This document shows positions 1 through 64,000 of a stretch of 64,000 nt of DNA, in pieces. Location: the IMG/VR virus record IMGVR_UViG_3300035034_002381, positions 1-64,000 of that record. One strand, written 5' to 3'. Source of the DNA: a virus (Duplodnaviria > Heunggongvirae > Uroviricota > Caudoviricetes). How positions within the stretch are numbered: the first letter of the stretch is position 1; the number at the start of each line of letters is the position of its first letter. Made by a program: the position numbers and the translations under genes. Below the pieces are notes generated by a model, which saw only the letters and a list, made by a program, of their open reading frames with translations, was not told the origin of the DNA and ran no database searches.

Positions 1-192
1 AAAAACTTTACAAAAAGTAAAACTTTTTATAAAAATCTGTGTATACTTAAAACTTAAACAAATAATTTCGATGCAACAATCAATTTACATACAAAACTTT
101 TTCAACACTATTTTTAGTGTCCATGGGATTTATGTGGAAAAAGAAGAGGATTGGAGTTAACAAATATACAAGATATTTTAACATAAGAAAAA

Positions 193-225
193 TCCCTTCT
201 ATTAATTTAGAAGGGATTTTTCTAT
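193..225 (+). terminator. Rho-independent terminator-like hairpin (aaaatcccttct...agaagggatttt plus T-run) just before the first tRNA cluster
   Basis: Perfect inverted repeat followed by TTTTCTATTT; read directly. Confidence 0.55.
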
Positions 226-228
226 TTG

Positions 229-302
229 GGGCCTTTAGCTCAGTTGGTCAGAGCAGTGCGCTCATAACGCAAAGGTCACTGGTTCGAGCCCAGTATGGCC
301 CA
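229..302 (+). tRNA. tRNA with CAT anticodon (Met, fMet or Ile2 type)
   Basis: Hand-folded cloverleaf: acceptor gggcctt/atggccc, D-arm tagctcagttggtcagagc, anticodon loop ctcataa, T-arm actggttcgagcccagt. Confidence 0.75.
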
Positions 303-351
303 CAACATATTCAGATAAGGTTCTGGGTTCGAATCCCAGTCTGAATACAGC

Positions 352-434
352 ACAAAGGCGAAACAGGTATTCGTAGCGGATTGTAACCCCGCTGTCTTTT
401 GACATTGTGGGTTCGAGTCCCACTTGTGCTACAA
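352..434 (+). tRNA. Class II (long variable arm) tRNA, anticodon GTA (Tyr)
   Basis: Acceptor agcacaa/ttgtgct, anticodon loop ttgtaac, variable-arm hairpin tgtc-tttt-gaca, T-arm gtgggttcgagtcccac; 83 nt. Confidence 0.65.
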
Positions 435-439
435 ATAGT

Positions 440-510
440 CATATAGCTCAATTGGTTGGAGCATCACGCTGATAACGTGAAGGTTATAGGTTCGAGTCCT
501 ATTATGACTA
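440..510 (+). tRNA. tRNA-Ile (GAT)
   Basis: Acceptor agtcata/tatgact, D-arm tagctcaattggttggagc, anticodon stem tcacg/cgtga with loop ctgataa, T-arm ataggttcgagtcctat. Confidence 0.75.
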
Positions 511-511
511 C

Positions 512-586
512 GACGCGGATAAGGCACAGGTAGTCTTGACAGTCTGTAAAACTGTTATGTTATGGGTTCGAGTCCCATGCGCGTCA
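512..586 (+). tRNA. Class I tRNA whose anticodon loop reads ctgtaaa (GTA, Tyr-like). It duplicates the anticodon of the 352-434 gene, so its identity is uncertain
   Basis: Acceptor gacgcgg/gcgcgtc, anticodon stem acagt/actgt, T-arm atgggttcgagtcccat. Confidence 0.5.
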
Positions 587-587
587 C

Positions 588-673
588 TGAAGTGTACCCG
601 AGCGGTTTGCAGGGACCAGACTGATATTCTGGGAGTATTTTACTCAACGTGGGTTCGAATCCCATCACTTCAA
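588..673 (+). tRNA. Class II tRNA (Ser/Leu-type body: 3-bp D-stem, long variable hairpin gagta-ttt-tactc). Its anticodon loop reads ctgatat, so the anticodon is uncertain
   Basis: Acceptor tgaagtg/cacttca, anticodon stem ccaga/tctgg, T-arm gtgggttcgaatcccat; 86 nt. Confidence 0.5.
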
Positions 674-680
674 CCATATC

Positions 681-752
681 GCGGGGTGCCTGGAGAGGTT
701 CCAGATCGGGCTCATAACTCGAATTAACGTGGGTTCGACTCCCACTCCCGCA
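681..752 (+). tRNA. tRNA with CAT anticodon (second Met/Ile2-type gene)
   Basis: Acceptor gcggggt/ctcccgc, D-arm ctggagaggttccag, anticodon loop ctcataa, T-arm gtgggttcgactcccac. Confidence 0.6.
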
Positions 753-755
753 ACT

Positions 756-828
756 AGGATAGTAGCTTAGTGGCAAAAGCACAACTTTTACATGGTTGAT
801 ATCGTGGGTTCGAGTCCCATCTATCCTA
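756..828 (+). tRNA. tRNA-Val (TAC)
   Basis: Acceptor aggatag/ctatcct, D-arm tagcttagtggcaaaagc, anticodon loop tttacat, T-arm gtgggttcgagtcccat. Confidence 0.75.
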
Positions 829-867
829 CAACATGGGGGAAGACAAAGGTAAATTTATTGAAGATTT

Positions 868-940
868 GGGGCTGTAGCAAAGTTGGTCTATGCGGTGGAT
901 TGAAGATCCATGGATGTCGGTTCGATCCCGACCGGTCTCA
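868..940 (+). tRNA. tRNA-Phe (GAA)
   Basis: Acceptor ggggctg/cggtctc (three G-U pairs), anticodon stem gtgga/tccat with loop ttgaaga, T-arm gtcggttcgatcccgac. Confidence 0.6.
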
Positions 941-1020
941 CAAGATTAAAAAATAGAAATCATGAAAAAAACATTAGATTATCTTTAAAACCTAAAGATA
1001 TGAGCAATGGCATTGAACAT

Positions 1021-1094
1021 GGTGTACATAGCTTAGTGGTAGAGCATCGTCTTGTGGTGGCGAGGGGCGTGAGTTCGAATCTCATTGTACACCC
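1021..1094 (+). tRNA. tRNA-His (GTG) with the extra 5' G(-1) pair
   Basis: 8-bp acceptor ggtgtaca/tgtacacc, anticodon loop ttgtggt, T-arm gtgagttcgaatctcat. Confidence 0.75.
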
Positions 1095-1200
1095 ACTTTG
1101 GTCATTTTTGAATTTTGGATAAAAATTGAAAATAACTAAAACTTTCTACATTTAGTATAATATAACCTTGGAAAATTAATAACTTAATCTAAACAAATCT

Positions 1201-2661
1201 ATGGTATTATTACAAATTATTGGAGTACTTGCAATTATTTTCGGTATTATTATGATGTTTTTACATCCTATTGCCAAACGAAAAGAACAGAAAATAATTG
1301 ACGAAAAACAAGCTGCCGAGGAGGCAAGAGAAAAAGGTCAATCATATAGACCTGATTTAAGATCATTAAGTAAACCTAACGCGTTTTCTTTATTATTTAC
1401 TAAAAGTAAATCCTGGTTAGTAATGGGATTAGGTTTAGTAGCAATACTAATTCAAGGATTATTCTTTTATAATCCTGCAGGGACTGCAACGGCAGTCCAA
1501 TATATTTGGGGTGGGGATGATCCTGTTACAACACAAGGGATCAAATTAAAATTGTATGGTAAAACGATACCCATCTCATTTGAGATAGCCATGCAGGATA
1601 TTATTGGTGAAAGCGAAGAATATGAAGAAGGAATTTATTATCGAAAAGGCCAACGAAGAGAATTTGCTGATGCGATTAAAGCAGATATTGCAGCATCTTT
1701 AATTGTTTCTGTTGATTACGCTAATGATTCTCTATTCTTGGATATGGCTGATAAAAATAGATCCGAGAAAAAATTGGTTTATGCTCGTATTTATCCAGTT
1801 TATGATCAAGCATTAAAGAATACTTGCAAGCTTATGGACGCCCAAGATTATATTTCCGGTGCATCCTCTCAGTTTGACTATTACTTGAAAGATCAAATGG
1901 AGAACGGTATGTATTTAACTGAGGAAGTTTATGAAGATGTTAAAACTATGCCTATGACTTTGGGTGACTCTCTATCAAGAACAGTTGCTGCGGGTGTGAT
2001 TAATGACGATAAACGTGAGAAGAAATATCGTATTCGTAAAGATCATAATGGTGAACCGATACGAGATGCATCTAACTCATTAAAGAGATATGGTTTAACT
2101 GTGCAACAAGCTGCTGTAACGAATATTGATTGGGAAGAATCCTTTGATGCTCGACTGCAACTACAAAAAGAACAAGTTGCACAAACTCAAATTGAGAAAC
2201 AAGAGGCGGAAAAGGAATACTATGCAACACAGAAAACTATTGCAAAGGGTGAAAGAGAAAAGGCTGAAGTGCGAGTAACATTGGAAAAGGCGCAGTTACA
2301 ACAAACGATTGCGGCGGAAACAAAAGCTAAATCTGCAAAATACAAAGAGCAGGAAGAGATTAATTTACTTGCTGCGGCTAAAAAGGAAGCTGAAAGAATT
2401 CGTGTGACTGCTGATGCTGATGCATATGAAATTATGAAAAAAGTTCAGGTAGGTATTACTCCCGAAACTGAGCTACAAATGAGATTGGATGCTGGAATTG
2501 CAGAAAAAGCGGCAATTGCTGGACCCACAGGTCTAAAACTACCTGATAATTTGACAATCATGACTATGCCAGGAAACGGAAAATCATCTGATGCTGGAAT
2601 TCTTGAATCAATTATCGGAGCCGAAATCTTAAAAGGTAACGGAAACATTAAAACAAAGTAA
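1201..2661 (+). CDS. SPFH / band-7 (flotillin-like) membrane protein
   Basis: N-terminal TM helix (LLQIIGVLAIIFGIIMMFL) and a C-terminal A/E/K-rich flotillin-type coiled coil (EKQEAEKEYYATQKTIAKGEREKAEVRVTLEKAQLQQTIAAETKAK...AKKEAERIRVTADADAYEIMKK). Confidence 0.6.
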   Translation: MVLLQIIGVLAIIFGIIMMFLHPIAKRKEQKIIDEKQAAEEAREKGQSYRPDLRSLSKPNAFSLLFTKSKSWLVMGLGLVAILIQGLFFYNPAGTATAVQYIWGGDDPVTTQGIKLKLYGKTIPISFEIAMQDIIGESEEYEEGIYYRKGQRREFADAIKADIAASLIVSVDYANDSLFLDMADKNRSEKKLVYARIYPVYDQALKNTCKLMDAQDYISGASSQFDYYLKDQMENGMYLTEEVYEDVKTMPMTLGDSLSRTVAAGVINDDKREKKYRIRKDHNGEPIRDASNSLKRYGLTVQQAAVTNIDWEESFDARLQLQKEQVAQTQIEKQEAEKEYYATQKTIAKGEREKAEVRVTLEKAQLQQTIAAETKAKSAKYKEQEEINLLAAAKKEAERIRVTADADAYEIMKKVQVGITPETELQMRLDAGIAEKAAIAGPTGLKLPDNLTIMTMPGNGKSSDAGILESIIGAEILKGNGNIKTK

Positions 2662-2714
2662 AACTTTTTACTGTAAAAGGTATATAAATAATCAAATAAC
2701 AAAAACAAACCAAA

Positions 2715-3176
2715 ATGGTAGATTTCAACACAATCACAGAGAAAAACGAATCTGAAGCAAAAGCAAAATTCAGAGAAAATGGTACCGGAGTTAAAATGGG
2801 AACATTTGCTTCTGGTGACGAAAGCAAATGGGAAGATCTAATTAACACAGGTCTTTTCAGTAATCAAGCTATCAAAAACAGAATGCTTGACGTTGCACGC
2901 AGAATTAACACTATGTGTAATGACGAACTTTTAGGTAATCTTGACGTGGCTTTTACTGTTACTGATGCTCGTGATAATAAGGTGGAATTTACCTACATGG
3001 ATATTTATACTTTTTTACGAGCGGCATACCGTTACAGAAGTGAAACTAAGAATTATAGAGAAATGAAAGCTAGAAAAGCTGAACTTGAAAAATTCACTGA
3101 AGAAACTAAGACCGTAAAAGAAAAACGTGCTGAGGCACTCAAGGAACTTAAAGAACTTGAAAAGTCTCTTGCATAA
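2715..3176 (+). CDS. Hypothetical protein with a coiled-coil C-terminus
   Basis: 153-aa ORF with an upstream TAAAACTTT...TATATAA promoter-like motif. Confidence 0.5.
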   Translation: MVDFNTITEKNESEAKAKFRENGTGVKMGTFASGDESKWEDLINTGLFSNQAIKNRMLDVARRINTMCNDELLGNLDVAFTVTDARDNKVEFTYMDIYTFLRAAYRYRSETKNYREMKARKAELEKFTEETKTVKEKRAEALKELKELEKSLA

Positions 3177-3360
3177 AAGTTTCTGTCTCTGGGAGACCTA
3201 ACACTGATGATGACAAGCGTCTTGAAAACCTATTTAATCCATAAACTTGGGAAGAAAATGAGAGTGAGTAACTCGAATGAATCGAATGTATGATTCAAAA
3301 GGTATTGGTAGGTTAATTCTTATCAATACCTCTAAAATTCTTCTTAGAATCCATAAAACT

Positions 3361-3425
3361 TAGCTCATTGGTTGGGCATTTGTATAAGAACAAAAGGAGC
3401 GGTTCAATTCCGTAGACTAGAAGAA
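3361..3425 (+). ncRNA. Degenerate tRNA-like element (D-arm-like tagctcattggttgggc, AT-rich anticodon-like hairpin, T-arm-like gcggttcaattccgt)
   Basis: Hand-folded. It lacks a clean acceptor stem and is preceded by a CTTAGAATCC motif. Confidence 0.3.
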
Positions 3426-3430
3426 TTTAA

Positions 3431-3560
3431 TTGCCGGGTTAGTGTAAGGGTCAACACACGTAAAGTAAACATAGTGAACTTTACGAATCACTTAGAATAA
3501 CTAACTATACAATCCATATGGAGGACGGATAACTGGTTCGAGTCCAGTGCCTGGCACAAA
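3431..3560 (+). ncRNA. tRNA-like module of about 130 nt and a candidate Y-RNA-like RNA. It has acceptor-like ends gccggg/cctggc and a D-arm-like gtgt-aagggtca-acac. A 7-bp stem cgtaaag/ctttacg with a 13-nt loop sits in the anticodon position. A 47-nt insert precedes the T-arm ctggttcgagtccag
   Basis: Hand-folded. It is too long for a tRNA and lies 1 kb upstream of the Ro60 ortholog on the same strand. Confidence 0.4.
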
Positions 3561-3584
3561 TTAAATTGCAGAGTGGTGTAGTGG

Positions 3585-3650
3585 CAGCACACGTAAACGC
3601 CGATTAGTGAAGCATTTACGTTACACTAAAAAATTGGCAAATCTCGTTCA
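3585..3650 (+). ncRNA. Second, related tRNA-like half-module (gcagagt, D-arm-like gtgt-agtggcag-cacac, 7-bp stem acgtaaa/tttacgt with a 17-nt loop). No T-arm follows
   Basis: Shares the D-arm and cgtaaa-stem architecture of the 3431-3560 module. Confidence 0.3.
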
Positions 3651-3789
3651 AAAGAAATTTTCAAATGTAACAACAGAAATTGAAGATGTTGATGAATGGG
3701 TATATTTATATGTAAGAATTTAAAACTTTTTTCAAACTAAAGAATATAAAGAACAATAATACCAATAAAAATTCGACTTAGAATACCTA

Positions 3790-3880
3790 AAACTAAAGTT
3801 TAAATTAGCTCATTGAGCATATTTTTTTTATAAATACGGTCTAGGTTAATCCCTAGAAATTCAAACGTTTAGTCGAATTT
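3790..3880 (+). ncRNA. Degenerate tRNA-like element (acceptor-like gtttaaat/attcaaac, D-arm-like tagctcattgagca, A/T-only anticodon-like hairpin, T-arm-like tctaggttaatccctaga)
   Basis: Hand-folded; preceded by a CTTAGAATACCTAAAAC motif. Confidence 0.3.
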
Positions 3881-3901
3881 TTATTGGTTTTTTAAAATAT
3901 T

Positions 3902-3974
3902 GCGGGGTGGACTGGAGTTGGATCCAGCTTGGTCTCATAAGCCAAATCACGGGAGTTCGAATCTCTCCCCCGCT
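3902..3974 (+). tRNA. tRNA with CAT anticodon (third Met/fMet/Ile2-type gene)
   Basis: Acceptor gcgggg/ccccgc, D-arm ctggagttggatccag, anticodon stem ttggt/gccaa with loop ctcataa, T-arm gggagttcgaatctctc. Confidence 0.65.
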
Positions 3975-4280
3975 ACTTGTTAATAGGCATTTTATCAGTA
4001 ACACTGGAAGTTTTGGCCGAATAAATTAAAAAGTAAAATGTGTGTTCGTGTGTTAGTAAAGAGCTGCACGAATTAAATTTAATAAGTTCTGACTAGTGGT
4101 TTCGGTTTAATAGGGAAAGATACTTACCACTGAAAAAACTAAAATGTATACCCTGTAGATTTTCAATATTTATCTAACTAAATATTGCGTGTTAGAAAGT
4201 TCTAGATTAACTGTGCACAGGTTATTTAGTTCTTATAAATTTTAGAATGCACTTAACAATGTAGCGTTAATCTAAAAAAT

Positions 4281-4353
4281 GCCTCGGTAACTCAGTTGGT
4301 TAGAGTATCTGCTCGACATGCAGAAAGCCACAGGTTCGAATCCTGTTCGGGGT
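4281..4353 (+). tRNA. tRNA-like gene with a G-U-rich acceptor (gcctcgg/tcggggt) and anticodon loop tcgacat (GAC, Val-like; position 33 is C). Its backbone is paralogous to the 10905-10978 gene
   Basis: Canonical D-arm actcagttggttagagt and T-arm acaggttcgaatcctgt. Confidence 0.5.
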
Positions 4354-4528
4354 ACTTATTCTACTTAGAATACTTAAACTTTATAAATTGGTTCGATTCC
4401 AATTTTTATTGGTCTTTTTCTGTCAATTAAGTATCAAATAAATTTTTAATATATTGATTGATTTGAATATATTAAACAACCTCTCTTAGAAAATCTAAGT
4501 TAGAGAAGTTAAATCATCAAAAACAAAA

Positions 4529-6472
4529 ATGATGTCTACAAAAACAAAATCTTTATCAAAAGAAAGAGTTGCCTCTGTTTCAGGAGATAAACCAAGACTC
4601 CCAAGAACTCTTGAAACTCTTCAAGGTTTAAGAACAGCTCAAGGATTATCTGACGCGCAAATTGCGAATATGTTAGATAACGCATTATCAGAAACTTCAA
4701 GTAACCATATTATATATGTTCTTGAAAGATTAATGTTACACATTGGTGATGTGAGTCGACAACACAATATGTTGAAAGAATTGGGAATTAATTCTAAATC
4801 TGGTGGCGCACAAGAACGTGGGGTATTCCGATCTATTTTACGATGGTGGGAAAAAACTTTGCCTGAATCATTTGCAGAAAATCTTCGAGTATTCGCTGAA
4901 TTCTCAGTTTTGGAAAACTTGATGTTTTATGAACTTAAAACTGAAAGAGCAACTGGAAAATTAATTGGAAAGGAAATTTTGTTTCCTATGCCAAGTAAAG
5001 TACATGAATTTCTAGCGAACGAAATTCACAAAAATAGAAATGTGAATCTTATTGCTAAGCATTTACCAAAATATGACACTGGTAAAAGTCGAACCACTAA
5101 GAAAACCATGCATATTAAAGACGGTAAGGATAGTTTCATGTGGAAACTTCCTGAAGGTAAAGCTTGGGTTAAATTAAATGGTGATCTAATCGAAGGAGAA
5201 TCTGTTAAGATTACTCAAGGTGATGTAGTTTCATATCCTCGTGATAAATCTTCACATGTTTTAGAAAAACAAAGATTCGTTAATTCTTGGATTTCTAGTT
5301 TCTGTAAAGTTATGGGATGGTCAATTACTGATTATAACAATTTCCGTAAACAACAAAACACACCGGAACAAAAATTCTCAAGTAAACGTGTTTTAAACAT
5401 GCCGAAATCAGATTTCTGGAAAATGCTTGATGGTTTGACTTCTGGTCAAAGATACAGAGTTTCTAGAATGTTAGATTTCAATGCGGAAAAGTGGGGAGAA
5501 TTACCGAAATGGTATGATTTGTGGGAAGGTAACCAAGAAAAAGTAGCCGATAAACTTCGACAAGCTGCAGCTGATGGTGATACTGAAGCAACAGAAAAAT
5601 TGAAGAAAGAATTCAAGGTTAAATCTACTGGAAAAAACACTGTTGATTTATTGAAAGATATGTTAACAGGTAATCATGACGATAGATTCATTAACAACAC
5701 TTATCAATCTATGATTGAGAATATGGATATTGTTGCGAATGTTTTTCCAGTAATTGATGGTTCCGCATCTATGGATTGCCAAATTGGTGGAGGATGGAGT
5801 CCTCGAAGTTCTCGAAGTTCTACGGATAGACAACTTTCAAATAGAGCTGTCGCATATGCTATGGCAATTGCATTTTCTACTAGAAACCCAGTACCAGGAT
5901 TCCGTAACACGTTCGGATGGTTCTCCAGAAACTTTCACATTGTTGGAAAATCTAAGTATGTGAACAATGCACCTAATCAATACGTTGATTCTGGAAGTTA
6001 TACTAAAAAGGTTAATGAGTTCAATGTTTTATCTGAAACTAATACTTTCACTGAAAACTACTCAAACTTGAGAAAATCTGATCCAGGAGAAATATCATCT
6101 ACAAATATGGGTTCTGTGATTACTCACTTCACAAATTTAGTAGAAACTGGTAAATTTCATGTTGAGGATCTTCCATCTGCGTTACTTTTTATCACAGATA
6201 ATGAAAACAACACAGGAATTAGTCCGAAGGAAGCGTTGGCAATAGCTAACAAAATTGGATGGTCTCCATTGGTTATTTTCTGGGGGTTAACTAAAGTTCC
6301 AAGCAACATGATGAATCAGTATAAGGGAATTCCTAACTGCTTACTTGTTGGAGGATTTAATGAATCAGTACTTTCACAAGTACTTAGGGGTATTAAATCT
6401 GGTTCAGTTGATCCAGAGGATGAAATCTGGAGTATTGTCGAAAATAAAAGATATGCAGTAATTACTGAGTAA
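4529..6472 (+). CDS. rsr: Ro60 (Rsr) ortholog: an N-terminal helical TROVE-like region plus a C-terminal von Willebrand factor A domain with a MIDAS motif
   Basis: MIDAS DGSASM (human Ro60 has DVSASM), followed by NRAVAYAMAIAFSTRN (Ro60 ASTVAAAMCMVVTRTE). Then LLFITDNENNTG (Ro60 FIVFTDNETFAG) and NCLLVGGFNESVLSQVLRGI (Ro60 MLDMCGFDTGALDVIRNF). The 647-aa size is about 400 aa of helical domain plus about 240 aa of vWA. Confidence 0.75.
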   Translation: MMSTKTKSLSKERVASVSGDKPRLPRTLETLQGLRTAQGLSDAQIANMLDNALSETSSNHIIYVLERLMLHIGDVSRQHNMLKELGINSKSGGAQERGVFRSILRWWEKTLPESFAENLRVFAEFSVLENLMFYELKTERATGKLIGKEILFPMPSKVHEFLANEIHKNRNVNLIAKHLPKYDTGKSRTTKKTMHIKDGKDSFMWKLPEGKAWVKLNGDLIEGESVKITQGDVVSYPRDKSSHVLEKQRFVNSWISSFCKVMGWSITDYNNFRKQQNTPEQKFSSKRVLNMPKSDFWKMLDGLTSGQRYRVSRMLDFNAEKWGELPKWYDLWEGNQEKVADKLRQAAADGDTEATEKLKKEFKVKSTGKNTVDLLKDMLTGNHDDRFINNTYQSMIENMDIVANVFPVIDGSASMDCQIGGGWSPRSSRSSTDRQLSNRAVAYAMAIAFSTRNPVPGFRNTFGWFSRNFHIVGKSKYVNNAPNQYVDSGSYTKKVNEFNVLSETNTFTENYSNLRKSDPGEISSTNMGSVITHFTNLVETGKFHVEDLPSALLFITDNENNTGISPKEALAIANKIGWSPLVIFWGLTKVPSNMMNQYKGIPNCLLVGGFNESVLSQVLRGIKSGSVDPEDEIWSIVENKRYAVITE

Positions 6473-6491
6473 TCTTAATTTTCAAATTACT

Positions 6492-6527
6492 AAGGAGAGG
6501 CATTTTTGCCTCTCCTTTTTTTATGTT
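6492..6527 (+). terminator. Rho-independent terminator (aaggagaggca-ttttt-gcctctcctt plus TTTTTTT)
   Basis: Perfect 11-bp stem followed by a T-run, immediately after the Ro60 ORF. Confidence 0.8.
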
Positions 6528-6576
6528 TAAAACTATATCAATCTTAGATATATAATACAAATAAATTAAATTAAAT

Positions 6577-7140
6577 ATGAAAAATGTAAAAAACTTTCGT
6601 GAGTTTCTGAACGAGAATCGAGTCGAAAAGAGATTAGCTAGTCTGGACGCAGAATATACTATTGACAAAAAGTTGTGTAAACAATTAATGGATGTGGGAG
6701 AGCAAATAGATTATATATACAATAATTTAGATTTGCCACACTCTGACTTTGCCACTTCTAATTTTATACCACCCGAAATTGAAAACGATGATAAAACAGC
6801 GAGTGATTGGGTAGAATCTGAGAAGGCTCTTATAAGAAGTGAACTAAAATCTAAAGAATCTGAATATAAAAAAATTCTTAGAAAAATACAATCTAAACAT
6901 TCGTATATTAATGATGTAATTGAATATCTTAATCAAACTAATTTAGGTTTTACTTTAGAAAATACATTTATTGATAAAATAAACAGAAGAAATGATATCA
7001 TAAATACTGTTGTAATAAAAAGTTGGTATGGGTATGCTAAAGCTTCAAGAAAAGAATTAGAAAGATATAAAATAACACCTGAGCAACTTGCAGGTACTAT
7101 ATTATCAATGCGAGCAGTCGCTGATGAACTAACATATTAG
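6577..7140 (+). CDS. Hypothetical protein, member of the MKN-K-F-EF N-terminal paralog family
   Basis: N-terminus MKNVKNFREFLNE; promoter-like motif TTTAAAACTATATCAATCTTAGATATATAA upstream. Confidence 0.5.
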   Translation: MKNVKNFREFLNENRVEKRLASLDAEYTIDKKLCKQLMDVGEQIDYIYNNLDLPHSDFATSNFIPPEIENDDKTASDWVESEKALIRSELKSKESEYKKILRKIQSKHSYINDVIEYLNQTNLGFTLENTFIDKINRRNDIINTVVIKSWYGYAKASRKELERYKITPEQLAGTILSMRAVADELTY

Positions 7141-7224
7141 TAATAAAGTACTAAGTGATATTTGTAAACAATTAAAAAATAAGAATATCGAATGTGGCTT
7201 TGATGATGCATTCGACCCTAGTTA

Positions 7225-7425
7225 ATGGAAAGTTTTAAAAGTATACTCGAATCTAAAGATTCTGATAAACTCGCAAAAGAGATCAATAATGCAATCATTA
7301 AAATTGATGATTCTATGTCATACAAAGATTTTGCAGCTGCAGTTATCAAAATAATGAAAGAAGAATACGGAGAACACCTATATACAGAATTCTTAGGAAT
7401 TTTACAAAAAAATCTAAAGAAATGA
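7225..7425 (+). CDS. Small hypothetical protein, paralog of the 47731-47925 ORF
   Basis: N-terminus MESFKSILESKDSDKL versus MKSFKKVLENKEADKL. Confidence 0.4.
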   Translation: MESFKSILESKDSDKLAKEINNAIIKIDDSMSYKDFAAAVIKIMKEEYGEHLYTEFLGILQKNLKK

Positions 7426-7601
7426 AGACTTTTAAAGAATTTATAAACGAATCGGAATATATGGTGGTGAATGGAAAGAAAACGCCGAGATAACAGCTAG
7501 ACAATTATCTTCTGGGTTGGTTATTAGCATTGAACCTACAAAAATAAAAGTATTAGTTAGTACATCATCAGAACTAGATATCGATGTTTTAATGTCTAAC
7601 A

Positions 7602-7790
7602 ATGATAAAATTGAATATAGAAGTTATAGACGACTCGCCGTATACAAAACCAGGATCTACACAAAGTTTTATTAGAATAAAACTGAATGGAAAAACTATA
7701 TATGAAGATAAAGGAGCTAATTATGCCGACGCACCAAGTGACGAGATTATTAGAGCTTATGAAGAGGTGTATAAAATTAGATCCAAATAG
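7602..7790 (+). CDS. Small hypothetical protein
   Basis: 62-aa ORF from the six-frame track. Confidence 0.3.
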   Translation: MIKLNIEVIDDSPYTKPGSTQSFIRIKLNGKTIYEDKGANYADAPSDEIIRAYEEVYKIRSK

Positions 7791-8028
7791 GGAATACGTT
7801 TGCTTCTATACACAATAATTCAAAATATAAGACTTGAAAATGAAAAGATTTTTTAGAGTTGCTAGTATTACATCATTAATTGTTCTGTGTCTATTCACAT
7901 TTTTAATGCACGCGTTTCCATGGGAATGGTCAACTGATATTAGATTATATTGCATATTCACAATGGTTTCTTCATCGATTGTCGCGTATTTCGTAAGCCG
8001 TTAATAAAATTTAACATATAGATAACAG

Positions 8029-8058
8029 TGGGACTTTTATAGTCCCACTTTTTTTGTT
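8029..8058 (+). terminator. Rho-independent terminator (agtgggact-tttat-agtcccact plus TTTTTTT)
   Basis: Perfect 9-bp hairpin plus T-run. Confidence 0.75.
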
Positions 8059-8273
8059 TATATTTATACTGAATTTAAAAACTCAAAATAAATGTCAAGA
8101 GAAAATATGGATTATATGGGCGATGCAGTCTACGCAGAATACACGGGATGGTCAATTGATTTACGAGTCAATGATCATCGGAATCCTGTCGCTGTCGTTT
8201 TAGAAGAACTAGTCTTACAAAATTTAGTCGATTTTGCTAGACGAAAAGGTCTTAAAATCAAATAAATTATGAA

Positions 8274-8636
8274 ATGAAAGTAATTTATTCTGCAGTTTTT
8301 GTTGATAAGTCTACCCTTATAAAAAAATTTAAACCGGTATTTGATAACATTCATGCTCATCACATGACTATTGAATTTAGACCAGAATCAACAGATAATC
8401 TGGATATTGACAAAAATTACAAATTGAAAATTATCGGTAGATTAATTACAGACAAAGTTGATGTTCTTCTTGTTGATGATGGAGGCATCAGTAAAAATGA
8501 ATTCCCACACATTACAATTTCTATAGCTGATGGTGTTAGGCCTTTCGAAAGTAATACCGAAATCAAAAATAATTATTCCAAAATAACTAAACTTCGTGGA
8601 GAAATAACAGGCAAAATCGGAGTTTTCACCGCATAA
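8274..8636 (+). CDS. Small 2H phosphoesterase superfamily protein (LigT / 2',3'-cyclic phosphodiesterase or Acb1-like)
   Basis: Two H-x-T-x motifs, HHMTIEF and PHITISI, about 70 residues apart in a 120-aa protein. Confidence 0.5.
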   Translation: MKVIYSAVFVDKSTLIKKFKPVFDNIHAHHMTIEFRPESTDNLDIDKNYKLKIIGRLITDKVDVLLVDDGGISKNEFPHITISIADGVRPFESNTEIKNNYSKITKLRGEITGKIGVFTA

Positions 8637-8645
8637 ATCTTAACT

Positions 8646-8870
8646 ATGAAAAAGGTAACATTTCTAATTTTAATATTGTTCAACATTAATTTATGGGCAC
8701 AAGAACAACCAGATACAGTTTATGTTCTGAAAAGTTTTACAGTCAAAGGTGTGAGAGCTGATCCTAAAACACCGATCACACAAAAAACAATAGACAAGAA
8801 ATTTATTGAACGCAATTATTTTGGTCAAGAAATTCCTATTCTTTTAAATACCACACCATCAATAAATTAG
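8646..8870 (+). CDS. Small secreted protein
   Basis: Signal peptide MKKVTFLILILFNINLWAQ. Confidence 0.45.
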   Translation: MKKVTFLILILFNINLWAQEQPDTVYVLKSFTVKGVRADPKTPITQKTIDKKFIERNYFGQEIPILLNTTPSIN

Positions 8871-9116
8871 GTATGGAAAAATCTCAAGACTTTGAACCAA
8901 CCGAACCAGAAGAAATGTATTAAAATAATTGAAAATAACTCTTCCAGATTAAAACTTTTTGATTACTTTTGTATATATACTGTATATTTAAACAAACAAT
9001 AATGAAAACACAAATCAACATAACTACCAGTTATTCTTTAAGAAGCTTATGTACGTCGCTGAGACTATATGAGACAGGGTATCTATGTTGATCAAACATA
9101 TTTTTGATTACAAACT

Positions 9117-9150
9117 AAACCCTGTCTATTTAATTAGACAGGGTTTTTTT
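9117..9150 (+). terminator. Rho-independent terminator (aaccctgtcta-tttaatt-agacagggtt plus TTTTTTT)
   Basis: Hairpin plus T-run preceding the third tRNA cluster. Confidence 0.75.
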
Positions 9151-9155
9151 ATTTG

Positions 9156-9245
9156 GAAGATAAAGCAGCTGCATTGGAGCGGCGACTAGCCTTGAAAACT
9201 AGGTCTCGGAGAAATCTGGGTGGGGTTCGAGTCCTCTGTCTTCCT
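9156..9245 (+). tRNA. Class II tRNA-Ser (TGA)
   Basis: Acceptor ggaagat/gtcttcc, anticodon loop cttgaaa, long variable arm, T-loop ttcgagt; 90 nt. Confidence 0.55.
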
Positions 9246-9276
9246 CAAAGTTTTAGTTCATTGACATATTAATATT

Positions 9277-9362
9277 AGAGGATGCGGTAATGGTGGTTAT
9301 TACAGTATCTTGGAAAGGTACCGATCGTTTATTCGGTCAGGGTTCGACTCCCTCATCCTCTG
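9277..9362 (+). tRNA. Class II tRNA-Ser (GGA)
   Basis: Acceptor agaggatg/catcctct, anticodon stem gtatc/ggtac with loop ttggaaa, variable arm ccgatcgtttattcggtc, T-arm agggttcgactccct. Confidence 0.65.
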
Positions 9363-9493
9363 CTATGTTCTTCTTAGAATAACTAATTTATGTAAATGTG
9401 AGTTCGAATCTCATCAAATGCTTTTAGCATCTGTAGCCAAATGGTTAGGCAATATACTTGAAATATATAACAAACGATTAGAAGAACAACATG

Positions 9494-9566
9494 CTTCCAT
9501 AGTATAAAGGTTCATTATTCCTGTTTTGTAATCAGGCGATATCGGTTCGATTCCGATTGGGAGCTC
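9494..9566 (+). tRNA. tRNA-Thr (TGT)
   Basis: Acceptor gcttcca/tgggagc, anticodon loop tttgtaa, T-arm atcggttcgattccgat. Confidence 0.6.
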
Positions 9567-9714
9567 AATGAATATGATGTTTATTTAGATCCTAAAAATG
9601 ATTATCTTATTGGTATAGATAGTAAAAAAATTGAAAAGGTCGAAGAATTGTATAATGTGCGTAATAATAGACAAGGATAATTTATCTTGGAATGATATTC
9701 AAAATAAAATAAAT

Positions 9715-9795
9715 GTTTCAGTGGTGGAATGGTAGACACGTCGGTCTTAGGAACCGATGCCGAAAGGCGTGAGAGTTCGAGTCTCTCCTGGAATA
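9715..9795 (+). tRNA. Class II tRNA-Leu (TAG), canonical architecture
   Basis: D-arm gtg-gaatggtaga-cac, anticodon stem tcggt/accga with loop cttagga, variable arm gccgaaaggc, T-arm gagagttcgagtctctc. Confidence 0.65.
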
Positions 9796-9796
9796 C

Positions 9797-9876
9797 ACTC
9801 TGGTGGATTAGGTAAATTGGTACAGCTAAACGGCTTAGACCCGTATCCCTTCTGGGTTCGAATCCCAGTCAGAGTA
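9797..9876 (+). tRNA. Atypical 80-nt tRNA-like gene, family member 1. The anticodon-like hairpin is acgg-cttagac-ccgt (TAG). There is no variable arm, and a 7-nt insertion separates the acceptor from the 3-bp D-stem
   Basis: Acceptor actctgg/tcagagt, conserved block tggattaggtaaattggtacagctaa, T-arm ctgggttcgaatcccag. Confidence 0.5.
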
Positions 9877-9881
9877 CAAAT

Positions 9882-9961
9882 GCTCCTGTGGTTTATGTAA
9901 ATTGGCACAGCTAAGCGGCTTAAACCCGCAACCTTTATGGGTTCGAGTCCCATCAGGAGTA
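9882..9961 (+). tRNA. Atypical 80-nt tRNA-like gene, family member 2; anticodon-like hairpin gcgg-cttaaac-ccgc (TAA)
   Basis: Acceptor gctcctg/caggagt, conserved block tggtttatgtaaattggcacagctaa, T-arm atgggttcgagtcccat. Confidence 0.5.
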
Positions 9962-10056
9962 CAAAAGTTTATCAACGTCTTGAGTCAAGTTGGATGATGA
10001 CAAAAAGGCTAACGGCAGAAGTGAATCCATCGCACTGTGTTACATAAACTTTATCT

Positions 10057-10129
10057 GGCCAGGATTCTCAATTGGACGGGACTCTGTCTTCTAAACAGAT
10101 GTTTGTGGGTTCGAATCCCATCTTGGTCT
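10057..10129 (+). tRNA. tRNA-Arg (TCT)
   Basis: Acceptor ggccagg/cttggtc, anticodon stem tctgt/acaga with loop cttctaa, T-arm gtgggttcgaatcccat. Confidence 0.6.
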
Positions 10130-10135
10130 CTAAAC

Positions 10136-10209
10136 GCAGGTATACCTAAGTGGTTTAAAGGAGCGGATTGCAAACCCGTTATTCATTGGTTCGAATCCAA
10201 TTACCTGCT
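10136..10209 (+). tRNA. tRNA-Cys (GCA)
   Basis: Perfect acceptor gcaggta/tacctgc, anticodon loop ttgcaaa, T-arm attggttcgaatccaat. Confidence 0.7.
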
Positions 10210-10214
10210 CACTT

Positions 10215-10297
10215 GGAAGGTAACTTGATGGTGATAGAGGTAGTTTGCTAAACTACTGGCCGTTTACTCGGTCGAGGTTCGATTCCTCTGCCTTCCG
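10215..10297 (+). tRNA. Class II tRNA-Ser (GCT)
   Basis: Acceptor ggaaggt/gccttcc, anticodon stem gtagt/actac with loop ttgctaa, variable arm ggccgtttactcggtc, T-arm gaggttcgattcctc. Confidence 0.7.
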
Positions 10298-10301
10298 CTA
10301 T

Positions 10302-10379
10302 GCTCCTGTGGATTATGTAAAAGCACAGCTAACACCTTGAGGAGGTGATCCTTTGTGGGTTCGAGTCCCGCCAGGAGTA
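10302..10379 (+). tRNA. Atypical tRNA-like gene, family member 3; anticodon-like hairpin cacc-ttgagga-ggtg (GAG)
   Basis: Acceptor gctcctg/caggagt, conserved block tggattatgtaaaagcacagctaa, T-arm gtgggttcgagtcccgc. Confidence 0.5.
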
Positions 10380-10404
10380 CAAAGAAGCAAAGAGTTAGTT
10401 AGGT

Positions 10405-10479
10405 TAGACTGGCTTGTTATGTGGTGAAATTGGTAAACGCGAGCGCTTTGGTGCTTAGTAACCTTAACACTTCTTATTT
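10405..10479 (+). ncRNA. Partial tRNA-like element: a Leu-type D-arm gtg-gtgaaattggtaaac-gc plus a hairpin, with no T-arm. It abuts the next tRNA
   Basis: Shares its D-arm sequence with the 10788-10899 element. Confidence 0.3.
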
Positions 10480-10553
10480 GCTGAGTTAGTATAGTCGGTT
10501 TATTACGATACCCTGGTACGGTATTAACACCAGTTCGATTCTGGTACTCAGCT
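10480..10553 (+). tRNA. tRNA-Thr (GGT)
   Basis: Perfect acceptor gctgagt/actcagc, anticodon stem atacc/ggtat with loop ctggtac, T-arm accagttcgattctggt. Confidence 0.7.
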
Positions 10554-10565
10554 CATGAAAAATAT

Positions 10566-10645
10566 GCCTCTGTGGATTATGTAAATTGGCACAGCTAACG
10601 GTTTCAAACTCCGATCTTTTATGGGTTCGAATCCCATCAGAGGCA
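10566..10645 (+). tRNA. Atypical tRNA-like gene, family member 4; anticodon-like hairpin cgg(t)-ttcaaac-(t)ccg (CAA)
   Basis: Perfect acceptor gcctctg/cagaggc, conserved block tggattatgtaaattggcacagctaa, T-arm atgggttcgaatcccat. Confidence 0.5.
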
Positions 10646-10661
10646 CAAGTAGGAGAAATTT

Positions 10662-10746
10662 AGTCCAGTGGCGAAACAGGTATACGCACAAGATTTAAGC
10701 TCTTGCTTCCATTGAGGAATTGCGGGTTCGATTCCCGCCTGGATTA
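10662..10746 (+). tRNA. Class II tRNA-Leu (TAA), canonical architecture
   Basis: Acceptor agtccag/ctggatt, D-arm gcg-aaacaggtata-cgc, anticodon stem caaga/tcttg with loop tttaagc, variable arm ttccattgaggaa, T-arm gcgggttcgattcccgc. Confidence 0.65.
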
Positions 10747-10787
10747 CTAAGTTAGTACGGGTTCGATCCCCGTCTTGGCTACTAAAT

Positions 10788-10899
10788 TTGACCGTGGTGA
10801 AATTGGTAAACACACCCTTAAATCAGGGAGTATGAGAATATGTACTTGAAGCTGACGCAGAACATCATACATATGTAGGTTCGAATCCTATCGGTCGAA
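10788..10899 (+). ncRNA. 112-nt tRNA-like RNA with a roughly 45-nt extra stem-loop (atatgta...tacatat) inserted before the T-arm
   Basis: Acceptor ttgaccg/cggtcga, Leu-type D-arm gtg-aaattggtaaa-cac, anticodon-like ccc-ttaaatca-ggg, T-arm gtaggttcgaatcctat. Confidence 0.4.
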
Positions 10900-10904
10900 C
10901 AAAT

Positions 10905-10978
<74 letters not shown>

Positions 10979-11325
10979 CTATCTAAAACTTTATTCAATT
11001 TCCATAATATAATGTGTAACTAAACTTTATAGAAATGGAAAAAATACTAATGTCTGAAATTTTGACTTATGACAACTTCGACGACGGTTTACCTGAAGAA
11101 TATGAATTTGTCGATTCTGAACAAACATATTTTGATGGTGAAAAAGGCTTTGTTAATATCGAAGCTATTATCAGAAGAGAATCAGACTCACAATTTTTAA
11201 AGTAAAATACACCGATTATGGAAAAGGTGAAAATGATCTTATGGAAAGTGTGGGCGAACCTGTAACTCAAAAATCCAAAACAATTTTCTACTATGTAACT
11301 CAAAAATCCAAAACAATTTTCTACT

Positions 11326-11598
11326 ATGAATAGTATGACCTTTTTATTAGGCATTACGTATGTTATCGGATACTTTTTAAGTATCATAATCCTAAAAAGA
11401 TTTCACCATATTTTGGATATTCCAGATTATAATTCATATCCAAAATATAATGAATATTCAAGCAATGCACAAGCATACACAATGTGGTCAATTGTATGGC
11501 CGTTATTTTGGGTCTTAAAAATCATAGTTCTTCTTTTCGAAAAACTTATTAATTTAACTAAATATATACTAAATGGAAACTCAAGCTCAAGAAAGTAA
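11326..11598 (+). CDS. Small membrane protein with two hydrophobic segments
   Basis: LLGITYVIGYFLSIIIL and MWSIVWPLFWVLKIIVLLF. Confidence 0.4.
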   Translation: MNSMTFLLGITYVIGYFLSIIILKRFHHILDIPDYNSYPKYNEYSSNAQAYTMWSIVWPLFWVLKIIVLLFEKLINLTKYILNGNSSSRK

Positions 11599-12508
11599 TA
11601 GAATAATCAAAGAAATTCATTCTTCTTTTTATTCAATGGATCAAGAAACTGATACATATCTTCAACGCCAAATTCAAGCTGCGTATGACGAATCTATCAA
11701 AGGCTCTTTAGAGAAGACTATCAAAAAATATGGTTTTAATAATGCCAAAAACTCTGACATTTTTGATAAAGCATTACTTGAAAGTCGGGAAGAATTAAAT
11801 GATGTCTTAAACGAATGTTCAGTGACATATCCAGGTAAAAAGTTTATTACTGATGAACAAATAGCACAGCTTTGTATCAAATATAATTTATTACTAACAA
11901 CACCAGATAGATTTATTGGTGAAATACCAGAACGTAATATCCAAGAGTTGAACGACTTTAATCCAAAAGGTAGCGAAAAAAAGGCGTTTTTTGATCCCAA
12001 AGTTTTTTATAAATTATATAACTTTATAAGAGAATATGAAGAGAAGCATTATTATATGAATAAAAATCTAAAAAAATCTATTGCAATGATTTATCGATCA
12101 TTTATGAATCATAGTAACATGGATTCAATACTTTTTCCAGATAATAATAAATATATTGTTCATGGTGTCAATGAAGATAAATCAATCACCACAACTGAAT
12201 TAGGTATTCAAACAGCAAAGAAAATATCTGAAGAATTATCTAAGAAAGAAAGAAATTCTGTACCTATTTTACCGTTGTTTTCACAAACTATGATAGCAGC
12301 GACATCTGATTTACTTGATATTCCTAAACTAGGATTGATCAAGAATAAAAGAAATGAACTTGTTTTAGGTCTTAATTCAAAACAATTTAAAGAAAATTTT
12401 CTACCTGATCCAATTGTACTACATAAAGTAAAACGTGGTGCTATTATTATAACTGCTTGGGGCTTGGAATCTCAAGATGAACTAGTATTCAATCCTATTA
12501 TTAATTGA
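11573..12508 (+). CDS. Hypothetical protein
   Basis: 311-aa ORF. Confidence 0.45.
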   Translation: METQAQESNRIIKEIHSSFYSMDQETDTYLQRQIQAAYDESIKGSLEKTIKKYGFNNAKNSDIFDKALLESREELNDVLNECSVTYPGKKFITDEQIAQLCIKYNLLLTTPDRFIGEIPERNIQELNDFNPKGSEKKAFFDPKVFYKLYNFIREYEEKHYYMNKNLKKSIAMIYRSFMNHSNMDSILFPDNNKYIVHGVNEDKSITTTELGIQTAKKISEELSKKERNSVPILPLFSQTMIAATSDLLDIPKLGLIKNKRNELVLGLNSKQFKENFLPDPIVLHKVKRGAIIITAWGLESQDELVFNPIIN

Positions 12509-12512
12509 TAAT

Positions 12513-12695
12513 ATGGAATATACGTGTATAAAGGTAGTAACTATTACAGAAGGTAATTTACCCCCTAGGATAGTAGTTGAATTGAAATCTGGAAATATTA
12601 AAATCGAAATAGAAATAAATGAAGACTTTGAAAAGGTCCCTGAAGATCTATTGAAACTTAAACCGGGCGAAACGTATTCGCTTTTAATAAATTAA
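12513..12695 (+). CDS. Small hypothetical protein
   Basis: 60-aa ORF. Confidence 0.3.
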   Translation: MEYTCIKVVTITEGNLPPRIVVELKSGNIKIEIEINEDFEKVPEDLLKLKPGETYSLLIN

Positions 12696-12712
12696 TAAAA
12701 ACAAAACCCCTT

Positions 12713-14710
12713 ATGAAAAAACTATTACTATTATTAATGCTATTTTCTTCTGTGAATTTATTTTCACAAGAAAATTATTTGATCCTTGATACCATTGGTA
12801 TGGATCAATACGAAAAACAAATTTTTGAGGAAAAAGTAAATTCCCCAGAATCTAACGAAGAGATTTCATGTTTAACCTTATTTGCTGGATCCAGACATGA
12901 ATTTAATTCAAAGTTAAAATCAATTAACGAATCAAAAAGCAATGTTGATATTAACGAAACTATTAGAATTCCCGTTGTTTATCATATTATGCACATTACC
13001 AAATTTGGTCTTGGTGGAGTTCCTTTCGAATCAGGACTAATTAGCAAACAACAAGTGTGGTCTGCTTTGGATGATCATATTAAAGGATTCCAAGCATATG
13101 TTGGGACTCGTCAAGAAACGGGATATGATACTAATATAGAATTTTATTTAGCAAACCTGGATGAAGAAGGAAATTTATTTGACGGTGTTATTTATTATGA
13201 TATGGACACAGTCCCCTGGGTAACTACTGAGGAAAGAGAACAATTTTTTAATTTCGGAATGTTTGGTATTGGACTTGATGATTTCTTAATCAAAAATAAC
13301 ATTTCATTAGACCCTGATAGATATCTAAATGTTTACATTACTCCAGAGATTTCTGGTAATGATGGAGGTAATGGGATCCAAGGATATGCATTTTTTCCAG
13401 GTGGTACTCAAGCACTTTGGGGACAAACAAATTTATCAAATATAGTAGGATTACCTTCAGTAAACTATTATGATGCTGATTTTGATGGTATAATGGACGA
13501 AGGAGTGGGGCCTTTACTTAAACCCAGTGCTCAAGAAAATGATACCCATCCACACGAAACCGGACATAATTTCCGTCTTTATCATACATTCCAAGGACAA
13601 AGTTGTGCAATTGAAGGTAATTGTGATACCCAAGGAGATGGAATCTGTGATACGGAGCCAACCCCACGTAATACCCAATGTAATTATAATGGGTGTCCGA
13701 CTCCTACCCCCGTTTCTAATAAGAATTATATGTCATATTCAGAATGCAGGTTTGAATTTACCGAAGACCAAAACCATGAAATGCGATCTTCTTTCACTGA
13801 AGATCTACCATTACTTGTTAGCAGTATTGATTCGGGATTATGTTATATTCCAAGACAAACCCAAGTTGAAATGATCATCCCACAATCAAACGATATAACA
13901 GGATGTCCCGATTCTCCTTTCCTTTCTTTTACTGTAAGAAACCTAGGTCCTGAAGTTGATTCAACAGGAATCCCGGTTATGTTAACAAATCTTGTTATAG
14001 CTTATGGAAATGATTTGTCTAACGTTGACACGTTTGAATTTAATTTAAATTTAGGTCCTTTCCAATATGATGATTTAGTTTTACCTTCTGTAGATAATCA
14101 AAGTTCAAATAGAAAGATCAAATTACTTTCTGTTAACGGATTTCCGGTAGAAGATTCAAGCACTCTTTCTACTAATCTTCCAGTAGGACCTAATGAATTA
14201 ATTGTAGTTTGCCAACCAAACTGTTCATCAATACAAGATAATTATTGGAAAGTTACAAATTTAAATACTGGAACTATTGCATTCCAAAGTGAATATTATC
14301 CTGTTAATTATTCAGGACCTCCTATCGAAACAAGGATCTGTTTACCTGGAGGCAATTATCAATTTTCATTAATTGATGAATCTGAAAATGGTTGGAATGG
14401 TACTTTTTGTAATCCCGATTTTTTCGATGAACCATTTATGGAAGTTTATTACAATGGATCCTTATGTCAATCTATACAAGGTGATGAATTTAATAGTTCT
14501 GAGTGGTCATTTACAAATTGTAACACTAGTACTCAGGGACTGATTGAAAATGAAGAAGAACCTGTTTTAGAATATGAGTACTATACTCAACAAATGGAAA
14601 GAGTAGAATTTGAAGATATTGTTACAAACCAATTCTTTATAATTTATACTTATGAAAAATCTGAAAGTTCTAGAGAGTTGATCGATAGAGATTGGATCAT
14701 AAAACAGTAA
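12713..14710 (+). CDS. Secreted zinc metalloprotease, peptidase family M43 (pappalysin / ulilysin / cytophagalysin-like metzincin)
   Basis: Signal peptide MKKLLLLLMLFSSVNLFSQ. Extended zinc motif HETGHNFRLYHTFQG (HExxHxxxxxH, family M43) followed by the Cys-rich CDTQGDGICDTEPTP (the ulilysin GDxxxDTP signature). Confidence 0.75.
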   Translation: MKKLLLLLMLFSSVNLFSQENYLILDTIGMDQYEKQIFEEKVNSPESNEEISCLTLFAGSRHEFNSKLKSINESKSNVDINETIRIPVVYHIMHITKFGLGGVPFESGLISKQQVWSALDDHIKGFQAYVGTRQETGYDTNIEFYLANLDEEGNLFDGVIYYDMDTVPWVTTEEREQFFNFGMFGIGLDDFLIKNNISLDPDRYLNVYITPEISGNDGGNGIQGYAFFPGGTQALWGQTNLSNIVGLPSVNYYDADFDGIMDEGVGPLLKPSAQENDTHPHETGHNFRLYHTFQGQSCAIEGNCDTQGDGICDTEPTPRNTQCNYNGCPTPTPVSNKNYMSYSECRFEFTEDQNHEMRSSFTEDLPLLVSSIDSGLCYIPRQTQVEMIIPQSNDITGCPDSPFLSFTVRNLGPEVDSTGIPVMLTNLVIAYGNDLSNVDTFEFNLNLGPFQYDDLVLPSVDNQSSNRKIKLLSVNGFPVEDSSTLSTNLPVGPNELIVVCQPNCSSIQDNYWKVTNLNTGTIAFQSEYYPVNYSGPPIETRICLPGGNYQFSLIDESENGWNGTFCNPDFFDEPFMEVYYNGSLCQSIQGDEFNSSEWSFTNCNTSTQGLIENEEEPVLEYEYYTQQMERVEFEDIVTNQFFIIYTYEKSESSRELIDRDWIIKQ

Positions 14711-15599
14711 ACAAACAATGTGGGTGTATAGAAATGTACACTCACATTCTAACTAAATTTTTATGTAGCAGATGATGAAGTAGCTAAGAATCAAAAATTA
14801 CGAAAATGGCTTGTGTTACCCAAATGGTAAACTGACTTTTCGGGGATTTCTTAAATCAAAAATAAAACATGGAAAAAGTAAGAATCGTTCAAGATGAAAG
14901 TAGTCATTGGTACATAATCCCTAATAAAAAATTGGAAGATTTTTATGAAGATTCTGTAAACATTGAAATGTGTGATAATGGGAATTTTGATAGAAAATGG
15001 GCGCAATATGCTACAGGCGGCAGCCCTAATAATATTCAATTATATGCAAATTTAGAAGTTTATTTTTCTATGTGAATTATTTTGATTATATTTAAACAAA
15101 TAAAATTGGTATGGAAAGAAATGAATTTTTAGAACTTGATGGTTTAGCAGCAGAAACTGAAACACATGAATGGTTTTGGGACAAAAGTTCTACACTACTT
15201 GCTCACAAAAAATCTATAACTTCTAACGGTAGAGAAGACGATTCACTCGACGTTAAATGTATGGTTTGTAGGAATAAAGAAACTGGTGAGTATGACAGAG
15301 TTGTATTAAACAACAAAAACGAACCTATTTATGATACTAAAAGTTTAGAAAGTCTAGGTTTTTGGATTGATAAACATAAAGTAATTAAAAGATACCAAGA
15401 TCATGACAAAATTTCAAAGTAATTCAATAGGAACTGTAATGATACCCGACGGTACGTATTTAGGTACAGTCACTGGTTTTAGAGTTAAACTTAAAAGAGG
15501 CGGAACGATTTTAGAGTTTGAAGTCAAAGACAATAGTAATCAAAGTAATCTTCCTGTTAATATCATAGTTAATGGTATGCGGGCAAAAGTAATACAAAC

Positions 15600-16139
15600 A
15601 TGAAAAACTGGAGATCAGTTGCTGATAAAGGTACAAAATTTGATTTAGTTGAATATACCAAAAAATTTCTTGGTGATTATAATCATAGCGATGTACATAT
15701 TTATGTAGGTTGCGATAGTCAAAATATTCGCAAGTCAAAATGGACTGGTTATGTTACTTGTGTAGCATTTCATATAGGTACAATTGACGGCGATGAATTT
15801 TATGGTAGAGGTGTTCACTTGATTTTTCAAACTGAAAAGTACAAAAAAATCAATGATAACTGGACTCGACTTTGGAAAGAAGTTGAAAAATCTATGGAAG
15901 CAGCAGAAACTTTAAGACAAGCTGGTATTTTAATTCACCAAGTAGATCTTGATTTTAACCAGGATGAACTTCATGATTCTAATAGACTAGTTTCGGCAGG
16001 TGTTGGATTATTTGTGGGTTTAGGTTATAAAGTTGCATCAAAACCTGATGAATTAATTGCATCCCGAGCGGCTGATCATATTATTCATCATACTTCTTGG
16101 AAGAATGTAAAAAGTCTAAATGTAAAAAGTCTAAACTAA
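15600..16139 (+). CDS. Hypothetical protein, possibly an RNase H-like fold
   Basis: VHIYVGCDSQ ... KEVEKSMEAAETL ... HQVDLD ... DHIIHH loosely parallels the RNase HI TDGSC / ELMAA / STDS / H..D order; this is weak. Confidence 0.25.
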   Translation: MKNWRSVADKGTKFDLVEYTKKFLGDYNHSDVHIYVGCDSQNIRKSKWTGYVTCVAFHIGTIDGDEFYGRGVHLIFQTEKYKKINDNWTRLWKEVEKSMEAAETLRQAGILIHQVDLDFNQDELHDSNRLVSAGVGLFVGLGYKVASKPDELIASRAADHIIHHTSWKNVKSLNVKSLN

Positions 16140-16355
16140 TGGAGGAAAGAGATATTCGCATTTACATTTATGATCCAGGAAGTTTGAAAAAATTCCACCA
16201 AATCATAAACACAAACATAAAAGTATTGAGTCTGCAGAAGAACTAATAAAAAGGCTACAAGAAAACCCTAAATTTAGATTTGACAGGAGACAATTTGTGA
16301 TTACGGAATACACTGGAGTTTACCAATCATCAATAATCAAAATCATAAATCCTTT

Positions 16356-16688
16356 ATGAAAAAATGGGATGATATAAGAAACTCGATGTCTGGAAATTCA
16401 GATATTATAGAAGTTTGGAAGAAAGTTGTAGATAAACACCAAAATGAAGAAATTGAGTGGATTGAAAACCTTAGAAAACAAGGTTATAAAGCATCTCATC
16501 CTAATGACGGTTGGGTAGACAGAGAAAATAACAAAATACATCTGGTTTATCCACAATTCAACGATGGAATTGGTGTGAATGATAAACTAATGATTGGTAG
16601 TCCAAACAGTGATAATAATCGACCTGTGCGAATAACCGGCATTGATGAATTTGCAATGACATATTATTTATTTGAAGACTTAGAATAA
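16356..16688 (+). CDS. Hypothetical protein
   Basis: 110-aa ORF followed by terminator 16716-16750. Confidence 0.4.
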   Translation: MKKWDDIRNSMSGNSDIIEVWKKVVDKHQNEEIEWIENLRKQGYKASHPNDGWVDRENNKIHLVYPQFNDGIGVNDKLMIGSPNSDNNRPVRITGIDEFAMTYYLFEDLE

Positions 16689-16715
16689 CCATAACATATT
16701 ATCCTTTTCTTAATG

Positions 16716-16750
16716 ACCAAGATTCTAAGAATCTTGGTCATTTTTTATGA
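16716..16750 (+). terminator. Rho-independent terminator (aatgaccaagattc-taa-gaatcttggtcatt plus TTTTTT)
   Basis: Perfect 14-bp hairpin plus T-run. Confidence 0.8.
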
Positions 16751-17058
16751 GAAAAATCTATATATATAAACTAATAATATGTATGGACACAGAATCACAT
16801 AGCTCGTTTAGCGAATCTTTACAAGATAGAAATTACTATCTAGTCAAAGATTACTTACATGAACTAGGATTTTTGCCCTCACAATATTATATTAAAGATT
16901 ATCAGAATTCAATTGAAGTTGATTTTGATGATAATCAAGCCGTCTTTTATATTATAGAAGATATCAAAAAGACAAAATACATAGAGCATTTTGATGTTGA
17001 TTATAAAAAGCCGGCGAATTCAAGAAGACATACTGCAGTGTTTAATTTCACTCAGTAA
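16747..17058 (+). CDS. Hypothetical protein
   Basis: 103-aa ORF. Confidence 0.35.
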   Translation: MRKIYIYKLIICMDTESHSSFSESLQDRNYYLVKDYLHELGFLPSQYYIKDYQNSIEVDFDDNQAVFYIIEDIKKTKYIEHFDVDYKKPANSRRHTAVFNFTQ

Positions 17059-17119
17059 AAAATGAGAATAAAAAAAATCATTTTATCCTTGATATATAAA
17101 AAAACAAATATAGAAAAAG

Positions 17120-19195
17120 ATGAACAAAGATTCTAATGTATTATTAATACTTGAAAGATCTTCATCAAATCTAGATGTTAACAAGGAATCGGGTGATTAT
17201 ATTCTCGAAGGTATTTTTGCTCAATTTGGAGTTGAAAACAATAACAAAAGGATTTATGAGGAAAAAGAGTATTTACCACATCTCGAATACTTAAAAAAGA
17301 AAATTTCAGAAAATCGATTGATGGGAGAACTTGATCACCCAGAAAAATTTGAAATTGCTTTAGACAAAGTATCTCACGTAATTGAGAATATTGAATATGA
17401 TCAAGCAAAACGCCAGATTAAAGGGCGTGTACGTATTTTAGATACGCCATCCGGAAAAATCGCAAAGAGTCTAATCGACTCTAATATTCCTATTAGTATT
17501 TCATCACGAGCTGCTGGTTCTGTGAGTGAAAATAAAACTGTTTCTATTAAGAGAATTTTTACTTATGATTTAGTTGCTGATCCAGGTTTTGAAGATGCAC
17601 AATTATCAAGAATAAATGAATCATTTGGTTTAGACAACGAAAATAATCTACAAATTTTTGATGCTTCTAGATGGGACAACAATTTTTCGTTTGATGAAAA
17701 AGAAAAAGAAAAGCCTGTTGAGGCAATAAAAGAAAATAAAGAAAATACTACAGATATGAAAGAATTTGTGACAATTGAAAGCATGGAACGCTATTCATTA
17801 ATGGTCAAAGAAGAAATTGCTAAAATCAATACACGATTAGAAACTCTGAATGAGAGTAATGCTAATTCTGATGAAACAGCAGAACTTAGAAAAACCGTTG
17901 ATAATTTAGTAGGGTATGTTAATGAAATGGCTACCGAAATTAATCAAAACAGAGAATACATGTCATATACTGCTGAAATGCTTGACGAAAGTATTTCTTG
18001 GTCAGAAAATGAGATCGGTAATCAAGTTACTAAATTAATTGAATATACTGAATCTGAATTGGCTGTTCATCTTGATGGTTTAATTGAACACAATAACTAT
18101 CTTGCAGAAAAATTAAACACGACTATTGGATACGTTAATGAAGAATTGGCTCCAATTTTAGATGAGTCTATTAATCACAATGATTATTTAGTTGAACAAA
18201 TTGCTAATAACCGAAAATATACTGAGTATCTTGCTGAAAATGCTGTAGACTCAACAAATTTTGATTCGTTAGTAGAATATACTGAACATGTATATGAAAA
18301 TGCTGCTGGAAAATTTGAAGGTAAAATTAATGAATCTGCAACTGCTGAGGATGTAATTAAAAAACATAAACTTAAAACACATCACGATGTTGCTAAGTTT
18401 ATAGGAGATTTTTATGATTTACCAGATACAATTAAAGGATCTACCGATAAATTCACATTTAAAGACGTTGAGGACAACGTAATTAAAGTTGATGGTAAAG
18501 CAGGAACAGTAGACGGTAAAAAATTATCTCTGGCGGGATTGGTTGATCTTATGTCAGGTGGTGATTTTGATCTTCTTATTGAAAATCAAGCTAATAAAAT
18601 TAACGAAAATAAAAACGTATCAACAGATATTGAAAATCGATACATGAGTATCAATGAAAAAATTGACGCGGCTCTTGAGCAGATCAAGAAAACAAAGACT
18701 GAAGAAATCACAGAGTCTAAACGTCATCCTTTCACCAAACTACTCAACGAAAGTAATAGAGCTGCTTTCACTGAGTTAGGAAAAACCGAAAAAGAAAAGG
18801 TTTCAAAAGCTCTAAATGAAAACGGTATTTTAAGTACTGTAAAACTTAACGAAAAATTCACTTCATTGTTAGAAGGTAATTTCGAAATTGTTGAAGAGCC
18901 TAAATGGTTATCTGAAGCACCAGACAAGTATAAAGCTATTTTTGAAAGTTTGAATGAGGAAACTCAGGATAAACTTAGAGCTCAAGCTTCATGGTACGAA
19001 GGTAAACTTAAATCTCCTTATCAAATCGAAAATTTCTGGGCAACTAGAGGACTGAACGAAGACGTTGAGTTGAAGAATCTGAAAGACGATGCTGATGTAA
19101 AACTTATTAAAGAAAGTAATGATAGATCTAAAGATCTGGGTTATTCTTCTGATCGAGTTGCTGCAATTAAACAAGGTCTGAAAAGATTCAAATAA
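17120..19195 (+). CDS. Probable prohead protease fused to a scaffolding-type coiled-coil domain
   Basis: Sits immediately upstream of the major capsid gene. The N-terminal roughly 200 aa contain EGIFAQFGVENNNKRIYEEKEY...GELDHPE (T4 gp21 / S77-like). The rest is an acidic, heptad-rich segment typical of scaffold proteins. Confidence 0.5.
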   Translation: MNKDSNVLLILERSSSNLDVNKESGDYILEGIFAQFGVENNNKRIYEEKEYLPHLEYLKKKISENRLMGELDHPEKFEIALDKVSHVIENIEYDQAKRQIKGRVRILDTPSGKIAKSLIDSNIPISISSRAAGSVSENKTVSIKRIFTYDLVADPGFEDAQLSRINESFGLDNENNLQIFDASRWDNNFSFDEKEKEKPVEAIKENKENTTDMKEFVTIESMERYSLMVKEEIAKINTRLETLNESNANSDETAELRKTVDNLVGYVNEMATEINQNREYMSYTAEMLDESISWSENEIGNQVTKLIEYTESELAVHLDGLIEHNNYLAEKLNTTIGYVNEELAPILDESINHNDYLVEQIANNRKYTEYLAENAVDSTNFDSLVEYTEHVYENAAGKFEGKINESATAEDVIKKHKLKTHHDVAKFIGDFYDLPDTIKGSTDKFTFKDVEDNVIKVDGKAGTVDGKKLSLAGLVDLMSGGDFDLLIENQANKINENKNVSTDIENRYMSINEKIDAALEQIKKTKTEEITESKRHPFTKLLNESNRAAFTELGKTEKEKVSKALNENGILSTVKLNEKFTSLLEGNFEIVEEPKWLSEAPDKYKAIFESLNEETQDKLRAQASWYEGKLKSPYQIENFWATRGLNEDVELKNLKDDADVKLIKESNDRSKDLGYSSDRVAAIKQGLKRFK

Positions 19196-19213
19196 AAAAT
19201 AATTTCATAATAA

Positions 19214-21007
19214 ATGAAACTTTTAAACGAACAAAAGATCTATGATGAGTGGGCTCCTATGCTAGAGGAGGAAACTTCAATCAAAGATTCTTCAAAATTG
19301 GGATGGATGACTAAATATTGTCACTACCATTCATTAAATGAAGCATTCACTGCACCTGCAGCTGGATTGCTTAACACGCCAGGTATGGGTAATGTAACTC
19401 CTGCTGGAGCTGCTGCCGGTGGTGCTAATGCATTCTACGGAAGTACTACTACTGGTTCAGGAGATAAATTCCCTTCATTATTGCCACTATCTATTCAGGT
19501 AGCTGCAAGAACTGTAGGATTTGATATCGTTCCTGTTATTCCTATGAACGGACCTTCGGGGGTTCTTACATACATGGATTATGTCTATGCTGGTGGAAAA
19601 GGAGCATTCGGAGCACCTCCAGGTGCTGCAGGTGCTGCAAACCCAGGTCTTAACGCTTACGCTGACAAGCCGTTAGTATTCAAAATCCAACTTGTTGGAG
19701 ATGAGAAAACTGCTTTCGATGCTGCTGCTGCGGGTGATGAATTCTTATTTGCTTCTGGTGCACTTGCTGCAACTGGAAACACACTACGTGTTGCTAAAAT
19801 CGGTCCTTCTAGAATCGACGGTCACTCTATTTTTAGAGTAATTGGAGAATCTGGTGATGCTGATGCGACTGGCGGTGCAGCTGCTGCTGTAGCGACAACT
19901 CTTACATCGCCACAATCTATCACATTGGCTTCTGTATTTACAGGAACTGCTGCGATGATTACTGCGGCTGGTGCTTTAGTTGATGCTGCTGATTCAGTAG
20001 TTAATCGTCCAGAACTTGTTAAAGCTCTTGAAGATCACGTTCAAGGTTTTGCTGGTGCAGGTCCAAACGATGATGAAGCATGGTCAGGAAATGCGACTGA
20101 TGGTACTGTATCTTACGAACCAATGCGAAGAGGTGTAGGTGAAGAGCAGTACTTCAGAACTATGGGACTTCAAGCTTTCACGAAATTCATTGAAGCTGAA
20201 ACTTTCCAAGTTGCTGCTAATGTTACTACAGAACAAATTCAAGATTTACAACGTCAGTATGGAATCGATGTGATTGCAATGATCGAGAACTCATTAGTAA
20301 ATGATATCTCTCAATCTATTAACAAGCACATTCTTTCTAGAGCTTTCGCTCTTGGATGGGGTGCAAACCTTACATTCAGAGATGTTGAAGGTGCAAACCT
20401 TAACCTTGAATTGGTAAACACTGGAACTGGTGTTACTGCAACTCCTGCTTACATTGATAAGACTGGAGTAGGTACTGCATCTGTATATCCTGCTTTCCAA
20501 GAATTTGCTGGAGCTGCTGCTGCTGCATCATTGGAAAACCAAGCAACATTCCAACGAAGAGTATATTCTAAAGTACTTGCTGCTGGAAACGTTGTTACTC
20601 AAAGAGGACGTAGAGGACCTGCAAACTTCATTGTTACTAACCTTCAGTTAGCGACAGCGTTGCAAGATTCTGCACAATTCTCTTGGGCACCAATGGCAAA
20701 CACCATTAACCAAAACAACGGTTCGCTTTACCCAGTGGGTACTGTAGCCGGAATGACTGTTTATGTAGATCCTAACATGGGATTCTCTGATAACAGAATT
20801 CTTGTTGGACGTAAAGGTGCTGATGAAGAACCAGGACTTAAATTCATGCCTTACTTAATGGCTGAATCAATCCAAACAATTGCTGAAGGTACAATGGCTC
20901 CGAAAGTTGCCGTAAAATCACGTTATGCTTTAGTTGAAGCTGGACACCACCCAGAAACAATGTACTTTACTATTGCAGTAAATGTACCTGTAGGTGGATT
21001 AGTATAA
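19214..21007 (+). CDS. Major capsid protein
   Basis: 597-aa Ala/Gly-rich protein directly after the protease/scaffold gene, followed by a strong terminator, with codon usage typical of highly expressed virion genes. Confidence 0.6.
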   Translation: MKLLNEQKIYDEWAPMLEEETSIKDSSKLGWMTKYCHYHSLNEAFTAPAAGLLNTPGMGNVTPAGAAAGGANAFYGSTTTGSGDKFPSLLPLSIQVAARTVGFDIVPVIPMNGPSGVLTYMDYVYAGGKGAFGAPPGAAGAANPGLNAYADKPLVFKIQLVGDEKTAFDAAAAGDEFLFASGALAATGNTLRVAKIGPSRIDGHSIFRVIGESGDADATGGAAAAVATTLTSPQSITLASVFTGTAAMITAAGALVDAADSVVNRPELVKALEDHVQGFAGAGPNDDEAWSGNATDGTVSYEPMRRGVGEEQYFRTMGLQAFTKFIEAETFQVAANVTTEQIQDLQRQYGIDVIAMIENSLVNDISQSINKHILSRAFALGWGANLTFRDVEGANLNLELVNTGTGVTATPAYIDKTGVGTASVYPAFQEFAGAAAAASLENQATFQRRVYSKVLAAGNVVTQRGRRGPANFIVTNLQLATALQDSAQFSWAPMANTINQNNGSLYPVGTVAGMTVYVDPNMGFSDNRILVGRKGADEEPGLKFMPYLMAESIQTIAEGTMAPKVAVKSRYALVEAGHHPETMYFTIAVNVPVGGLV

Positions 21008-21035
21008 GAAATATCTTAAACTATATAAATACCGA

Positions 21036-21068
21036 GAGGGGATCGAAAGATTCCCTCTTTTTTTTTGC
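21036..21068 (+). terminator. Rho-independent terminator (gagagggg-atcgaaagat-tccctct plus T9)
   Basis: Hairpin plus TTTTTTTTT after the capsid gene. Confidence 0.7.
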
Positions 21069-21116
21069 ATAAAACTTTATTCAATATTGTATATATAATA
21101 TACAATTATTAGAGCC

Positions 21117-22802
21117 ATGAACACTTCAGTCAAAGATATTATAAAAAACGTAAAATCCACCAAAGGTTTAGCAGTAAAAATATCAAATTCAGAAAGTCTA
21201 AATAAAGAACTTTTAGAATTAACCAAATACCTACCAACAGACTCTAGTATATCTGAGCGCATTTATAATATCTTAAATAATATTGATGTACAAAGTCTTT
21301 GTATTTGTGGTGACACATTACCATTCATTAAAATTTCCAAAGGTTACAAAACTTCGTGTGGTAATAAAGAATGTAAGTCGCGAACACGGAGTAATATTAA
21401 TAAAGAATCCAGTAAGAAAATAGACTGGGGCGAATCGATCAATAAACAACAAAAAACCAATTTACAAAAATACGGTTATGTTTCTAATCTTGCATCACCT
21501 AAAGAACGAGAAAAACATAAAGTTATTCTTAAAGAATTGACTGGATATGAACACCCATTACAGAATCCTGAATCTAAAAAGAAAAGACATAACACTTGTA
21601 TAAAAAATCATGGTACATTAAATTTCATCCATTCAAATAAATCAATACAAACGTTACAAGCAAAATATAATACCACTGCCACTAATTGTGCTCAAATACC
21701 CGAAATTCAAGATAGATCTGCCAAAACCCAATCTATAAATGCTGATAAAGCTTTATATCAAAAAATTGATAAAATAAATAAAACTATAATAGATCTTAAT
21801 AAAACAAATGCTAATATTGAGTGTGTGGGTTGTGGTCGTATTATGAATATACATCGGCAAGCACTCAATTATTATATTCGAAATTCTATTGACAATTGTT
21901 GGTCTTGCAACCCTGATTTTTCACCATTTGCCAGTAACAAAGAAAAGATGATTGTTACATGGCTCACTGATATAGGTATCACAAATATTGACACAAATCG
22001 CCGGAGATTTGGTGGTAAAGAAATAGATATTTTCTTAAATGATTATAACCTAGGAATTGAATTCAATGGCACATATTGGCATAGTGAATTACACAAAGAA
22101 AAAAATTACCATTTAAATAAAAAAACATATATTGAGAACTTGGGTTTCAAGTTGATTAATGTTTGGGAAGATGATTGGGAAGATGATATAAAACGTAATA
22201 TAATTCAAAGCAGAATTAAAAATTTAATAAACCTAAATCACCGCAAAATATATGGGCGTAAATGTCAGATAGTTCAAATATCTAACAAAGAAGCTAAAGA
22301 ATTTTATACCAATAATCATATTCAAGGTCATGCTATATCAGAAATTAACTACGCATTAGTATATGATAATGAAATTGTTTCAGTCATGAGCTTTTCTAGT
22401 AAAAATAGATTTTTCATTAAGAAAAATAGGGATAATGAAATAGAGTTGACTAGATTTGCAAATTTGATAGGTGTAAGTGTTTTAGGTGGTTTCTCTAAAC
22501 TATTCAAACATTTTTTGAAAAATAATGACCATGATACCATTATTTCATTTGCAGAATTTGATTGGACTGATGAGACTAATAATGTTTATCTTATGAATGG
22601 TTTTAAATTTTTAGGGAATTCTGGACCATCGTATTCATGGGTTGTTAATGGAAAACGGTTTTCTAGATTTAACTTTTCTAAGCAAAAATTAATCAAAGAA
22701 GGTTATGATAAGAATAAAACAGAAGTCGAAATAATGCACGAAAGAAAATATTATCGAGCTTGGAATAGTGGTAACTTAAAATTTATTTATAATAAATTAT
22801 AA
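21117..22802 (+). CDS. Free-standing homing-endonuclease-like protein: two Cys4 zinc fingers, a Vsr/DUF559-type (PD-(D/E)xK-like) nuclease core and a C-terminal putative DNA-binding region
   Basis: CICGDT...CGNKEC and CVGCGR...CWSCNP zinc fingers. The core IDIFLNDYNLGIEFNGTYWHSELH resembles the Vsr FVDGCFWHGH motif. The gene is inserted between the capsid gene and a recoded copy of the capsid gene 3' end. Confidence 0.55.
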   Translation: MNTSVKDIIKNVKSTKGLAVKISNSESLNKELLELTKYLPTDSSISERIYNILNNIDVQSLCICGDTLPFIKISKGYKTSCGNKECKSRTRSNINKESSKKIDWGESINKQQKTNLQKYGYVSNLASPKEREKHKVILKELTGYEHPLQNPESKKKRHNTCIKNHGTLNFIHSNKSIQTLQAKYNTTATNCAQIPEIQDRSAKTQSINADKALYQKIDKINKTIIDLNKTNANIECVGCGRIMNIHRQALNYYIRNSIDNCWSCNPDFSPFASNKEKMIVTWLTDIGITNIDTNRRRFGGKEIDIFLNDYNLGIEFNGTYWHSELHKEKNYHLNKKTYIENLGFKLINVWEDDWEDDIKRNIIQSRIKNLINLNHRKIYGRKCQIVQISNKEAKEFYTNNHIQGHAISEINYALVYDNEIVSVMSFSSKNRFFIKKNRDNEIELTRFANLIGVSVLGGFSKLFKHFLKNNDHDTIISFAEFDWTDETNNVYLMNGFKFLGNSGPSYSWVVNGKRFSRFNFSKQKLIKEGYDKNKTEVEIMHERKYYRAWNSGNLKFIYNKL

Positions 22803-22821
22803 TATATACAACATATATACT

Positions 22822-22852
22822 TGTTGAGGCGGGTCACCACCCAGAAACAATG
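22822..22852 (+). repeat. 31-bp copy of the capsid gene 3' coding sequence (20935-20965) with 3 substitutions, all synonymous third-codon positions
   Basis: gttgaagctggacaccacccagaaacaatgt versus gttgaggcgggtcaccacccagaaacaatgt. Confidence 0.8.
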
Positions 22853-22857
22853 TTCCC

Positions 22858-22895
22858 TCTTTTTATGTTTAAAACTTATATTAATCTTAGATATA
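22858..22895 (+). promoter_or_regulatory. Copy of the terminator-tail/promoter element also found at 6518-6550 (tttttatgtttaaaac(t)tatat(c/t)aatcttagatatataa)
   Basis: Near-identical 38-bp sequence in two places, each followed by an MK(N/T)..F.EF-type ORF. Confidence 0.6.
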
Positions 22896-23235
22896 TAAAC
22901 TACATATAATCAAATAATATGAAGACATTTAATGAATACGAACAAATCAATGAATCTGGTAATTAAAACTGCACAAAAAATTCAAATAGATCTTAAGAAA
23001 TTTCTTGAAGATGTAGTAATACCAGCATCTAATGGATATGTTAGAAATGAAGGTGATGCAGCTTTATTGTTATACGATATACTTGCACAAAAATATGATA
23101 TTACAACATAGACGCTATGAATGACGACGAAAAAATATAGTTTAAGTTCCAAATTATAGATTTAGTTAAGAAAAATCCCAACAATGAAAAACTGGGTGAA
23201 AAGATTAGATCTTTTACTAAAAATATGATATAAAG

Positions 23236-23484
23236 ATGAAAAACATAAAAGATTTTGGTGAGTTTAAATTAAATGAAAAAAGAAATGAGGCACTGAAAAA
23301 GGTTAAAACATCTTCGACTGTGCTAGATAATTTTGTTATGGATGTATTAAAAACTCAAAAGCTTTATCAAAACGAAATTCCTAAGCTACTTGCTAATGAT
23401 AAAGAATTAATAACTGAATTCAAAGAAGGTCGACAAGCATTTAATGATCTTCGAATATTAAATGATATGCTTGCAAAGAAATAA
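23236..23484 (+). CDS. Small hypothetical protein, MKN-K-F-EF family
   Basis: N-terminus MKNIKDFGEF. Confidence 0.4.
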   Translation: MKNIKDFGEFKLNEKRNEALKKVKTSSTVLDNFVMDVLKTQKLYQNEIPKLLANDKELITEFKEGRQAFNDLRILNDMLAKK

Positions 23485-23492
23485 ATAATACA

Positions 23493-23702
23493 ATGAAAAA
23501 CTTAAAAACATTTGAACAGTTTGTAACTGATAAGCTAATGGAAGGTGCAATGTCTGATATACATCTTATGGCTAAAAATTCTAAAACTATAGAAAATTTT
23601 ATAAAAGCTTTTTATAAAAAATACGATAATAAAGTCAAGAAGGGAAAAAGCACTGATGAATGGATAATCAGTCTATATAATGATATGGAATCAAAAACAT
23701 AA
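23493..23702 (+). CDS. Small hypothetical protein, MKN-K-F-EF family
   Basis: N-terminus MKNLKTFEQF. Confidence 0.4.
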   Translation: MKNLKTFEQFVTDKLMEGAMSDIHLMAKNSKTIENFIKAFYKKYDNKVKKGKSTDEWIISLYNDMESKT

Positions 23703-23711
23703 ATACCACTA

Positions 23712-24743
23712 ATGAAAAATTTAAAAACATTTGAACAATTTGAACTAGAAAATCTTAATGAGAAAGTGGGTTATAATCAAATTTCACACAAAAATAAAAG
23801 TTTTGTAGTTTATAATCATAAAGGAATTGAAGATTTATCTAAAAAATATAAAATTGTCAACCTAAAGAATTCTGTAGGACCTGATATAGAATTTCCTGCA
23901 ATAGCAGAATTAGATAATAATAAACCTTTTATTAGAAACATCTATAGACATGAGCTTGATAAATTAGAAAAAGGAATCTTTTTCGAATCCCATAATTTAG
24001 ACAAAGATGCTAAACTTTTTGAATCTGGAGCGATAACTAAAATTTTGACAGATGCAGGATTTATCAGTTTTGAAGACTCTGATGAATATGATTATGATAT
24101 AGGAATAGGTGGAGTAATTAACACTGTTGATCCAGGTATAGCTAAAGATATAGCAGATGAATTAAATGATAATGGTATATCTGCGAAAGCAAAAAGAGAT
24201 ACTGTAATTGTTGAATCTGTGAATGAGGGAATTTACGCTGATAAACTCGCAAAAGGATTATGGGATGGTGACATGGATTTTTCCGATTTAAGTAAAAGTG
24301 AACAAGACTTAATCGACAAGTTCGTCAAAAGAAATCTTGGTATCTTTAAAGACGAAAGATTTGAGATTCCCTTTCCTGATGAAGCTGCTGACACTGGAGA
24401 GTTTTGGGATGAAATTCAAAAAGATAAAGATTACTCAAAATTTGCAAAGGCTGTTAAAAAAGCAAGTTTGGGTGAAATTGAGTTTGTGAACGAATCTATT
24501 AATCAGATTCCTGGAGAAATACAATTTAATGTTGAACCACATACGTTTCTTAAAGATCCTAGAGAACTAGACAAAGCAGTAGCTGAAGTTGATAAATATT
24601 TAGCGGGCGGTAAAGAAAACATTGGCGGATTTATGATAGATCGATATTTAAAAGATTCTTTTGATCTTGATGCGTTTATTGACTCTGTGCATTTACATTA
24701 CCCTAGACCAATGATTCCTGAAATTCAATCCAAGAATCTATGA
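23712..24743 (+). CDS. Hypothetical acidic protein, MKN-K-F-EF family
   Basis: N-terminus MKNLKTFEQF, identical to the preceding ORF for 10 aa. Confidence 0.45.
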   Translation: MKNLKTFEQFELENLNEKVGYNQISHKNKSFVVYNHKGIEDLSKKYKIVNLKNSVGPDIEFPAIAELDNNKPFIRNIYRHELDKLEKGIFFESHNLDKDAKLFESGAITKILTDAGFISFEDSDEYDYDIGIGGVINTVDPGIAKDIADELNDNGISAKAKRDTVIVESVNEGIYADKLAKGLWDGDMDFSDLSKSEQDLIDKFVKRNLGIFKDERFEIPFPDEAADTGEFWDEIQKDKDYSKFAKAVKKASLGEIEFVNESINQIPGEIQFNVEPHTFLKDPRELDKAVAEVDKYLAGGKENIGGFMIDRYLKDSFDLDAFIDSVHLHYPRPMIPEIQSKNL

Positions 24744-24937
24744 ATGAAGCTAGTCATAAAAATGATTTTCTTGATTTTTTCCGAGTTCCTGATTCTAAAA
24801 GGTTAAAATTTGCAATTTATAAATTTGATGGTAATGACGATATGGATGATTTATTTGATGATCTTAAACCTTATGCATCGACAGTTGATGAGGTTAGAAA
24901 CTATTATGAAATAGCAACAAAAACACGCGATAATTAA
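24740..24937 (+). CDS. Small hypothetical protein
   Basis: ATGA overlap with the upstream gene. Confidence 0.35.
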   Translation: MNEASHKNDFLDFFRVPDSKRLKFAIYKFDGNDDMDDLFDDLKPYASTVDEVRNYYEIATKTRDN

Positions 24938-25806
24938 TGAACTTTAAAACATATTCACATCTGAAGGAAATTCTTCATGAAAGTGAAAATTATCAAGAAG
25001 TAATACATGAAGCTTTTGAATGGATTGAGGATGATTCTATTTTTGAGGCATACGCGTGGGCTTTTATTAAAAGCCCTGTTAAAGTGACTAAAATGTTTAC
25101 TAATCAAAATAAGCTTACAAAATCTTTAATTAGTCAGGCTGTTATTGATATTGATCTACAGAATCGTAAAGAAGCTGCTAAAAAAATATCTGACCCACAG
25201 AAAGCCAAAAACCAGAGAGAAAAACTCCAACAAGCTCATGACATAAAGAAAAAGGGTTTATCCGATAAAATCAGTGGTATAAAACAAAGAATTGATGATT
25301 TAGCTGGTAGTGATTCTAAACTTCAAGAATTGGCTTCAAATTTAAAAACTAAATCTGGATTAGCTGCTGCAGAGAAATTAATTAAGGCAGCTGATGGGGC
25401 AGAACAGAAAGAATTACAAATTAAGATTAGAAAAAGTAAAGAAAAACTTTCGAGACAAGAAAACATTTTTAAAGAATATGAGTCTAATCTTTCTACTGAG
25501 GATAAAGCTAAAGGTCAAGAACAAGCTAAAACTGCTAAATCTGAAGACGATGGAAAATCTGATTCTACTAAAAAGGATGCAGAGTCTTCTATTGAGGAAA
25601 AAATCGAGGCGGAAAAGGATGCAATTAACGATTTAGTTAGAGAATTTAATGGGAAGAAAAAGAAAATTGCAGAAGCTAGAAAAAGATCGCATATTACACA
25701 AGCAAAATTTGATGAGTTAATGAAAAATCTCATGAAAGAAGGTCACCAAGAAAAAATTGATGTTCATAAAAAGAACATTATAGATTTAAAAAAGAATAGC
25801 AAATAA
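24937..25806 (+). CDS. Lys/Glu-rich coiled-coil protein
   Basis: 289-aa low-complexity K/E/A-rich sequence. Confidence 0.4.
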   Translation: MNFKTYSHLKEILHESENYQEVIHEAFEWIEDDSIFEAYAWAFIKSPVKVTKMFTNQNKLTKSLISQAVIDIDLQNRKEAAKKISDPQKAKNQREKLQQAHDIKKKGLSDKISGIKQRIDDLAGSDSKLQELASNLKTKSGLAAAEKLIKAADGAEQKELQIKIRKSKEKLSRQENIFKEYESNLSTEDKAKGQEQAKTAKSEDDGKSDSTKKDAESSIEEKIEAEKDAINDLVREFNGKKKKIAEARKRSHITQAKFDELMKNLMKEGHQEKIDVHKKNIIDLKKNSK

Positions 25807-26081
25807 TGAAAAAGGCAAGAACATTTACAGAATTTAATGAGTCTATATCAAACGAAGAAGAACTAAATGAAGCAGTCGATGTATTTATCGCAATTGCTGA
25901 AGCTTTAGACGTAAGTTTAGATGTCGCAAAAATGATAGTAGCTTTGGCAGGAGTCACCGGAACAGTAACTTTCGCAGCAGCAATGACAAAAATCCAAGAT
26001 GTATTGGCAAAGAAAAATCCTAAATTATCTAAGAAATTAGGTGATATTACAAAAGGAGCAAATAACGCGAGAACACAATAG
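25806..26081 (+). CDS. Small hypothetical protein
   Basis: N-terminus MKKARTFTEFNE (MK..F.EF family-like). Confidence 0.35.
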   Translation: MKKARTFTEFNESISNEEELNEAVDVFIAIAEALDVSLDVAKMIVALAGVTGTVTFAAAMTKIQDVLAKKNPKLSKKLGDITKGANNARTQ

Positions 26082-26085
26082 AAAT

Positions 26086-26505
26086 ATGGATGATATTAGC
26101 AATGGAGGTGGAATTCTCCAAAAAACAAAGATACTTACAGTAACAAATAAGATTGGTTATGCCAAGAATTCTGAGGGTGTGACTTCTGTATTTGCTAATA
26201 CTGATATTGGAGCAGGCGATCTTATCGAGGTTGCGACCCTTCTAGAAGTTTCAGATATGGTGATGACAAATAGAGAAATTGCTGATCATGTTTTTACAGT
26301 AAATCCAGAAAGTAAACAATATGCGATCGGTTTAGGATTTGCTTGTTTATATCAACATAACGATAAACCTAACGCCGAGTGGAATATACCTAGCGATAAA
26401 AAGGAAATCAGATTTACTGCTAAAGACGACATAAAAAAATCTGAAGAAATCACAATTTCATACGGAAAGAATTATTTCCTAAGTAGAGAAAAGAAAGAGG
26501 AATAA
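26086..26505 (+). CDS. SET-domain protein (putative protein lysine methyltransferase)
   Basis: GFACLYQHNDKPNAEWN matches the RFINHSCxPN motif, and EEITISYGKNYF matches ELTFDYG. Compact at about 140 aa, like viral vSET. The start was moved to the ATG at 26086 to avoid overlap with the upstream ORF. Confidence 0.6.
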   Translation: MDDISNGGGILQKTKILTVTNKIGYAKNSEGVTSVFANTDIGAGDLIEVATLLEVSDMVMTNREIADHVFTVNPESKQYAIGLGFACLYQHNDKPNAEWNIPSDKKEIRFTAKDDIKKSEEITISYGKNYFLSREKKEE

Positions 26506-26562
26506 ATTTTGGAATAAGCTAAAACATTTGAGGCTTTCATGAATATAAACTAAAAGATATTC

Positions 26563-26973
26563 ATGAAAGCCTTTACTTATGTTATAGATATTGATGACAC
26601 TATCAATATTACCGATAGAGATGAAAATAATATAGGACTGTATTCTCAGTCTCGGCCGATACTTAAAGTTATCAATAAAATTCGAAGACTTAAAAAAGAA
26701 GGCCACAAAATCATACTTTTTACTGCTAGAGGTATGCGTACATTTAATAATGATGTCAAAAAAATCGAAGATTTTCATAGAGAAACACTCGTTAAATGGT
26801 TAAATGACCATGAAGTCCCTTATGACGAACTACAGTTCGGTAAACCATGGGGCCCCCATGTAATATATGTCGATGATCGTGCTGTTACTATTAACCAATT
26901 TGTTTTGGGTGGTCCCGAAAATCACAGAAGTTATACACACATTAACAAAACAGTTATAAATGATGAATTATAA
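26563..26973 (+). CDS. HAD-superfamily phosphatase
   Basis: Motif I VIDIDDTI (DxDxT), motif II ILFTARG, motif IV GKPWGPHVIYVDDRA. Confidence 0.6.
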   Translation: MKAFTYVIDIDDTINITDRDENNIGLYSQSRPILKVINKIRRLKKEGHKIILFTARGMRTFNNDVKKIEDFHRETLVKWLNDHEVPYDELQFGKPWGPHVIYVDDRAVTINQFVLGGPENHRSYTHINKTVINDEL

Positions 26974-28660
26974 AGTAATTATTCCCGCGGCAGGGAAGGC
27001 ATCAAGACTCAAGCCTTTATCTTCTTCAATGTCAAAATCAATGGTGCCAGTAAATGGTAAACCAATAATTTCATATATTCTTGATCAACTGTTTGAACTA
27101 GGAAATCCATTTCAAATAGTTATTGTTGAAAATGAGCTCGGTGATATTCAAGATTTTGTTAAAAACGCATATCCAAATTATTATGAAGAATCCCGTATTC
27201 TTTTTGCAACTCAAAAAGAAAGGTTAGGTCCTTTGCATGCTATTGAAATTGGTGCAAATAGGTTTCCGGAAAATGATAACATGCCAATTATGGTTTGGCT
27301 CGGAGATACAATCTGTTTGGAAATGGGTGAGTTGCCAGTTAATGAATCTTTATTAATTACATCGCCTGTCGCCGATTATAAAAGATGGTGTTTAGTAGAT
27401 AACGAGAATGTCTTCTATGATAAACCAGATAACAAACCAAGCACTAACCAAGCTTTAATAGGTATATATTATTTCCATGATTTTAAGGCCTTCTACGAGG
27501 CCCTAGATAAGGGAATGCAAGCTCCTATGATTAAAGATGAACATCAAATATCGGCTTTATTAGAAGCATATAAAAAACAACATATATTCAAAATCAGAAA
27601 AACTGATGAATGGTTTGATTGTGGTGAGTTACATACATTTTATGAATCTAAAGCAAGACTTCTTGGAAGATCTGCCAGGTCATTTAATAGTCTAGAAGTA
27701 AATACATTCCATAACACAATTACTAAATCTTCATTAACATTCGAAGGTAAACTGAAAATTGAGAATGAAAAAAATTGGTATTTAGGTTTACCTGAGAATA
27801 TTCAGATTCTCACACCTAGAGTATTAAAATCAAATTCAGGTACGCTAGTTATGTCGCAAGAACCTGGAACACCTCTTAATGAAATGTGGCTTTATGAGGA
27901 TTTGACTGATGATACATGGAAAAGAATAATTGATAAAACGTTACTTATACACAATAAAATTTTCTATCAATCTAGATATATTCCTAAATCTTCTAAATTA
28001 GATAGATTTGCTGCAAGAAAGGAAATGTATCTGACTAAAAATATTGACAGATTGACAGAAATTTCATTCCTGCCTTTTGCACAGAAAAATATAAAAATGA
28101 TTCGAGATTTTGTGCGGGTTACTGGTGAATTATTAATTGAAGATGAAGGTCGTTGGTCGCCACATTTTCATGGAGATTCTCACATGGGTAATATTTTATT
28201 TGAACCTTTACAGGGAAGTATGAAATTTTTGGATCCACGTGGAAAGTTTGGAAATATCGTAGGCATTGAGGGCGATATGTATTATGATATGGCTAAAATT
28301 GCGCAAGATTTTCTTTTACGCTATCCTGAAATTTTATCTGGTCATTATCATTTTAGTGGAGATAATTTTGACCAGCTTGAATTTTATAGAAATGACGAGA
28401 GATCTAAAACTATGCTAAAACATTTCAGAAAAAGAATTGGTGAATATGGTTATATTCCTAATCTTGTTTTAATGTTAGCAACTGTGCTTATCATAACTTG
28501 TATACCTTTTCATAAAGACGATCCAGAAAGACAAAAAGCATTTTGGTATATGGCAGTAAATGTTATTAAAGAAAGAGGGTGGAATATCCAACTCGAAGAT
28601 CATCTCAAAAAACAAAAATTACAATTATCAGACAAGATACATAATCTATACAACTTATAA
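26960..28660 (+). CDS. Bifunctional nucleotidyltransferase / APH-fold kinase (LicC-LicA-like). It would activate a phospho-alcohol or sugar-1-phosphate as an NDP derivative
   Basis: N-terminus KVIIPAAGKASRLKP...VPVNGKPIISYILDQL (sugar-phosphate nucleotidyltransferase G-x-G-T-R-L-like motif). C-terminus HFHGDSHMGNILF and FLDPRG (Brenner kinase motif of choline/aminoglycoside kinases). Confidence 0.6.
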   Translation: MMNYKVIIPAAGKASRLKPLSSSMSKSMVPVNGKPIISYILDQLFELGNPFQIVIVENELGDIQDFVKNAYPNYYEESRILFATQKERLGPLHAIEIGANRFPENDNMPIMVWLGDTICLEMGELPVNESLLITSPVADYKRWCLVDNENVFYDKPDNKPSTNQALIGIYYFHDFKAFYEALDKGMQAPMIKDEHQISALLEAYKKQHIFKIRKTDEWFDCGELHTFYESKARLLGRSARSFNSLEVNTFHNTITKSSLTFEGKLKIENEKNWYLGLPENIQILTPRVLKSNSGTLVMSQEPGTPLNEMWLYEDLTDDTWKRIIDKTLLIHNKIFYQSRYIPKSSKLDRFAARKEMYLTKNIDRLTEISFLPFAQKNIKMIRDFVRVTGELLIEDEGRWSPHFHGDSHMGNILFEPLQGSMKFLDPRGKFGNIVGIEGDMYYDMAKIAQDFLLRYPEILSGHYHFSGDNFDQLEFYRNDERSKTMLKHFRKRIGEYGYIPNLVLMLATVLIITCIPFHKDDPERQKAFWYMAVNVIKERGWNIQLEDHLKKQKLQLSDKIHNLYNL

Positions 28661-28670
28661 AAAACATACT

Positions 28671-28949
28671 ATGAGCAAAGATTTAGAAAAAGCTAGTGAG
28701 ACACTAGAAGAAACATTGACAGATATCCAAAAGGTGGCAGCTGCTAATTTTTATGATATTGTACAAATTAGTTTAGCCGATAAAGAAGGTAAAGTAGTTG
28801 GTAAAGCTTCTATGAAATATGAAGATATTTTAGCAATGACTAAGATGCATACACAAGATTCTTCACACGTTGTAGGAATGTTATTTCATGCAGTCGAATC
28901 AGAAACTCGTAACAAATTACGAGAAGAAAAAGAAAATGAAGCCAAATGA
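28671..28949 (+). CDS. Hypothetical protein
   Basis: Start moved to the internal ATG (MSKDLEKASE) to avoid a 100-nt overlap with the upstream gene. Confidence 0.35.
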   Translation: MSKDLEKASETLEETLTDIQKVAAANFYDIVQISLADKEGKVVGKASMKYEDILAMTKMHTQDSSHVVGMLFHAVESETRNKLREEKENEAK

Positions 28950-29134
28950 TTTTTAAAGTAAGAGTAGAAGAAAAGAGCATAGAAGATGTTATAGAACTTA
29001 TTGAAACAGGAGAAGGGAAAAAAGGTCTCCAATTTGATCTATATAATGAAAAACCATATTTTTCACATGTAGAAATTTTCGTTAATACTGATGATTTCTA
29101 CACATTAAAGGATTATTTAAATGAACAAACCTAA
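28946..29134 (+). CDS. Small hypothetical protein
   Basis: 62-aa ORF. Confidence 0.3.
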   Translation: MIFKVRVEEKSIEDVIELIETGEGKKGLQFDLYNEKPYFSHVEIFVNTDDFYTLKDYLNEQT

Positions 29135-31064
29135 GACTATATGTCTTGTTATGATTGTAAAAAATGAGGCAAAAAATTTACCTCGTTGTTTTTCTACGAT
29201 CAAACATATTATTGATTATTGGGTAATTGTTGATACTGGTTCAACTGATAACACACAGGAAGTTATACAGAAAGAGTTAGCCGATATTCCTGGTGTATTA
29301 ATGGAAAGACCGTGGGTCAATTTTGGTCATAATAGATCCGAATCTTTGGCTTTTGCTAAAAACAGAGCAGATTATCTTTTGCTTTGTGATGCTGATGAAC
29401 AAATTATACCTACACACAATTTTGACAAATCTGAGTTGACTCTTGATCAATATCATTTAAGATATAATGGGAGCTTAGATTATATGGTTCCTTATCTTAT
29501 TAAGTCTAATTTGGCTTGGAGATTTGTAGGAGTTACCCATGAATTTTTGACAGCAAGTGACACAAAATCTTCAGGTGAGATTAAAAGCCTTTCAATTAAA
29601 GATTGGGGAGATGGTGGAGCAAAATCTGATAAATTTGAAAGAGACATTAAATTGCTCGAACAAGGTTTGATTGATGAACCGAAGAATGTTAGGTATATGT
29701 TTTATCTAGCAAATTCTTATAAGAATACTAAGGATTTTGATAACGCAATCAAATGGTATAAAAAACGTATCGATGCAGGGGGTTGGATAGAAGAAGTTAC
29801 ATGTTCATATGAATATATGGGAGGATGTTATCAGCAGAAAAATGACCACGGGAATGCGATTAAAACATGGATAGATGGTTATGAATTTAATCCTTCTCGT
29901 GCTGAGTGTTTATATGAGGCAGGTAAATTACTTCGTGAAGAAAATAAGAATAGAATAGCTTACGAATTTTTACAAAAGGCTAAAGAAATTCCATATCCTA
30001 CTAACGATAGATTATTTATCAAAAGAGATGTTTATGAATATTTGATAGATTATGAACTGACTATTTGTGCATATTATGTTAAACCAGAATATGATATGAC
30101 CGAGACATTTAAAAGGCTAATCTTTTGGCCAAGTCATTTACAACAAAACATTATACAAAATTTTAAGTTTTGGGCTAAAGATTTGAATACACTTATAGGT
30201 CAAGAGGAAAGTATGATCTTGGCTAAAGATTTGATTAGTAATGATTTGGTTGAGGGTTTTACACCTAGTTCCCCATCAATTCTTTTTCATAAAAATCGCA
30301 AGTACATAAATGTGCGCCAAGTATCATATAAAATTGACGAAAATGGTAAGTATTTAGATCGTGCAAGTGGAGGTCATTGTAAACATGTGAATACAATTAA
30401 CACAATGTATTGGACTGATGGACCCTCATATGACACGGAAAATTTTAAACCCAATGATATTTCTACTAAACATGTGAATGGTATTGAAGATCTAAAACTA
30501 TATACACACAATGGAGTAATCAAATACACTGGGACAAAATGGTTGGATTATAACAAAATTTCTATAGTTATTGGTGAGTATACTAAAGAAGGTCTAGATA
30601 ATTATGCTATTCTAGAGTCTCCAGAAGGAAGGAATGTTGAAAAAAATTGGGTACCGTTTGGATTAGATAATGAAGAACTTTTTGTATATGATTGGAATCC
30701 AATAAAAATTGGAAGAATCAAAAATAATAAACTAGTAATCAAAAATTTAAAAACTAGTTTTCCTAACTTGCGTGGATCAGCTCCTGGTAAACTTATTGGA
30801 GATCATATCTATTTTTTATGTCATTTTGTAGAATATTCTACACCAAGAATTTACTATCATATCTTCATTAAAATGCATAAAGATAATTGGGAAAAAATCG
30901 AGATTTCTAAACCGTTTGTTTTTGAAAAACCACAAATAGAATATTCAGTAGGATTTGATTATAATATTAAGACTGATGATATACATATTGCATATAGTGT
31001 AAATGATTCGAATGCAAGAATCAAATCTTATTCACAAACACAATTTCAAAAACTTTTTACTTAA
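29121..31064 (+). CDS. Family 2 glycosyltransferase with a central TPR-like region
   Basis: N-terminal GT2 signature ICLVMIVKNEAKNLPRC...VIVDTGSTDNT; TPR-like YLANSYKNTKDFDNAIKWYKKRI. Confidence 0.65.
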   Translation: MNKPKTICLVMIVKNEAKNLPRCFSTIKHIIDYWVIVDTGSTDNTQEVIQKELADIPGVLMERPWVNFGHNRSESLAFAKNRADYLLLCDADEQIIPTHNFDKSELTLDQYHLRYNGSLDYMVPYLIKSNLAWRFVGVTHEFLTASDTKSSGEIKSLSIKDWGDGGAKSDKFERDIKLLEQGLIDEPKNVRYMFYLANSYKNTKDFDNAIKWYKKRIDAGGWIEEVTCSYEYMGGCYQQKNDHGNAIKTWIDGYEFNPSRAECLYEAGKLLREENKNRIAYEFLQKAKEIPYPTNDRLFIKRDVYEYLIDYELTICAYYVKPEYDMTETFKRLIFWPSHLQQNIIQNFKFWAKDLNTLIGQEESMILAKDLISNDLVEGFTPSSPSILFHKNRKYINVRQVSYKIDENGKYLDRASGGHCKHVNTINTMYWTDGPSYDTENFKPNDISTKHVNGIEDLKLYTHNGVIKYTGTKWLDYNKISIVIGEYTKEGLDNYAILESPEGRNVEKNWVPFGLDNEELFVYDWNPIKIGRIKNNKLVIKNLKTSFPNLRGSAPGKLIGDHIYFLCHFVEYSTPRIYYHIFIKMHKDNWEKIEISKPFVFEKPQIEYSVGFDYNIKTDDIHIAYSVNDSNARIKSYSQTQFQKLFT

Positions 31065-32362
31065 TGTACATTATAAAAAACAATAAACTTGAATCTACTG
31101 ATAATATCGATTTATTTTTTAATGAGATAAATGTTGGACAACATATTGCTAAATATGGATATTTCGAAAGTGACCTTATTAATTGGTTAAAGCTTACATA
31201 TAAAAATAATGATAAAATCTTTTTAGATTTAGGAGCGCACATAGGTTCATATTCAATAGAATTAGCAGAAAATTTTCATTCAGTTCATTCATTTGAACCT
31301 AATCCAACAGTCTATAATCATTTATGTGCTAATGTTGCATTAAAGAGATTATCAAATAGGGTATTTCCACACAGAGTTGCATTATCGGATAATAAATCTA
31401 AACAGCCATATTATGAGAGATCCAAAGATGGTGGAGGTAATGGAATTGAAGTTGTAAGAGAGAACGATAAGCACTCATTCTTTGTAGAATCTAAATGTTT
31501 AGATGATTATTCTTTCGATAAAGAAATCGGTTTGATTAAAATTGATATCGAAGGTCATGAGTATAAAGCTATTTTGGGTGCATATGAAACTTTGAAAAAC
31601 TCATATTTCCCACCTATAATTTTCGAATCTTGGGCGCAAAATACACACCCAGAATATTCACAAGAAATACTTTTAGAAATTCGTGATAAAACATTTGATG
31701 TATTAAAGGATTATGGATACACTGTTAAATCCATAAGTGGATATAATGAAATGTTTATTGCTGTTCAAGAGCGTGAAAAATCTCAAGAAGATATTATTGT
31801 TGAAGGTCTTTTGACAGATAAGTTAGACGTATGGCTTAACTCACCTGGAGGGACTCGAAGCAATTATATAGCCGATGTTCTAGAAAAAAGTAATTTAAGA
31901 GTGAGAAACGAATCCTGGTATAAGTATGGTTGTCATTGGACTTCTCCTTTATTTGAAAGGGAATTTAAAACTACAAGATTGTTTTGCTACACTAGCGATA
32001 TCGGACTCGCATTGACAAGTCAGTTAAATGCCAATACTATTGATAAACTGAATTTTGCAGATTTTTATAATGAACCATGGGATTTATATCGATGGATACA
32101 AAATATTAAAAAACAAGTGATTAACTGGTCGGATCCTGGCGTATTCTTTTTAAATACCGACTATTTAAATGATAAAGATATTCAGTCTGAATTTAAAACT
32201 CTTACTGGAGATAGTTTAGACATATCAGATTTCAGACTTGACCGTAAATCTAAAAAATTACATCCTGCATTAATACAATACATGGATGAGATTAATGAGA
32301 TTAATGAGTTATTAGCAAAATTACCTAATGCCGGTTTTGGCGGAGAAGTTGATGAAGGTTAA
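31064..32362 (+). CDS. FkbM-family methyltransferase with a C-terminal extension
   Basis: FLDLGAHIGSYSIELAE matches the FkbM D-x-G-A-x-x-G motif. Confidence 0.55.
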   Translation: MYIIKNNKLESTDNIDLFFNEINVGQHIAKYGYFESDLINWLKLTYKNNDKIFLDLGAHIGSYSIELAENFHSVHSFEPNPTVYNHLCANVALKRLSNRVFPHRVALSDNKSKQPYYERSKDGGGNGIEVVRENDKHSFFVESKCLDDYSFDKEIGLIKIDIEGHEYKAILGAYETLKNSYFPPIIFESWAQNTHPEYSQEILLEIRDKTFDVLKDYGYTVKSISGYNEMFIAVQEREKSQEDIIVEGLLTDKLDVWLNSPGGTRSNYIADVLEKSNLRVRNESWYKYGCHWTSPLFEREFKTTRLFCYTSDIGLALTSQLNANTIDKLNFADFYNEPWDLYRWIQNIKKQVINWSDPGVFFLNTDYLNDKDIQSEFKTLTGDSLDISDFRLDRKSKKLHPALIQYMDEINEINELLAKLPNAGFGGEVDEG

Positions 32363-32816
32363 AAATATGAAATTAGAAATTGATTTTAGTTTGAGCGATT
32401 TAAAAAATAATTGGAAACCAAAAATTAAGATTTGGTTATCATGGGAGTACTAAAGGTGATAAGATAGAATTTGAAATGTATTTTGATGAATATCACAGTG
32501 AATGGACTTCTTTTAAAGATAAAGCGTTTAAAGGATTTGTTCTTAAAAAAATAGATAGAATATTAGACGAAAATTGTTAAAAGTCAAATATTTTGATTAT
32601 ATTTATCCTAAATTAATAACAATGGAATATAAATATAATGAGCTGGAAAAACTTCTTATTCTTATGGGTAAAAAATATCCAAATGACCATGATCTTGGCA
32701 ATCAAGCGCGTAAACTTATTCAAAAGATCAAAGAAAAATAAATTCAATCCAATAGCTGATTGGAGGCCGTTAACTGAGGAAGAATTAAAGTCAAATCTTT
32801 TTAAACCACCCTTTTA

Positions 32817-33455
32817 ATGAACATATTTGTTCTTGACGAAAATGTCAAAAAATGTGCCGAATATCATTGTGATAAACATGTTGTCAAAATGATTACTGAG
32901 CATAATCAAATTTTGGGTTCGATTTCTTATTTACGTAGAGGTATTTCTAAAAAATCGGAAATAACTGATGAATTTATTCAACAACATTTCCAAAATTTTC
33001 CTAGAAAAAAATTAGCAATTGATATGGATTCATTACCCATTGCTGATCATTCGCCACTTATCAAAAAATTATGGAATTTTGTAAAACCCGCAGAATTGTC
33101 TTGGCCGTACGGTATTGGTTATAAAAATCATCCATGTACACAATGGGCTAATGCGTCTAAAGAAAATTATGATTGGCTATGCTCACTCAATCTTGAATTG
33201 TGTAAAGAATATACTAAACGATATAATCGTCGACATGCTGGTGAGGATATTACTCAATGGTATATTGAAAACGCACCATATCTACCGAATTCTGGCATGA
33301 CTCCATTTGTTTTAGCTATGCCTGATGATTGTAAATCTGATGATCCAGTTGAATCTTATCGAATTTACTACATTTATCATAAATATAAATTTGCCAAATG
33401 GAAAACAAAAGTTCCAAATTGGTATATAAACGTTATAAAACATCAAGAAATATGA
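32817..33455 (+). CDS. Hypothetical protein
   Basis: 212-aa ORF with a conserved-looking N-terminus MNIFVLDENVKKCAEYHCDKHVVKM; no family assigned. Confidence 0.4.
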   Translation: MNIFVLDENVKKCAEYHCDKHVVKMITEHNQILGSISYLRRGISKKSEITDEFIQQHFQNFPRKKLAIDMDSLPIADHSPLIKKLWNFVKPAELSWPYGIGYKNHPCTQWANASKENYDWLCSLNLELCKEYTKRYNRRHAGEDITQWYIENAPYLPNSGMTPFVLAMPDDCKSDDPVESYRIYYIYHKYKFAKWKTKVPNWYINVIKHQEI

Positions 33456-34009
33456 CAATCAAACACAGAATAACTGATTCTGAAAATACCCATGTTATGC
33501 TCGACATAGAAACTTTGGGTACTGGTGCTAATGCAATCATTTTACAGATTGCAATGGTCAAATTTGGTCTTAACGATCAAAATGGTGAAACAATGAAAAC
33601 TATAGTTAATGTTTTTCCTTGTATCAAAGAACAACATGATGAAGGTAGAACAATGACTTTCGATACAGTTAACTGGTGGCTTGGTCCAGATCATGTGAGC
33701 ATATTAGCAAATCTGCGGAAACAGGAAACATCCAATTTGGTAGATGTTAGATCTCAAATAGCTAAGCACATGGAAGAATTTAGGAAATCGGGAGTTCATC
33801 TGTGGGCAAGGTCACCCAAATTTGACATCAAGATTTTAGAAGATTTTTTAGGAACAGATGTGCCAGAACATTCCCGAAGGCACCAAAGAGATGTTAGAGA
33901 ATATGAATTTATTTCGGGCGATCGCCCAGGTGCATCCCATGATGCAGAAGATGATTGTATTCAACAAATTATATTAGTCACTAATGTTATTCAAAGACTT
34001 TTTATATGA
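33452..34009 (+). CDS. DnaQ-like (DEDDh) 3'-5' exonuclease
   Basis: Exo I motif MLDIETLG, Exo III motif HDAEDD; ATGA start/stop overlap with the upstream gene. Confidence 0.6.
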   Translation: MTIKHRITDSENTHVMLDIETLGTGANAIILQIAMVKFGLNDQNGETMKTIVNVFPCIKEQHDEGRTMTFDTVNWWLGPDHVSILANLRKQETSNLVDVRSQIAKHMEEFRKSGVHLWARSPKFDIKILEDFLGTDVPEHSRRHQRDVREYEFISGDRPGASHDAEDDCIQQIILVTNVIQRLFI

Positions 34010-34122
34010 TAACCTCGATAGTAGAAATTATTAAAGAATCTCTAATTGGTAAATCAGTTATAGTTGCCGAGTATTACCCGGATAACAATGAGGGAAATTA
34101 CAAATTCTAAAATAAAGTTAAC

Positions 34123-35022
34123 ATGATATCAGAAGAAAAATTTCCCGATGGACAAATTAATTTTAAAGCAAATACAGAGGACATCAAAAGTCTTTTAACA
34201 CCACCATACATTTTATCAAATGATAATGCGATAAATTTTACAATTGATCTAAGTAACTGGGATAAATTTCAAACTTTGTTGGCAGCCAATGCAAAATTTA
34301 GACAAACGCACAAACAAATTAATTTACATATAGGTTATCTTTTTGGTTCAAGAAGTGACCGTAAATTTGAACATGACGGAATTAACTATTTTCGTGATGT
34401 AATTGCTAAAACAATCAATGATCAAAATTTCAACAAAGTTACTGTATTTGATCCACACTCACTTGCAGTAGAAAATGCAATTAATAATTGTGAGAGTATT
34501 CATCCGTTCCCACAAATCAATCACCATTTTTTAAATATGGTTGGAAATTTAGATTTATCTGAATATGAAATTGTTATAGCGTCTCCAGACCTTGGGGCAT
34601 ACAAAAAAGTCTTTGGAATTTTTGCTAAATTTTCCGAAAAATATCCAAACATACATTTTAATTTTATTTCCGCAAATAAAATTCGTAGTCTGTCTGGTGA
34701 TATTTCTATGGTTTTAAATCCACCATATAAAGAATTTGACAAATCAAAAAAACGAATTCTATATTTAATTGATGATATTTGTGATGGCGGGAGGACCTTT
34801 ATAGAATTTGCTAAACTTCTTAACGAAGATTTTGAGAAAAAGTATCTATATGTATCACATGGAATATTTTCTAAAGGTCTTGATCCATTATTAGAACATT
34901 TCGATAAAATTTTTACTACAAACAGTATTTCGAATACTTATATCAAATATCTAACAAACGATAATACCATTCTAAATTCTAACATTCTTTTTACCACATT
35001 TATTTCGCAACGCAATGAATAA
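34123..35022 (+). CDS. Ribose-phosphate pyrophosphokinase (PRPP synthetase)-like enzyme, or alternatively an Adps-type ADP-ribose pyrophosphokinase
   Basis: PRTase-type loop YLIDDICDGGRTF at the position of the Prs DDMIDTGGT, in a 299-aa protein. Confidence 0.55.
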   Translation: MISEEKFPDGQINFKANTEDIKSLLTPPYILSNDNAINFTIDLSNWDKFQTLLAANAKFRQTHKQINLHIGYLFGSRSDRKFEHDGINYFRDVIAKTINDQNFNKVTVFDPHSLAVENAINNCESIHPFPQINHHFLNMVGNLDLSEYEIVIASPDLGAYKKVFGIFAKFSEKYPNIHFNFISANKIRSLSGDISMVLNPPYKEFDKSKKRILYLIDDICDGGRTFIEFAKLLNEDFEKKYLYVSHGIFSKGLDPLLEHFDKIFTTNSISNTYIKYLTNDNTILNSNILFTTFISQRNE

Positions 35023-35989
35023 AAAAGCAACAATTCTTCTTGGACTGCCATTAGCAGGCAAGTCGACTTATATAGGAAACAGAATAGAATATGGTGATTG
35101 GTCAGACACAGGATTAGTTTTAGTATCTGCAGATGATCTTAAAGAAAATCATGAAGATTATGATCCCGACCATGCGTATAAAATTCATGAGTGGTCAGTT
35201 AAAGAGGCCGAAAGGCAAATGAAAGAATACTCAGAATTTGGATCAAAACACATTATCATGGACGGTGGTGGCATTAACAATTCATATACTCGTAGAATTA
35301 TGTCTGATCTACGTTTAAAAGGTTATGAAATTGAACTTATACATATTAAAACGCCGCTCCAAGTTTGTCTTCTTAGAAATGAGAAGCGGGTCCGCAAAGT
35401 TCCAGTGCATGATATTGTAACAAAGGCAGCTCGAGAACGTAAACAATATGAGATACTTAAAGATGTTGTAGATAGTGTTACTATAGTTCCATATTTCACA
35501 AACAAACATATTTTTATAGATATGGATGGAGTTATTGCGGGACAGTCTGTCTTGCCAGAATTTGAAGGAAAAATAGATTTTGTTAATAGCGAAATTTTTA
35601 CTATTTTACCACCTGTTCATCAAGTTATTGATAAACTTAATAGTCTTGATTCTGAAAAACATACACTTTATATTTTATCAGCAACACCGAATTCATATTC
35701 GTATACTGAAAAACATGATTGGTTAGATAAACATTTTAACATACCAAGAGAACGCAGATTTTTTGTAAATGCTGGAAAGCATAAAGCAGAAATGTTAGAA
35801 AATCTAAGAATAAAACTCAAAACTGATAAACGTGATGTCACTCTGATTGAAGATACGCACTCGACACTTAAAGATGTTAGAGACCTTAGAATGAATCCAA
35901 TACATGTATCTGAATTTTTATCAAATGATTTTTTGCGAGATGAAGAATTATATGACTATAAATATTACGAAAACCCAAATAATAAATAA
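35015..35989 (+). CDS. Two-domain P-loop kinase plus HAD phosphatase (T4 Pnkp-like polynucleotide 5'-kinase/3'-phosphatase architecture)
   Basis: Walker A GLPLAGKST at the N-terminus; DxDG motif IFIDMDGVIAG at about residue 168, as in T4 Pnkp. Confidence 0.5.
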   Translation: MNKKATILLGLPLAGKSTYIGNRIEYGDWSDTGLVLVSADDLKENHEDYDPDHAYKIHEWSVKEAERQMKEYSEFGSKHIIMDGGGINNSYTRRIMSDLRLKGYEIELIHIKTPLQVCLLRNEKRVRKVPVHDIVTKAARERKQYEILKDVVDSVTIVPYFTNKHIFIDMDGVIAGQSVLPEFEGKIDFVNSEIFTILPPVHQVIDKLNSLDSEKHTLYILSATPNSYSYTEKHDWLDKHFNIPRERRFFVNAGKHKAEMLENLRIKLKTDKRDVTLIEDTHSTLKDVRDLRMNPIHVSEFLSNDFLRDEELYDYKYYENPNNK

Positions 35990-35995
35990 AAAGAT

Positions 35996-37714
35996 ATGAG
36001 AAAAATGAACGCTTTCTTAGCAACCGATGGTTATAAAACAGGCCATCACATAATGTATCCTGAAGGAACTATTGAGGTATATGATAATTTAACACCCCGC
36101 AGTTTTAAATACGCAATCAACAATGTCGAGTATGTTATTGCTGTGGGTCAAAAAATGGCAGTCACAGAAATCAACGATATGTTTAACGAAACATTTTTTA
36201 GACATGAAGATGTTGAAAGACTTGCCTTTCATTTATTTAGACAAGGATTACCTGAACAAAAAGCTAAAGAAACCGCAAGAAATAAAATTAAAGCCGAAGT
36301 ATGTAGTGAAATCAAAAAGGAGTTTTCGTTATATCTAGATATGAAATATGATGTTTCGCATATTGAAAGACTTTGGGATTTAGGATATCTTCCTGTAAAA
36401 ATAAAAGCTTTACCAGAAGGTGTAAAGGTCCCAATAAAGGTTCCTGTACTTACAATTGTAAATACTTTGCCAGATTTTTTCTGGTTACCTAATTTCTTGG
36501 AGACTATTATTTCTAATTTGTTATGGAAACCTATGACATCTGCAACTATTGCGTACGAGTTCAAGAAAACTTTGACTAAATGGGCAATGAAAACTGATAG
36601 CAAAAATGTTTCTATTGTAGAATTTCAGGCACATGATTTTTCAATGCGAGGAATGGATTCTATTTATGCTGCTGCTTCATCAGGTTTAGGTCATGCATCA
36701 TCATTCCTTGGAAGTGATACAATACCAGTAATTCATGCAGCAAGATATTATTATGGTGATCAAGGTCCTATTATACATTCTGTAAATGCTACAGAACACA
36801 GTGTCATGTGTGCTGGAGAAAAAGATAGTGAAATTGAAACATTCAGACGATTATTGCGTCTTTTCCCGACAGGAATCTTATCAGTAGTTTCTGATACTTG
36901 GGATTTATGGAAAGTGATAGTAAAATATCTTCCTGAATTAAAGGACGAAATTCTAAAAAGAGCAGGAAAACTGGTTATTAGACCTGACTCTGGAAATCCT
37001 GTTGATATTATTTGTGGTTTTGATCATAATAGATTTGATACACACGAAGAAGCAGAAAAATATTATAGAACTTATGGAATAAAAGATCCAAAATACTATG
37101 TAAAAAACGAATTCTTTACTGTAATTTCACATTCAGGCAACAATTTTAAATATGCAGATTTAGAAGAGACTCCTGCTGATAAAGGAGTCGTGCAATTATT
37201 ATGGGAAATCTTTGGAGGGCAAATAAATGAAGATGGATTCAAAGTTTTAAATGAACACATTGGCGCAATTTATGGTGATAGTATTAATTTCGAAAGAGCA
37301 AATCAGATTTGTGAGAGACTAGCCAGCAAAGGATTTGCGACTACAAACGTTGTACTTGGAATAGGATCCTTCACATATCAGTATAACACTCGTGATAACC
37401 ATGGATTTGCCGTTAAAGCTACTCATATAACTATTCAACATCCTGATGGAAAAATGGAAGAAAGAGACATATTCAAAGACCCACTAACATCGGTAGGTAC
37501 AAATAAAACTAGTGCTAAAGGATTTATTCAAGTACTTAAAGAAAATGGAGAGTATATTATGAGAGATCAGGTTAGTAGAGAACAAGAAGAAAATTCTTTA
37601 CTTACAATGATTTATTTAGATGGTAAAGTTCTTTCCGAAGACACACTCAAAAGTATTCGTAGAAATGTGAATAACGAATTGGCTGTTGAATTAGGATTAT
37701 ATGAAGTAGCATAA
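35996..37714 (+). CDS. nadV: Nicotinamide phosphoribosyltransferase (NadV / NAMPT) family enzyme
   Basis: N-terminus NAFLATDGYKTGHHIMYPEGT matches the NAMPT-family TDSYK start; 572 aa. Confidence 0.65.
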   Translation: MRKMNAFLATDGYKTGHHIMYPEGTIEVYDNLTPRSFKYAINNVEYVIAVGQKMAVTEINDMFNETFFRHEDVERLAFHLFRQGLPEQKAKETARNKIKAEVCSEIKKEFSLYLDMKYDVSHIERLWDLGYLPVKIKALPEGVKVPIKVPVLTIVNTLPDFFWLPNFLETIISNLLWKPMTSATIAYEFKKTLTKWAMKTDSKNVSIVEFQAHDFSMRGMDSIYAAASSGLGHASSFLGSDTIPVIHAARYYYGDQGPIIHSVNATEHSVMCAGEKDSEIETFRRLLRLFPTGILSVVSDTWDLWKVIVKYLPELKDEILKRAGKLVIRPDSGNPVDIICGFDHNRFDTHEEAEKYYRTYGIKDPKYYVKNEFFTVISHSGNNFKYADLEETPADKGVVQLLWEIFGGQINEDGFKVLNEHIGAIYGDSINFERANQICERLASKGFATTNVVLGIGSFTYQYNTRDNHGFAVKATHITIQHPDGKMEERDIFKDPLTSVGTNKTSAKGFIQVLKENGEYIMRDQVSREQEENSLLTMIYLDGKVLSEDTLKSIRRNVNNELAVELGLYEVA

Positions 37715-37790
37715 TGGAACAAGTTACATAATTTTCTAAAATAAACTGATTCTATTAAAACTTTTCAAGTCTAGATTAATATAAAATATA

Positions 37791-39107
37791 ATGAAAAGAT
37801 CTGGTATTAAAGTAGCGGTATTTCCCATGGGTTCAATTATCCGATTTAGGAAAGATGGAATCAAAAGATCGTTTGGTCGTTTAGAATATTATAATTTGAT
37901 TTGGGCGTTGGCCAGAAATCCAAGTATTTCGGAAATTTGGCTTTTACAAGTTTCTGATTGGGAACAATTGACTGATGATGAAAAAATTGATTTTGATCCT
38001 AGAAAAGTTATTCGTAACATTTATGCGGAATTTAAAGTAGACAAACCTAATAGTAAAAAACAAGAATCTTACGCTGATCTTTGGAACAAAATTTCTCATC
38101 TTAAGCAACCTGATTTTGCAATTGTATTTTCTACACAAGGTCTTACTAGAATTTCTATACCAAATATTATACCTAAAGTAAAAAATCCTGAAGAAAAAGC
38201 TAAATGTTTAGAAATGACAATACGCTATTGTTCTTCACAAATGTATTATCTAAACAATTCAGAAATTCCATATTTTTTGGTAGTTAATGATGGCAGATTT
38301 TTGTATACTAATACACATACAAAATATCTGGATATGTTTAATTTACCCAAAGAAATCATGGGATTTTACAAAAATGATGATTATATACTTCATCATTATG
38401 ATAAAATGCCGGATGATGGTGGCAAAATGACTACTGATGTTGTTAAGTTATCATACAGTAAAATGATTTGGCTTAATAATATCAGTGAAAAAATCATAGA
38501 CCCTGCCAACATAGAGAAAACTGAAAAGTTTTCTATTGTAGCTATGCAGGCAGCTTATGGTAAAGATAAACATGATCCTAGATATTCTATTCTAAAGGAG
38601 TGGTTTTTAGACGTAGATGGAAATGAAGATGTTTCGATTTATGGTAAATGGGGAGAATCTTATGTTAAAGATTATCAACATTTTAAAGGCTTAAAGCCAC
38701 ATACTGAAATTGATGAAATTTTCAAGAAAACTAGGTACACATTATTGATTCCAACAGAACCTTTATGGGTAACTACGAAAATATGTGAGATGTTGAAATT
38801 GGGTGTTGTCCCGTTTTTGCATCCTAGTTATGATGAAAAAAATCTATCATTTGGAGAGGATTCATTTTTTAGAGTAAAAAATCCGGAAGATTTAAAAAAG
38901 AAGATTTCATTTTTAGAAAAAAATCCAGATAAAAGAATCAAGCTCATACAAAAGGCTCAAGAAAAATATATGGAAGGTGTCACAAACGGAACTTGTGTCG
39001 TCGACGCAATTAATCCATATCTTCAACGGGCTAATATTGATGTAGAATTGCAACATGGATTTAGTGATGAACTAATTCGTAAGCGCAAAGTTAAAAAATT
39101 ATTTTAA
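37791..39107 (+). CDS. Putative GT-B glycosyltransferase with resemblance to phage DNA beta-glucosyltransferase
   Basis: N-terminal KVAVFPMGSIIRF and C-terminal PLWVTTKICEMLKLGVVPFL pattern-match T4 BGT (MKIAIINMGNNVINF ... LRVWETMASDAVMLID) only loosely; recalled from memory. Confidence 0.3.
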   Translation: MKRSGIKVAVFPMGSIIRFRKDGIKRSFGRLEYYNLIWALARNPSISEIWLLQVSDWEQLTDDEKIDFDPRKVIRNIYAEFKVDKPNSKKQESYADLWNKISHLKQPDFAIVFSTQGLTRISIPNIIPKVKNPEEKAKCLEMTIRYCSSQMYYLNNSEIPYFLVVNDGRFLYTNTHTKYLDMFNLPKEIMGFYKNDDYILHHYDKMPDDGGKMTTDVVKLSYSKMIWLNNISEKIIDPANIEKTEKFSIVAMQAAYGKDKHDPRYSILKEWFLDVDGNEDVSIYGKWGESYVKDYQHFKGLKPHTEIDEIFKKTRYTLLIPTEPLWVTTKICEMLKLGVVPFLHPSYDEKNLSFGEDSFFRVKNPEDLKKKISFLEKNPDKRIKLIQKAQEKYMEGVTNGTCVVDAINPYLQRANIDVELQHGFSDELIRKRKVKKLF

Positions 39108-39110
39108 ATT

Positions 39111-40319
39111 ATGAAGAATAAATTTTCTAAGGATGGACATTGGAGATTCGGTACTATAGTTCCATTAATCGGGGGAATGACCATATCCAACCAACAAGCA
39201 ACCGGAGATAATCCGGACTTTTTAATATCTTATCCAGCGTTTGCAGGCAATGATTCTCATTGTGTTAATCATTTTAAAGATACCCCATATTATGTAGTCG
39301 ACCCAGAAACTAATGAATTACCTGAAGACGATACTTTTCAAAATGTAGATTTTGTGTCTGCAGTGTGCCCATGTGCAGGACTTTCTATGTTAAATACTTC
39401 TAAGAAAAGAGGATCTGATGCAGAAATGAATAATTGGATGTATAAATCTGCAGAATTAGTTTTAGAACAAATTAAACCCAAAGTTTTTTGGGGGGAGAAT
39501 GCACCAGGTCTATATACAAAATCTGGTGAAGGTGTAGTCAAAAAATTGAGAGAAATTGCTGAAAAGAATGGTTATGTACTTTCATTAGTCAAAACTAATA
39601 CCTTTTTACATGGTATACCACAACATAGAACTAGAACTTTTTACTTTTTTTGGCAAGGTAAACATGCGCCAATACTGAATTATACCGAGCGGGATGCACC
39701 AACTCTTAAAGAATATCTAGATCAAATTCCTGAAAATGCTTCTATGCAAGATGAAAAATTCGGCTTAGAAAGTATGAATAGTCTTTGGTTTAAATTCTTA
39801 AAAGATCAAAACATAAAAATTTCAGATGTACAAAAAAGTACGTGTAAATCAATTATGGATTATTGTGTAGCCGAAAAATTGATGCCGAAAATGGTTGATT
39901 GGGGTGAAGAAAATGGATATGATAAAATGGTCAGGACTGCTAAGCATATTCTACATAAACAATCTATGGGTAAAGGTTGGTGGGACGCTACACCATTAGT
40001 ACCAACAGATACTATTAATGCGCTGATTAGTAAGAATGCTGGAATTGTCCACCCGAACGGAGAAAGACCAATTAATACCCGAGAAGCTTTATGGTTAATG
40101 GGATTACCACATGATTTTACTATGGTCGATTATGACAATAGAAAAAATAGCAATCACATTTGCCAAAACGTACCGGTAACCACTGCAAAAGACTGGACAT
40201 TCGAAGTGATGAAATTTATCAATAAAGATATTGAAAAAATTGCAACGCCGTTTCTAAAACAAAACAATATCAAACAAAGAATAGATTTACAAGAAAATAA
40301 ATCCAAAGCACTTTTTTAA
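39111..40319 (+). CDS. DNA (cytosine-5)-methyltransferase
   Basis: Motif I PLIGGM, motif IV CPCAGLS (PC...S), motif VI GENAPGL (ENV-type), motif VIII PQHRTRTFYF (QxRxR). Confidence 0.7.
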   Translation: MKNKFSKDGHWRFGTIVPLIGGMTISNQQATGDNPDFLISYPAFAGNDSHCVNHFKDTPYYVVDPETNELPEDDTFQNVDFVSAVCPCAGLSMLNTSKKRGSDAEMNNWMYKSAELVLEQIKPKVFWGENAPGLYTKSGEGVVKKLREIAEKNGYVLSLVKTNTFLHGIPQHRTRTFYFFWQGKHAPILNYTERDAPTLKEYLDQIPENASMQDEKFGLESMNSLWFKFLKDQNIKISDVQKSTCKSIMDYCVAEKLMPKMVDWGEENGYDKMVRTAKHILHKQSMGKGWWDATPLVPTDTINALISKNAGIVHPNGERPINTREALWLMGLPHDFTMVDYDNRKNSNHICQNVPVTTAKDWTFEVMKFINKDIEKIATPFLKQNNIKQRIDLQENKSKALF

Positions 40320-40321
40320 AT

Positions 40322-41761
40322 ATGAAACCTTTATTTGTAATAGAAGACGAAATACAAAATAAGTCTAATATATTCGAACTAATTAATCCACAAAAATTAG
40401 ATCCGAATAAAAAGACTATATTAATAATCACATACAAAAATTTTGCTGGTGATTTTGACTATATTTATGGATTTAATCACAAGATTATTGAATTATTAAA
40501 AGATCAATATAATATTGTATTTGCTGGAAAGGAAATTAAAAAGAATGTCATCGATATAGATAATTTCTATTTAATTGATATGAAAGGTTATACGAGTTTA
40601 AATCAGAATAGATTTAAGCGCAAAAAAGAAGATCCTAACAGTAACCAAATTAACAGAAATATTTTATGGGAAGAATTTGAATCTGCGTTCGGTGATTTAG
40701 AAATTGATTTAATTTTTTATGCGACACCAGAGTATGCGATTTTACCTCATGGTAAATCTTATCATAAAGATTTCAAAGAAATACAAAACGAAATTCATGA
40801 TTATGTAGGCGCAGATACTAAAAAGATTCAGCGTATTAACGAAATTATGTACGATATCTATGAAAATTATGATACCCATGCATCTATTTTAATGTTTTCT
40901 GCCTGGCATAAAAATGTCATGATGAACTTGCCGGTTTTTCTAAAAGAAAGAAATTCGTTTAAAGTCATTGCATTTTCTATTGATCCTGCAAATACTTATC
41001 GATATTTGGAACACCATGGAATAGAATGTACCAATTTTTATTTTGAAGAAGATAAACGTGGTACTCGCAATTTCGAAAAATTTCCAATAGCACATCTTCA
41101 ACATTTAATTTTTGAAAACAACGAAAATCCTACAGAAAAATATAGTTTAGAAAAAACTACAGATTTTTTCTTTATGGGAACGATTATTCAAGAAAAGGGA
41201 AGTAGAATGCAGATGTGGTATGAATTTTTATCAGATTTAAAATTAGACGATAAATCTAATTTTTGGATCCCAATTAAACATAATGGAATTTACCGAACTA
41301 AAAAACAAGAAACTAGTGGTCATACCAAAAAGGGTTTACAGATTATTGATGAAAAATTCACAGACATTAAAAATGCTATCATAAATCATCCCAATTTTTC
41401 TGGACATTTATTACCATCAGAAGTCAAAAAACATATTGTAGCTTATAAATATTCATTAGTATTGCGATGTGTTTCTATTTATGATAGTCTAAATTTTAGA
41501 CCTATTTATTATGTTTATTTAAACATTCTTCCATTTTTAGATCATATGTATGATCCAGATTATTTACAGATTCCTAAGAAATTTCAAGACAAATTAGCAG
41601 TATCTAATTCACGAGATATCGAGGATAGAATCAAATATTATAATCAAAATCCAAAAGAAAGAATTCAGTTATTAAAAGAAATGAGAGAGTTTTTTGAAAT
41701 AGACGAGTTTTTAGAAGATTGGAAAAACATAACACTAAAACATATAGATCATGCTAAATAA
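40322..41761 (+). CDS. Hypothetical protein
   Basis: 479-aa ORF; no family assigned. Confidence 0.4.
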   Translation: MKPLFVIEDEIQNKSNIFELINPQKLDPNKKTILIITYKNFAGDFDYIYGFNHKIIELLKDQYNIVFAGKEIKKNVIDIDNFYLIDMKGYTSLNQNRFKRKKEDPNSNQINRNILWEEFESAFGDLEIDLIFYATPEYAILPHGKSYHKDFKEIQNEIHDYVGADTKKIQRINEIMYDIYENYDTHASILMFSAWHKNVMMNLPVFLKERNSFKVIAFSIDPANTYRYLEHHGIECTNFYFEEDKRGTRNFEKFPIAHLQHLIFENNENPTEKYSLEKTTDFFFMGTIIQEKGSRMQMWYEFLSDLKLDDKSNFWIPIKHNGIYRTKKQETSGHTKKGLQIIDEKFTDIKNAIINHPNFSGHLLPSEVKKHIVAYKYSLVLRCVSIYDSLNFRPIYYVYLNILPFLDHMYDPDYLQIPKKFQDKLAVSNSRDIEDRIKYYNQNPKERIQLLKEMREFFEIDEFLEDWKNITLKHIDHAK

Positions 41762-42398
41762 GATATTTAAAAGTTTGAGTAATTCTGAAAATGAAGCATT
41801 ATGTGTACAAAGAACTAATCTTTTATTCGAAGCATTAGATATTATAGAAAAACATAATGGGAAAGCTTGGTTAGATTGTGGTACTTTGTTAGGTGCGTAT
41901 AGAGATGGTGAATATATTCCATGGGACGTCGATGTAGATTTAGGAATTAATATCGAGGATGTTACTGAGGAAATGCTAAATGATTTCAGAGATAAATATA
42001 ATATACGACACGATAATGGAAACTTAGATCAATACAAATTTTGCTCATTTTATAAGAGAGATGAAAATGGTGATAATTACAAATTTAGAAGATGTAATTT
42101 ATGGATTGATTTACATATGTACTATCCAAATTATGATGGTACAAGAACTATGACAATTACTACAGGAAAAATTAGAGCACCTAAAAAAATCTTTCCAGCA
42201 CCTGCTGAATGTATCGAGAATTTAGAACAAATTGAATGGCAAGGTAGAAAAGTAAATATTCCTAGTAAAACTGTAAAATATTTAGAACAATGGTATGGAT
42301 ATGATTGGGACGTACCTAACGATAAATGGAAAATGTCTCCGAGTTGGTACGATAATCCAACAAATGACAAAATTATTCAAGGTAAAACCCTCTTTTAA
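41751..42398 (+). CDS. licD: LicD-family phosphotransferase (transfers phosphocholine, ribitol phosphate or similar from a CDP/NDP donor)
   Basis: AWLDCGTLLGAYRDGEYIPWDVDVDLGI matches the LicD DxGTLLG...PWDDDxD motif. Confidence 0.65.
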   Translation: MLNKIFKSLSNSENEALCVQRTNLLFEALDIIEKHNGKAWLDCGTLLGAYRDGEYIPWDVDVDLGINIEDVTEEMLNDFRDKYNIRHDNGNLDQYKFCSFYKRDENGDNYKFRRCNLWIDLHMYYPNYDGTRTMTITTGKIRAPKKIFPAPAECIENLEQIEWQGRKVNIPSKTVKYLEQWYGYDWDVPNDKWKMSPSWYDNPTNDKIIQGKTLF

Positions 42399-42416
42399 AC
42401 AAAATAAACAAAACAA

Positions 42417-43178
42417 ATGCATATATTAAATGAATATTTTGACAAGATTTATATTACCAACCTCGACTCGGCCAAAGATAGATATGAAAGATTATCTAAA
42501 GAACTGGATTCATTTGGCGTTGTTTATGAAAGATTCAAAGCATTGACTCCAGATGATGCAAGAAAGGTATTTGCTGAAAAAGGCCTAAAGATTCCTAAAA
42601 GTAATAGTGGAGCTCTTGGTTGCGCAACTTCACATTATATATGCTGTCAACAGGCTGCGAAAAATGGACTTAAAAGAATTTTGATTCTTGAAGATGATGC
42701 AAGAATAACCGATATAGATTTTAATCAAGAGACTCAAAATTTAGTTGAACAAATAAGAAAAACCGACTGGTTTTATCTAAAGCTTGGTTATAATATCACT
42801 AACCAGATGTTAGACGAAAATTTTGAGTTTCATAGAGTTTCAGAAAATTTGTTTAATCTTTCAAAAAGTTCTATGACCACCGCTATAGCTTTCAATATCG
42901 AAAAAATCGTAGAGGATGAGAATGCTTCCACAGTTTTTATTTCTGATCACGCATTAGAAAATAGTAAATTGAATATTCATATTGACCATAGATTGTTTAT
43001 GATGTGTAACGAATTCGGAATTCTACAATGCCATTATTATCCAGCAATATTTACTCAGACTGATGGGTATTCATACATAGGAAAAGAAGAAAGGAAATTC
43101 TCTAATATTGATAAAAGAACAAACAGAATATTCAAAGAGCATATACAATCTTCTAGCTCAACAAAAAAATTATTTTAA
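42417..43178 (+). CDS. Family 25 glycosyltransferase (LPS-biosynthesis-type)
   Basis: N-terminus FDKIYITNLDSAKDRYERL matches the GT25 start (IxVINLxxSxxR). Confidence 0.5.
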   Translation: MHILNEYFDKIYITNLDSAKDRYERLSKELDSFGVVYERFKALTPDDARKVFAEKGLKIPKSNSGALGCATSHYICCQQAAKNGLKRILILEDDARITDIDFNQETQNLVEQIRKTDWFYLKLGYNITNQMLDENFEFHRVSENLFNLSKSSMTTAIAFNIEKIVEDENASTVFISDHALENSKLNIHIDHRLFMMCNEFGILQCHYYPAIFTQTDGYSYIGKEERKFSNIDKRTNRIFKEHIQSSSSTKKLF

Positions 43179-43196
43179 ACAAAGAAAATAGAAAAT

Positions 43197-43976
43197 ATGG
43201 AATTTTTAAATATACTACAATCGGAATTACAATCGGGATTTATTTACATACCTAATAGAGGCAATGCTGGGGATGTTGTCATTCAACAATCTACTATTAA
43301 ATTTTTTGAAAAAAATAATCTAAACTTCGAATTAGGAAAAAACACTACAACTTATGTTGGGGAAAATCTAGTTTATGGTGGGGGTGGAAATTTGATTGGA
43401 AAATACCAACCGGCTAAAAAATTCATAAAATTAAATGCGGAAAAAAATCATATAATGATATTACCGCATACAATTAAGAACAGCGAAAAGTCTTTAAATA
43501 TGCTGAATAAGGATTCTATTGTTTTTTGCAGAGAAAGAATATCTCATGAATATGTTAGTAAATTTATTGAAAAATGTTATTTACATAAAGATATGGCTTT
43601 TCATCTAGATTTAGAATCTTATAAAAAGGAATCTAAATATGAAGTAGGAAATATATTTAGAATGGATGTCGAATCTTCTAATAACGTTAAAAAAATTCCA
43701 TCTAATAATGTGGATATATCCAGTGTTTTTAATCGTAGAAATCAGCATACAAATTTAGAAGTAGCTCAAGCTGTATTTGATGATTTTGTTAATTATATAG
43801 CAGATTTCGAAATTGTAAACACAGATAGATTACATATTGCAATTATTGCTGCAATATTGGGAAAAAATGTTAATCTTTATCCTAACTCATATTATAAAAA
43901 TAAAGCCGTATATGACTATACATTATCGTTAGAATATCCCAACGTCAATTTTATCGATGAAGTAAAATATAGATGA
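43197..43976 (+). CDS. Polysaccharide pyruvyl transferase-like protein
   Basis: YIPNRGNAGDVVIQQ matches the GNxGDxxI motif of the CsaB/WcaK family. Confidence 0.4.
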   Translation: MEFLNILQSELQSGFIYIPNRGNAGDVVIQQSTIKFFEKNNLNFELGKNTTTYVGENLVYGGGGNLIGKYQPAKKFIKLNAEKNHIMILPHTIKNSEKSLNMLNKDSIVFCRERISHEYVSKFIEKCYLHKDMAFHLDLESYKKESKYEVGNIFRMDVESSNNVKKIPSNNVDISSVFNRRNQHTNLEVAQAVFDDFVNYIADFEIVNTDRLHIAIIAAILGKNVNLYPNSYYKNKAVYDYTLSLEYPNVNFIDEVKYR

Positions 43977-44030
43977 TGCATTTTAAAACTTTTTATTAAT
44001 GTATTAATATAAACTTTAATATACTTTTTT

Positions 44031-44603
44031 ATGAAAACAATTATTATTGAAGGATGTGATAGAGTAGGAAAAGATACAGTTTGTAATGGAATAAAACTGA
44101 CTGCGGACTGTTTACTTTATCGACATTGGCTTAAACCTAAAGGTCAAACTAATGATGAAAGAGTTAATTATCAAAAGACAACATTTAAAAAGGAATTTGA
44201 TTTACGTAAATCTTTTTTGGATGATTGGTATCTTAATGATAATGATAAAAATTCTGATTTAATTCTTTGGAACAGAAGTCATATTGGAGAATATGTTTAT
44301 GGAAAACTATATCGAGACTATGATCCAAATTGGATTTATAATCTGGAAAATCTTTATAATTTTTCTGATAATAACATTTATTTGGTAATGTTATATGCAG
44401 ATCCAGATTTTTTGTGTGAGAATGATGATGGACATTCATTCAGTTCTGATATTGAAGGTAAAACGCAAGAAATCAATTTATTCCACGAAGCAGTGGATAA
44501 AAGTCTAATACCAAATAAAATAAAAATAAAAGTAAATGACGGAAAACGTTACCGAGACAGAAAAGAAATTAGAAAAGAAATTTTTGATCGAATCTTCAAT
44601 TAA
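44031..44603 (+). CDS. P-loop (deoxy)nucleoside monophosphate kinase-like protein
   Basis: Walker A IIIEGCDRVGKDT, comparable to T4 gp1 SGVKRSGKDT and Tmk IEGxxGxGKxT. Confidence 0.5.
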   Translation: MKTIIIEGCDRVGKDTVCNGIKLTADCLLYRHWLKPKGQTNDERVNYQKTTFKKEFDLRKSFLDDWYLNDNDKNSDLILWNRSHIGEYVYGKLYRDYDPNWIYNLENLYNFSDNNIYLVMLYADPDFLCENDDGHSFSSDIEGKTQEINLFHEAVDKSLIPNKIKIKVNDGKRYRDRKEIRKEIFDRIFN

Positions 44604-45468
44604 TCAAAGATTCCAAGAACTTATTGAGCAGATTGAGATATCTGCAGAAATGAATGGTACAGTTAATCCACGAGATTTACTGGTTAAAGAATCACTACTT
44701 ACAGGATTTTCTATTGATCCAAGATATCCATGTATAGATTTCGAAGCAAGAAAATTCAACTATAAATATTTTGCTGCTGAGGTTGCATGGTATTTATTAA
44801 AAGATAATACAACAGAATTTATTTCTAAGTTTTCCAATTTCTGGAATAATATTACAAATCCAGATGGAACTATTAATTCTAATTATGGAAAAATTCTATT
44901 AACACAAATAAACAATACTATCACACCAATAGCATGGGTAGTAAATTCTTTAAGAAAAGATAAAAATTCTAGACAAGCAATTGCATATATTGGAAGTAAG
45001 GATTTTCAATATGAAGGAAATAAAGATTTTGTGTGTACTCAATATATTTTGTTTTTTATTCGAAACGATGAACTTCATATGAAAGTTCAAATGAGATCAA
45101 ACGATATTTTTTATGGATTATCTTATGATGCTCCTTGGTTTTCGTTAGTTCATCAAAATACATTTCTTGAACTAAAAGAATTATATCCAGAATTAAAAAT
45201 TGGAAAGTATTTTCATTTTTCTGATAACTCACATTTTTATCAAAGACATTTTAGTAAAGCTCAAGAAGTCTTACAAGAAGAGGTTAAGCTTGGTCCTAAA
45301 ATTGTTCTTGAGAAACCTTTATGGAGAACTTATGAAAATGGTAATTGCGTTATTACTGAAACGGCTAGTAATTATATAGATTTTTTCAATAAAAATTTAG
45401 GTGATTTATCCGAGTATAAAAACGAACAATTTAAAGAAGTTCTCAAAAAAATCGTAAAAATTAACTAA
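44536..45468 (+). CDS. Thymidylate synthase-family pyrimidine C5-transferase with a cytosine-type specificity residue; putative dCMP hydroxymethylase or methylase
   Basis: CTQYILFF matches the ThyA catalytic CHxxxQFY. QMRSNDIFYGLSYDAPWFSLV matches ThyA [21 protein letters not shown], with Asp at the ThyA Asn177 position. GKYFHFSDNSHFYQRH matches GDFVWTGGDTHLYSNH. The start codon is uncertain. Confidence 0.65.
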   Translation: MTENVTETEKKLEKKFLIESSINQRFQELIEQIEISAEMNGTVNPRDLLVKESLLTGFSIDPRYPCIDFEARKFNYKYFAAEVAWYLLKDNTTEFISKFSNFWNNITNPDGTINSNYGKILLTQINNTITPIAWVVNSLRKDKNSRQAIAYIGSKDFQYEGNKDFVCTQYILFFIRNDELHMKVQMRSNDIFYGLSYDAPWFSLVHQNTFLELKELYPELKIGKYFHFSDNSHFYQRHFSKAQEVLQEEVKLGPKIVLEKPLWRTYENGNCVITETASNYIDFFNKNLGDLSEYKNEQFKEVLKKIVKIN

Positions 45469-45532
45469 ACAAAAATTTTATAGTACCAATATTTTTTATT
45501 ATATTTGTACTGTAATTAAAAACAACACATAC

Positions 45533-46681
45533 ATGAATAATCAAAAAACAATCCAGGCGATTGAGGATAAATTCTCCGCCGCAATTGAACCGCTGAAAAA
45601 GCAAACTGTTCGTAAAGAAATTAATTTTAGAGACATTGAAATCAATGATTCTAAATTATATTTTCAAGATACACCACTTTCAAAAATTGCACAAAGAAAA
45701 ATTTTGAATGAGTTGCAAGTCAAAAGTGGATTTATCAATTATTCTGAAAAATTGGAAGATCGTGACTGGGAAATGATTTCTAAAAAACTTAAAGATGCAC
45801 AAGGTGATCGGGTTGTTTATGGAAATTTTGAAACCGACTCAGAAAACAAAGAAATTATCCAAAACGTTTTTGGTAAAAAACAAGACAAACCTGCTGCCGA
45901 TCCTGGAGATTATGATTTTTTCATAAACTCAATTACAGAGTCTTTAGGAAAATCTGAAATTGAATATGATTTGGGATCATTTAATTTTGATCAATACCGA
46001 AGAATTTTTGATTTATCCCTGCTAAACAGAGAATCAAGTATTGATATCTTTAAGGATGGAAAAGATATTTGGGATGGCGGTCATTCATTCACATTCAATA
46101 CTTCACAATTTTCTACTTCACCATTTTTCGAAAGATTGGTTTGTACTAATGGAATGAGAAGTCGCCAAAACATGTTTAGCTCTTCAATTAACCAAAGTAA
46201 ATTCAATGTTAAGAAAATATCCAGATTGATTGAAAAAAATATTTTGGATGGTACGGAATCTTTGAATGAAGCAATCATGATTCAAGCTAATCACTTGATC
46301 AAAAACAACATCTCAATTAATGAATTTGATATTTTCCGCAAGAAATTCATTACATCCGACGAAGAAAAACAACACCTTTTCGAAAAAATTCGTAATCAAT
46401 ATTTTGATGATAAGCCTTTCTATAAAGCTTATGGAGAAAATATTGCGGAAAAATCGAAAAAATGGAGATCAACCGCAAATTCAGGAATCAATGCATATCA
46501 ATTTTTTAATATGCTTACCTGGTTAGGTTCTCACCAAAAAGAAACTGGATTGTCTGACACAGTTTCTAGAGATATCCAACTAAGCGCCTCTAATCTGTTT
46601 TTCAAAGAAAATCTTGATTTGGAAGATGTGGCTGGAAATGTTAACGTGGATTATCCTGTTAATGATATTGCGTTCGCATAA
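45533..46681 (+). CDS. Hypothetical protein
   Basis: 382-aa ORF followed by terminator 46717-46750. Confidence 0.4.
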   Translation: MNNQKTIQAIEDKFSAAIEPLKKQTVRKEINFRDIEINDSKLYFQDTPLSKIAQRKILNELQVKSGFINYSEKLEDRDWEMISKKLKDAQGDRVVYGNFETDSENKEIIQNVFGKKQDKPAADPGDYDFFINSITESLGKSEIEYDLGSFNFDQYRRIFDLSLLNRESSIDIFKDGKDIWDGGHSFTFNTSQFSTSPFFERLVCTNGMRSRQNMFSSSINQSKFNVKKISRLIEKNILDGTESLNEAIMIQANHLIKNNISINEFDIFRKKFITSDEEKQHLFEKIRNQYFDDKPFYKAYGENIAEKSKKWRSTANSGINAYQFFNMLTWLGSHQKETGLSDTVSRDIQLSASNLFFKENLDLEDVAGNVNVDYPVNDIAFA

Positions 46682-46716
46682 GATTTTCTTTTCATAATTA
46701 ATCCATTCTGTGGATT

Positions 46717-46750
46717 AAAGCCCGAGCAAATTAATGCTCGGGCTTTTTTA
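46717..46750 (+). terminator. Rho-independent terminator (aagcccgagca-aatta-atgctcgggctt plus TTTTT)
   Basis: Hairpin plus T-run. Confidence 0.8.
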
Positions 46751-46796
46751 TGTTGTTTAAAAATTGATATATAATCTATAAAGAAAATAACATATA

Positions 46797-47360
46797 ATGA
46801 AAAATTTAAAATCTTACGAAAATTTTGAGAATCAACTTTTAGAAAATGGGTGGAGTGGTGAACATCTCGACGCAAATTTTAAACTTGATGGAAATGAAGT
46901 AATTGTGACTTTTGATAAAGCCATGACTTCAGCAGTCAAAAAAGTTCTTGCTGGAAAGAACGATCCTCTACTTGATACAGTAGAGGATGAGATCAGAATT
47001 CAATTAGGTAGAGAAATTGACTGGGATCAAGATGTTGAACCATCTAAATCAGGTATAGGAATGAGATTTGTGCTTGAACATATTCAACTTTTTGAAGGAA
47101 AAGCTTCGCCTGGTGGTGAAATAGAAATTAAAGAACTACAAGATTTGGTAGATGATTTACCTAAAACTGTAATTACACAAAACGCAGAGTACGACAGATT
47201 CGACAGAAATTTTAATTTTGAATTTACAATTAGTGGTGATAATTGGCAGATATATTATGACAAATTGGCCAAGTCACCATATTTATTAAATCTGGATAGT
47301 GGAACGGATAAAGAAATAGTTAATCCACTGGAATTACAAAAATTACTTAAATCATTTTAA
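46797..47360 (+). CDS. Hypothetical protein, MKN-K-F-EF family
   Basis: N-terminus MKNLKSYENFENQ. Confidence 0.45.
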   Translation: MKNLKSYENFENQLLENGWSGEHLDANFKLDGNEVIVTFDKAMTSAVKKVLAGKNDPLLDTVEDEIRIQLGREIDWDQDVEPSKSGIGMRFVLEHIQLFEGKASPGGEIEIKELQDLVDDLPKTVITQNAEYDRFDRNFNFEFTISGDNWQIYYDKLAKSPYLLNLDSGTDKEIVNPLELQKLLKSF

Positions 47361-47361
47361 A

Positions 47362-47640
47362 ATGGAAAATGTAGACATGGGATTATGGGCAGTGAATGTA
47401 ACTGTTTATCAAGAAGATTCAAAAGGCAAAGAAAAGGGTGTTAGACATCCTTATCTAGTAAATGCAGCAAGCGCAAAGCATGCGATTGAAATTGTTGAAG
47501 AAGATTATAAAGGTTCACCACAAAAATGGAAAATATCAGCAATTAAAAAATCTAATGTTGTTGATGTATTAAACTATTCTGGTGTACAGAACCTCACGAA
47601 AAATACACAGCTTGATACTAGTTTAATGTTAAATGATTAA
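47362..47640 (+). CDS. Small hypothetical protein
   Basis: 92-aa ORF. Confidence 0.35.
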   Translation: MENVDMGLWAVNVTVYQEDSKGKEKGVRHPYLVNAASAKHAIEIVEEDYKGSPQKWKISAIKKSNVVDVLNYSGVQNLTKNTQLDTSLMLND

Positions 47641-47730
47641 TATATATTATATTAACAAGTATAACTGAGGTCATTCTAGGCCATCTAGATTTAACACAGA
47701 AGGTCATAGATATAAAATTTAATACACAAA

Positions 47731-47925
47731 ATGAAAAGTTTCAAAAAAGTCTTAGAAAACAAAGAAGCTGATAAGCTATATACTTTAAAACTGGACTTGA
47801 TCAGTTGGTGGAAAGAAAATTCAAGTAAACCAAATGTTATAAAAAAGAGAAAAAACATTCAAGGTAAAATTGATCAAGTAGTAAAATTATTAGATGAAGT
47901 TGTAGATGAAACTTATGAAAAGTAA
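47731..47925 (+). CDS. Small hypothetical protein, paralog of the 7225-7425 ORF
   Basis: N-terminus MKSFKKVLENKEADKL. Confidence 0.4.
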   Translation: MKSFKKVLENKEADKLYTLKLDLISWWKENSSKPNVIKKRKNIQGKIDQVVKLLDEVVDETYEK

Positions 47926-47930
47926 ATTAA

Positions 47931-48263
47931 ATGGACACACAACAGTTTAACGAAATTGAAGAGATTAATCAGATTAAAGTTATTCCAAATGGTTGGCGAG
48001 AAGTTACAATTGAGTACGGAATTAAAAAGTATGGGACCAGTGCATCACTACTTTTTTGCTGGAGAGTAGAAAATACTAATTTAATTTTCGAGGCGCCATT
48101 AAATCAAGTTTATGAAGATTGTCAAGGTAAGTATGAAGAACATTTTATCAAAGTTTTGGAAGTCTTCTGGAAAGACTTCGTTGAGTGGAAATCACAAGGA
48201 TTCCCAAAACCCTGGATGCGAAAACACAAAGAGCAATTCGGAAAATACATATACACTTATTAA
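47931..48263 (+). CDS. Hypothetical protein
   Basis: 110-aa ORF. Confidence 0.4.
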   Translation: MDTQQFNEIEEINQIKVIPNGWREVTIEYGIKKYGTSASLLFCWRVENTNLIFEAPLNQVYEDCQGKYEEHFIKVLEVFWKDFVEWKSQGFPKPWMRKHKEQFGKYIYTY

Positions 48264-48273
48264 AATTAAACAA

Positions 48274-48876
48274 ATGCAAGGACAATTATACCAATGGCAA
48301 AAAGGTGAATACATTGAACAATATTCTAAAGCTATCGATGTAGAAGAAGAAGGCGAGATGTCATTTCTGATTTTTGAAGATGGTAGAAGAATTAACATCG
48401 AACTTATTGAAGAATTTCTTATACCAGTAAATTCAGAAGACGAAGGTTATATTATCAGAGAAGAAGTTATAGATGATTTAGTAGAAATGAAAGGTAAAGA
48501 CGGTGGGATATATACTGTTCCTGGACCAGATCATGGTAAGCGTCGGATCACGAAAAAACCTAAAACCAAACAAGCCAAACCCATCATCACATCGACACCT
48601 AAACAACAAATTAAAGAGGAACCTAAAAATCTTTATCCTAATGATCCTATAATAGCACTCTTAGAAAAATCAAAAAAGGTCACCAAACCTATTAATATAA
48701 CATTACGTTTAGATATTATTACACAAGGTACATACGATCTGATTATTGACAATTTTGAAGATAGTGAAGAAAGCATTGTTGAATATTTGATTTCTTCTAT
48801 CGATAAAAAGGAATTAGTGGAAAGTATAAAGGTTCAACTTAAAGGTTCGTATTCGAAAACACCAATCACAGTATGA
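48274..48876 (+). CDS. Hypothetical acidic protein
   Basis: Start set to the ATG (MQGQLYQWQ) after the upstream stop; the 48112 start on the track overlaps the previous gene. Confidence 0.4.
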   Translation: MQGQLYQWQKGEYIEQYSKAIDVEEEGEMSFLIFEDGRRINIELIEEFLIPVNSEDEGYIIREEVIDDLVEMKGKDGGIYTVPGPDHGKRRITKKPKTKQAKPIITSTPKQQIKEEPKNLYPNDPIIALLEKSKKVTKPINITLRLDIITQGTYDLIIDNFEDSEESIVEYLISSIDKKELVESIKVQLKGSYSKTPITV

Positions 48877-49403
48877 AAGATAAAAATTTAAAATATGAAT
48901 CGAAGAGATTTAACGTTGTTAAAAAACAGGGTAGAGTTAAAATAGATTATAAAAAAATGACAGTTGGCGTTTTACCATATACTATTAAAGATGGACTCCT
49001 AGACAAAATTGGTATTCTGCATGAATGGAATCCTACAAGACAAGATGATTTTTGTCACACGATAATCACTGGTACTGTAGACCCAGAAGATACTGATTAT
49101 CTTTTTGCGGCAAAAAGAGAATTACTTGAGGAAGGTGGCATTAAAGATACTAATGACGATAATTGGATATTTTTAGGTTCATTTTACGTTTCAAAAGGCA
49201 GTAATGAAATGTGTCACACCTTTGCAGTAGATGTTACAGATCTAGAAATTGGTGAAGCAGTAGGAGATGGTTCTGATGCTGAAGAAAAATCTGAATTTTC
49301 TTTAATGGATTCAGGAAATGCAATTACAATTACTAATGAAAGTTTAGTCTTAGCCTCATTTCTAAGACTGTTTGACTTCTTTTATCAAAAGAATAATGGG
49401 TAA
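48873..49403 (+). CDS. Nudix-like hydrolase
   Basis: LFAAKRELLEEGGI resembles the Nudix box REUxEExGU. Confidence 0.4.
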   Translation: MKDKNLKYESKRFNVVKKQGRVKIDYKKMTVGVLPYTIKDGLLDKIGILHEWNPTRQDDFCHTIITGTVDPEDTDYLFAAKRELLEEGGIKDTNDDNWIFLGSFYVSKGSNEMCHTFAVDVTDLEIGEAVGDGSDAEEKSEFSLMDSGNAITITNESLVLASFLRLFDFFYQKNNG

Positions 49404-49746
49404 TTATATCAATTCATATTTACATGAGAAATTGGATAATAAAATTCAATTAATACATGTTACCACACCTGAAATAGCTAAACAAATAAAAATTGAAGGT
49501 TTTATATCCAGGGGATATATAAATCATAAGTATTATTCAAATTTAGGAAATAACGGAATATATTTTTACGATAATAGAAGACAGGCACAATTTTATGCGG
49601 GACATTTAATGAGTAAAATTAATTCAAAAAAGTGGCACTTATATTTTGTGAAATATTGCGTGGATATACAATGCACAATAGTAAAATTGAAGATGGAATA
49701 TTTATCAAAACTGAAGATTTACCAAAAATTAAAATTAATGGTGTGA
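49372..49746 (+). CDS. Hypothetical protein
   Basis: 124-aa ORF. Confidence 0.3.
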   Translation: MTSFIKRIMGNYINSYLHEKLDNKIQLIHVTTPEIAKQIKIEGFISRGYINHKYYSNLGNNGIYFYDNRRQAQFYAGHLMSKINSKKWHLYFVKYCVDIQCTIVKLKMEYLSKLKIYQKLKLMV

Positions 49747-49796
49747 CCATAGAATCATATAGCGAAATTTATTGATACCAATTAAAACAAAATTAG

Positions 49797-50012
49797 ATGA
49801 ACAGAAAAGATCGTAGAAATGCAGAAAGAAGCATGGGTTTATTAAAAGAGAATAGTAAAAAATCTTGGAGTGCCAGAAAAGAAATCTATGACAGAAAACG
49901 TAAGATTGGTAAAAAAATTCATAATGAGAATGTAGAACGTATCCATAATCAACAATTAGAAGAAGAGGATAGAAAGTACACCCAGCGAATGATTGATAAT
50001 ACAGAAGTCTAA
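49797..50012 (+). CDS. Small basic hypothetical protein
   Basis: 71-aa ORF. Confidence 0.3.
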   Translation: MNRKDRRNAERSMGLLKENSKKSWSARKEIYDRKRKIGKKIHNENVERIHNQQLEEEDRKYTQRMIDNTEV

Positions 50013-50015
50013 AAT

Positions 50016-50456
50016 ATGCAACTTAAAGATAAAAAAATTTATGTAACAACATTAAAAAAATCTAAACTTAGAAATAAATTTCTAAACTTCAGATTTTACT
50101 ATTTCATATCAGTCCCAGATATTATCAAGGAGTTAGGTGAAGACCCAGAAAATCTTACTGATCGAGGTATTTTTCTAGTTAATAATAAGATTGTTGAAGA
50201 TATTCATAATTGTTTAAAAAGAAAAAAGTATATGGCCATCATATATTCGAATCCTGATTTAAATTATGAAGCAATTAAGAATCTACAAGAAAAATACGCT
50301 GAACATGAAAATATTCTCAGCATATCATTCTTAGATTATAAAAATAAACCAGAAAATGTGGATCTTTGGCAATTATTCGAAGAAGTCATATTCTTTCCAG
50401 AAATGACAAAGAAAAAAATCATTGAATGTAAATCTATTCAAATAGAAGATATATAA
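50016..50456 (+). CDS. Hypothetical protein
   Basis: 146-aa ORF. Confidence 0.35.
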   Translation: MQLKDKKIYVTTLKKSKLRNKFLNFRFYYFISVPDIIKELGEDPENLTDRGIFLVNNKIVEDIHNCLKRKKYMAIIYSNPDLNYEAIKNLQEKYAEHENILSISFLDYKNKPENVDLWQLFEEVIFFPEMTKKKIIECKSIQIEDI

Positions 50457-50462
50457 TTCATA

Positions 50463-51734
50463 ATGGCAATAAACTTTCCAATACCTACAGTCGTAGGACA
50501 GATTTATACAAGCGGTGCAAATTCATGGGAGTGGACAGGTCAAGCTTGGAAGGGACTTGGTACTGTTTTACCTGGACCTACAGGCCCTCCTGGGCCTAGC
50601 GAGTACATTCCGCCACCTAGAATTCCTACTATAGAATTAGGAGTTAGAAAGGCTATAAGAGAACTTGGTGAATTTGATAGCATTATGTACAGAATTCCTG
50701 AGATAGATTTTTATACAGAATTTCAAGCTTATAATCCTAAAATATTTCTATTCAGAAAAAACTTTAATAACAAGAGAAAATATGAAACAGATCCAAATGG
50801 TATAGGCACTACTATAAGAACTAATAGAAATGGATCATTCGGACGACCTAAACATATATTTGAATCTAGGAATCCAAATATTGTTAAACAGGCGGCAAAA
50901 AGATTTACTATTTTTGAATGTGATACTAATTTTACTCCATCTTGGGGCGATTCTTTTCCAGAACAAATCCAATTAGTCAATAGTGATTTTACAACGGCAG
51001 TAAATGTTGATGAATGGTTGGTTGATGGTGGAGTACTTGTTACAGGCACTGGAATATTTGTTGATAATAAGGAGACTTTTGAAACACCCGCTATTTCATT
51101 ACCAGCGTACGTAGATAATAACTCTAGAACTAAATTTTCTATACCTATAAAATTTTCAAGTATTCAAGATACAATTGAAATTATAGTTGAAGATGCAAAT
51201 TCTAACGAGATTTCTAGATATCAGATAGTTGAAGTGTTACTAGATACCTTTTATATACCGCTGTTTAATACTGGTGTGAATAATCCTGCCTTTGATATGT
51301 CAGAAATTAAGATTTATCTTAACGCTGATGGTGGATCTTTTGTAATTGAAAAGATTGGTCAACATCCTGATTTTCAAATAGGTAATGTTCCAGATACAAA
51401 TATGTATCAATGGAAAGATATGTTATTATTACCTGAACTAATTCCGTCCGATGCGTTCACTGTATCTAATCCAACATATAATTCAGGAGAACCCTCAAAC
51501 ACACAATTTTTCGATTCAAGCAAAATTGTGTGTGATTGGTATACTAGAGATCCTGGAGTTAGATGGTTATCTACATCAAGTAATGGTTCAAAACAATTTT
51601 TTAAATTTGCGATCGGAATAGAATATCAAAACAAATTATATTATGGACCAAAATCACCAGAGACTCTAGTATGTGAGTATAAAAGAGCTGACGGAATTGA
51701 TGATAATGCTCCTATAGCATTAAATATAAAATAA
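50463..51734 (+). CDS. Tail fiber or baseplate protein with an N-terminal collagen-like segment
   Basis: GLGTVLPGPTGPPGPS near the N-terminus; first gene of the tail/baseplate block. Confidence 0.4.
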   Translation: MAINFPIPTVVGQIYTSGANSWEWTGQAWKGLGTVLPGPTGPPGPSEYIPPPRIPTIELGVRKAIRELGEFDSIMYRIPEIDFYTEFQAYNPKIFLFRKNFNNKRKYETDPNGIGTTIRTNRNGSFGRPKHIFESRNPNIVKQAAKRFTIFECDTNFTPSWGDSFPEQIQLVNSDFTTAVNVDEWLVDGGVLVTGTGIFVDNKETFETPAISLPAYVDNNSRTKFSIPIKFSSIQDTIEIIVEDANSNEISRYQIVEVLLDTFYIPLFNTGVNNPAFDMSEIKIYLNADGGSFVIEKIGQHPDFQIGNVPDTNMYQWKDMLLLPELIPSDAFTVSNPTYNSGEPSNTQFFDSSKIVCDWYTRDPGVRWLSTSSNGSKQFFKFAIGIEYQNKLYYGPKSPETLVCEYKRADGIDDNAPIALNIK

Positions 51735-52052
51735 GAAATTAAAAATATTGGGTGGTTATTATATAGAACAAAAATATTGACCTATTACTATACGAAGCAA
51801 AACTTATTGGTTCGTTATTATACCGCCCAAAACTATTGAATAGTGTCTGTCACTTAAAGACACTTCCAAAATTGGGAAGCTTGAACCGAGTTAATTCTTT
51901 TTTTCCTCGAGAAAATTTCTTTTTAGAAAATTTTAGTCTTTCTTTCTTTTCTTTGCCAGGTTCCATACCCGAACTAAAGGAAGTATCATGTTTTTCTTCT
52001 GGCATATGATTTATGATTAATTTAAGATATATATCTTAAATACACAGATTTA

Positions 52053-53924
52053 ATGGCAAACCCAAATTTTTCAGCCACCAGAAATATAACTAATGAGGTC
52101 GACCTTAATTCTCAAGAAGCACAAAATACTCTTGATAATTCTTCTGACCCAAGTGCACCAAGTTCACTTAATGAATCCAGATTAACCAATGATTCAAATA
52201 TTGGTAAAGGTGGTCCATATTCAAATCCAGGTAGAGCAAGTGGCGGGTGGCCTAATTTCAGAAGACCAGGCGAAGAGCCCGACGATATTGCAGCAATTGG
52301 TGCCGACAGTCTTATCGGAATGCCCTTTCCCGATGATGAAGGTGGTAACGGCTATACCATAACTGCGTTAAAAAGAGGACCAGATTCTACAGGAAACTTG
52401 AACGGTTTCGCCGATCCAAGAACATTTATTGATCGACCAGGTGAACAACCTTGGTATAATACTGATGGTGTAAATGCCAGAGAACCATTAACATCCGAAA
52501 TTATTAAATGGGCTCAAAACGGCCAAGGCAGTAGTGAAGGTGGCGGTCGGAACAAAAGGCCATATAAATACACTGATTTTGTTTTCGCGAAATATTGGAA
52601 CAAAATTCCAAATAACTATATGATGACTTTACGTAGGTTTCCATATCCTGTATTTGATAATTTGCAATTTCCTGGAGAGAATGGTGGTGAAGATGTATCT
52701 CCACAAAAATACTACGCGCCTATAGCACAGGCTATAACTTATATGGGAGATGAAACTGAAAACAAACTTTCGAATATAGTTTCGTTTGATGCGGGATTAC
52801 CTCATAGCGAATTAAAGGCGGAAGTCCATGAGATAACTGGTCAAAATCCAGGGGCTGGGTCTGGTCCAGGAGGCGGATTAGCTAGGGTTTTAGGAATACT
52901 TTCTGGTGAAGCAAATGCACAGACAATCATTCGAAATGGAGAAGCAGTAGATCCTTATACAAATGGACCATATATGAATAGAGTACAAGGTCCATTAAAT
53001 AGAATAGATTCAGTTAATCGAAGAGATCCAGGCCTAACGTTTGATCAAAAATTTGAATTAAAGTTTCATTATGTAGCTAGACCGATTGGTGGATCTAATA
53101 CCAAGGCAGTAATGTTAGATATATTGGCTAATTTACTTACGTTAACATATGCTGAAGCCTCATTTTGGGGAGGATCACATAGATTTACAGGCGGAAGGCC
53201 TGCTTATCCGTTTTTAGGTGGTGCTGCTGGAACAAACGCTTTATTCCAAGGTGATATGGGCGGGTTTTATGATGCACTAACAAATCAAATTGCTGACGCG
53301 GGAGCAAATATTTCCAGTATATTCGATTCATTATTGTCTGGAGATCCAATCGAAGGTCTTAAAAATTTAGCTGCTGGTGGTGCCAAATTAGGAATTTCTG
53401 CTCTAATGGCAGGTAAAAGGCCGATGGCTTGGCAATTACCTGCTTTACTTACGGGTAATCCAGTGGGAGAATGGCATCTGACTGTGGGTAATCCATTAAA
53501 TCCAATTATGGAAATTGGTAATTTGGTATGTACAAATATTAAAATAGAGTTTGGTGATGAGATGGGTCCTGATGACTTTCCACTTGAAATGACCGCTACA
53601 ATTTCACTTGATCATGGAATGCCTAGAGATAAAGCTTCGATTGAATCTATGTTTAACCGCGGAGGTGGGAAAATTTATTATGTACCGGATGAATACCAGT
53701 TTGGTACTGGGAAAAATAGTCTTAATGGTACTTCTGTGGATGCGGCCTCATCTCGAGATGCTACAGAACAAGGACAAACTGTTCATCAACGAACTTCTTC
53801 ACAGAGAAATGTAGAAGAAATCGATAGATTAATTACTAACGGAAAAAGAGATGTATCAGCAGTCTCTAAAAATTTATTAGAAACAGCCAAAATGGTTACT
53901 GGTTATGGGACTAATCAAGTCTAA
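52053..53924 (+). CDS. Virion structural protein (tail/baseplate module)
   Basis: 623-aa Gly/Pro/Asn-rich protein in the structural block. Confidence 0.35.
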   Translation: MANPNFSATRNITNEVDLNSQEAQNTLDNSSDPSAPSSLNESRLTNDSNIGKGGPYSNPGRASGGWPNFRRPGEEPDDIAAIGADSLIGMPFPDDEGGNGYTITALKRGPDSTGNLNGFADPRTFIDRPGEQPWYNTDGVNAREPLTSEIIKWAQNGQGSSEGGGRNKRPYKYTDFVFAKYWNKIPNNYMMTLRRFPYPVFDNLQFPGENGGEDVSPQKYYAPIAQAITYMGDETENKLSNIVSFDAGLPHSELKAEVHEITGQNPGAGSGPGGGLARVLGILSGEANAQTIIRNGEAVDPYTNGPYMNRVQGPLNRIDSVNRRDPGLTFDQKFELKFHYVARPIGGSNTKAVMLDILANLLTLTYAEASFWGGSHRFTGGRPAYPFLGGAAGTNALFQGDMGGFYDALTNQIADAGANISSIFDSLLSGDPIEGLKNLAAGGAKLGISALMAGKRPMAWQLPALLTGNPVGEWHLTVGNPLNPIMEIGNLVCTNIKIEFGDEMGPDDFPLEMTATISLDHGMPRDKASIESMFNRGGGKIYYVPDEYQFGTGKNSLNGTSVDAASSRDATEQGQTVHQRTSSQRNVEEIDRLITNGKRDVSAVSKNLLETAKMVTGYGTNQV

Positions 53925-54637
53925 TGAAATTAGAAAAAACTATAGATAATAAGAGGGTTTTTGAAAAACCTAATGGCGATCAAGTAATTGATTTGACTCA
54001 ACAAAATTATAATCCGGCGAATTTTACAAAAATCATAGATTATATCATAGTAAGTCAAGATTTGGCTATGCGCCCGGATTTAATTTCTATTGCAGCTTAT
54101 CGAGATATATCCGCGACTGATCTTATAATGAAACAGAATGCCATATCTAATCCTTTTTCGATTGATGAAGGTGAAATAATTTTTATTCAAGAAAGGAGAG
54201 AAATAAATCGCCAGTTTAAAGATGTTGGTCGAATAGCAGATAAAAATAGAGTACGTACACAATATATTGATTCTGATAAAGCACCTGGAATCGATGACAA
54301 TTTAGAAAAATTCAATATTAGACAAAAACCTAAACCTGGCATCAATAAACCAGTAGCTTTACCACCTAATTTTGCTAATTTTGGAGATGAAGAAATTAAA
54401 TTTAGAGGTGGAAAAGTCGTATTTGGAGAAGATATTACAGACAATAAAGAAGTTTGTGAGGAAGAAACATTATCAAAATCAGAGTTTTTGAAAAGACTTT
54501 CCAAAAATAGAATGACGAATACAAATAGAAGATCGATTGAGACTGCACAATCAACTTTTAGAACAGATCAGAACAATATTGATAACCCACCAAATAATGG
54601 AAATTTTAGAAATGGTGGTACTGAAGGAGGTAGATAA
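53924..54637 (+). CDS. Virion structural protein, hypothetical
   Basis: ATGA-coupled to the upstream gene. Confidence 0.3.
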   Translation: MKLEKTIDNKRVFEKPNGDQVIDLTQQNYNPANFTKIIDYIIVSQDLAMRPDLISIAAYRDISATDLIMKQNAISNPFSIDEGEIIFIQERREINRQFKDVGRIADKNRVRTQYIDSDKAPGIDDNLEKFNIRQKPKPGINKPVALPPNFANFGDEEIKFRGGKVVFGEDITDNKEVCEEETLSKSEFLKRLSKNRMTNTNRRSIETAQSTFRTDQNNIDNPPNNGNFRNGGTEGGR

Positions 54638-56094
54638 TGGCACAAGAAGAAAAAAGTATAATACGTTCATTATTAGAACCAACAATTGCTTTAGATGAAC
54701 TTTCATTTGCGGATGTCGAAGAAGGTACAAATTCGGGTAATTTTAGAGGAGATAAAGTCCAAAAAACAATAGGTAATTTATTTCCTATGATAGTTATTAA
54801 CGACTATATTATTTCTGAGGAAGAGCTTGAAAGAATGACAATCGACACTACTGGATTTATTCCATTAATTACGATAAAAATGGTTTTGTCTCAAACGTCA
54901 ACATTTGTATCCAAAGCAATGCCCAAAGATGGTGATTTAATGAATGTCTTTGTACGAGCAAGATCAAACGAATTTAAACCTATACGCAATGATTATCTAA
55001 TCACAAACGTTTCAACATCTAAAAGTGTAACTCCTGACGGACATGGAATGTCTATTATTATAGGAGGCGAATTATTTATACCCAATTTATATGATGAAAG
55101 AATAGTTGCTAAGAATGGTTCTTCGTATGAGGCTATAAAAGAAATTGCGCAAGACTTAGGTTTAGGATTTGCGTCAAACGAATCTTTTACAGCTGACGAA
55201 CAAACATGGTTATGTGGTAACAATTCATATTATAATTTTATCCATCATATTACAGATTCTTCTTGGAAAAATGAAAATTCTTTTTTCCAATGCTTTATTG
55301 ATATCTATTATCATTTAAATTTTGTGAATGTGAACAATCAATTCAGTGATCAAGTTAGAATAGATGACGCGCTGGTCGATACGTTATTTTCACAAGATAC
55401 ATTAGAAGGAGAAGAAATAGCATTGACTATTGACCGTAAAGTATTCACAAATATTACTGATAAACAGGGAACACCCATGTGGATTAAGAAATATGCTATG
55501 ATTAACCAATCATCTGATTTGGCCAAAAAATATGGTTATAAAATGCATTGTGAGTTTTTTGAACAAAATACATTAGAGAAATGGGATATTTTTTCAGAAC
55601 CATTAATTGTAGAAAGTTCAGAAAATAACAAAATTCTATTAAAAGGTAGACCTAATGAGGATTTTTATAAAACTCAGATTAAAAAGAGATGGGCAGGTCT
55701 GCAATATTCATTACCCGAACATAATGTACATGATAAATATTTGTATGCACAAATTAATAATCTTATGAACAATACTGAGCTGAAAAAATTACAGCTCAAA
55801 ATTGAAGTACCTAGAGCAAATTTCAATATTTATCGGGGAGAGCGGGTGCCTTGTGTACTTATTTCAGTTGGTGATCCTAGGAAAACTCCGTATTTACAAG
55901 GAGAACAAGAATTGTCCGAAGGCGGAGATTTGTCATCACCGACTGCACCTGTTCTTGATAAATTTTTAAGCGGATACTATATGATTCAGGGTATGGTATT
56001 TTCTTACAAAACAAGAAATCCTGATTTACCGGAAGATCGAGCATTTTTCTCGGAGGATATTATACTTTCTAGAAGGGTTTGGCCTGTACCGTGA
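54637..56094 (+). CDS. Virion structural protein, hypothetical
   Basis: ATGA-coupled; 485 aa. Confidence 0.3.
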   Translation: MAQEEKSIIRSLLEPTIALDELSFADVEEGTNSGNFRGDKVQKTIGNLFPMIVINDYIISEEELERMTIDTTGFIPLITIKMVLSQTSTFVSKAMPKDGDLMNVFVRARSNEFKPIRNDYLITNVSTSKSVTPDGHGMSIIIGGELFIPNLYDERIVAKNGSSYEAIKEIAQDLGLGFASNESFTADEQTWLCGNNSYYNFIHHITDSSWKNENSFFQCFIDIYYHLNFVNVNNQFSDQVRIDDALVDTLFSQDTLEGEEIALTIDRKVFTNITDKQGTPMWIKKYAMINQSSDLAKKYGYKMHCEFFEQNTLEKWDIFSEPLIVESSENNKILLKGRPNEDFYKTQIKKRWAGLQYSLPEHNVHDKYLYAQINNLMNNTELKKLQLKIEVPRANFNIYRGERVPCVLISVGDPRKTPYLQGEQELSEGGDLSSPTAPVLDKFLSGYYMIQGMVFSYKTRNPDLPEDRAFFSEDIILSRRVWPVP

Positions 56095-56104
56095 TATATA
56101 ACTT

Positions 56105-59023
56105 ATGTCAGCAAATACTAAATATCTAAAAAGAAAGCATGTTTCTAAATTTTTGCAATCTGCACAATTTTTAGGAAAAAGAGGTGTCCTACATAATGAT
56201 TATGACGAACCTACATACGTTGGGTTCTGGGTAGAATTTGATTTTGTTGGCCCTTCATTAGATGATCCTGCGCTGATTAATTATAATCGGATGCCTAATG
56301 GACTTTTAGGTACTGAAAATGGTACATATTCGGCTGAAAAATATCTTAGAAGCATCAACGAGGATCGTAAGGCTGATATGATTAATGCGTTTAATAAACT
56401 TCTTCGAGATATTTCTAAAGAAACTCCGGATGCAATAGCATCAATATCGGGTTTGGATTCTCTGTATAAATTAGATCCGACAAAAAGTTGGAGAGCATCA
56501 GAAGCTGAAATTACATTGAATTTTGAAGAATCTATAGATAATCGCATCAACGCACTGTTTGATCTTTATCGCCAGGGTGCATTCGATGCGTCATTTATGC
56601 GTTGGGCATTACCGGATATTCATAGGTTTTTTAAAATGAATATTTATGTTACAGAGTTTAGAGCTTTCCATGTACCAAGAGGTAATAACGAAAGAGCAAC
56701 ACTAGAAGAAAATGAAGACTTTATAGATATAGGAGATCAAAATAGATCAGGTAAAAGTTTTTTGAATCAACAAGTTGATGGATACAAAACACAATTCAAT
56801 AATATCAGTGATTCAATTAATGAAAGAACTGCTACAGGACCTGATGGTAAAAGTCGTCTAGCAAGTGAAGTGAGTTCAGGATCATTTTTCAGTGCACAAA
56901 CGTCTGATGATATTTCAACTAACGATTATTTTTTGAAGGTTCTCGATAAGAATCTCACGATATTAAAATTTGAACTTGGTGACTGTGAAATTGTTTTACC
57001 TGAACTTGCACCTTCGTGGACACAAGAAATATCAAATCAAATTCATGGAGAATCTTTAACAGCAGCAATGAAGATAAAAATTGGTAATATTTGTGAGGTT
57101 AATGAATATTCAGCTTTAGGTGCTAGCTTATTTCAAGGTTTAGATAATTTAAGTGATTACGTTTTATCCTGTAAATTCAAAACACAGAAAACTGATATTG
57201 ATAAATATTTCGAAATTTTAGGTGATAGTTCTAAATCTACTGCGGACAGTGTCTATTCTGACGTTAATTATCCTTATGGTAAAGGACATTTAACAAACAG
57301 TGATAATGAAATTTTTAAAGGCATAGGCGAAAGATTGTTAGAAAATTCATTTACATTATTAGAATCTACTATACAAAATGCAGTGAGTGAAGAAGTTAAT
57401 GGTGTGTTTTTAGGAAATGTTTATAATTTTTCTGCTGCAAGTGCATTCAGAAGCTTATCAGCTGATCCAAGAGCAATTGGTGCATCACTTTCACAGATTA
57501 TTAATAACGCAAATGGGTCTGAGAATGGTGGAGAAATTCTAAACAACATTAACCTAGAAATCACAAGGGCACCAGACTTAATCAAAAATAATCCTAAACT
57601 TGAATTAAATTTTTCAGAAACTAGAGATCAGAATCCTGGAAGCGCAGATATTGAATCTGTTGACCCACAGGAACAAGACCCGGGAAATTCTGGCTTGACA
57701 CAAGTCGAAATTAATGAGTCTTCACCAGGTAACATTGGATTATTAAGCACACCCACCAATCCAGGTAATCCAGGATCAATAGATTTAAGAATACCAGAAA
57801 AAGCTCAGGCAAATCAAGAAAATGTAGATTTAAATTCTCCAGATTCTCCACAAGCCTCTCCACAAAACGCAGATCTAAATTTTACAGAGCCTCAGAATCA
57901 GAGTACAGGAAATATAGAATTAACACAAGTACCAAACTCTGAAGCTGACACGGGTAACATCGGATTATCCGATGTTCCAGTAAATGACATAAGTGAGCTT
58001 GGAAATCAAGATCTAAACTTTAGAGAGACTACAGACGAAAATCCAGGTAATGTTGATTTAGACGAAATTAGTATATCAGAAGGAAATTTAAGTAATGTTG
58101 GTTTAGACATTAATGAAGTGCAATCAGATACAGAAGATAATGTTGATTTAAATTATCCACCAATAAATGATGCTGATCAAAATAATGTACAACTCACACA
58201 AGTCGAGTCCTCTAATGATCAACCTAATAATGTTGGAATAGATTTTTCTGAATCTACTGATACAAATTTAGATAATCTCGAATTGAATTATCCATCAAAA
58301 TCTACAACCAAAGAAGAAAACGTGGGTTTAGATAATGTAGAAATAAAATCAGACAGACCTACAAATGTTGGTTTGGAAATTGATGAAAACATTAATGAAA
58401 CTGACAAAAACGTAGATCTCAATTATGTTAATAACAAATCTAGTGTTGACGAAAATATCAATTTATCTGAGGTCGAATTAAAATCAAAAAGACCACAATC
58501 TGTTGATTTAAAATTTAATACTAATCCTGAAGCTGAAAATGATAACGTAGACTTAGATTATCCTAAGAAGATTAATAAGGAAAATGAACCAGTTGAAAAT
58601 ATTTCATTATCCGAAGTTAATGATCCTAAAAATACTGTAAATAACGTTGACATTAATTATATAGAACAAAAGAAAAAGGAAAGACCTACAAAAATAGAAA
58701 TAGATGGTGATTATCTTAGAAAGGAAGCGCTAGGTAAAATTGAATTAAAAGGACAAGAATCAACAGGAAAAATTGACACGAAAGTAAATGTCAGTTATCC
58801 ACAAAAAGATAAGAATGAGCCTGGCAATTCCGGTATTGAATATGAATACACAACCGAGAAGGATGTTATAGGAAATACACAAGAAGAATCACCAGAAAAT
58901 GAGACTAATTTAGATAACAAAAACGCAGGTTTAAAATATAGAGATCATAAAACTTTTCCAAAAGAAGGAACAGAAATTCAGTCAACAAAACCTATTAAAA
59001 AGCCTAAGCGCAAAAACGAATAA
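56105..59023 (+). CDS. Large tail/baseplate protein (tape-measure or hub-associated) whose C-terminal half is a degenerate roughly 20-22-aa tandem repeat
   Basis: At least 15 repeats of the pattern xNVDLNYPxxxxxxxxNVGLDxxE between residues 500 and 900; sits immediately upstream of the gp5-like spike. Confidence 0.4.
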   Translation: MSANTKYLKRKHVSKFLQSAQFLGKRGVLHNDYDEPTYVGFWVEFDFVGPSLDDPALINYNRMPNGLLGTENGTYSAEKYLRSINEDRKADMINAFNKLLRDISKETPDAIASISGLDSLYKLDPTKSWRASEAEITLNFEESIDNRINALFDLYRQGAFDASFMRWALPDIHRFFKMNIYVTEFRAFHVPRGNNERATLEENEDFIDIGDQNRSGKSFLNQQVDGYKTQFNNISDSINERTATGPDGKSRLASEVSSGSFFSAQTSDDISTNDYFLKVLDKNLTILKFELGDCEIVLPELAPSWTQEISNQIHGESLTAAMKIKIGNICEVNEYSALGASLFQGLDNLSDYVLSCKFKTQKTDIDKYFEILGDSSKSTADSVYSDVNYPYGKGHLTNSDNEIFKGIGERLLENSFTLLESTIQNAVSEEVNGVFLGNVYNFSAASAFRSLSADPRAIGASLSQIINNANGSENGGEILNNINLEITRAPDLIKNNPKLELNFSETRDQNPGSADIESVDPQEQDPGNSGLTQVEINESSPGNIGLLSTPTNPGNPGSIDLRIPEKAQANQENVDLNSPDSPQASPQNADLNFTEPQNQSTGNIELTQVPNSEADTGNIGLSDVPVNDISELGNQDLNFRETTDENPGNVDLDEISISEGNLSNVGLDINEVQSDTEDNVDLNYPPINDADQNNVQLTQVESSNDQPNNVGIDFSESTDTNLDNLELNYPSKSTTKEENVGLDNVEIKSDRPTNVGLEIDENINETDKNVDLNYVNNKSSVDENINLSEVELKSKRPQSVDLKFNTNPEAENDNVDLDYPKKINKENEPVENISLSEVNDPKNTVNNVDINYIEQKKKERPTKIEIDGDYLRKEALGKIELKGQESTGKIDTKVNVSYPQKDKNEPGNSGIEYEYTTEKDVIGNTQEESPENETNLDNKNAGLKYRDHKTFPKEGTEIQSTKPIKKPKRKNE

Positions 59024-59025
59024 AT

Positions 59026-59817
59026 ATGAGTACTAAAAACCAAGAAAAAAGATTATTATCCCAAGATCTTAAAGAGAAAAATTGGATTGGTGAAGTAGTA
59101 GAAAACGATGATCCCGAAATAGAATTCAGATGTAAAATAAAAGTCTTTGGACTATTTGATGATTTAGAAACAGATTCTATTCCCTGGGCATTTCCTGCTA
59201 ATCAAGGAATTTTTGCGTCTGAAGCGGGTGGTGCAGGTAGTGGTTCAGTTCCAAAAATCGGTACTTTACTCAAGGTGACTTTTGAAAATGGAGATATATA
59301 TTCTCCTATGTATCATGCAATACAAAATATTAACCCAGCACTTAAAGAAGAGATTAGAGATGATTATCTTGGATCACATGTGATTGCATATGATGAAGAT
59401 GCAGATTTAAAGATTTTATACCAACCTGATACCGGAATAAAAATCCATCTCAGAGATTCCCATGTTACAATTAATCCTGATGAAAGCATTACAATAGAAC
59501 ATAGGGATTCTTTAAGTATCATAGAACTTGTAGGCGATACAGTGAATGTAGTTACACAGAATAGAATAGAAATGACAGCAGATACGGATATTATTGCGAC
59601 TGCACCACAAGCTACTATTAATGGTACACAAAGAACTACGTTAGGTCCATTAGGTAATTTTGGTGCAGTAGGTTCTGAACCTTTATGGGCATTTCTAAAA
59701 AGTTTAGCAGCCGTAGTTGATGCTAAATGGCCTCCAACACCAGGTATTAATGCTGCAGCTGCAGCGGCAGGAGAAGTAGCAAGTACATCACTCAACAATA
59801 AAGTCTCAGTTCCGTAA
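59026..59817 (+). CDS. Baseplate central spike protein (gp5 / VgrG-type N-terminal OB-fold domain; no lysozyme domain)
   Basis: NWIGEVVENDDPEIEFRCKIKVFGLFDD...IPWAFP parallels the T4 gp5 N-terminus (FVGVVEDVMDPELRGRVRVRVHGLHD...LPWA). Confidence 0.5.
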   Translation: MSTKNQEKRLLSQDLKEKNWIGEVVENDDPEIEFRCKIKVFGLFDDLETDSIPWAFPANQGIFASEAGGAGSGSVPKIGTLLKVTFENGDIYSPMYHAIQNINPALKEEIRDDYLGSHVIAYDEDADLKILYQPDTGIKIHLRDSHVTINPDESITIEHRDSLSIIELVGDTVNVVTQNRIEMTADTDIIATAPQATINGTQRTTLGPLGNFGAVGSEPLWAFLKSLAAVVDAKWPPTPGINAAAAAAGEVASTSLNNKVSVP

Positions 59818-59827
59818 AAAATAAAAA

Positions 59828-62587
59828 ATGTCATTAGAACAAGCAACTTCAGAACTCAACAGATTATTAAACACTATACCAAATAGATCGGAAGAGATTC
59901 AAAATTTTATTGAGTTACAAAAAGAATCTTTCAGAAACATTGATGGTGAATTATTTCCTAAGACAGGATTTGAAGAATTATCTTCCGCTGAGTTATTAAA
60001 TATTATAGATCAAACTTATCCTGGGTTCAAAGAAAACTTTCAAGAAATATTCGATACAATTGTACCTGTCACAATTAACGAATTTGACTCTGATGTCTAT
60101 AGCGAAAAGGAAATTCTTGAAGTAATTGAAGATTGGAAGAAAGAATGTGCTATTAGATCGTTAGGTCAAGAAAATTTTTCTAAAGAAGAGATTATAGACT
60201 CTGTTAAAGAGTGTCGGCAACAAGTAGAAAATCCTATCATTCCGTTCACAAGACAAGAAATTATTAAGGCTGCATGTGAAAAAATTATAGAAGAATCGGA
60301 AGTAAATCCAGAAGCAGTCATTCCAGGAAACCCCGATATTGAAGATGTTATTGGTGTCGACACAATAGAACCTGAACTAGGAGTCCAAGAATTAGACAAT
60401 TTACTAGAAGCAATCAAGGATCCGACTGATGTGATAATTATCGGAAATACTTTAGACACAATCCTAGAAATTTTAGTAAAAGTTGGTGATCAAATCTCAT
60501 GTGCCACACCGTTATTTAGAACAGAATCTGGAATAATACCCGGAGGATTTGACTCAGGAGTTGTAAAAGAAATATTTGTGACTGTCGGAGATTCAATACA
60601 AAACACAGAATTAATTCACATAAATGTTCTTTCAAAAAGTAAGTTAGAAAAATCTTTTGCTGAATCTAAAGAACAGATATCAGAAATTCAACAAGCTGTG
60701 GCTCTAAAGGAACAACAATATCAAGCTGAAAAGAAATGGTATTTTTTAAGATTAGAAGAAGCTTGGTTATCAGGTCGCTATGAATCATATGAATATTATT
60801 TTTCTGGTTTTACTGAAGCATTACAAAGAAGAGATACAGAAAATCAAAGATTACAGGATTTAACACAAGAAATTACTGATATCGAAGATCAAATCAATAC
60901 ATTATTTCAGGGTTATGAAACTACATTTGGAACTGGATCATTACCATTAGCAACAAGACAAAATTTAAGAAGTTTAATAGATCTTAGAAATGTTATTTAT
61001 ATTCAGATTCAGGGTGCCGTTTCCATTATAAACCAAGCGAATGGTGAAATCTTACAATTAAGAAATGAACAATACATTTTTGCTGCTACTGAGGCTGATA
61101 TTAATGCGGAAATCACGTCCGAAACTTCTATTATTGACGATTCTATTTTTTCTGTAGATATTCAAGGTAATCCAGCACCGAATGGAAATTTTATTGTTAA
61201 TCCAATTTTTGATGGTGGTACCCAAGTTCAATTCTTTATTCCTTCACAAGAAACAGTGAATGCGTATCCATCATCAAGAACTTTGGCAAAAGGAGTTCAA
61301 CAAAGAATCGAAGAATTCACAAATGAATTAGGAATCAATAATACTATTTCTAGATATATGGACGATGACGATTATTCGTTTAGTTATAATTTATCGTTTA
61401 CACGATTCCCTATAGATATTGATGGAGATGACGATGACGCATGGATCGAAGCTGAAATTATATCTAGAGATAATAGGCGAGATAGATTGTCGGGACCCTT
61501 TCATAATTTACGAGTAGGATTTTATTTGTTTGTTACAGAATCTAGTGATACATTAAAATCTACACCAGCATGGAATATTGAAGTTAAGGAAAAGGAAAAC
61601 TTATTAAGACTAAATATTGATAGTGCTATTAATAATGCTGAAAATAGAATTCGAGATTATTCTAAACAATATGGCCACATTGCTATAAAACTTCAGGACG
61701 CGTTTTTAGAAATACCTGGCACTAGTACTTTAGATTCATTTAGAATTTCTCTAGAAAATAAAGGGGCTGAACGACAAGCAGCCGAAGAATTAGTCTCAAC
61801 TATTAGAGGTGGATTAGAATCAGCAGAAGAAAAAATTCAACAATTAGAAGAAACTCTGAATTCAATAGATAATAAGACTTGCGAATATTATAAGATTTAT
61901 TCCACAGAACTCAGAAATGATATTAATTTTAAATTATGTATTTGGCCACAAGCTACATCTTTAAACGGTAATGGTGGTAGTGAAAATGGAGTACCATTAG
62001 TAAATGAGGAAATTAATTATAGATCTAATCCAAGATCATTAGAAGAATCTCCACCAATAACTGATCTAGAATGGTGGAAAAAATTCTGTAATTTAGCAAC
62101 AATATTTAATTTAGTACCCATTTATTGGCCTATTGGATTATTAATTCCTAATCCTAGTGGTATACTCAAAATTCCTTTACCAGTTATTTGGAGACCTATA
62201 TTTGTATTACAGACTCCATTAGCATTGATTGTAATTGGAATTGCACAAGCCGGAGTATTACCTGGACCATTTGTTTTTGTACTAAATCCTAATGCGTTTA
62301 GTTTGGGGCCAGTAAGTTTAAATTCTTGTTGGTTTACTGGTGCAGTCAGACCATTCAAAAAAATTAAAAATAAACCAGGATCTCAAATTTTACCTATTGC
62401 ACCAATTATACAAATAGGATTGAACAAAATTGACATAAATCCGAGTGCTACTTCTTTGATTCCATTTATTAAGGATGATCTGCCACCATACGAAAGACTT
62501 TCTTTAAATAACATTCTATTTTTGTTATTCTTGAATAGTTGGTGTAGTGCTGGCAAGAAAAGCCAAGGATTTTTTACTAACCCCTAA
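59828..62587 (+). CDS. Large baseplate/tail structural protein with a hydrophobic Pro/Gly-rich C-terminal region
   Basis: 919 aa; C-terminus LIPNPSGILKIPLPVIWRPIFVLQTPLALIVIGIAQAGVLPGPFVFVLNPNAF. Confidence 0.3.
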   Translation: MSLEQATSELNRLLNTIPNRSEEIQNFIELQKESFRNIDGELFPKTGFEELSSAELLNIIDQTYPGFKENFQEIFDTIVPVTINEFDSDVYSEKEILEVIEDWKKECAIRSLGQENFSKEEIIDSVKECRQQVENPIIPFTRQEIIKAACEKIIEESEVNPEAVIPGNPDIEDVIGVDTIEPELGVQELDNLLEAIKDPTDVIIIGNTLDTILEILVKVGDQISCATPLFRTESGIIPGGFDSGVVKEIFVTVGDSIQNTELIHINVLSKSKLEKSFAESKEQISEIQQAVALKEQQYQAEKKWYFLRLEEAWLSGRYESYEYYFSGFTEALQRRDTENQRLQDLTQEITDIEDQINTLFQGYETTFGTGSLPLATRQNLRSLIDLRNVIYIQIQGAVSIINQANGEILQLRNEQYIFAATEADINAEITSETSIIDDSIFSVDIQGNPAPNGNFIVNPIFDGGTQVQFFIPSQETVNAYPSSRTLAKGVQQRIEEFTNELGINNTISRYMDDDDYSFSYNLSFTRFPIDIDGDDDDAWIEAEIISRDNRRDRLSGPFHNLRVGFYLFVTESSDTLKSTPAWNIEVKEKENLLRLNIDSAINNAENRIRDYSKQYGHIAIKLQDAFLEIPGTSTLDSFRISLENKGAERQAAEELVSTIRGGLESAEEKIQQLEETLNSIDNKTCEYYKIYSTELRNDINFKLCIWPQATSLNGNGGSENGVPLVNEEINYRSNPRSLEESPPITDLEWWKKFCNLATIFNLVPIYWPIGLLIPNPSGILKIPLPVIWRPIFVLQTPLALIVIGIAQAGVLPGPFVFVLNPNAFSLGPVSLNSCWFTGAVRPFKKIKNKPGSQILPIAPIIQIGLNKIDINPSATSLIPFIKDDLPPYERLSLNNILFLLFLNSWCSAGKKSQGFFTNP

Positions 62588-62634
62588 TTGATATATACTA
62601 AATAAACAATTATCAATTTTTTAAAAATAACAAA

Positions 62635-63840
62635 ATGAATAACATTACTGAACAAGGAGATCCAGATTTTGACTGGGCAACATATGAATCGGAAGATTTT
62701 AAAGGTTATAACAAGGATATCCAAAAAATCTATCCAGAGTCTAGAGTTTTATGTAGAAAAGACTATGCTTTAGATTTATACGAGTTAATGCTGGATTATC
62801 CAGTCAAAATTAAAGATGTCCAAGATGGAGATATAGTACAAATAACCTCTATTGAACCTGTCGAGGAATACACAGTATTAGTTACGACATATAATGGATT
62901 ATCTTTACGAGTAGATTTAACTAAAGAAAAAAGGTTCTGCGGGTTTTACGATTTAACACCCGAAGATTTATGGGAAGTTTTACAATCACCAGAAAATCAA
63001 ACAGAAATATTGGAGTCTGAACCAGTGTATATCGAAATTAAGAATACATCACAAGGGATAATTGGAAGCTTATCTAAAGCTCGAGATCATAAAGTTCAAC
63101 ATGATTTTCTTGAAGAAATTAAAAGCCCTTCTAGTGCATATCAAGCAAAGGTTGTTGGATTAAATAAGGGTGGATTTTTTGTAAAGGTTCAAGGTATTGA
63201 CGCATTTCTACCAGGTGGATTAGCTGCGGCAAATAAAATTACGAATTTTGAATCTTATTTAGGTAAAGAAATACCTGTAATGATTGAAGATTACTTGAAG
63301 GATAATGATACATTCATTGTTAGTAACAAAAAATATTTAGATCATATTTTACCAGGTAAAATTGCAAATTTATCCTTAGATAAGGAATATAAAGGTACAG
63401 TTACTGGTACTGCAAAGTTTGGTATTTTTATTGAATTTGATGAAATTTTTACTGGACTGATCCATGTTTCTAAAATGATTAAAGAAACCAAAGAACTTTT
63501 TAAGAACAGGGAAATTAAAGCAGGAGATGAAATGTATTTCTGGATCAAAGAAATCACTGATACTAACAAGATTATTTTGTCTGAAGAAAATCCTATGCTT
63601 AAAAAGATTGCGTTTGATCAATTCAAAGAAAGTAGTGTAGGAATGATTAAAGAAGGTAAAGTTATCTCAAACAAACCCTTTGGGACATTAGTCAAAATGG
63701 AAAAAGATATCATAGGATTAATTTCTAAAAAGGAATTAAAAACAAAAAATATTTTTCCTGAAGTAGGTGGAACTATTATGGTGACTGTGGATGATATCAA
63801 GAAAAATAAAATTTATCTTTCATTACCTAATGAAGCCTAA
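62635..63840 (+). CDS. rpsA: Ribosomal protein bS1 homolog (three to four S1 RNA-binding domains)
   Basis: Domain 2 VVGLNKGGFFVKVQGIDAFLPGGLAA matches E. coli S1 [26 protein letters not shown]. Domain 3 AKFGIFIEFDEIFTGLIHVSKM matches the S1 FGAFV...GLLHISE. Domain 1 has GDIVQITSIEPVEEYTVLV. Shorter (401 aa) than cellular S1. Confidence 0.7.
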   Translation: MNNITEQGDPDFDWATYESEDFKGYNKDIQKIYPESRVLCRKDYALDLYELMLDYPVKIKDVQDGDIVQITSIEPVEEYTVLVTTYNGLSLRVDLTKEKRFCGFYDLTPEDLWEVLQSPENQTEILESEPVYIEIKNTSQGIIGSLSKARDHKVQHDFLEEIKSPSSAYQAKVVGLNKGGFFVKVQGIDAFLPGGLAAANKITNFESYLGKEIPVMIEDYLKDNDTFIVSNKKYLDHILPGKIANLSLDKEYKGTVTGTAKFGIFIEFDEIFTGLIHVSKMIKETKELFKNREIKAGDEMYFWIKEITDTNKIILSEENPMLKKIAFDQFKESSVGMIKEGKVISNKPFGTLVKMEKDIIGLISKKELKTKNIFPEVGGTIMVTVDDIKKNKIYLSLPNEA

Positions 63841-64000
63841 ACATTATACACAGAATGAAATTTTAGAAGGTTCTAGAATAGGAATCGAGTTTGAGTTTTA
63901 TACCAAAATTTCACCAAATAAAGTAGGAAAAATGCTTTCTGAAAAATTAGGTAAAAACGTGGTAGTACCAAAATCTATTACCGAACTTGAGAAAAAAGAA

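Follow-up and report, generated by a model that had tools for sequence, protein, structure and literature searches.

A conserved tRNA-like RNA with an enlarged variable arm in the tRNA array of a T4-like phage

Introduction

Clusters of tRNA genes in phages are commonly interpreted as toolkits for codon usage or anti-defence, and those parts of them that tRNA finders miss are taken as debris. In T4, the cluster also holds two stable RNA genes that do not encode tRNAs, rnaC and rnaD, whose products were described as 'RNA species I and II' (PMC2330249) and are called species 1 and species 2 here. Enlarged variable arms are found in tRNA-Sec and in allo-tRNAs, some of them phage-borne (PMC5389517, PMC7609411). 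The canonical anticodon arm consists of a 5-bp stem and a 7-nt loop (PMC7609411), and tRNAs that depart from it, such as frameshift suppressors with 8-nt anticodon loops and tRNAs with 4-bp anticodon stems, are functional despite the non-standard arm (PMC13092985).

Here, we describe an element from a T4-like phage of low GC content, for which metagenomes are the only source. The window, by which we mean the whole 64,000-nt stretch of DNA that was analysed, contains a tRNA array with a 112-nt element that ARAGORN misses and that is constrained like the neighbouring tRNAs, and whose short anticodon arm and 41-nt variable arm argue against ordinary decoding. The element is conserved and covaries in relatives, has a tRNA-like architecture, and carries a non-canonical anticodon arm. 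We hold, with moderate confidence, that it is an RNA gene that descends from a class II (leucine-type) tRNA and is kept by selection, and that its product is a non-decoding RNA built on a tRNA scaffold, excised by tRNA-processing enzymes, with conserved loops as its working surface. An earlier note on this DNA had taken the element for a real but non-standard tRNA-like RNA, and this general view holds up; none of its three specific proposals (an unusual suppressor or Sec-like tRNA, a pre-tRNA with an atypical intron, or a Ro60-type ligand) is supported by the evidence set out below.

Location and anatomy of the element

The array lies downstream of a strong terminator (9117-9146), and no credible terminator was found inside it, the sole other plus-strand match falling on the anticodon arm of a tRNA-like gene (10302-10379). 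The gene for tRNA-Arg(tct) begins 5 nt downstream of the element, and tRNA debris is present in the array at 10405-10479 and 10748-10787. At the first of these the earlier note had seen a partial copy of the D arm of the element, and an 18-nt exact match does occur there, at 10421-10438. The array, the element and its parts are listed here:

9277..10979, plus strand: tRNA array containing the element (ARAGORN and Rfam calls)

10788..10899, plus strand: whole tRNA-like RNA gene, 112 nt, CCA not encoded (Rfam RF00005 at 35.7 bits, and homologues)

10788..10794, plus strand: 5' strand of the acceptor stem, ttgaccg, pairing with 10892-10898; 6 of 7 pairs show double compensatory changes in the divergent relative L144

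10797..10813, plus strand: Leu-type D arm with a 3-bp stem gtg/cac and the loop aaattggtaaa containing G18G19 (covariation, conserved loop)

10815..10828, plus strand: anticodon-like hairpin with a 4-bp stem ccct/aggg and the 6-nt loop taaatc; in L144 one C-G pair is replaced by U-A, with 100% conservation of the loop

10830..10870, plus strand: extra arm at the position of the variable region, with a 6-bp stem gtatga/tcatac (10830-35/10865-70) and a 29-nt loop (10836-10864); two double compensatory changes in the stem

10871..10874, plus strand: 4-nt linker atat from the extra arm to the T stem, variable among relatives

10875..10891, plus strand: T arm gtagg-ttcgaat-cctat, with an invariant loop and, in the stem, one double and two single compensatory changes

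10892..10899, plus strand: 3' strand of the acceptor stem, cggtcga, and the discriminator A; A73 unchanged in L144

The tRNA-like RNA that the earlier note placed at these positions is real: its acceptor stem, Leu-type D arm and T arm are present, and the Rfam tRNA model scores it above the gathering threshold of 29 bits with an E value of 1e-5, a result obtained with sensitive filters only. That alignment leaves a 43-nt insertion in the variable region. A default Rfam scan of the whole window did not report the element, a default ARAGORN run did not call it, and its single-sequence fold energy is unremarkable (z = -0.71). The canonical tRNA features found in it, namely the 7-bp acceptor stem (ttgaccg/cggtcga, including one U-G pair), the G18G19 of the D arm and the TTCRA T loop, have been kept via compensatory changes. 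Since the 7-bp acceptor stem, A73, U8, the GG of the D loop and the TTCGAAT T loop are all retained, the RNA should fold into an L shape and be handled by tRNA enzymes. The conserved A73 and the intact Leu-type core would fit a charged tRNA equally well. The variable region measures 46 nt, including the 41-nt arm, vs about 16 nt in the canonical tRNA-Leu(taa) of the same array.

Conservation and covariation in relatives

Homologues of the element were found at L143 4804-4913, L145 9217-9326 and L144 1561-1672, the last of which is likewise 112 nt long and belongs to a divergent relative in which the neighbouring protein is 59% identical and the major capsid protein 85%. A covariance model of the element (R1) gives 134-139 bits for the window, L143, L144 and L145, and at most 54 bits for everything else. 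The earlier note had named covariation in relatives as a check on its structure, and the outcome is positive: in an alignment of the three distinct sequences, which represent only two lineages and draw their covariation largely from L144, all 25 base pairs are retained, 11 of them with compensatory double changes, and 0 of 500 shuffles did as well. When the 3' partners were slid by 1-3 columns as a control, only 31-54% of the positions paired, and RNAalifold independently gives the identical structure.

The pattern of change between the window and L144 differs sharply from part to part. The acceptor stem is only 7% identical (GCAGTTA/TAACTGC in L144, so that 13 of its 14 bases differ), and the discriminator A is retained there despite this replacement, A73 being conserved in all four copies. 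In the D stem a U-A pair has become C-G, the D loop is 91% identical, and the extra-arm stem is 67% identical. The linker reads AACT in L144 and is 2 nt shorter in L143 and L145, where the T stem is re-formed as ATAGG/CCTAT. The anticodon-like loop and the T loop are 100% identical and the extra-arm loop 86% (25/29). Overall, the identity of the element is 70.5%, compared with 57-70% for five canonical tRNA orthologues, which makes the element as constrained as the real tRNAs around it. On this comparative evidence, the element is more than a chance occurrence.

These figures bear directly on the idea of a tRNA-Leu pseudogene in decay that has picked up a neutral insertion. Obvious tRNA debris does lie in the same array, ARAGORN makes no call, and all three differences between the window and its near-identical relatives sit in the insert or the linker; both substituted sites, however, also vary in L144 or in the L281 cassette described below, and the 2-nt deletion spares the T stem. 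The loops are highly conserved, and 11 compensatory double changes keep five helices in place where neutral spacers can no longer be aligned. The compensatory changes in L144 make decay very unlikely, to the point that we find this explanation scarcely credible.

The family is rare. Signature scans of IMG/VR and of GTDB genomes turned up no member, and neither did the loci obtained from four more distant phage relatives. The signature TGGTAAAY-N6-TTAAATCA-N42-62-GGTTCRA gave chance matches only in both collections, as did the motif GAAGCTNACGCAGAA in IMG/VR, among the at least 120 matches listed. No close relatives were found in INPHARED by megablast, and blastn returned tRNA-level matches only; the match to LR745206 proved to be the T arm of an ordinary class II tRNA. 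Synteny in IMG/VR, followed through the major capsid protein, led to fifteen loci, none of them with tRNAs, and followed through the 311-aa neighbour led to nothing. More distant relatives, reached through homologues of the capsid protein or the 647-aa protein (L267-L271, L278-L279 and L285-L288), had no homologue of the element above the level of a generic tRNA-Leu in the DNA available for all but two of the contigs.

The extra arm and the sequence it displays

The earlier note was right that the extra arm goes far beyond the length of a class II variable arm and wrong about how it closes. The helix it proposed, atatgta/tacatat (10838-44/10868-74), is complementary in the window, but 4 of 20 sequence-by-pair cells are broken in relatives and none is compensated. 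The helix backed by covariation is gtatga/tcatac, which becomes GTATAG/CTATAC in L144 and is also contained in the single-sequence minimum-free-energy fold of the element.

The 5' strand of this arm and its loop (10830-10864) match a cassette in an unrelated phage (L280-L282), where 31 of the 35 bases recur in a non-tRNA context, that of an early promoter or leader. The matching sequence there lies 17 bp after a TTGACA hexamer, and about 40 nt separate it from the start codon of the ORF that heads a divergently oriented ORF cluster; the upstream part of the cassette is repeated before another ORF, and the hexamer GAATAT is invariant across all four contexts in which the sequence occurs. The recurrence of the arm outside a tRNA in another phage suggests that it is a sequence-specific module. 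The same match could instead indicate a function at the DNA level, such as that of a promoter.

Spelled out, the latter explanation holds that the extra-arm sequence acts as DNA, forming an embedded promoter or regulatory cassette for the downstream tRNA-Arg and ORFs, in which TGaGAATAT would supply an extended -10-like element followed by an initial transcribed region, while the tRNA-like fold merely extrudes and tolerates the cassette. The placement of the matching sequence between TTGACA and a start codon, the repetition of the upstream part before another ORF, as would be expected of a promoter, and the invariant GAATAT favour this view. The element itself, however, contains no -35 hexamer, and a two-hexamer scan found no site there; the TG of the extended -10 is lost in L144, where the base covaries with its RNA partner (G-C to A-U). 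Conservation spans all 29 nt of the loop, well past the needs of a -10 element, the motif is single-copy in 64 kb and is therefore not a reused promoter of this phage, and the upkeep of every tRNA stem is left unexplained. We consider a purely DNA-level role quite unlikely.

Other sources and partners for the arm were sought along several lines. No paralogue of the insert, or repeat from which it could derive, was found in the window, and Rfam has no known RNA family matching the extra arm at E values up to 10. By inspection, a small ORF in the arm is not conserved (MRICT* in the window vs MD* in L144). A duplex scan of the window and L144 for antisense targets of the 29-nt loop returned chance-level hits only, none of them at orthologous sites, and neither similarity nor complementarity to E. 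coli 16S and 23S rRNA rose above shuffled controls; the 9-mer AGCUAACGC of the element is presumably also present in 16S rRNA. When the loop was compared with the enlarged D region found in a co-resident family of odd tRNA-Leu-like genes, the likeness was unconvincing, with only AGCTAAC and a weak TATG block in common.

The anticodon-like arm and the question of decoding

The hairpin with the loop ttaaatca that the earlier note had described is present in the window. Its arm pairs only in a 4-bp/6-nt or a 3-bp/8-nt register, the 8-nt loop arising if the closing U-A pair opens, and at 14 nt it is 3 nt shorter than the canonical 17. A leucine anticodon (NAG or YAA) is absent from a standard loop position, the loop being UAAAUC or UUAAAUCA, and reading UAA would take a register in which the arm fails to pair; with a loop of either 6 or 8 nt, no register gives the arrangement U33-NNN-R37. 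When the extra arm is shortened, ARAGORN calls an 'anticodon' of 2 or 4 bases. Under the standard code the ORFs of the window run long without interruption, and no candidate recoding site was seen among them. Taken together, the loop of 6 or 8 nt, the missing U33-NNN-R37 and the uninterrupted ORFs speak against the suppressor tRNA that had been suggested earlier.

In a broader form of this idea, the element would function as an aminoacylated tRNA, probably one that carries leucine, and would decode in an unusual manner via the expanded 8-nt loop, through a four-base anticodon or frameshift reading or through near-cognate or stop-codon reading. Bacterial LeuRS recognises A73 and core tertiary features, not the anticodon, and the Leu-type D arm and tRNA core of the element are intact, with a discriminator A that has stayed unchanged while the whole acceptor stem was replaced. 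The variable arm of a class II tRNA faces away from the ribosome, and its enlargement may be tolerated; the invariance of the anticodon-like loop equals that of the anticodon loops of true tRNA orthologues. Yet in no register does the loop have 7 nt together with U33 and a purine at position 37, and the stem has only 3-4 bp. An equal 4-bp/6-nt arm with a different loop, GUAAMA, in the second family presented below suggests a structural feature and not a decoding one. The ORFs are uninterrupted, with no candidate recoding site seen, and the array already contains canonical tRNA-Leu(TAA) and tRNA-Leu(TAG) as well as a tRNA-like gene that ARAGORN calls Leu(GAG). We therefore judge a decoding role unlikely.

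The suggestion of a Sec-like tRNA is not supported: the acceptor and T stems are 7/5 and not 8/5 or 9/4, and a 7-nt loop with a UCA anticodon is missing. Competition among related Rfam models retains the generic tRNA match for the element and not tRNA-Sec.

The earlier note had also suggested an atypical intron. In intron mode, ARAGORN arrives at a single solution for the window, L143 and L144, a tRNA-Phe(GAA) from which 25 nt (10821-10845) would be removed, and a G-to-A change at 10854 turns a U-G pair of the model stem into U-A. The resulting anticodon stem, however, has a mismatch, C-C in the window and U-C in L144, and U33 is replaced by A in L144. Both covarying helices would be cut, as the change from C30/G39 to U30/A39 and two double changes in the extra arm pair 'intron' with 'exon' bases. 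We know of no precedent for a splice point at the stem-loop junction (33/34), and a canonical tRNA-Phe(GAA) is already encoded elsewhere in the window (868-941). No bulge-helix-bulge motif was seen when the two proposed junctions were read by eye, no Rfam intron family matches the element, and a group I intron would need a far longer insert. We regard a spliced precursor, as proposed in the earlier note, as highly improbable.

The third proposal, a Y-RNA-like ligand of a Ro60/Rsr protein, starts from the fact that YrlA-type Y RNAs carry a tRNA-like module, and a weak YrlA (RF02553) match does cover 10846-10958. That match reaches 21.8 bits against a gathering threshold of 69 and is stitched together from the T arm of the element and the D arm of the next tRNA. 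The topology also differs, the ends of the tRNA forming an acceptor stem and not a Ro-binding helix, and no TROVE-domain protein was found among the 40 window ORFs scanned. We give this reading almost no credence.

A proposed pathway for a non-decoding RNA

Returning to a non-decoding RNA on a tRNA scaffold, we propose the following steps from gene to function:

(i) The element would be co-transcribed with the tRNA array.

(ii) RNase P would free the 5' end of the RNA, while the 3' end would be trimmed and receive its CCA by addition.

(iii) A stable RNA of about 115 nt would then accumulate.

(iv) This RNA would take no part in codon decoding.

(v) The tRNA body would serve as a scaffold for processing and stability, with two parts rebuilt, namely a short anticodon arm (4 bp and the invariant UAAAUC) and the 41-nt variable arm.

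(vi) The functional surface would consist of the two invariant loops, chiefly the 29-nt loop of the extra arm, which may serve to bind, recruit or titrate a partner, be it protein or RNA, that is probably a host factor.

A second family and a possible class of RNAs

Seven IMG/VR contigs (L031, L069 and L136-L140) carry a second family with the same architecture and an unrelated sequence, of which we know no earlier description. Its extra arm of about 45 nt has a covarying closing stem, with 97.8% of positions paired and 5 double changes. The two families share an identical Leu-type D arm, the 4-bp stem with a 6-nt loop, the T arm and the discriminator A, and differ in the loop, which reads GUAAMA in the second family, and in the extra arm, which there runs GAAAAUAAUCU...CGAUAARAGUA with an inner hairpin. 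The R1 model gives the second family only 44-46 bits, equal to a generic tRNA-Leu, and the resemblance reflects either convergence or a very old divergence. A third example of the long-armed architecture lies at L278 17952-18054.

We suggest that a class could be delimited by a Leu-type D arm, a 4-bp stem with a 6-nt loop, a covarying extra arm of at least 40 nt, and an intact T arm and acceptor stem, all of which are found in both the window element and the second family. As a tentative extension that we regard as possible but doubtful, phages with large tRNA arrays may encode 'armed' tRNA-like RNAs that are excised, stabilised and non-decoding and that display a conserved single-stranded module on an enlarged variable arm, by which a host factor would be titrated or recruited in the course of infection. 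The displayed module is also present in the early leader or promoter region of an unrelated phage.

The element and the second family suggest that phages may have turned the tRNA fold to another use, as a stable carrier that processes itself and serves other RNA functions, and tRNA arrays merit covariance-model searches that allow large insertions in the variable arm.

Comparison with known systems

Among described RNAs, the class II tRNA-Leu (RF00005) shares with the element the 7-bp acceptor stem, A73, U8, the 3-bp D stem with the loop AAATTGGTAAA and the T arm, and the D-arm 20-mer of the element is common among phage tRNA-Leu genes, being identical in many tRNA-Leu(UAA) genes. In contrast to these tRNAs, the element has a 14-nt anticodon arm, no readable anticodon and a 46-nt variable region, and the sequence of its extra-arm loop is conserved, as is not usual for variable arms. 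The tRNA-Sec and allo-tRNAs combine their enlarged variable arms with acceptor/T stems of 8/5, 9/4, 8/4 or 9/3 and normal 7-nt anticodon loops, whereas the element has 7/5 stems and an abnormal loop. Frameshift-suppressor tRNAs and tRNAs with 4-bp anticodon stems depart from the standard in a single feature and retain U33 and an anticodon that can be read, whereas in the element both stem and loop are abnormal and a large arm has been added.

A parallel in setting is that of species 1 (rnaC) and species 2 (rnaD) of T4, which are stable non-tRNA RNAs encoded, like the element, in a T4-type tRNA cluster beside tRNA-Arg. The 3' end of rnaC forms a T arm (CCGGGTTCGAATCCCGG) and an acceptor-like stem. 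The two T4 RNAs differ from the element in their lengths of 139 and 119 nt and in being without a full D arm and cloverleaf, and homology was not found, R1 giving 20 bits on rnaC and no match on rnaD. To our knowledge, the T4 species 1 and 2 RNAs have no known function, and the idea of a carrier RNA, if true, would offer a testable angle on it. The element resembles species 1 and 2 in its T4-type tRNA-cluster setting and in its tRNA-like 3' domain, and on the pathway proposed above it would resemble them in stability as well.

A tRNA-like RNA with a large extra arm

The 112-nt gene at 10788-10899 encodes a conserved and structured RNA derived from a tRNA, in which the anticodon arm is non-canonical and a large extra arm is conserved in sequence. 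Read from the sequence, its parts are, from start to end:

Start of 10788-10899 (+): acceptor stem 5' strand ttgaccg, then tg
Part 2 (+): D arm gtg-aaattggtaaa-cac, then a
Part 3 (+): anticodon-like hairpin ccct-taaatc-aggg, then a
Part 4 (+): extra arm gtatga / 29-nt loop / tcatac
Between extra arm and T arm (+): linker atat
After the linker (+): T arm gtagg-ttcgaat-cctat
3' end (+): acceptor 3' strand cggtcga and discriminator a

ARAGORN and the default Rfam scan both missed the element; a sensitive Rfam scan reports it as a tRNA at 35.7 bits (threshold 29), aligning the acceptor, D and T arms, with a poorly aligned anticodon arm and a 43-nt insertion. The long-armed tRNA-like RNA with intact acceptor, Leu-type D and T arms that the earlier note described is real. 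The helix it drew to close the extra arm, atatgta/tacatat, is wrong: it leaves four broken sequence-by-pair cells and gains no compensatory change, and gtatga pairs with tcatac instead, as also in the single-sequence fold, the stability of which is not unusual (z = -0.71).

Covariation and sequence constraint

Two near-identical relatives, L143 (JGI Ga0307983_1002557, from one metagenome pattern scan) and L145 (ENA ERZ27316648, via protein look-up), are 93-100% identical to the window across shared segments and 98.7% around the element, in which the sole differences are T-to-G at 10843, G-to-A at 10854 and the loss of 2 nt where linker and T stem meet, a deletion that re-forms the T stem as ATAGG/CCTAT. 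The decisive relative for comparison is the divergent L144 (Logan SRR17165150), in which the 311-aa protein encoded beside the element is 59% identical and the capsid protein 85%, and which holds a 112-nt homologue at 1561-1672 (Rfam tRNA model, 38.9 bits).

When covariation was checked in these relatives, as the first reading had proposed, all 25 pairs of the five helices formed in every sequence of a three-sequence alignment, with double compensatory changes in 11 of them (six of seven acceptor pairs, two in the extra arm, and one each in the D, anticodon-like and T stems). None of 500 shuffles matched these pairing and covariation values, a control in which the 3' partners were slid by 1-3 columns gave only 31-54% pairing, and RNAalifold independently returned the same structure. 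Between the window and L144, stem identity is 7% in the acceptor, 67% in the extra arm and 60% in the T arm; loop identity is 91% (D), 100% (T), 100% (anticodon-like) and 86% (29-nt extra-arm loop). The whole element is 70.5% identical, and five canonical tRNA orthologues 57-70%. Covariation and region-by-region identity together show that the element is a maintained RNA gene and not debris, and that its two unusual loops are under sequence constraint; we regard it as very probable that this is a maintained RNA folded as described here.

Alternative identities

A canonical anticodon arm has a 7-nt loop on a stem of 5 bp (PMC7609411). In the anticodon-like arm only two arrangements pair: 4 bp closing the 6-nt loop UAAAUC, and 3 bp closing a loop of 8 nt. 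Its sole 7-nt-loop register has three weak pairs and an A at position 33, and a canonical decoder was rejected on these grounds.

None of the three specific interpretations offered earlier is supported. For all three sequences, ARAGORN in intron mode proposes an intron-containing pre-tRNA, a tRNA-Phe(gaa) interrupted by an intron of 25 nt; the model, however, leaves a C-C or U-C mismatch in the anticodon stem, loses U33 to A in L144 and splits covarying bases, and we know of no precedent for its splice point. In a deletion scan, several 25-nt deletions that contradict one another each led to a canonical call, and otherwise the calls had 2- or 4-base anticodons. The acceptor/T arrangement is 7/5, which does not support a Sec-like tRNA. 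As for a Ro60-type ligand or Y RNA, YrlA reached 21.8 bits vs 69 in a match stitched across two genes, and the 40 window ORFs scanned include no TROVE protein.

A probable sequence module in the extra arm

A loop-motif scan matched three IMG/VR contigs of an unrelated ~42-kb phage that encodes a terminase and a head-tail adaptor (PHROG family name), in a promoter/leader-like cassette:

L280 1597-1707 (-): cassette
L281 12077-12211: cassette
L282 10915-11049 and 11733-11762: cassette

Extra arm and cassette share 31 of 35 bases (GTATGAGAATATGTACTTGAAGCTGACGCAGAACA vs ATATGAGAATATGTACTTGAAGCTAACGAAAAACA); the 18 specified bases of the scan would match about twice by chance, and the extension beyond them is estimated at ~1e-5 by chance. 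No tRNA-like context was found around the match. The arm therefore appears to carry a sequence module conserved across three very different contexts.

The module can be read as a DNA-level promoter element: in the cassette it lies 17 bp downstream of a TTGACA hexamer and ~40 nt upstream of the first-ORF start codon of a divergently oriented ORF cluster, and a second ORF is preceded by a repeat of the cassette's upstream half, which consists of the palindrome TGTTTG...CAAACA and then GATAAATATA. The element, however, is without a -35 hexamer, and a promoter scan reports no site there; L144 has lost the TG that would make an extended -10, and there the base covaries with its RNA partner; conservation extends over the entire loop; and the motif is present once in 64 kb. 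The module can also be read as a site to which a common (host) factor would bind.

Genomic setting

The phage contig (ENA ERZ27315366 k141_21517; window GC low, ~32%) has genes for a Gp23-type major capsid protein and a prohead protease together with NAD-salvage and glycosyltransferase genes, and nucleotide comparison found no close relative among deposited phages. Also encoded are a protein that joins a P-loop kinase to an NT5C/HAD-like domain (35015-35989), an architecture resembling polynucleotide kinase-phosphatase (RNA repair), and a protein of 401 aa that has three S1 RNA-binding domains (62635-63840). The window has three tRNA arrays and 21 tRNAs called by ARAGORN. The element sits in the third array (9277-10979), which follows a strong terminator (9117-9146) and contains no credible terminator, the sole other + strand match being the anticodon arm of a tRNA-like gene.

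Paralogous tRNA-Leu-like genes (window 9797-9876, 9880-9961, 10302-10379 and 10566-10645; L144 2-81, 885-965 and 1351-1430) have anticodons TAG, TAA and GAG on 4-bp anticodon stems, a short variable loop and a D region that is both enlarged and conserved (TGGWTTATGTAAATTGGCACAGCTAAN); one has a 9-nt loop TTTCAAACT on a stem that covaries in L144, and of the window's four genes ARAGORN calls only one. Their enlarged D region weakly resembles the extra-arm loop. The element's D-arm 20-mer is widespread among phage tRNA-Leu genes, and the partial copy noticed earlier in 10405-10479 is exact over 18 nt (10421-10438). At that locus a tRNA-like gene is present as its 5' half, a D arm and a hairpin, without a T arm; its full-length relative, L144 1006-1092, has a 6-nt 'anticodon' loop and a 10-bp outer helix GTAAAAGAGT/ACTCTTTTAC. 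Two orphan fragments resemble a T arm with a 3' acceptor strand: 10748-10787, immediately upstream of the element, identical in L143/L145 and absent from L144, and 9160-9245, just downstream of the terminator.

The arrays of L143/L145 and L144 differ by presence/absence insertions. In L143 (3484-4677) and L145 (7897-9090), 1.2 kb encoding two ORFs of 176 and 121 aa lies between the positions that correspond to window 10646 and 10662. In L144 a 179-aa ORF (1714-2253) separates the element from tRNA-Arg; by eye, it has NUMOD-like and PD-(D/E)XK-like motifs of the sort found in homing endonucleases.

Distribution and similar designs

The covariance model R1 scores the four copies of the element at 134-139 bits and all others at 54 bits or less, the generic tRNA-Leu level (T4 tRNA-Leu, 47 bits). 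Signature scans of IMG/VR and GTDB genomes found no real homologue, and the element is absent from the more distant relatives of the phage that were examined.

Seven IMG/VR contigs hold a different family with the same layout and an identical Leu-type D arm:

L031 1084-1192: second-family member
L069: second-family member
L136: second-family member
L137 8725-8835: second-family member
L138 3501-3610: second-family member
L139: second-family member
L140 429-540: second-family member

In these, a 4-bp stem bears the 6-nt loop GUAAMA. The extra arm, ~45 nt long and structured, carries the conserved motifs GAAAAUAAUCU and CGAUAARAGUA, and the RACC/GGUY stem that closes it covaries; in the alignment of the family 97.8% of positions are paired and there are five double changes. 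Contig L100 has three tandem copies related to this family.

In a related phage, L278 (NCBI GCA_033813855.1 JAPZCB010000025.1; at least 44 tRNAs in 22 kb), the long tRNA-like element at 17952-18054 combines a 4-bp stem and an 8-nt loop with an extra arm of 9 bp; ARAGORN missed it and another at 9741-9871. Among the tRNAs of this phage ARAGORN labels a tRNA(UUA) 'Stop' and makes several tRNA-??? calls with 2-base anticodons. HNH, GIY-YIG and DUF559 endonuclease genes are interspersed. Ten further IMG/VR contigs (L005, L018, L023, L034, L035, L036, L041, L079, L107 and L114) encode class II-like tRNAs in which a Leu-type D arm goes with a GTT anticodon (loop CTGTTNA); the GCCA at their 3' end is encoded, the variable arm is 28 nt long in some, and a long arm with an Asn anticodon is unusual.

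Proposed maturation and comparison with known RNAs

From the anatomy of the element and established knowledge of tRNA maturation, we infer that it would be co-transcribed within the array transcript and excised by RNase P together with 3'-end trimming and the addition of CCA; CCA is not encoded, and the downstream tRNA begins 5 nt past the element. It would then persist as a tRNA-shaped, non-decoding RNA, owing its processing and stability to the tRNA body and its function to the invariant loops. We put a non-decoding scaffold RNA at about an even chance, and our confidence in any specific partner is low. Duplex scans for an RNA partner gave only chance-level matches, and the E. coli rRNAs have no significant similarity or complementarity to the element.

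We class the element with the tRNA-like stable RNAs of phage tRNA clusters. Its nearest precedent, without sequence homology, is the pair of T4 stable RNAs called species 1 and 2, which lie in the T4 tRNA cluster beside tRNA-Arg; species 1 likewise has a T arm, and an acceptor-like stem.

What the first reader, a model, noticed from the sequence alone, without database searches (positions are those of the whole stretch)
12713..14710. Secreted M43 (pappalysin/ulilysin-type) metzincin encoded by the phage
The protein has a Bacteroidetes-type signal peptide and an intact extended zinc site (HETGHNFRLYH) plus the family-specific Cys-rich DTxP segment. It is 665 aa with a long C-terminal region that may be a T9SS or CBM-like domain. 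It may digest host surface proteins or capsule, or act as an auxiliary gene benefiting the infected cell.
Basis: partly seen in the sequence, partly recalled or inferred. Interest (0 to 1): 0.5.

Follow-up and report, generated by a model that had tools for sequence, protein, structure and literature searches.

The report
Phage-borne secreted M43 zinc protease
A fragment of a very large bacteriophage carries an intact gene for an exported zinc protease of the pappalysin/ulilysin family; close relatives lie in several unrelated phages, often beside the cell-bursting genes, so it is probably a shared phage tool for cutting host envelope or surface proteins.

Summary
ORF 12713..14710 (+, 665 aa) is a bona fide M43 (pappalysin/ulilysin/mirolysin-type) metzincin. 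Pfam PF05572 scores 41.6 bits against a cutoff of 23. H281/E282/H285/H291 and the Met-turn N338-Y-M340-S-Y342 are invariant across 25 relatives. The fold matches ulilysin and mirolysin (Foldseek E 6e-13). It has a Bacteroidota-type Sec signal peptide (cleavage LFS|Q) and a pro-segment with a conserved Cys53, a candidate cysteine switch.

The phage origin is also right. The window is a fragment of a Lak-like huge phage: Gp23-type capsid protein 40-43% identical to megaphages, an S77 prohead protease, and 21 tRNA genes.

The T9SS/CBM guess is not supported. The C-terminal 285 aa are two generic Ig/FN3-like sandwiches plus a ~47-aa three-strand tail. No T9SS sorting-domain model matches, whereas the long cellular Flavobacteriales relatives do carry that domain.

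New here: the protein belongs to a short, sorting-domain-less group. Nine of ten members checked are phage-encoded, and they come from unrelated phages (huge, crAss-like, and ~40-45 kb phages). In five loci the gene lies in or within three genes of the holin/endolysin cassette. No GenBank phage record has a full-length homologue. The biological role is inferred, not shown: most likely an exported zymogen acting on host envelope or surface proteins late in infection.

The parts
12713..14710 (+). Complete gene for a 665-aa pre-pro M43 (pappalysin-family) zinc endopeptidase
   Evidence: ORF; Pfam PF05572 41.6 bits; ulilysin and mirolysin sequence and fold matches; identical protein P0001 on a 64.4-kb metagenomic contig.
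12713..12766 (+). Sec/SPI signal peptide, residues 1-18 (MKKLLLLLMLFSSVNLFS). Predicted cleavage exposes Gln19, following the Bacteroidetes Q-rule.
   Evidence: Translation and hydropathy; helix 2-19 in AF2; M1 K2 K3 L4 L5 invariant; a Gln follows the hydrophobic leader in 14 of 15 family N-termini listed (my reading of the printed sequences); Q-rule described in PMC5837995. No Cys in the first 25 residues, so not a lipoprotein.
12767..12952 (+). Pro-segment, residues 19-80, low-confidence or disordered. It holds the only N-terminal cysteine, Cys53 (12869..12871), a candidate cysteine switch.
   Evidence: C53 invariant in A1. A single Cys in the same place is visible in 9 of the 11 further relatives printed (P0030-35, P0037, P0046, P0141). 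pLDDT below 50 over residues 44-80. Cysteine-switch latency of unicellular pappalysins is described in PMC6949598. The Gly of the CG motif is absent here (C-L).
12953..13828 (+). Catalytic metzincin domain, residues 81-372
   Evidence: pLDDT 82-95 over most of residues 81-240; Foldseek to ulilysin 3lum E 5.7e-13 and mirolysin 6r7w E 1e-10; Pfam match over residues 199-359.
13553..13585 (+). Extended zinc-binding motif HETGHNFRLYH (H281, E282, H285, H291). The canonical Gly of HEXXHXXGXXH is Arg288.
   Evidence: H281/E282/G284/H285/H291 invariant in 25 sequences. The Gly position varies in the family (G, A, G, A in P0002-P0005). It is Asn in ulilysin and Asp in mirolysin (PMC6949598).
13724..13738 (+). 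Met-turn N338-Y-M340-S-Y342
   Evidence: Aligned to NYMDY of ulilysin; N338, M340 and Y342 invariant or nearly invariant.
13859..14212 (+). First Ig-like beta-sandwich, residues 383-500. CARDB/DUF7507-like; contains the TVRNLG motif.
14225..14518 (+). Second beta-sandwich, residues 505-602, with conserved QNYW, YPNF and D..GNG motifs
   Evidence: AF2 strands over residues 510-600; invariant Q508 N510 W512 Y529 P530 C543 G547 D555 N559 G560 Y579 N581; no Pfam family at E<=10.
14567..14710 (+). C-terminal tail of 47 aa with three predicted strands. It may be a truncated remnant of a type A T9SS sorting domain, but it is not a recognisable one.
   Evidence: AF2 strands 619-624, 640-647 and 651-658. 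A tail motif (Y-Y-D/N-x-x-G-x-x-V ... G-x-Y-I-I ... K) recurs in the family. hhalign against cellular sorting domains falls in the expected register, but P=0.031 and probability is 1.6%. No hit with PF18962, TIGR04183 or my own sorting-domain HMM.
11326..11598 (+). Context: small 90-aa protein with two hydrophobic segments (holin-like topology), two genes upstream. Its relation to the protease is unknown.
   Evidence: no Pfam family.
17120..21007 (+). Context: T4-type prohead protease (17120..19195) and Gp23-type major capsid protein (19214..21007). These identify the window as phage.
   Evidence: PHROG head maturation protease and major head protein; Pfam S77 and Gp23; capsid protein 40-43% identical to Lak megaphages and a 462-kb uncultured phage.
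229..10979 (+). Context: array of 21 tRNA genes, typical of huge phages
   Evidence: ARAGORN.

Best explanation
The gene encodes a pre-pro zinc endopeptidase of the lower-pappalysin (M43B; ulilysin/mirolysin/cytophagalysin) type. It is carried as an accessory gene by a Lak-like huge phage of a Bacteroidota host, probably Flavobacteriales.

Shown:
- The domain order is signal peptide, Cys-containing pro-segment, intact metzincin catalytic domain, two Ig-like sandwiches, short tail.
- Its nearest cellular relatives are long Flavobacteriales proteases that carry T9SS sorting domains.
- It belongs to a short group (about 560-730 aa) without a sorting domain, whose members are encoded by several unrelated phages.

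Inferred:
- The protein is exported by Sec.
- The leader is cut before Gln19.
- The zymogen stays latent through Cys53 on the zinc until the pro-segment is removed.
- Lacking a T9SS sorting domain, it stays in the periplasm until lysis and is then released.
- In five related phage loci the gene lies inside or within three genes of the holin/endolysin cassette. The most likely role is therefore a late egress or envelope enzyme. It would cut host envelope or surface proteins, such as outer-membrane tethers, surface adhesins or receptor proteins, at or after lysis, helping release and/or destroying receptors on debris and neighbouring cells.
For: Identity:
- Pfam M43 above the cutoff.
- Ulilysin by sequence.
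- Ulilysin, mirolysin and PAPP-A by fold.
- Invariant zinc ligands, Glu, Met-turn and Cys pattern.

Export: signal peptide and Q-rule (PMC5837995).

Zymogen: conserved pro-segment Cys, with precedent in PMC6949598 and PMC8259862.

Phage origin of the window.

Phage-borne group:
- Genomic context was checked for P0001-P0004, P0032, P0036, P0037, P0046, P0057 and P0072. It is phage-like for nine of these ten and unclear for P0057. P0004 rests on a faint baseplate hit and P0037 on gene content without a structural gene. P0005 sits on a 2.2-kb contig with no usable context.
- No other window gene is shared with those phages.
- In an NJ tree eight of the nine phage-encoded proteins fall in two adjacent clusters; P0072 lies just outside them.

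Lysis-cassette adjacency:
- L002 and L159: M43, then two small TM proteins, then an Amidase_2 endolysin.
- L160: two small TM proteins, then M43, a secreted 466-aa protein, and Amidase_2.
- L163: M43, then Phage_holin_4_1.
- L001: M43, two genes, a TM protein, then an M15 endolysin.

Loss of the sorting domain:
- The top 12 relatives (575-731 aa) have none.
- 75 of the 150 best relatives have one, and nearly all of those are 900 aa or longer.

Cellular relatives are Flavobacteriales, especially Cryomorphaceae, at 28-31% identity over residues 81-560.
Against: - No experiment exists, so substrate, timing and localisation are all inferred.
- In the window itself no endolysin or holin family was detected near the gene. 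There is only an unassigned 2-TM protein two genes upstream. The lysis link therefore rests on homologues in other phages.
- Those other phages already have spanin-like genes, so a protease is not obviously needed for lysis.
- Arg288 replaces the canonical Gly of the zinc motif. The Asp that lines the S1' pocket in ulilysin and mirolysin is not conserved: Ser343/Glu344 here, and T or Q in relatives (PMC6949598). Specificity, and conceivably activity, may differ.
- The C-terminal tail might still work as a minimal T9SS signal, which would change the localisation.
- The NJ tree has no bootstrap support and is midpoint-rooted.
Confidence: 0.55

Rival explanations
1. T9SS cargo. The short C-terminal tail is a minimal but functional T9SS signal. 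The host T9SS would then secrete the protease to the cell surface or medium during infection, for example to strip receptor proteins (superinfection exclusion) before lysis.
For: - The closest cellular relatives are T9SS cargo with PF18962.
- The family tail motif resembles the last strands of a type A sorting domain and aligns in the right register.
- P0004 keeps a longer, more sorting-domain-like tail, with a weak HMM hit at E 0.0068.
- A terminal Lys is conserved (…IIKQ).
- The last 22 residues of HBP35 were reported to carry the targeting signal (PMC11285876).
Against: - No hit to PF18962 or TIGR04183 at E<=1 to 10, nor to my own sorting-domain HMM.
- hhalign probability is 1.6%.
- Only about 47 residues and 3 strands are present. 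A 70-100-residue 7-strand sandwich with the L-beta3-beta4 motif is required (PMC11285876).
- The PNP motif is absent.
Confidence: 0.17
2. Auxiliary metabolic gene. The protease digests extracellular or periplasmic proteins and peptides to supply amino acids to the infected cell during the long replication cycle of a huge phage.
For: - The window phage carries many metabolic and host-modifying genes: NAMPT, a PRPP-synthetase-like gene, thymidylate synthase and glycosyltransferases.
- In this window the gene is not visibly in a lysis cassette.
- Flavobacteriales use secreted M43-type proteases for protein degradation; cytophagalysin is gelatinolytic (PMC11674741).
Against: - Without a sorting domain the enzyme should not leave the periplasm before lysis.
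- In five other phage loci, from small lytic-type genomes where nutrient scavenging is less plausible, the gene lies in or within three genes of the lysis genes.
Confidence: 0.13
3. Virion-associated enzyme. The protease is a tail or fibre-attached enzyme, analogous to a depolymerase, that cuts a proteinaceous surface layer during adsorption.
For: - In L001, L157 and L004 the gene follows tail-fibre or baseplate-like genes (BNR_2, phiTE_241_C, a faint Baseplate_J_C hit).
- Ig-like domains are common in virion proteins.
Against: - Nearly all family N-termini printed carry a cleavable Sec signal peptide, and a Gln follows the leader in 14 of 15 (my reading). This routes the protein out of the cytoplasm, where virions assemble.
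- Flanking structural genes lack signal peptides.
- There is no similarity to any tail protein, and no match in 50,697 phage records.
Confidence: 0.05
4. Decaying passenger gene. It is a recently captured host gene with no selected function in the phage, or an inactive binding protein.
For: Arg replaces the canonical Gly in the zinc motif, the S1' Asp is lost, and the sorting domain is truncated.
Against: - The 665-codon ORF is intact.
- All catalytic residues and Cys residues are invariant across proteins only 30-44% identical and carried by unrelated phages.
- The gene's GC (0.33) matches the phage's (0.32).
- The two extra domains are conserved.
Confidence: 0.05

Closest known systems
Mirolysin (Tannerella forsythia) and ulilysin (Methanosarcina acetivorans): lower pappalysins, MEROPS M43B
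   Same: - Metzincin catalytic fold (Foldseek E 1e-10 to 6e-13, TM on target 0.68-0.69).
- HEXXHXXXXXH zinc site, NYM(D/S)Y Met-turn, DTxP segment and conserved cysteines.
[quoted passage not shown]
- The canonical Gly of the motif is also replaced in both known enzymes: Asn in ulilysin, Asp in mirolysin.
   Different: - About 22-23% identity only.
- A clade-specific insert before the active-site helix (residues about 233-277, with YYDADFDG).
- The S1' Asp is not conserved, so Arg/Lys P1' specificity cannot be assumed.
- The CG motif is C-L here.
- Two extra Ig-like domains are present.
- Mirolysin is a secreted T9SS cargo (PMC11285876). This protein has no recognisable sorting domain.
- It is encoded by a phage.
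Cytophagalysin CPL1 (Cytophaga sp.) and the multi-domain M43 proteases of Flavobacteriales (Cryomorphaceae and others)
   Same: - Same architecture logic: signal peptide, pro-segment, M43 catalytic domain, then an Ig-like domain packed on the catalytic domain and further beta-sandwiches (PMC11674741).
- Cellular relatives align through both sandwiches, over residues 81-560 at 28-31% identity.
   Different: - The cellular proteins are 900-5000 aa with more domains and a terminal T9SS sorting domain.
- The phage proteins stop after two sandwiches plus a ~45-aa tail.
- Most of the phage-encoded proteins cluster together in the tree.
Accessory lysis enzymes of phages, e.g. mycobacteriophage LysB esterase or spanins (functional analogy only)
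   Same: The gene lies in or next to holin/endolysin cassettes in five related phage loci. The product is exported to the compartment outside the cytoplasmic membrane. That these known enzymes act there is my own background knowledge, not a tool result.
   Different: There is no sequence or fold relationship. A protease has not been shown to act in lysis here. The window copy is not next to recognisable lysis genes.
Q-rule secreted proteins of Porphyromonas gingivalis phages (PMC10367356)
   Same: Phage-encoded proteins with Bacteroidota Sec signal peptides that expose an N-terminal Gln. They were proposed to modify the host envelope.
   Different: Those are proteins of unknown function in temperate phages. 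No M43 protease is reported there.

Membership tests
Peptidase family M43 (pappalysin / ulilysin type metzincins) | Match to the family profile above the curated threshold | tested here: met
   PF05572: 41.6 bits against gathering 23, E 1.5e-10, residues 199-359. All five close relatives also carry PF05572.
Peptidase family M43 (pappalysin / ulilysin type metzincins) | Extended zinc-binding motif HEXXHXXGXXH with three His ligands and the catalytic Glu | tested here: met
   H281-E282-T-G-H285-N-F-R288-L-Y-H291. The His and Glu residues are invariant in 25 sequences. Gly is replaced by Arg here, but this position is Asn in ulilysin and Asp in mirolysin (PMC6949598).
Peptidase family M43 (pappalysin / ulilysin type metzincins) | Met-turn beneath the zinc site, followed by Tyr | tested here: met
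   N338-Y-M340-S-Y342 aligns with NYMDY of ulilysin. M340 and Y342 are invariant or nearly invariant.
Peptidase family M43 (pappalysin / ulilysin type metzincins) | Metzincin catalytic fold most similar to solved pappalysins | tested here: met
   The top 12 Foldseek PDB hits are ulilysin, mirolysin and PAPP-A (E 6e-13 to 5e-9). The model has mean pLDDT 73, with the catalytic core at 82-95.
Peptidase family M43 (pappalysin / ulilysin type metzincins) | Conserved cysteines forming the two family disulfides downstream of the zinc site | tested here: inconclusive
   C304, C323, C328 and C345 are invariant in 25 sequences and C312 in the five close relatives. Pairing cannot be read from a model with pLDDT below 50 over residues 296-299 and 321-335.
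Peptidase family M43 (pappalysin / ulilysin type metzincins) | Cysteine-switch pro-segment with a conserved Cys-Gly motif (unicellular pappalysins) | tested here: inconclusive
   A single pro-segment Cys (C53) is conserved, but it is followed by Leu rather than Gly. The region is modelled with low confidence, and no zinc is present in the model.
Peptidase family M43 (pappalysin / ulilysin type metzincins) | Asp at the bottom of S1' giving Arg/Lys P1' specificity (a property of ulilysin and mirolysin, not of the whole family) | tested here: not met
   The loop is two residues shorter. The position two residues before C345 is Ser343, and T or Q in relatives (PMC6949598). Glu344 might substitute, but this is untested.
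T9SS cargo proteins (type A or B C-terminal sorting domain) | N-terminal Sec signal peptide | tested here: met
   See the signal-peptide evidence. This rests on sequence inspection; no SignalP-type tool was available.
T9SS cargo proteins (type A or B C-terminal sorting domain) | C-terminal match to PF18962 / TIGR04183 (type A) or TIGR04131 (type B) | tested here: not met
   No such family is listed at E<=1 in Pfam or NCBIfam for the full protein, or at E<=10 for the C-terminal 286 aa of five members. My own HMM of 18 cellular sorting domains gives E 0.2 with negative domain scores for this protein.
T9SS cargo proteins (type A or B C-terminal sorting domain) | Terminal 70-100-residue, 7-strand Ig-like sandwich (PMC11285876) | tested here: not met
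   Only about 47 residues with 3 predicted strands follow the last conserved domain. hhalign to sorting domains gives P 0.031 and probability 1.6%.
Carbohydrate-binding module | Sequence or fold match to a CBM family | tested here: not met
Phage lysis cassette component | Adjacency to holin, endolysin or spanin genes | tested here: inconclusive
   Met in L002, L159, L160, L163 and L001. Not met in the window, where no lysis family was detected among the ORFs scanned.

The most novel reading that the evidence does not exclude
Phages of Flavobacteriales and other Bacteroidota share, by horizontal transfer between unrelated lineages (huge Lak-like, crAss-like, and ~40-45-kb phages), a dedicated exported pappalysin-type protease. 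It would have been captured from host T9SS cargo and stripped of its sorting domain. It would act as a previously unrecognised protein-cutting step of phage egress: severing outer-membrane or surface-protein tethers, or destroying protein receptors, alongside holin, endolysin and spanin.
Probability: 0.25. Interest if true: 0.7.

Novelty: new variant of a known kind. Interest (0 to 1): 0.45.

Why it matters
M43 proteases are known as secreted virulence or nutrition enzymes of cells. Examples are mirolysin, cytophagalysin, ulilysin and human PAPP-A.

Here one belongs to a group that travels between unrelated phages of Bacteroidota and often lies inside their lysis modules. tblastn of three group members against 50,697 deposited phage genomes found no full-length homologue, and full-text searches for M43/pappalysin together with phage found no relevant paper.

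If the enzyme acts on the host envelope or on receptor proteins, it would add a proteolytic step to phage release or superinfection control in a phylum whose lysis machinery is poorly understood. It would also provide compact, sorting-domain-free pappalysins for biochemistry.

If it is only a passenger protease, it is an ordinary moron gene.

Tried and rejected
- tblastn of the protein, and of P0003, against 50,697 phage records gave no match. P0072 gave one 7.6-kb faecal fragment.
- Megablast of window 5-25 kb against phages gave no match.
- PHROGs has no family for the protein.
- An IMG/VR scan with the family patterns found no confirmed relative.
- A profile search with the C-terminal region (A2) returned nothing, not even the members themselves. 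I treat this as a tool limitation, not as evidence.
- A T9SS sorting domain was tested four ways and rejected as a recognisable domain.
- A CBM was rejected.
- Stop-codon recoding, as in Lak phages, was considered because TAG ends only 1 of 51 long ORFs. Reading TAG as sense does not lengthen genes meaningfully, so the standard code holds.
- The 311-aa upstream neighbour was tested as a hidden endolysin. It has no Pfam, PHROG or PDB match.
- The promoter and terminator scan around the gene was no better than shuffled sequence.
- tblastn found no other window gene shared with the other M43-carrying phage loci.
- BFVD holds no phage M43 fold; only giant-virus metalloproteases appear, at low TM.
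Full report
**1. Observation**

The ORF at 12713..14710 (+) is real: 665 codons, ATG to TAA. It is identical to a protein already called on a 64.4-kb metagenomic contig (P0001). The quoted motifs translate at the expected places:
- HETGHNFRLYH at 13553..13585
- CDTEPT at 13646..13663
- NYMSY at 13724..13738

The start is confirmed by homologues, whose first five residues (MKKLL) are invariant. The gene's GC content (0.33) matches the window's (0.32), so it is not a recent compositional foreigner.

**2. What the protein is**

Several independent lines place it in the M43 family:
- Pfam Peptidase_M43 scores 41.6 bits against a gathering score of 23.
- phmmer finds ulilysin structures at E 4e-6, with the zinc helix, DTP segment and Met-turn aligned.
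- An AlphaFold2 model built on a 25-sequence alignment has mean pLDDT 73 and a catalytic core at 82-95.
- Its best PDB matches are ulilysin (E 5.7e-13, TM on target 0.69), mirolysin of Tannerella forsythia (E 1e-10) and PAPP-A.

In the 25-sequence alignment H281, E282, G284, H285, H291, C304, D309, D313, T314, C323, C328, Y342, C345 and Q353 are invariant, and N338 and M340 nearly so.

The canonical Gly of HEXXHXXGXXH is Arg288. This position varies in the close relatives (G or A). It is Asn in ulilysin and Asp in mirolysin (PMC6949598).

The Asp that lines S1' in ulilysin and mirolysin and gives Arg/Lys P1' specificity is not conserved. The loop is two residues shorter, with Ser343-Glu344 before Cys345. 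Specificity should therefore not be assumed.

**3. N-terminus**

Residues 1-18 (MKK + a 14-residue hydrophobic core with mean hydropathy 2.37 + LFS) form a Sec/SPI signal peptide by inspection. AF2 models them as a helix. No Cys is present, so this is not a lipoprotein.

Cleavage would expose Gln19. A Gln follows the hydrophobic leader in 14 of 15 family N-termini printed (my reading of those sequences). This is the Bacteroidetes Q-rule (PMC5837995) and points to a Bacteroidota host.

Between the leader and the catalytic domain lies a low-confidence pro-segment. It holds one cysteine (Cys53), invariant in the five close relatives, and a single Cys is visible at the same place in 9 of the 11 further relatives printed. 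Unicellular pappalysins are zymogens held latent by a pro-segment cysteine on the zinc (PMC6949598, PMC8259862). I infer the same here. The Gly of the published CG motif is missing, and the model cannot show the contact.

**4. C-terminal 285 residues**

AF2 predicts two beta-sandwiches (residues ~383-500 and ~505-602), a low-confidence linker, and a 47-residue tail with three strands.

Evidence on what these domains are:
- Pfam finds no family at E<=10, apart from weak DUF7507 hits in relatives.
- An exhaustive HMM search shows that both sandwiches are shared with hundreds of longer proteins, whose matches run to profile positions ~517-550 of 608.
- This parallels the Ig-like D3/D4 domains that follow the catalytic domain of cytophagalysin (PMC11674741).

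They are therefore family-typical spacer or substrate-binding domains, not a CBM.

The T9SS idea was tested directly, with these results:
- PF18962, TIGR04183 and TIGR04131 do not appear at E<=1 or at E<=10 on the isolated C-terminus.
- An HMM built from the sorting domains of 18 cellular relatives gives nothing significant for the window protein.
- A profile-profile comparison aligns the tail with the last strands of a sorting domain in the expected register, but only at P 0.031 and probability 1.6%.

A functional sorting domain is a 70-100-residue seven-strand sandwich that needs both its C-terminal motif and its beta3-beta4 loop (PMC11285876). The tail is too short for that. My reading is that the tail is a truncated remnant. 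P0004 keeps a longer, more sorting-domain-like version.

**5. The surroundings**

All ORFs of 150 aa or more but one lie on the + strand. The window holds:
- 21 tRNA genes at 229..10979;
- a T4-type prohead protease (17120..19195) and a Gp23-type capsid protein (19214..21007);
- NAMPT, a PRPP-synthetase-like gene, thymidylate synthase, several methyltransferases and a run of polysaccharide-type transferases.

The capsid protein is 40-43% identical over 98-99% of its length to the ~540-kb Lak megaphages of Prevotella and to a 462-kb uncultured phage. The window is therefore a fragment of a huge phage.

The standard genetic code applies.

No endolysin or holin family was detected among the window ORFs scanned. 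A 90-aa protein with two hydrophobic segments lies two genes upstream.

**6. Relatives and their homes**

The word-indexed search found only four close relatives (30-41% identity, full length). More distant cellular proteins carry PF18962. The exhaustive search found 17,966 relatives, 1,028 of them at E<=1e-30.

By my sorting-domain HMM, the 12 best hits (575-731 aa) all lack a sorting domain. In contrast, 75 of the 150 best hits have one, and nearly all of those are 900 aa or longer (confirmed by Pfam for P0040 and P0044).

I looked up the genomic context of ten short members and found nine in phage-like contigs:

| Protein | Locus | Context |
|---|---|---|
| P0001 | window | Lak-like huge phage |
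| P0002, P0036 | L001, L157 | Two syntenic ~44.5-kb phages with DnaB and RecT; L001 also has an M15 endolysin |
| P0003, P0032, P0046 | L002, L159, L160 | crAss-like phages with ring proteins (muzzle protein in L002 and L159); P0032 comes from the same sample as the window |
| P0037 | L161 | Phage-like contig with PRPP synthetase and DHFR; no structural gene seen |
| P0072 | L163 | 39.7-kb phage with NinG |
| P0004 | L004 | Faint baseplate neighbour |
| P0057 | L162 | Unclear |

P0005 sits on a 2.2-kb contig with no usable context.

None of these phages shares any other gene with the window. In an NJ tree eight of the nine phage-encoded proteins fall in two adjacent clusters; P0072 lies just outside them (no bootstrap). 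The closest cellular relatives are Flavobacteriales, especially Cryomorphaceae, at 28-31% identity.

Deposited phage genomes hold no full-length homologue, and BFVD holds no phage M43 fold. Full-text searches combining Peptidase_M43 or pappalysin with phage, or phage-encoded metalloprotease with type IX secretion, found no relevant paper.

**7. Position in the other phages**

- In L002 and L159 the order is M43, two small TM proteins, an Amidase_2 endolysin, then spanin-like small proteins.
- In L160 two small TM proteins precede M43. A second Q-rule secreted protein and Amidase_2 follow it.
- In L163, M43 (here with a lipobox) is followed directly by a Phage_holin_4_1.
- In L001 a TM protein and an M15 endolysin lie three genes downstream.

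Flanking structural genes have no signal peptides.

**8. Mechanism**

Shown: the domain architecture, the intact catalytic machinery, phage carriage across unrelated lineages, the absence of a recognisable sorting domain, and the lysis-cassette adjacency in relatives.

Inferred:
- Sec export;
- leader cleavage before Gln19;
- cysteine-switch latency;
- periplasmic residence until lysis;
- action on host envelope or surface proteins late in infection.

I put about 0.9 on the biochemical identity and about 0.35-0.4 on the egress/envelope role specifically. The stated confidence of 0.55 covers the combined statement.

Rivals:
- T9SS secretion through a minimal signal (0.17)
- nutrient-scavenging auxiliary gene (0.13)
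- virion enzyme (0.05)
- decaying passenger (0.05)

**9. Novelty and verdict**

The protein is a new member of a well-known protease family. The new aspects are its membership of a phage-borne, sorting-domain-less group, and the repeated association of that group with lysis modules.

I rate it a new variant of a known kind, with interest 0.45.

Noticed in passing
window 229..10979: Array of 21 tRNA genes on the + strand (Met x3, Tyr x2, Ile x2, Val x2, Leu x3, Ser x2, Thr x2, Arg x2, Phe, His, Cys). This is typical of huge phages.
   Followed up: partly
window 19214..21007: The Gp23-type major capsid protein is 40-43% identical over 98-99% of its length to Lak megaphages (~540 kb, Prevotella) and to a 462-kb uncultured phage, LR756500. 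The window is therefore a fragment of a Lak-like huge phage, probably from a non-gut Bacteroidota host.
   Followed up: partly
window, whole: TAG ends only 1 of 51 ORFs of 100 aa or more (TAA 40, TGA 10). Reading TAG as sense does not lengthen genes, so the standard code applies, unlike in the Lak phages.
   Followed up: yes
window 26960..43976: Run of sugar and surface-polysaccharide-type genes: NTP_transferase, a GT2-like glycosyltransferase, methyltransferases, Glyco_trans_1_2, LicD, GT25 and a polysaccharide pyruvyl transferase. These could remodel host surface glycans or modify phage DNA. A weak TAGT hit occurs at 42417..43178.
   Followed up: no
window 34123..37714 and 48873..49403: NAD-salvage-type set: a PRPP-synthetase-like protein, a Zeta_toxin/AAA_33 kinase with an NT5C-like part, NAMPT (PHROG 448, E 8e-172) and a NUDIX protein.
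   Followed up: no
window 26041..26505: SET-domain protein (E 5e-11) encoded by the phage.
   Followed up: no
window 21117..22802: A 561-aa HNH/homing-endonuclease-like gene lies immediately downstream of the major capsid gene.
   Followed up: no
window 1201..2661: SPFH/Band_7 protein with an N-terminal transmembrane segment.
   Followed up: no
window 11326..11598 and 11573..12508: A 90-aa protein with two hydrophobic segments (holin-like topology) overlaps the start of a 311-aa ORFan just upstream of the protease. Neither matches any Pfam or PHROG family, and the 311-aa ORFan has no PDB match.
   Followed up: partly
window 13457..13543 (protein residues ~249-277): Clade-specific insert just before the active-site helix, containing YYDADFDGIMD (consensus YYDxDGDG). 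It resembles a calcium-binding loop. Model confidence is low there.
   Followed up: no
L160 10130..11530; L161 3448..4155; L157 8666..9673; L159 954..1946: Other exported or hydrolytic genes accompany the M43 gene in related phages. These are a second Q-rule secreted 466-aa protein (weak Peptidase_M26_N hit), a BBP2 outer-membrane beta-barrel, and BD-FAE esterases.
   Followed up: no
L159 (ENA ERZ27315366, contig k141_2803): A crAss-like phage in the same sample as the window carries its own M43 relative (P0032). Two unrelated phages in one community therefore hold the gene.
   Followed up: partly
(tool behaviour): The profile search with the C-terminal alignment A2 returned no hits at all, not even the five member proteins. 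I treat this as a limitation of the candidate-collection step, not as evidence of absence.
   Followed up: no

Follow-up and report, generated by a model that had tools for sequence, protein, structure and literature searches.

The region behind the major capsid gene is a known hot spot for homing endonuclease genes in phages, and endonuclease genes of families other than the one treated here are enriched near capsid genes (PMC10448857). One example is T4 segD, which lies between genes 23 and 24, directly 3' of the gp23 capsid gene (PMC2988022); it encodes a GIY-YIG enzyme, is antisense to both neighbors, and its target is not known. Hef-type phage endonucleases belong to the Vsr-like EDxHD family (PMC3239194). 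Hef of the T-even phage U5 targets nrdB and no capsid gene (PMC2988022), and I-Bth0305I is an intron-encoded protein of 266 aa with NUMOD motifs (NUMOD/HTH DNA-binding module). For T4 SegF, SegG and MobE, intronless homing proceeds by a cut in a conserved neighboring gene of an endonuclease-less genome, after which repair on the endonuclease-carrying genome copies the endonuclease gene together with flanking markers, replacing the flanking sequence without duplication. Another arrangement is found in fungal mitochondria, where endonuclease ORFs brought in a foreign gene 3' end and the native 3' end was left downstream, as in Allomyces atp6 and in Glomus atp6, atp9, cox2 and nad3 (PMC3630166). 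These hybrid genes of Allomyces macrogynus and Glomus have the layout gene 3' end, endonuclease ORF and second, diverged copy of the 3' end, and the differences between the copies are largely synonymous and have been read as inter-genome transfer (PMC3630166). The elements are mitochondrial LAGLIDADG or GIY-YIG ORFs, often fused in frame to the gene, and they keep the complete native C-terminus downstream.

Here, we describe a locus in the window (the whole 64,000-nt stretch of phage DNA that was analyzed) at which a Hef-type endonuclease gene stands behind a gp23-like capsid gene and is itself followed by 33 nt of a capsid gene. On sequence grounds, this fragment is a recombination scar, the leftover of a related phage's capsid gene, and no new kind of system. 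The endonuclease gene occupies the same slot as segD, but it is co-oriented with the capsid gene, has its own promoter-like element and belongs to another nuclease family. The mechanism proposed below is that of SegF, SegG and MobE; unlike in those cases, part of the capsid gene is duplicated behind the endonuclease gene, and comparison with the closest relative reveals no co-conversion gradient. The layout is the one described for Allomyces and Glomus, and as in Allomyces atp6 a second, diverged 3' copy with mainly synonymous differences lies downstream. The locus departs from the mitochondrial ones in having a phage EDxHD gene with its own terminator and promoter, and in that 11 codons of the second copy are left, joined to a terminator 3' arm.

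A Hef-type endonuclease gene behind the capsid gene

The upstream part of the locus comprises the following features.

19214-21007, + strand: major capsid protein gene, T4 gp23-like, 597 aa (Pfam Gp23, E 4e-35)
21034-21066, + strand: intrinsic capsid-gene terminator, intact, with an 11-bp stem, a GAAA loop and a T-run (3' arm TTCCCTC at 21051-21057)
21072-21116, + strand: promoter-like element plus endonuclease-gene leader, TATATATAATATACAATTATTAGAGCC-ATG (kept in the nearest relative, L031)
21117-22802, + strand: free-standing Hef-type (EDxHD/Vsr-like) homing endonuclease gene, 561 aa (phrog_3339 and 3R3P profile matches)

The capsid ORF is intact, its C-terminus (YFTIAVNVPVGGLV) is of native type and similar to those of relatives, and its terminator folds at -19.9 kcal/mol (z -4.5). 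The endonuclease ORF matches phrog_3339, annotated "homing endonuclease" (E 7e-105), and a profile built from 42 homologues matches the catalytic domain of I-Bth0305I (3R3P, E 6e-5, positions 279-370), the alignment pairing D304 with the catalytic D196 and H322 with H213. Six residues (D304, E315, H322, K335, E351 and D352) are invariant in the 42 homologues, and the annotations of homologues in Campylobacter phages and phage PA5oct read Hef-like or putative homing endonuclease. The Vsr-like ORF that the earlier note had read from the letters exists as described. It belongs to the Hef-type (EDxHD/Vsr-like) homing endonuclease genes and has its catalytic residues intact, and its product would be expected to act as a homing endonuclease.

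The nuclease core (approximately residues 274-355), with its conserved Asp and His residues, is the Vsr-like one shared with Hef of U5 and I-Bth0305I. The remainder of the 561-aa protein differs from I-Bth0305I: the N-terminal 270 residues consist of helical repeats (DUF7487; 27.2 bits against a Pfam cut-off of 27) with conserved Cys pairs and clusters and give no NUMOD match, and an extra GNAT/Mom-like domain forms the C-terminus (approximately 372-561). The N-terminal repeats may bind DNA. Pfam MTES_1575 scores 27.8 bits, under its cut-off of 38.2, and the AF2 model has a pLDDT of 89 and finds fold matches. Between the window and L031, dN of the endonuclease gene is 0.19 whereas dS is saturated, indicating that the protein is under purifying selection.

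As with Hef-like enzymes, the gene is free-standing beside an essential, conserved phage gene, since a scan of 20500-23500 found neither a group I or group II intron nor any further Rfam family, and the capsid ORF upstream is complete. A group I intron-encoded endonuclease was considered and rejected, there being no intron model in this region; moreover, the fragment repeats upstream-exon sequence and does not continue the ORF. The leader contains a TATATAA-type motif similar to the intergenic GATATATAA motifs ahead of structural genes, and the element at 21072-21116 probably serves as a promoter.

Presence and absence among relatives

Two types of endonuclease are found at this site. Type 1 is that of the window and L031 (73% aa identity), and type 2, which is 38-39% identical to type 1, occurs in L032 and L125/L126. 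Endonuclease-less alleles, in which capsid gene, terminator, promoter and next gene follow one another directly, are present in L036, L037/L038, L127/L128 and 11 IMG/VR loci, and most of the 53-55% clade carries no endonuclease gene behind the capsid gene. L032 differs from L036 by a clean insertion between the terminator T-run and the next promoter. The locus is thus polymorphic for the presence of the gene, with conserved flanks. The earlier note had called the gene a mobile cassette and suggested a comparison with relatives lacking the insert; that comparison, run against L036, L037, L127 and the 11 IMG/VR loci, bears out the mobility, with endonuclease-less alleles at this position and two or more endonuclease lineages occupying it. 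Additionally, a gp23-like capsid gene lies immediately upstream in 12/80 IMG/VR loci of the window's endonuclease family, and L034 likewise has a capsid gene followed by a gene of this family. This distribution shows the slot behind gp23-like capsid genes to be a recurrent landing site for the family in very different phages.

A capsid gene fragment behind the endonuclease gene

The features on which the origin of the fragment turns are listed here.

20930-20962, + strand: copy A, capsid codons LVEAGHHPETM, candidate endonuclease target region
22791-22819, + strand: stretch without homology to L031 (last three endonuclease codons, stop codon and 17 nt), with the homology break at 22791
22820-22852, + strand: copy A', a non-coding relic of a diverged capsid allele, codons LVEAGHHPETM (5 silent differences)
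22853-22864, + strand: orphan terminator 3' arm (TTCCCTC) and T-run, without 5' arm or loop, adjoining copy A'
22860-22905, + strand: promoter module for the downstream genes (copy of the one at 6518-6555), with its GATATATAA motif at 22890
22932-23111, + strand: first downstream ORF, 59 aa, of no family (not in L031, where a different small ORF follows)

A 30-mer within the capsid ORF, GTTGAAGCTGGACACCACCCAGAAACAATG (20933-20962), recurs at 22823-22852 with exactly three mismatches, and a second match to it appeared in 0/100 dinucleotide shuffles. The mismatches (gaa>gag, gct>gcg and gga>ggt) all fall on third codon positions and are synonymous, as had been reported for this copy of the codons VEAGHHPETM. 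The copy can be extended by one Leu codon, which is CTT at 22820-22822 as in the capsid genes of L031, L032 and L036, and TTA in the resident gene; over the resulting 33 nt and 11 codons (22820-22852) the five differences are all synonymous. If substitutions fell at random, all would be silent with a probability of 0.006 (3 in 30 nt) or 0.0002 (5 in 33 nt). No ORF covers the fragment. Its codon choices GAG-GCG-GGT occur in the capsid genes of L037, L125 and L001, and among the sampled capsid genes it is matched at best in 30/33 positions, with no exact match; the resident gene matches it in 28/33. Against the L031 capsid gene, the fragment matches in 27/33 positions and the resident copy in 24/33, the latter counted by hand. 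Differences confined to silent sites indicate that the fragment stems from a capsid allele that diverged under selection in another, related phage, and that it thereby records recombination with that phage; the derivation from a related phage's capsid gene put forward in the earlier note is upheld at these probabilities. The stretch just upstream (22791-22819), compared in register with capsid sequences, reaches at best 16/29 (p about 0.04, marginal) and may be a degenerate continuation of the relic.

On its downstream side, the fragment abuts TTCCCTC (22853-22859) and a T-run, which match 21051-21066, the 3' arm in the terminator of the resident capsid gene. Relative to the upstream arrangement, 88 nt are absent between the fragment and this arm. 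The remnant does not fold (-9.3 kcal/mol, z +0.44), whereas L031 has, at the orthologous position, the 3' arm of a hairpin that is intact. The sequence behind the copy had been taken for a truncated 6518-6550 element; this applies to 22860-22898, which matches 6518-6555 at 94.9% over 39 nt, but the first 7 nt and the T-run belong to the capsid terminator and not to the stem at 6493-6516.

Comparison with L031 also bears on the age of the fragment. The two genomes are homologous over 18619-22791; homology is then lost and picks up again at 22852. The L031 endonuclease gene is orthologous and as diverged as its flanks, and it is followed by an intact terminator, without any significant capsid fragment. 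Of the 13 loci in which a Hef-like endonuclease gene follows a capsid gene, the window alone has a significant capsid fragment after the endonuclease gene (0/12 others). The fragment is undecayed, with no replacement-position changes in 33 nt, which at a window-L031 dS of at least 0.73 indicates that it is young. Given this and its absence from L031, the fragment is likely younger than the residence of the endonuclease gene at the capsid site, although it could date from the arrival of the gene if the window acquired it recently from an unsampled donor. No relative closer than L031 was found. Window and L031 show neither a tract of raised identity around the endonuclease gene nor a discontinuity in the capsid 3' end, L031, at 76% nt identity, being too diverged for a recent donor or recipient.

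One-sided repair as the probable origin

We consider it most probable, at roughly 0.6, that the fragment goes back to one-sided repair, in which the 3' end of a capsid gene was displaced to a position behind the endonuclease gene. By analogy with characterized free-standing phage homing endonucleases, the enzyme would be expressed late, driven by the gene's promoter-like element, and co-infecting endonuclease-less relatives would be cut in the 3' region of their capsid gene; repair of the break would copy the endonuclease gene into them. In the event envisaged here, the left end of the broken capsid gene would recombine homologously with an endonuclease-carrying genome, and everything from a capsid 3' end through terminator and promoter to the endonuclease gene would be copied in, whereas the right end, starting near the Leu-Val-Glu-Ala-Gly codons, would be joined without homology just past the stop codon of the endonuclease ORF. 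In this way the 3' end of the broken genome's capsid gene would come to lie downstream, and a subsequent deletion of approximately 88 nt would have removed its last 14 codons and stop codon together with the terminator's 5' arm and loop. This scenario needs two steps (the join and then the 88-nt deletion) or a more complex single event, and it does not account for the 17-29 nt that separate the fragment from the endonuclease gene.

A target in the capsid gene, the roles of donor and recipient and the order of the steps are presumptive, and the target could lie elsewhere, e.g., in the terminator or the intergenic region. In the capsid 3' region, DNA conservation is strongest in the island that holds copy A, where 19-23 nt around CACCACCCAGAAACAATGT are identical between phages with only approximately 53% capsid protein identity; no substitution pattern peculiar to endonuclease-bearing genomes was seen in this island. 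The suggestions of the earlier note that the fragment marks the target site of the enzyme and that the wobble changes may shield this genome from self-cleavage are plausible. More tentatively, and with odds somewhat against it, the fragment would be the displaced native capsid 3' end, and the functional capsid gene would be of hybrid origin, its final 25 or so codons, or more, having come from another phage together with the endonuclease gene.

The earlier note had instead seen co-conversion tracts that came in with the endonuclease gene. Co-conversion would have replaced sequence within the functional capsid gene itself, whereas the fragment duplicates capsid sequence and lies displaced on the far side of the endonuclease gene. 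Arrival as donor flanking DNA, with the resident capsid gene native throughout, would account for silent differences that point to another capsid allele and for codon choices typical of other family members, and as repair copies everything between the crossovers, a prior scar would be carried along. We nevertheless regard it as unlikely: the orthologous gene of L031 has diverged along with its flanks without any such fragment and with its terminator intact, the fragment itself is undecayed, the 12 other capsid-plus-endonuclease loci lack one, and the problem is merely shifted to the donor, in which some event must still have put capsid DNA behind the endonuclease gene.

That the fragment is a functional element bound by the endonuclease (an operator of the adjacent promoter, a decoy or a homology arm for homing) is considerably less probable. 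I-TevI does use a sequence similar to its homing site to repress its own promoter (PMC2988022), and the fragment is undecayed and sits directly upstream of the promoter module at 22860-22905. However, L031 does without it despite an orthologous endonuclease gene and the same promoter module, as does every other capsid-plus-endonuclease locus examined, and as a homology arm 33 nt would be very short and wrongly placed with respect to the missing 88 nt. Slippage or unequal crossover that copied the phage's own capsid 3' end, followed by drift, has still less in its favor: short direct repeats are common around insertions and the two copies are 85-90% identical, but neutral drift would not strike synonymous positions alone (P 0.006 to 0.0002), and the variant codons equal those in other phages' capsid genes. 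An assembly artefact made of two strains is hardly credible, for although the window comes from a metagenome (ENA contig, k141 assembly) and several related contigs break off just behind the capsid gene, pointing to strain polymorphism there, the span from endonuclease end through fragment to promoter is under 141 nt, such that k-mers crossing both junctions must exist in the reads, and the endonuclease protein, on record in ENA, JGI and Logan, is identical in three contigs with mostly the same neighboring genes, the fragment being read in the window only.

Implications

The locus leaves current understanding unchanged: it is a well-documented instance of an ordinary element with a neat footprint, and no new principle is involved. 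If the fragment is in fact the native 3' end, the "hybrid gene" mechanism of fungal mitochondria would be acting on an essential phage structural gene, and the left edge of the fragment (approximately 22808-22822, Tyr-Ala-Leu|Val-Glu) would mark the in vivo cleavage position of a Hef-type enzyme within a few bases. Homing endonuclease genes are a main cause of phage genome mosaicism, and the targets of the Hef type are almost entirely unknown; the locus offers a specific candidate, the conserved coding island ...SRYALVEAGHHPETM... at the capsid 3' end. It also provides a natural example of how imperfect repair at the boundary of an endonuclease gene can leave pieces of another phage's essential gene.

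Layout of the capsid locus

The window has a G+C content of 32% and carries a T4-like head module, in which the major capsid gene is followed by an endonuclease gene and then by a second, partial copy of capsid codons:

17120-19195, fused prohead protease/scaffold gene (Peptidase_S77/S80)
19214-21007, gp23-like major capsid gene (Pfam Gp23, E 4e-35)
21034-21059 (stem), with a T-run to 21066, strong intrinsic terminator of the capsid gene (-19.9 kcal/mol, z -4.5)
between this terminator and the next ORF, TATATAA-type promoter-like element
21117-22802, endonuclease ORF (561 aa)
22820-22852, capsid fragment CTTGTTGAGGCGGGTCACCACCCAGAAACAATG, starting 17 bases past the endonuclease stop codon
22853-22864, TTCCCTC-TTTTT, directly 3' of the fragment
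22860-22898, promoter module following TTCCCTC-TTTTT, sharing 95% identity with the module at 6518-6555 over 39 nt

The fragment has a 30-nt core that matches the resident capsid codons (20933-20962) with exactly three mismatches, all of them silent third-base changes, and a second match of this kind arose in none of 100 shuffles, confirming the copy that the earlier note had described behind the endonuclease ORF. The description holds overall except for the origin of the seven bases adjoining the copy, which had been assigned to a truncated copy of the terminator/promoter element near 6518: TTCCCTC with its T-run derives from the capsid gene's own terminator, of which it is the 3' arm (21051-21066). 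Compared with the layout at the capsid gene itself, the downstream copy lacks 88 nt, which hold the final 14 codons with their stop codon, a spacer, and the 5' arm and loop of the terminator; what remains does not fold. Formation of a new terminator hairpin between the wobble changes and the TTCCCTC arm was ruled out (-9.3 kcal/mol, with shuffles performing as well), and the evidence that the fragment reaches further upstream, to 22791, was marginal (p ~0.04) and was set aside.

The intergenic module recurs in the window (6493-6560, 17091, 22853-22905, 46766, 50448, 52026 and 62590) as a hairpin, a T-run and ATGTTTAAAAC..., followed by GATATATAA about 30-40 nt ahead of a start codon; it probably represents a terminator paired with a late promoter. 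Downstream of such modules lies a family of small ORFs starting MKN(L/I/V)K.F.(E/Q)F (6578-, 23236-23484, 23493-23702 and 23712-24743; ~11847 in L031, the closest relative carrying the orthologous endonuclease gene). L031 has a different set from the window, making this a variable gene cluster directly after the endonuclease slot.

Occupancy of the post-capsid slot

IMG/VR and the protein collection supplied the relatives of the capsid gene. Two endonuclease lineages, type 1 and type 2, were found behind it.

Content of the slot in the window and its relatives, with capsid amino acid identity to the window
Window: type-1 endonuclease gene plus fragment
L031 (85%): type-1 endonuclease gene, 73% aa identity
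L032 (76%): type-2 endonuclease gene
L036 (73%): no endonuclease gene
L037/L038 (70%): no endonuclease gene
L125/L126 (66%): type-2 endonuclease gene, 62% to that of L032 and 38-39% to type 1
L127/L128 (65%): no endonuclease gene
Eleven IMG/VR loci (53-55% capsid clade): no endonuclease gene; order capsid-terminator-promoter-next gene

Endonuclease-less alleles thus exist (L036, L037/L038, L127/L128 and the eleven IMG/VR loci), in agreement with the proposal of a mobile cassette. L032 and L036 align collinearly, at 82%, as far as the terminator T-run extends, beyond which L032 has a 1.6-kb endonuclease cassette and L036 has 65 nt, with homology resuming at the next promoter. In L036 (3175-3220) the shared promoter is joined to CTAAAGTAG, the exact sequence of the final three codons (Leu-Lys-stop) in the endonuclease gene of L032 (7400-7444). 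It may have been left behind when an endonuclease gene was lost, or it may be pre-existing sequence recruited as the ORF end.

A SET-domain protein is encoded directly after the capsid gene in L036 and after the endonuclease gene in L125/L126; a 154-aa ORF about 3 kb further downstream in the window (26041-26505) is, by appearance, a candidate counterpart. Additionally, related phages are represented by three independent metagenomic contigs (L129, L130, L131) that end within ~10-110 nt of the capsid stop codon, which suggests that assemblies break at a polymorphic, repeat-bearing site behind the capsid gene.

The endonuclease

The product of ORF 21117-22802 matches phrog_3339, 'homing endonuclease', in PHROGs (E 7e-105), and in Pfam it hits DUF7487, with REase_MTES_1575 below threshold. 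A profile of 42 homologues aligns with the catalytic domain of I-Bth0305I (sequence of crystal structure 3R3P, E 6e-5), pairing D304 and H322 with the two catalytic residues mutated in that structure; D304, E315, H322, K335, E351 and D352 are invariant in the 42 homologues. The Vsr-like 'EDxHD' family includes phage Hef-type enzymes (Taylor et al., PMC3239194). Homologues in GenBank phages carry Hef-like homing endonuclease annotations, and the viral fold matches are annotated homing endonucleases.

The AF2 model (pLDDT 89) shows an additional GNAT-fold domain in the C-terminal third (residues ~372-561, window 22230-22802), which among solved structures is most similar to phage Mu Mom (8bv8, Foldseek E 2e-6); Mom and NAT_SF proteins are also among its viral fold matches. 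Within this domain R381, H401, E443, R446, G457 and S460 are invariant in the 42 homologues. A link between a Hef-type endonuclease and a Mom-like domain was not found in the literature. A search of 20500-23500 for group I introns and further RNA families found none, indicating a free-standing gene, and the window holds no second copy of it.

Origin and age of the fragment

Adding the Leu codon (CTT in the fragment, TTA in the resident gene) gives eleven codons with five silent differences; CTT is the codon used in the L031, L032 and L036 capsid genes. In simulations, the probability that all random changes are silent was 0.006 for three changes in 30 nt and 0.0002 for five in 33 nt. Differences confined to silent positions indicate that both copies were still coding as they diverged, and thus that the fragment comes from the capsid gene of another phage. 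The fragment codons GAG-GCG-GGT also occur in the capsid genes of L037, L125 and L001 (comparison loci). None of the sampled capsid genes matches the fragment exactly (best 30/33), and neither the exact fragment nor a clade-specific degenerate pattern led to a source in metagenome contigs, the scans returning nothing or just chance matches in high-GC bacterial contigs. No close relative of the window phage was found among GenBank phages.

We consider it probable, at roughly 0.6, that a Hef-type gene stands behind the capsid gene together with a fragment of another phage's capsid gene that arrived through an illegitimate join. The specific version that we favour, a one-sided repair event, is more tentative and somewhat less likely than not. 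A capsid gene would have been broken near the Leu-Val-Glu-Ala-Gly codons and its left end repaired on an endonuclease-carrying genome, so that a capsid 3' end, terminator, promoter and endonuclease gene were copied in; the right end would have been joined without homology just past the endonuclease stop codon, and the displaced capsid 3' end would later have been trimmed by a deletion reaching the terminator 3' arm. The resulting layout is that of the endonuclease-ORF hybrid genes atp6 of Allomyces and atp6, atp9, cox2 and nad3 of Glomus (PMC3630166).

The main alternative, less likely in our view, is that the fragment came with the cassette from the donor, close to the co-conversion tract that the earlier note had proposed. 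Of the 13 loci that combine a capsid gene with an endonuclease gene, the window is the sole one in which a capsid fragment after the endonuclease gene reaches significance, and such fragments were rejected as a family-wide feature owing to their absence from the 12 others; by this comparison the fragment is specific to the window lineage. From 18619 to 22791 the window aligns collinearly with L031 at 76%; homology then stops and returns at 22852. In this comparison no tract of raised identity surrounds the endonuclease gene, and no recent transfer is visible between these two lineages. Less likely readings are a self-duplication of the resident gene (28/33 matches to the fragment), a functional operator in this stretch, which no ORF covers, and an assembly artefact.

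The corresponding position in L031 holds a complete hairpin, again with GTTCCCT as its 3' arm. The last capsid codons, as GTGGATTAGT, adjoin the TTCCCTC arm in L031, which prompted the idea of an ancient shared relic shaped by nested deletions of one old duplication. This was rejected because the match in L031 falls short of significance (p 0.14), GTGGATTAGT forms the loop of that complete hairpin, and decay would be expected in a relic of such age. A gapped likeness of the post-endonuclease region of L034, another endonuclease locus, to its own capsid end was likewise not significant. With dS between the window and L031 at least 0.73, a non-coding copy as old as their split should have about nine replacement changes; the fragment has none, which suggests that it is young.

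Candidate target and recurrent landing site

A DNA island of 19-23 nt (GGTCACCACCCAGAAACAATGTA, window 20942-20964) recurs at the equivalent capsid positions of L002-L026 and is nearly invariant in nucleotides, silent positions included, between phages that share only ~53% capsid protein identity. The stretch around CACCACCCAGAAACAATGT is identical at this level of capsid divergence, making it, from conservation, an attractive candidate target of the endonuclease. Self-protection through the wobble changes had also been suggested; within the island, no substitution tracks the presence or absence of the endonuclease gene across genomes.

A gp23-like capsid gene lies immediately upstream in ~12 of the best 80 IMG/VR loci of the endonuclease family, in very different phages (L039, L045, L064, L070/L071, L088, L100, L102, L105, L109), and L034 is a further case; together these mark the slot as a recurrent landing site. 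L109 has two endonuclease genes of this family in tandem behind its capsid gene. The same slot is used in T4, with segD between genes 23 and 24 (PMC2988022), and other endonuclease families also occur near capsid genes (PMC10448857). In L033 (2881-2938), P0123, the closest endonuclease to type 1 outside the clade (44%), is convergent with a reverse-strand 514-aa gene. Sequence encoding ...SRYALVEAGFHPETM is present somewhere in that locus, so the 514-aa gene may be a capsid gene; if so, the arrangement would recall the antisense segD of T4. As far as its sequence goes, the window gene is ordinary: it is free-standing, belongs to a known family of homing endonucleases and sits in a known type of location, with a recombination scar that is unusually legible.
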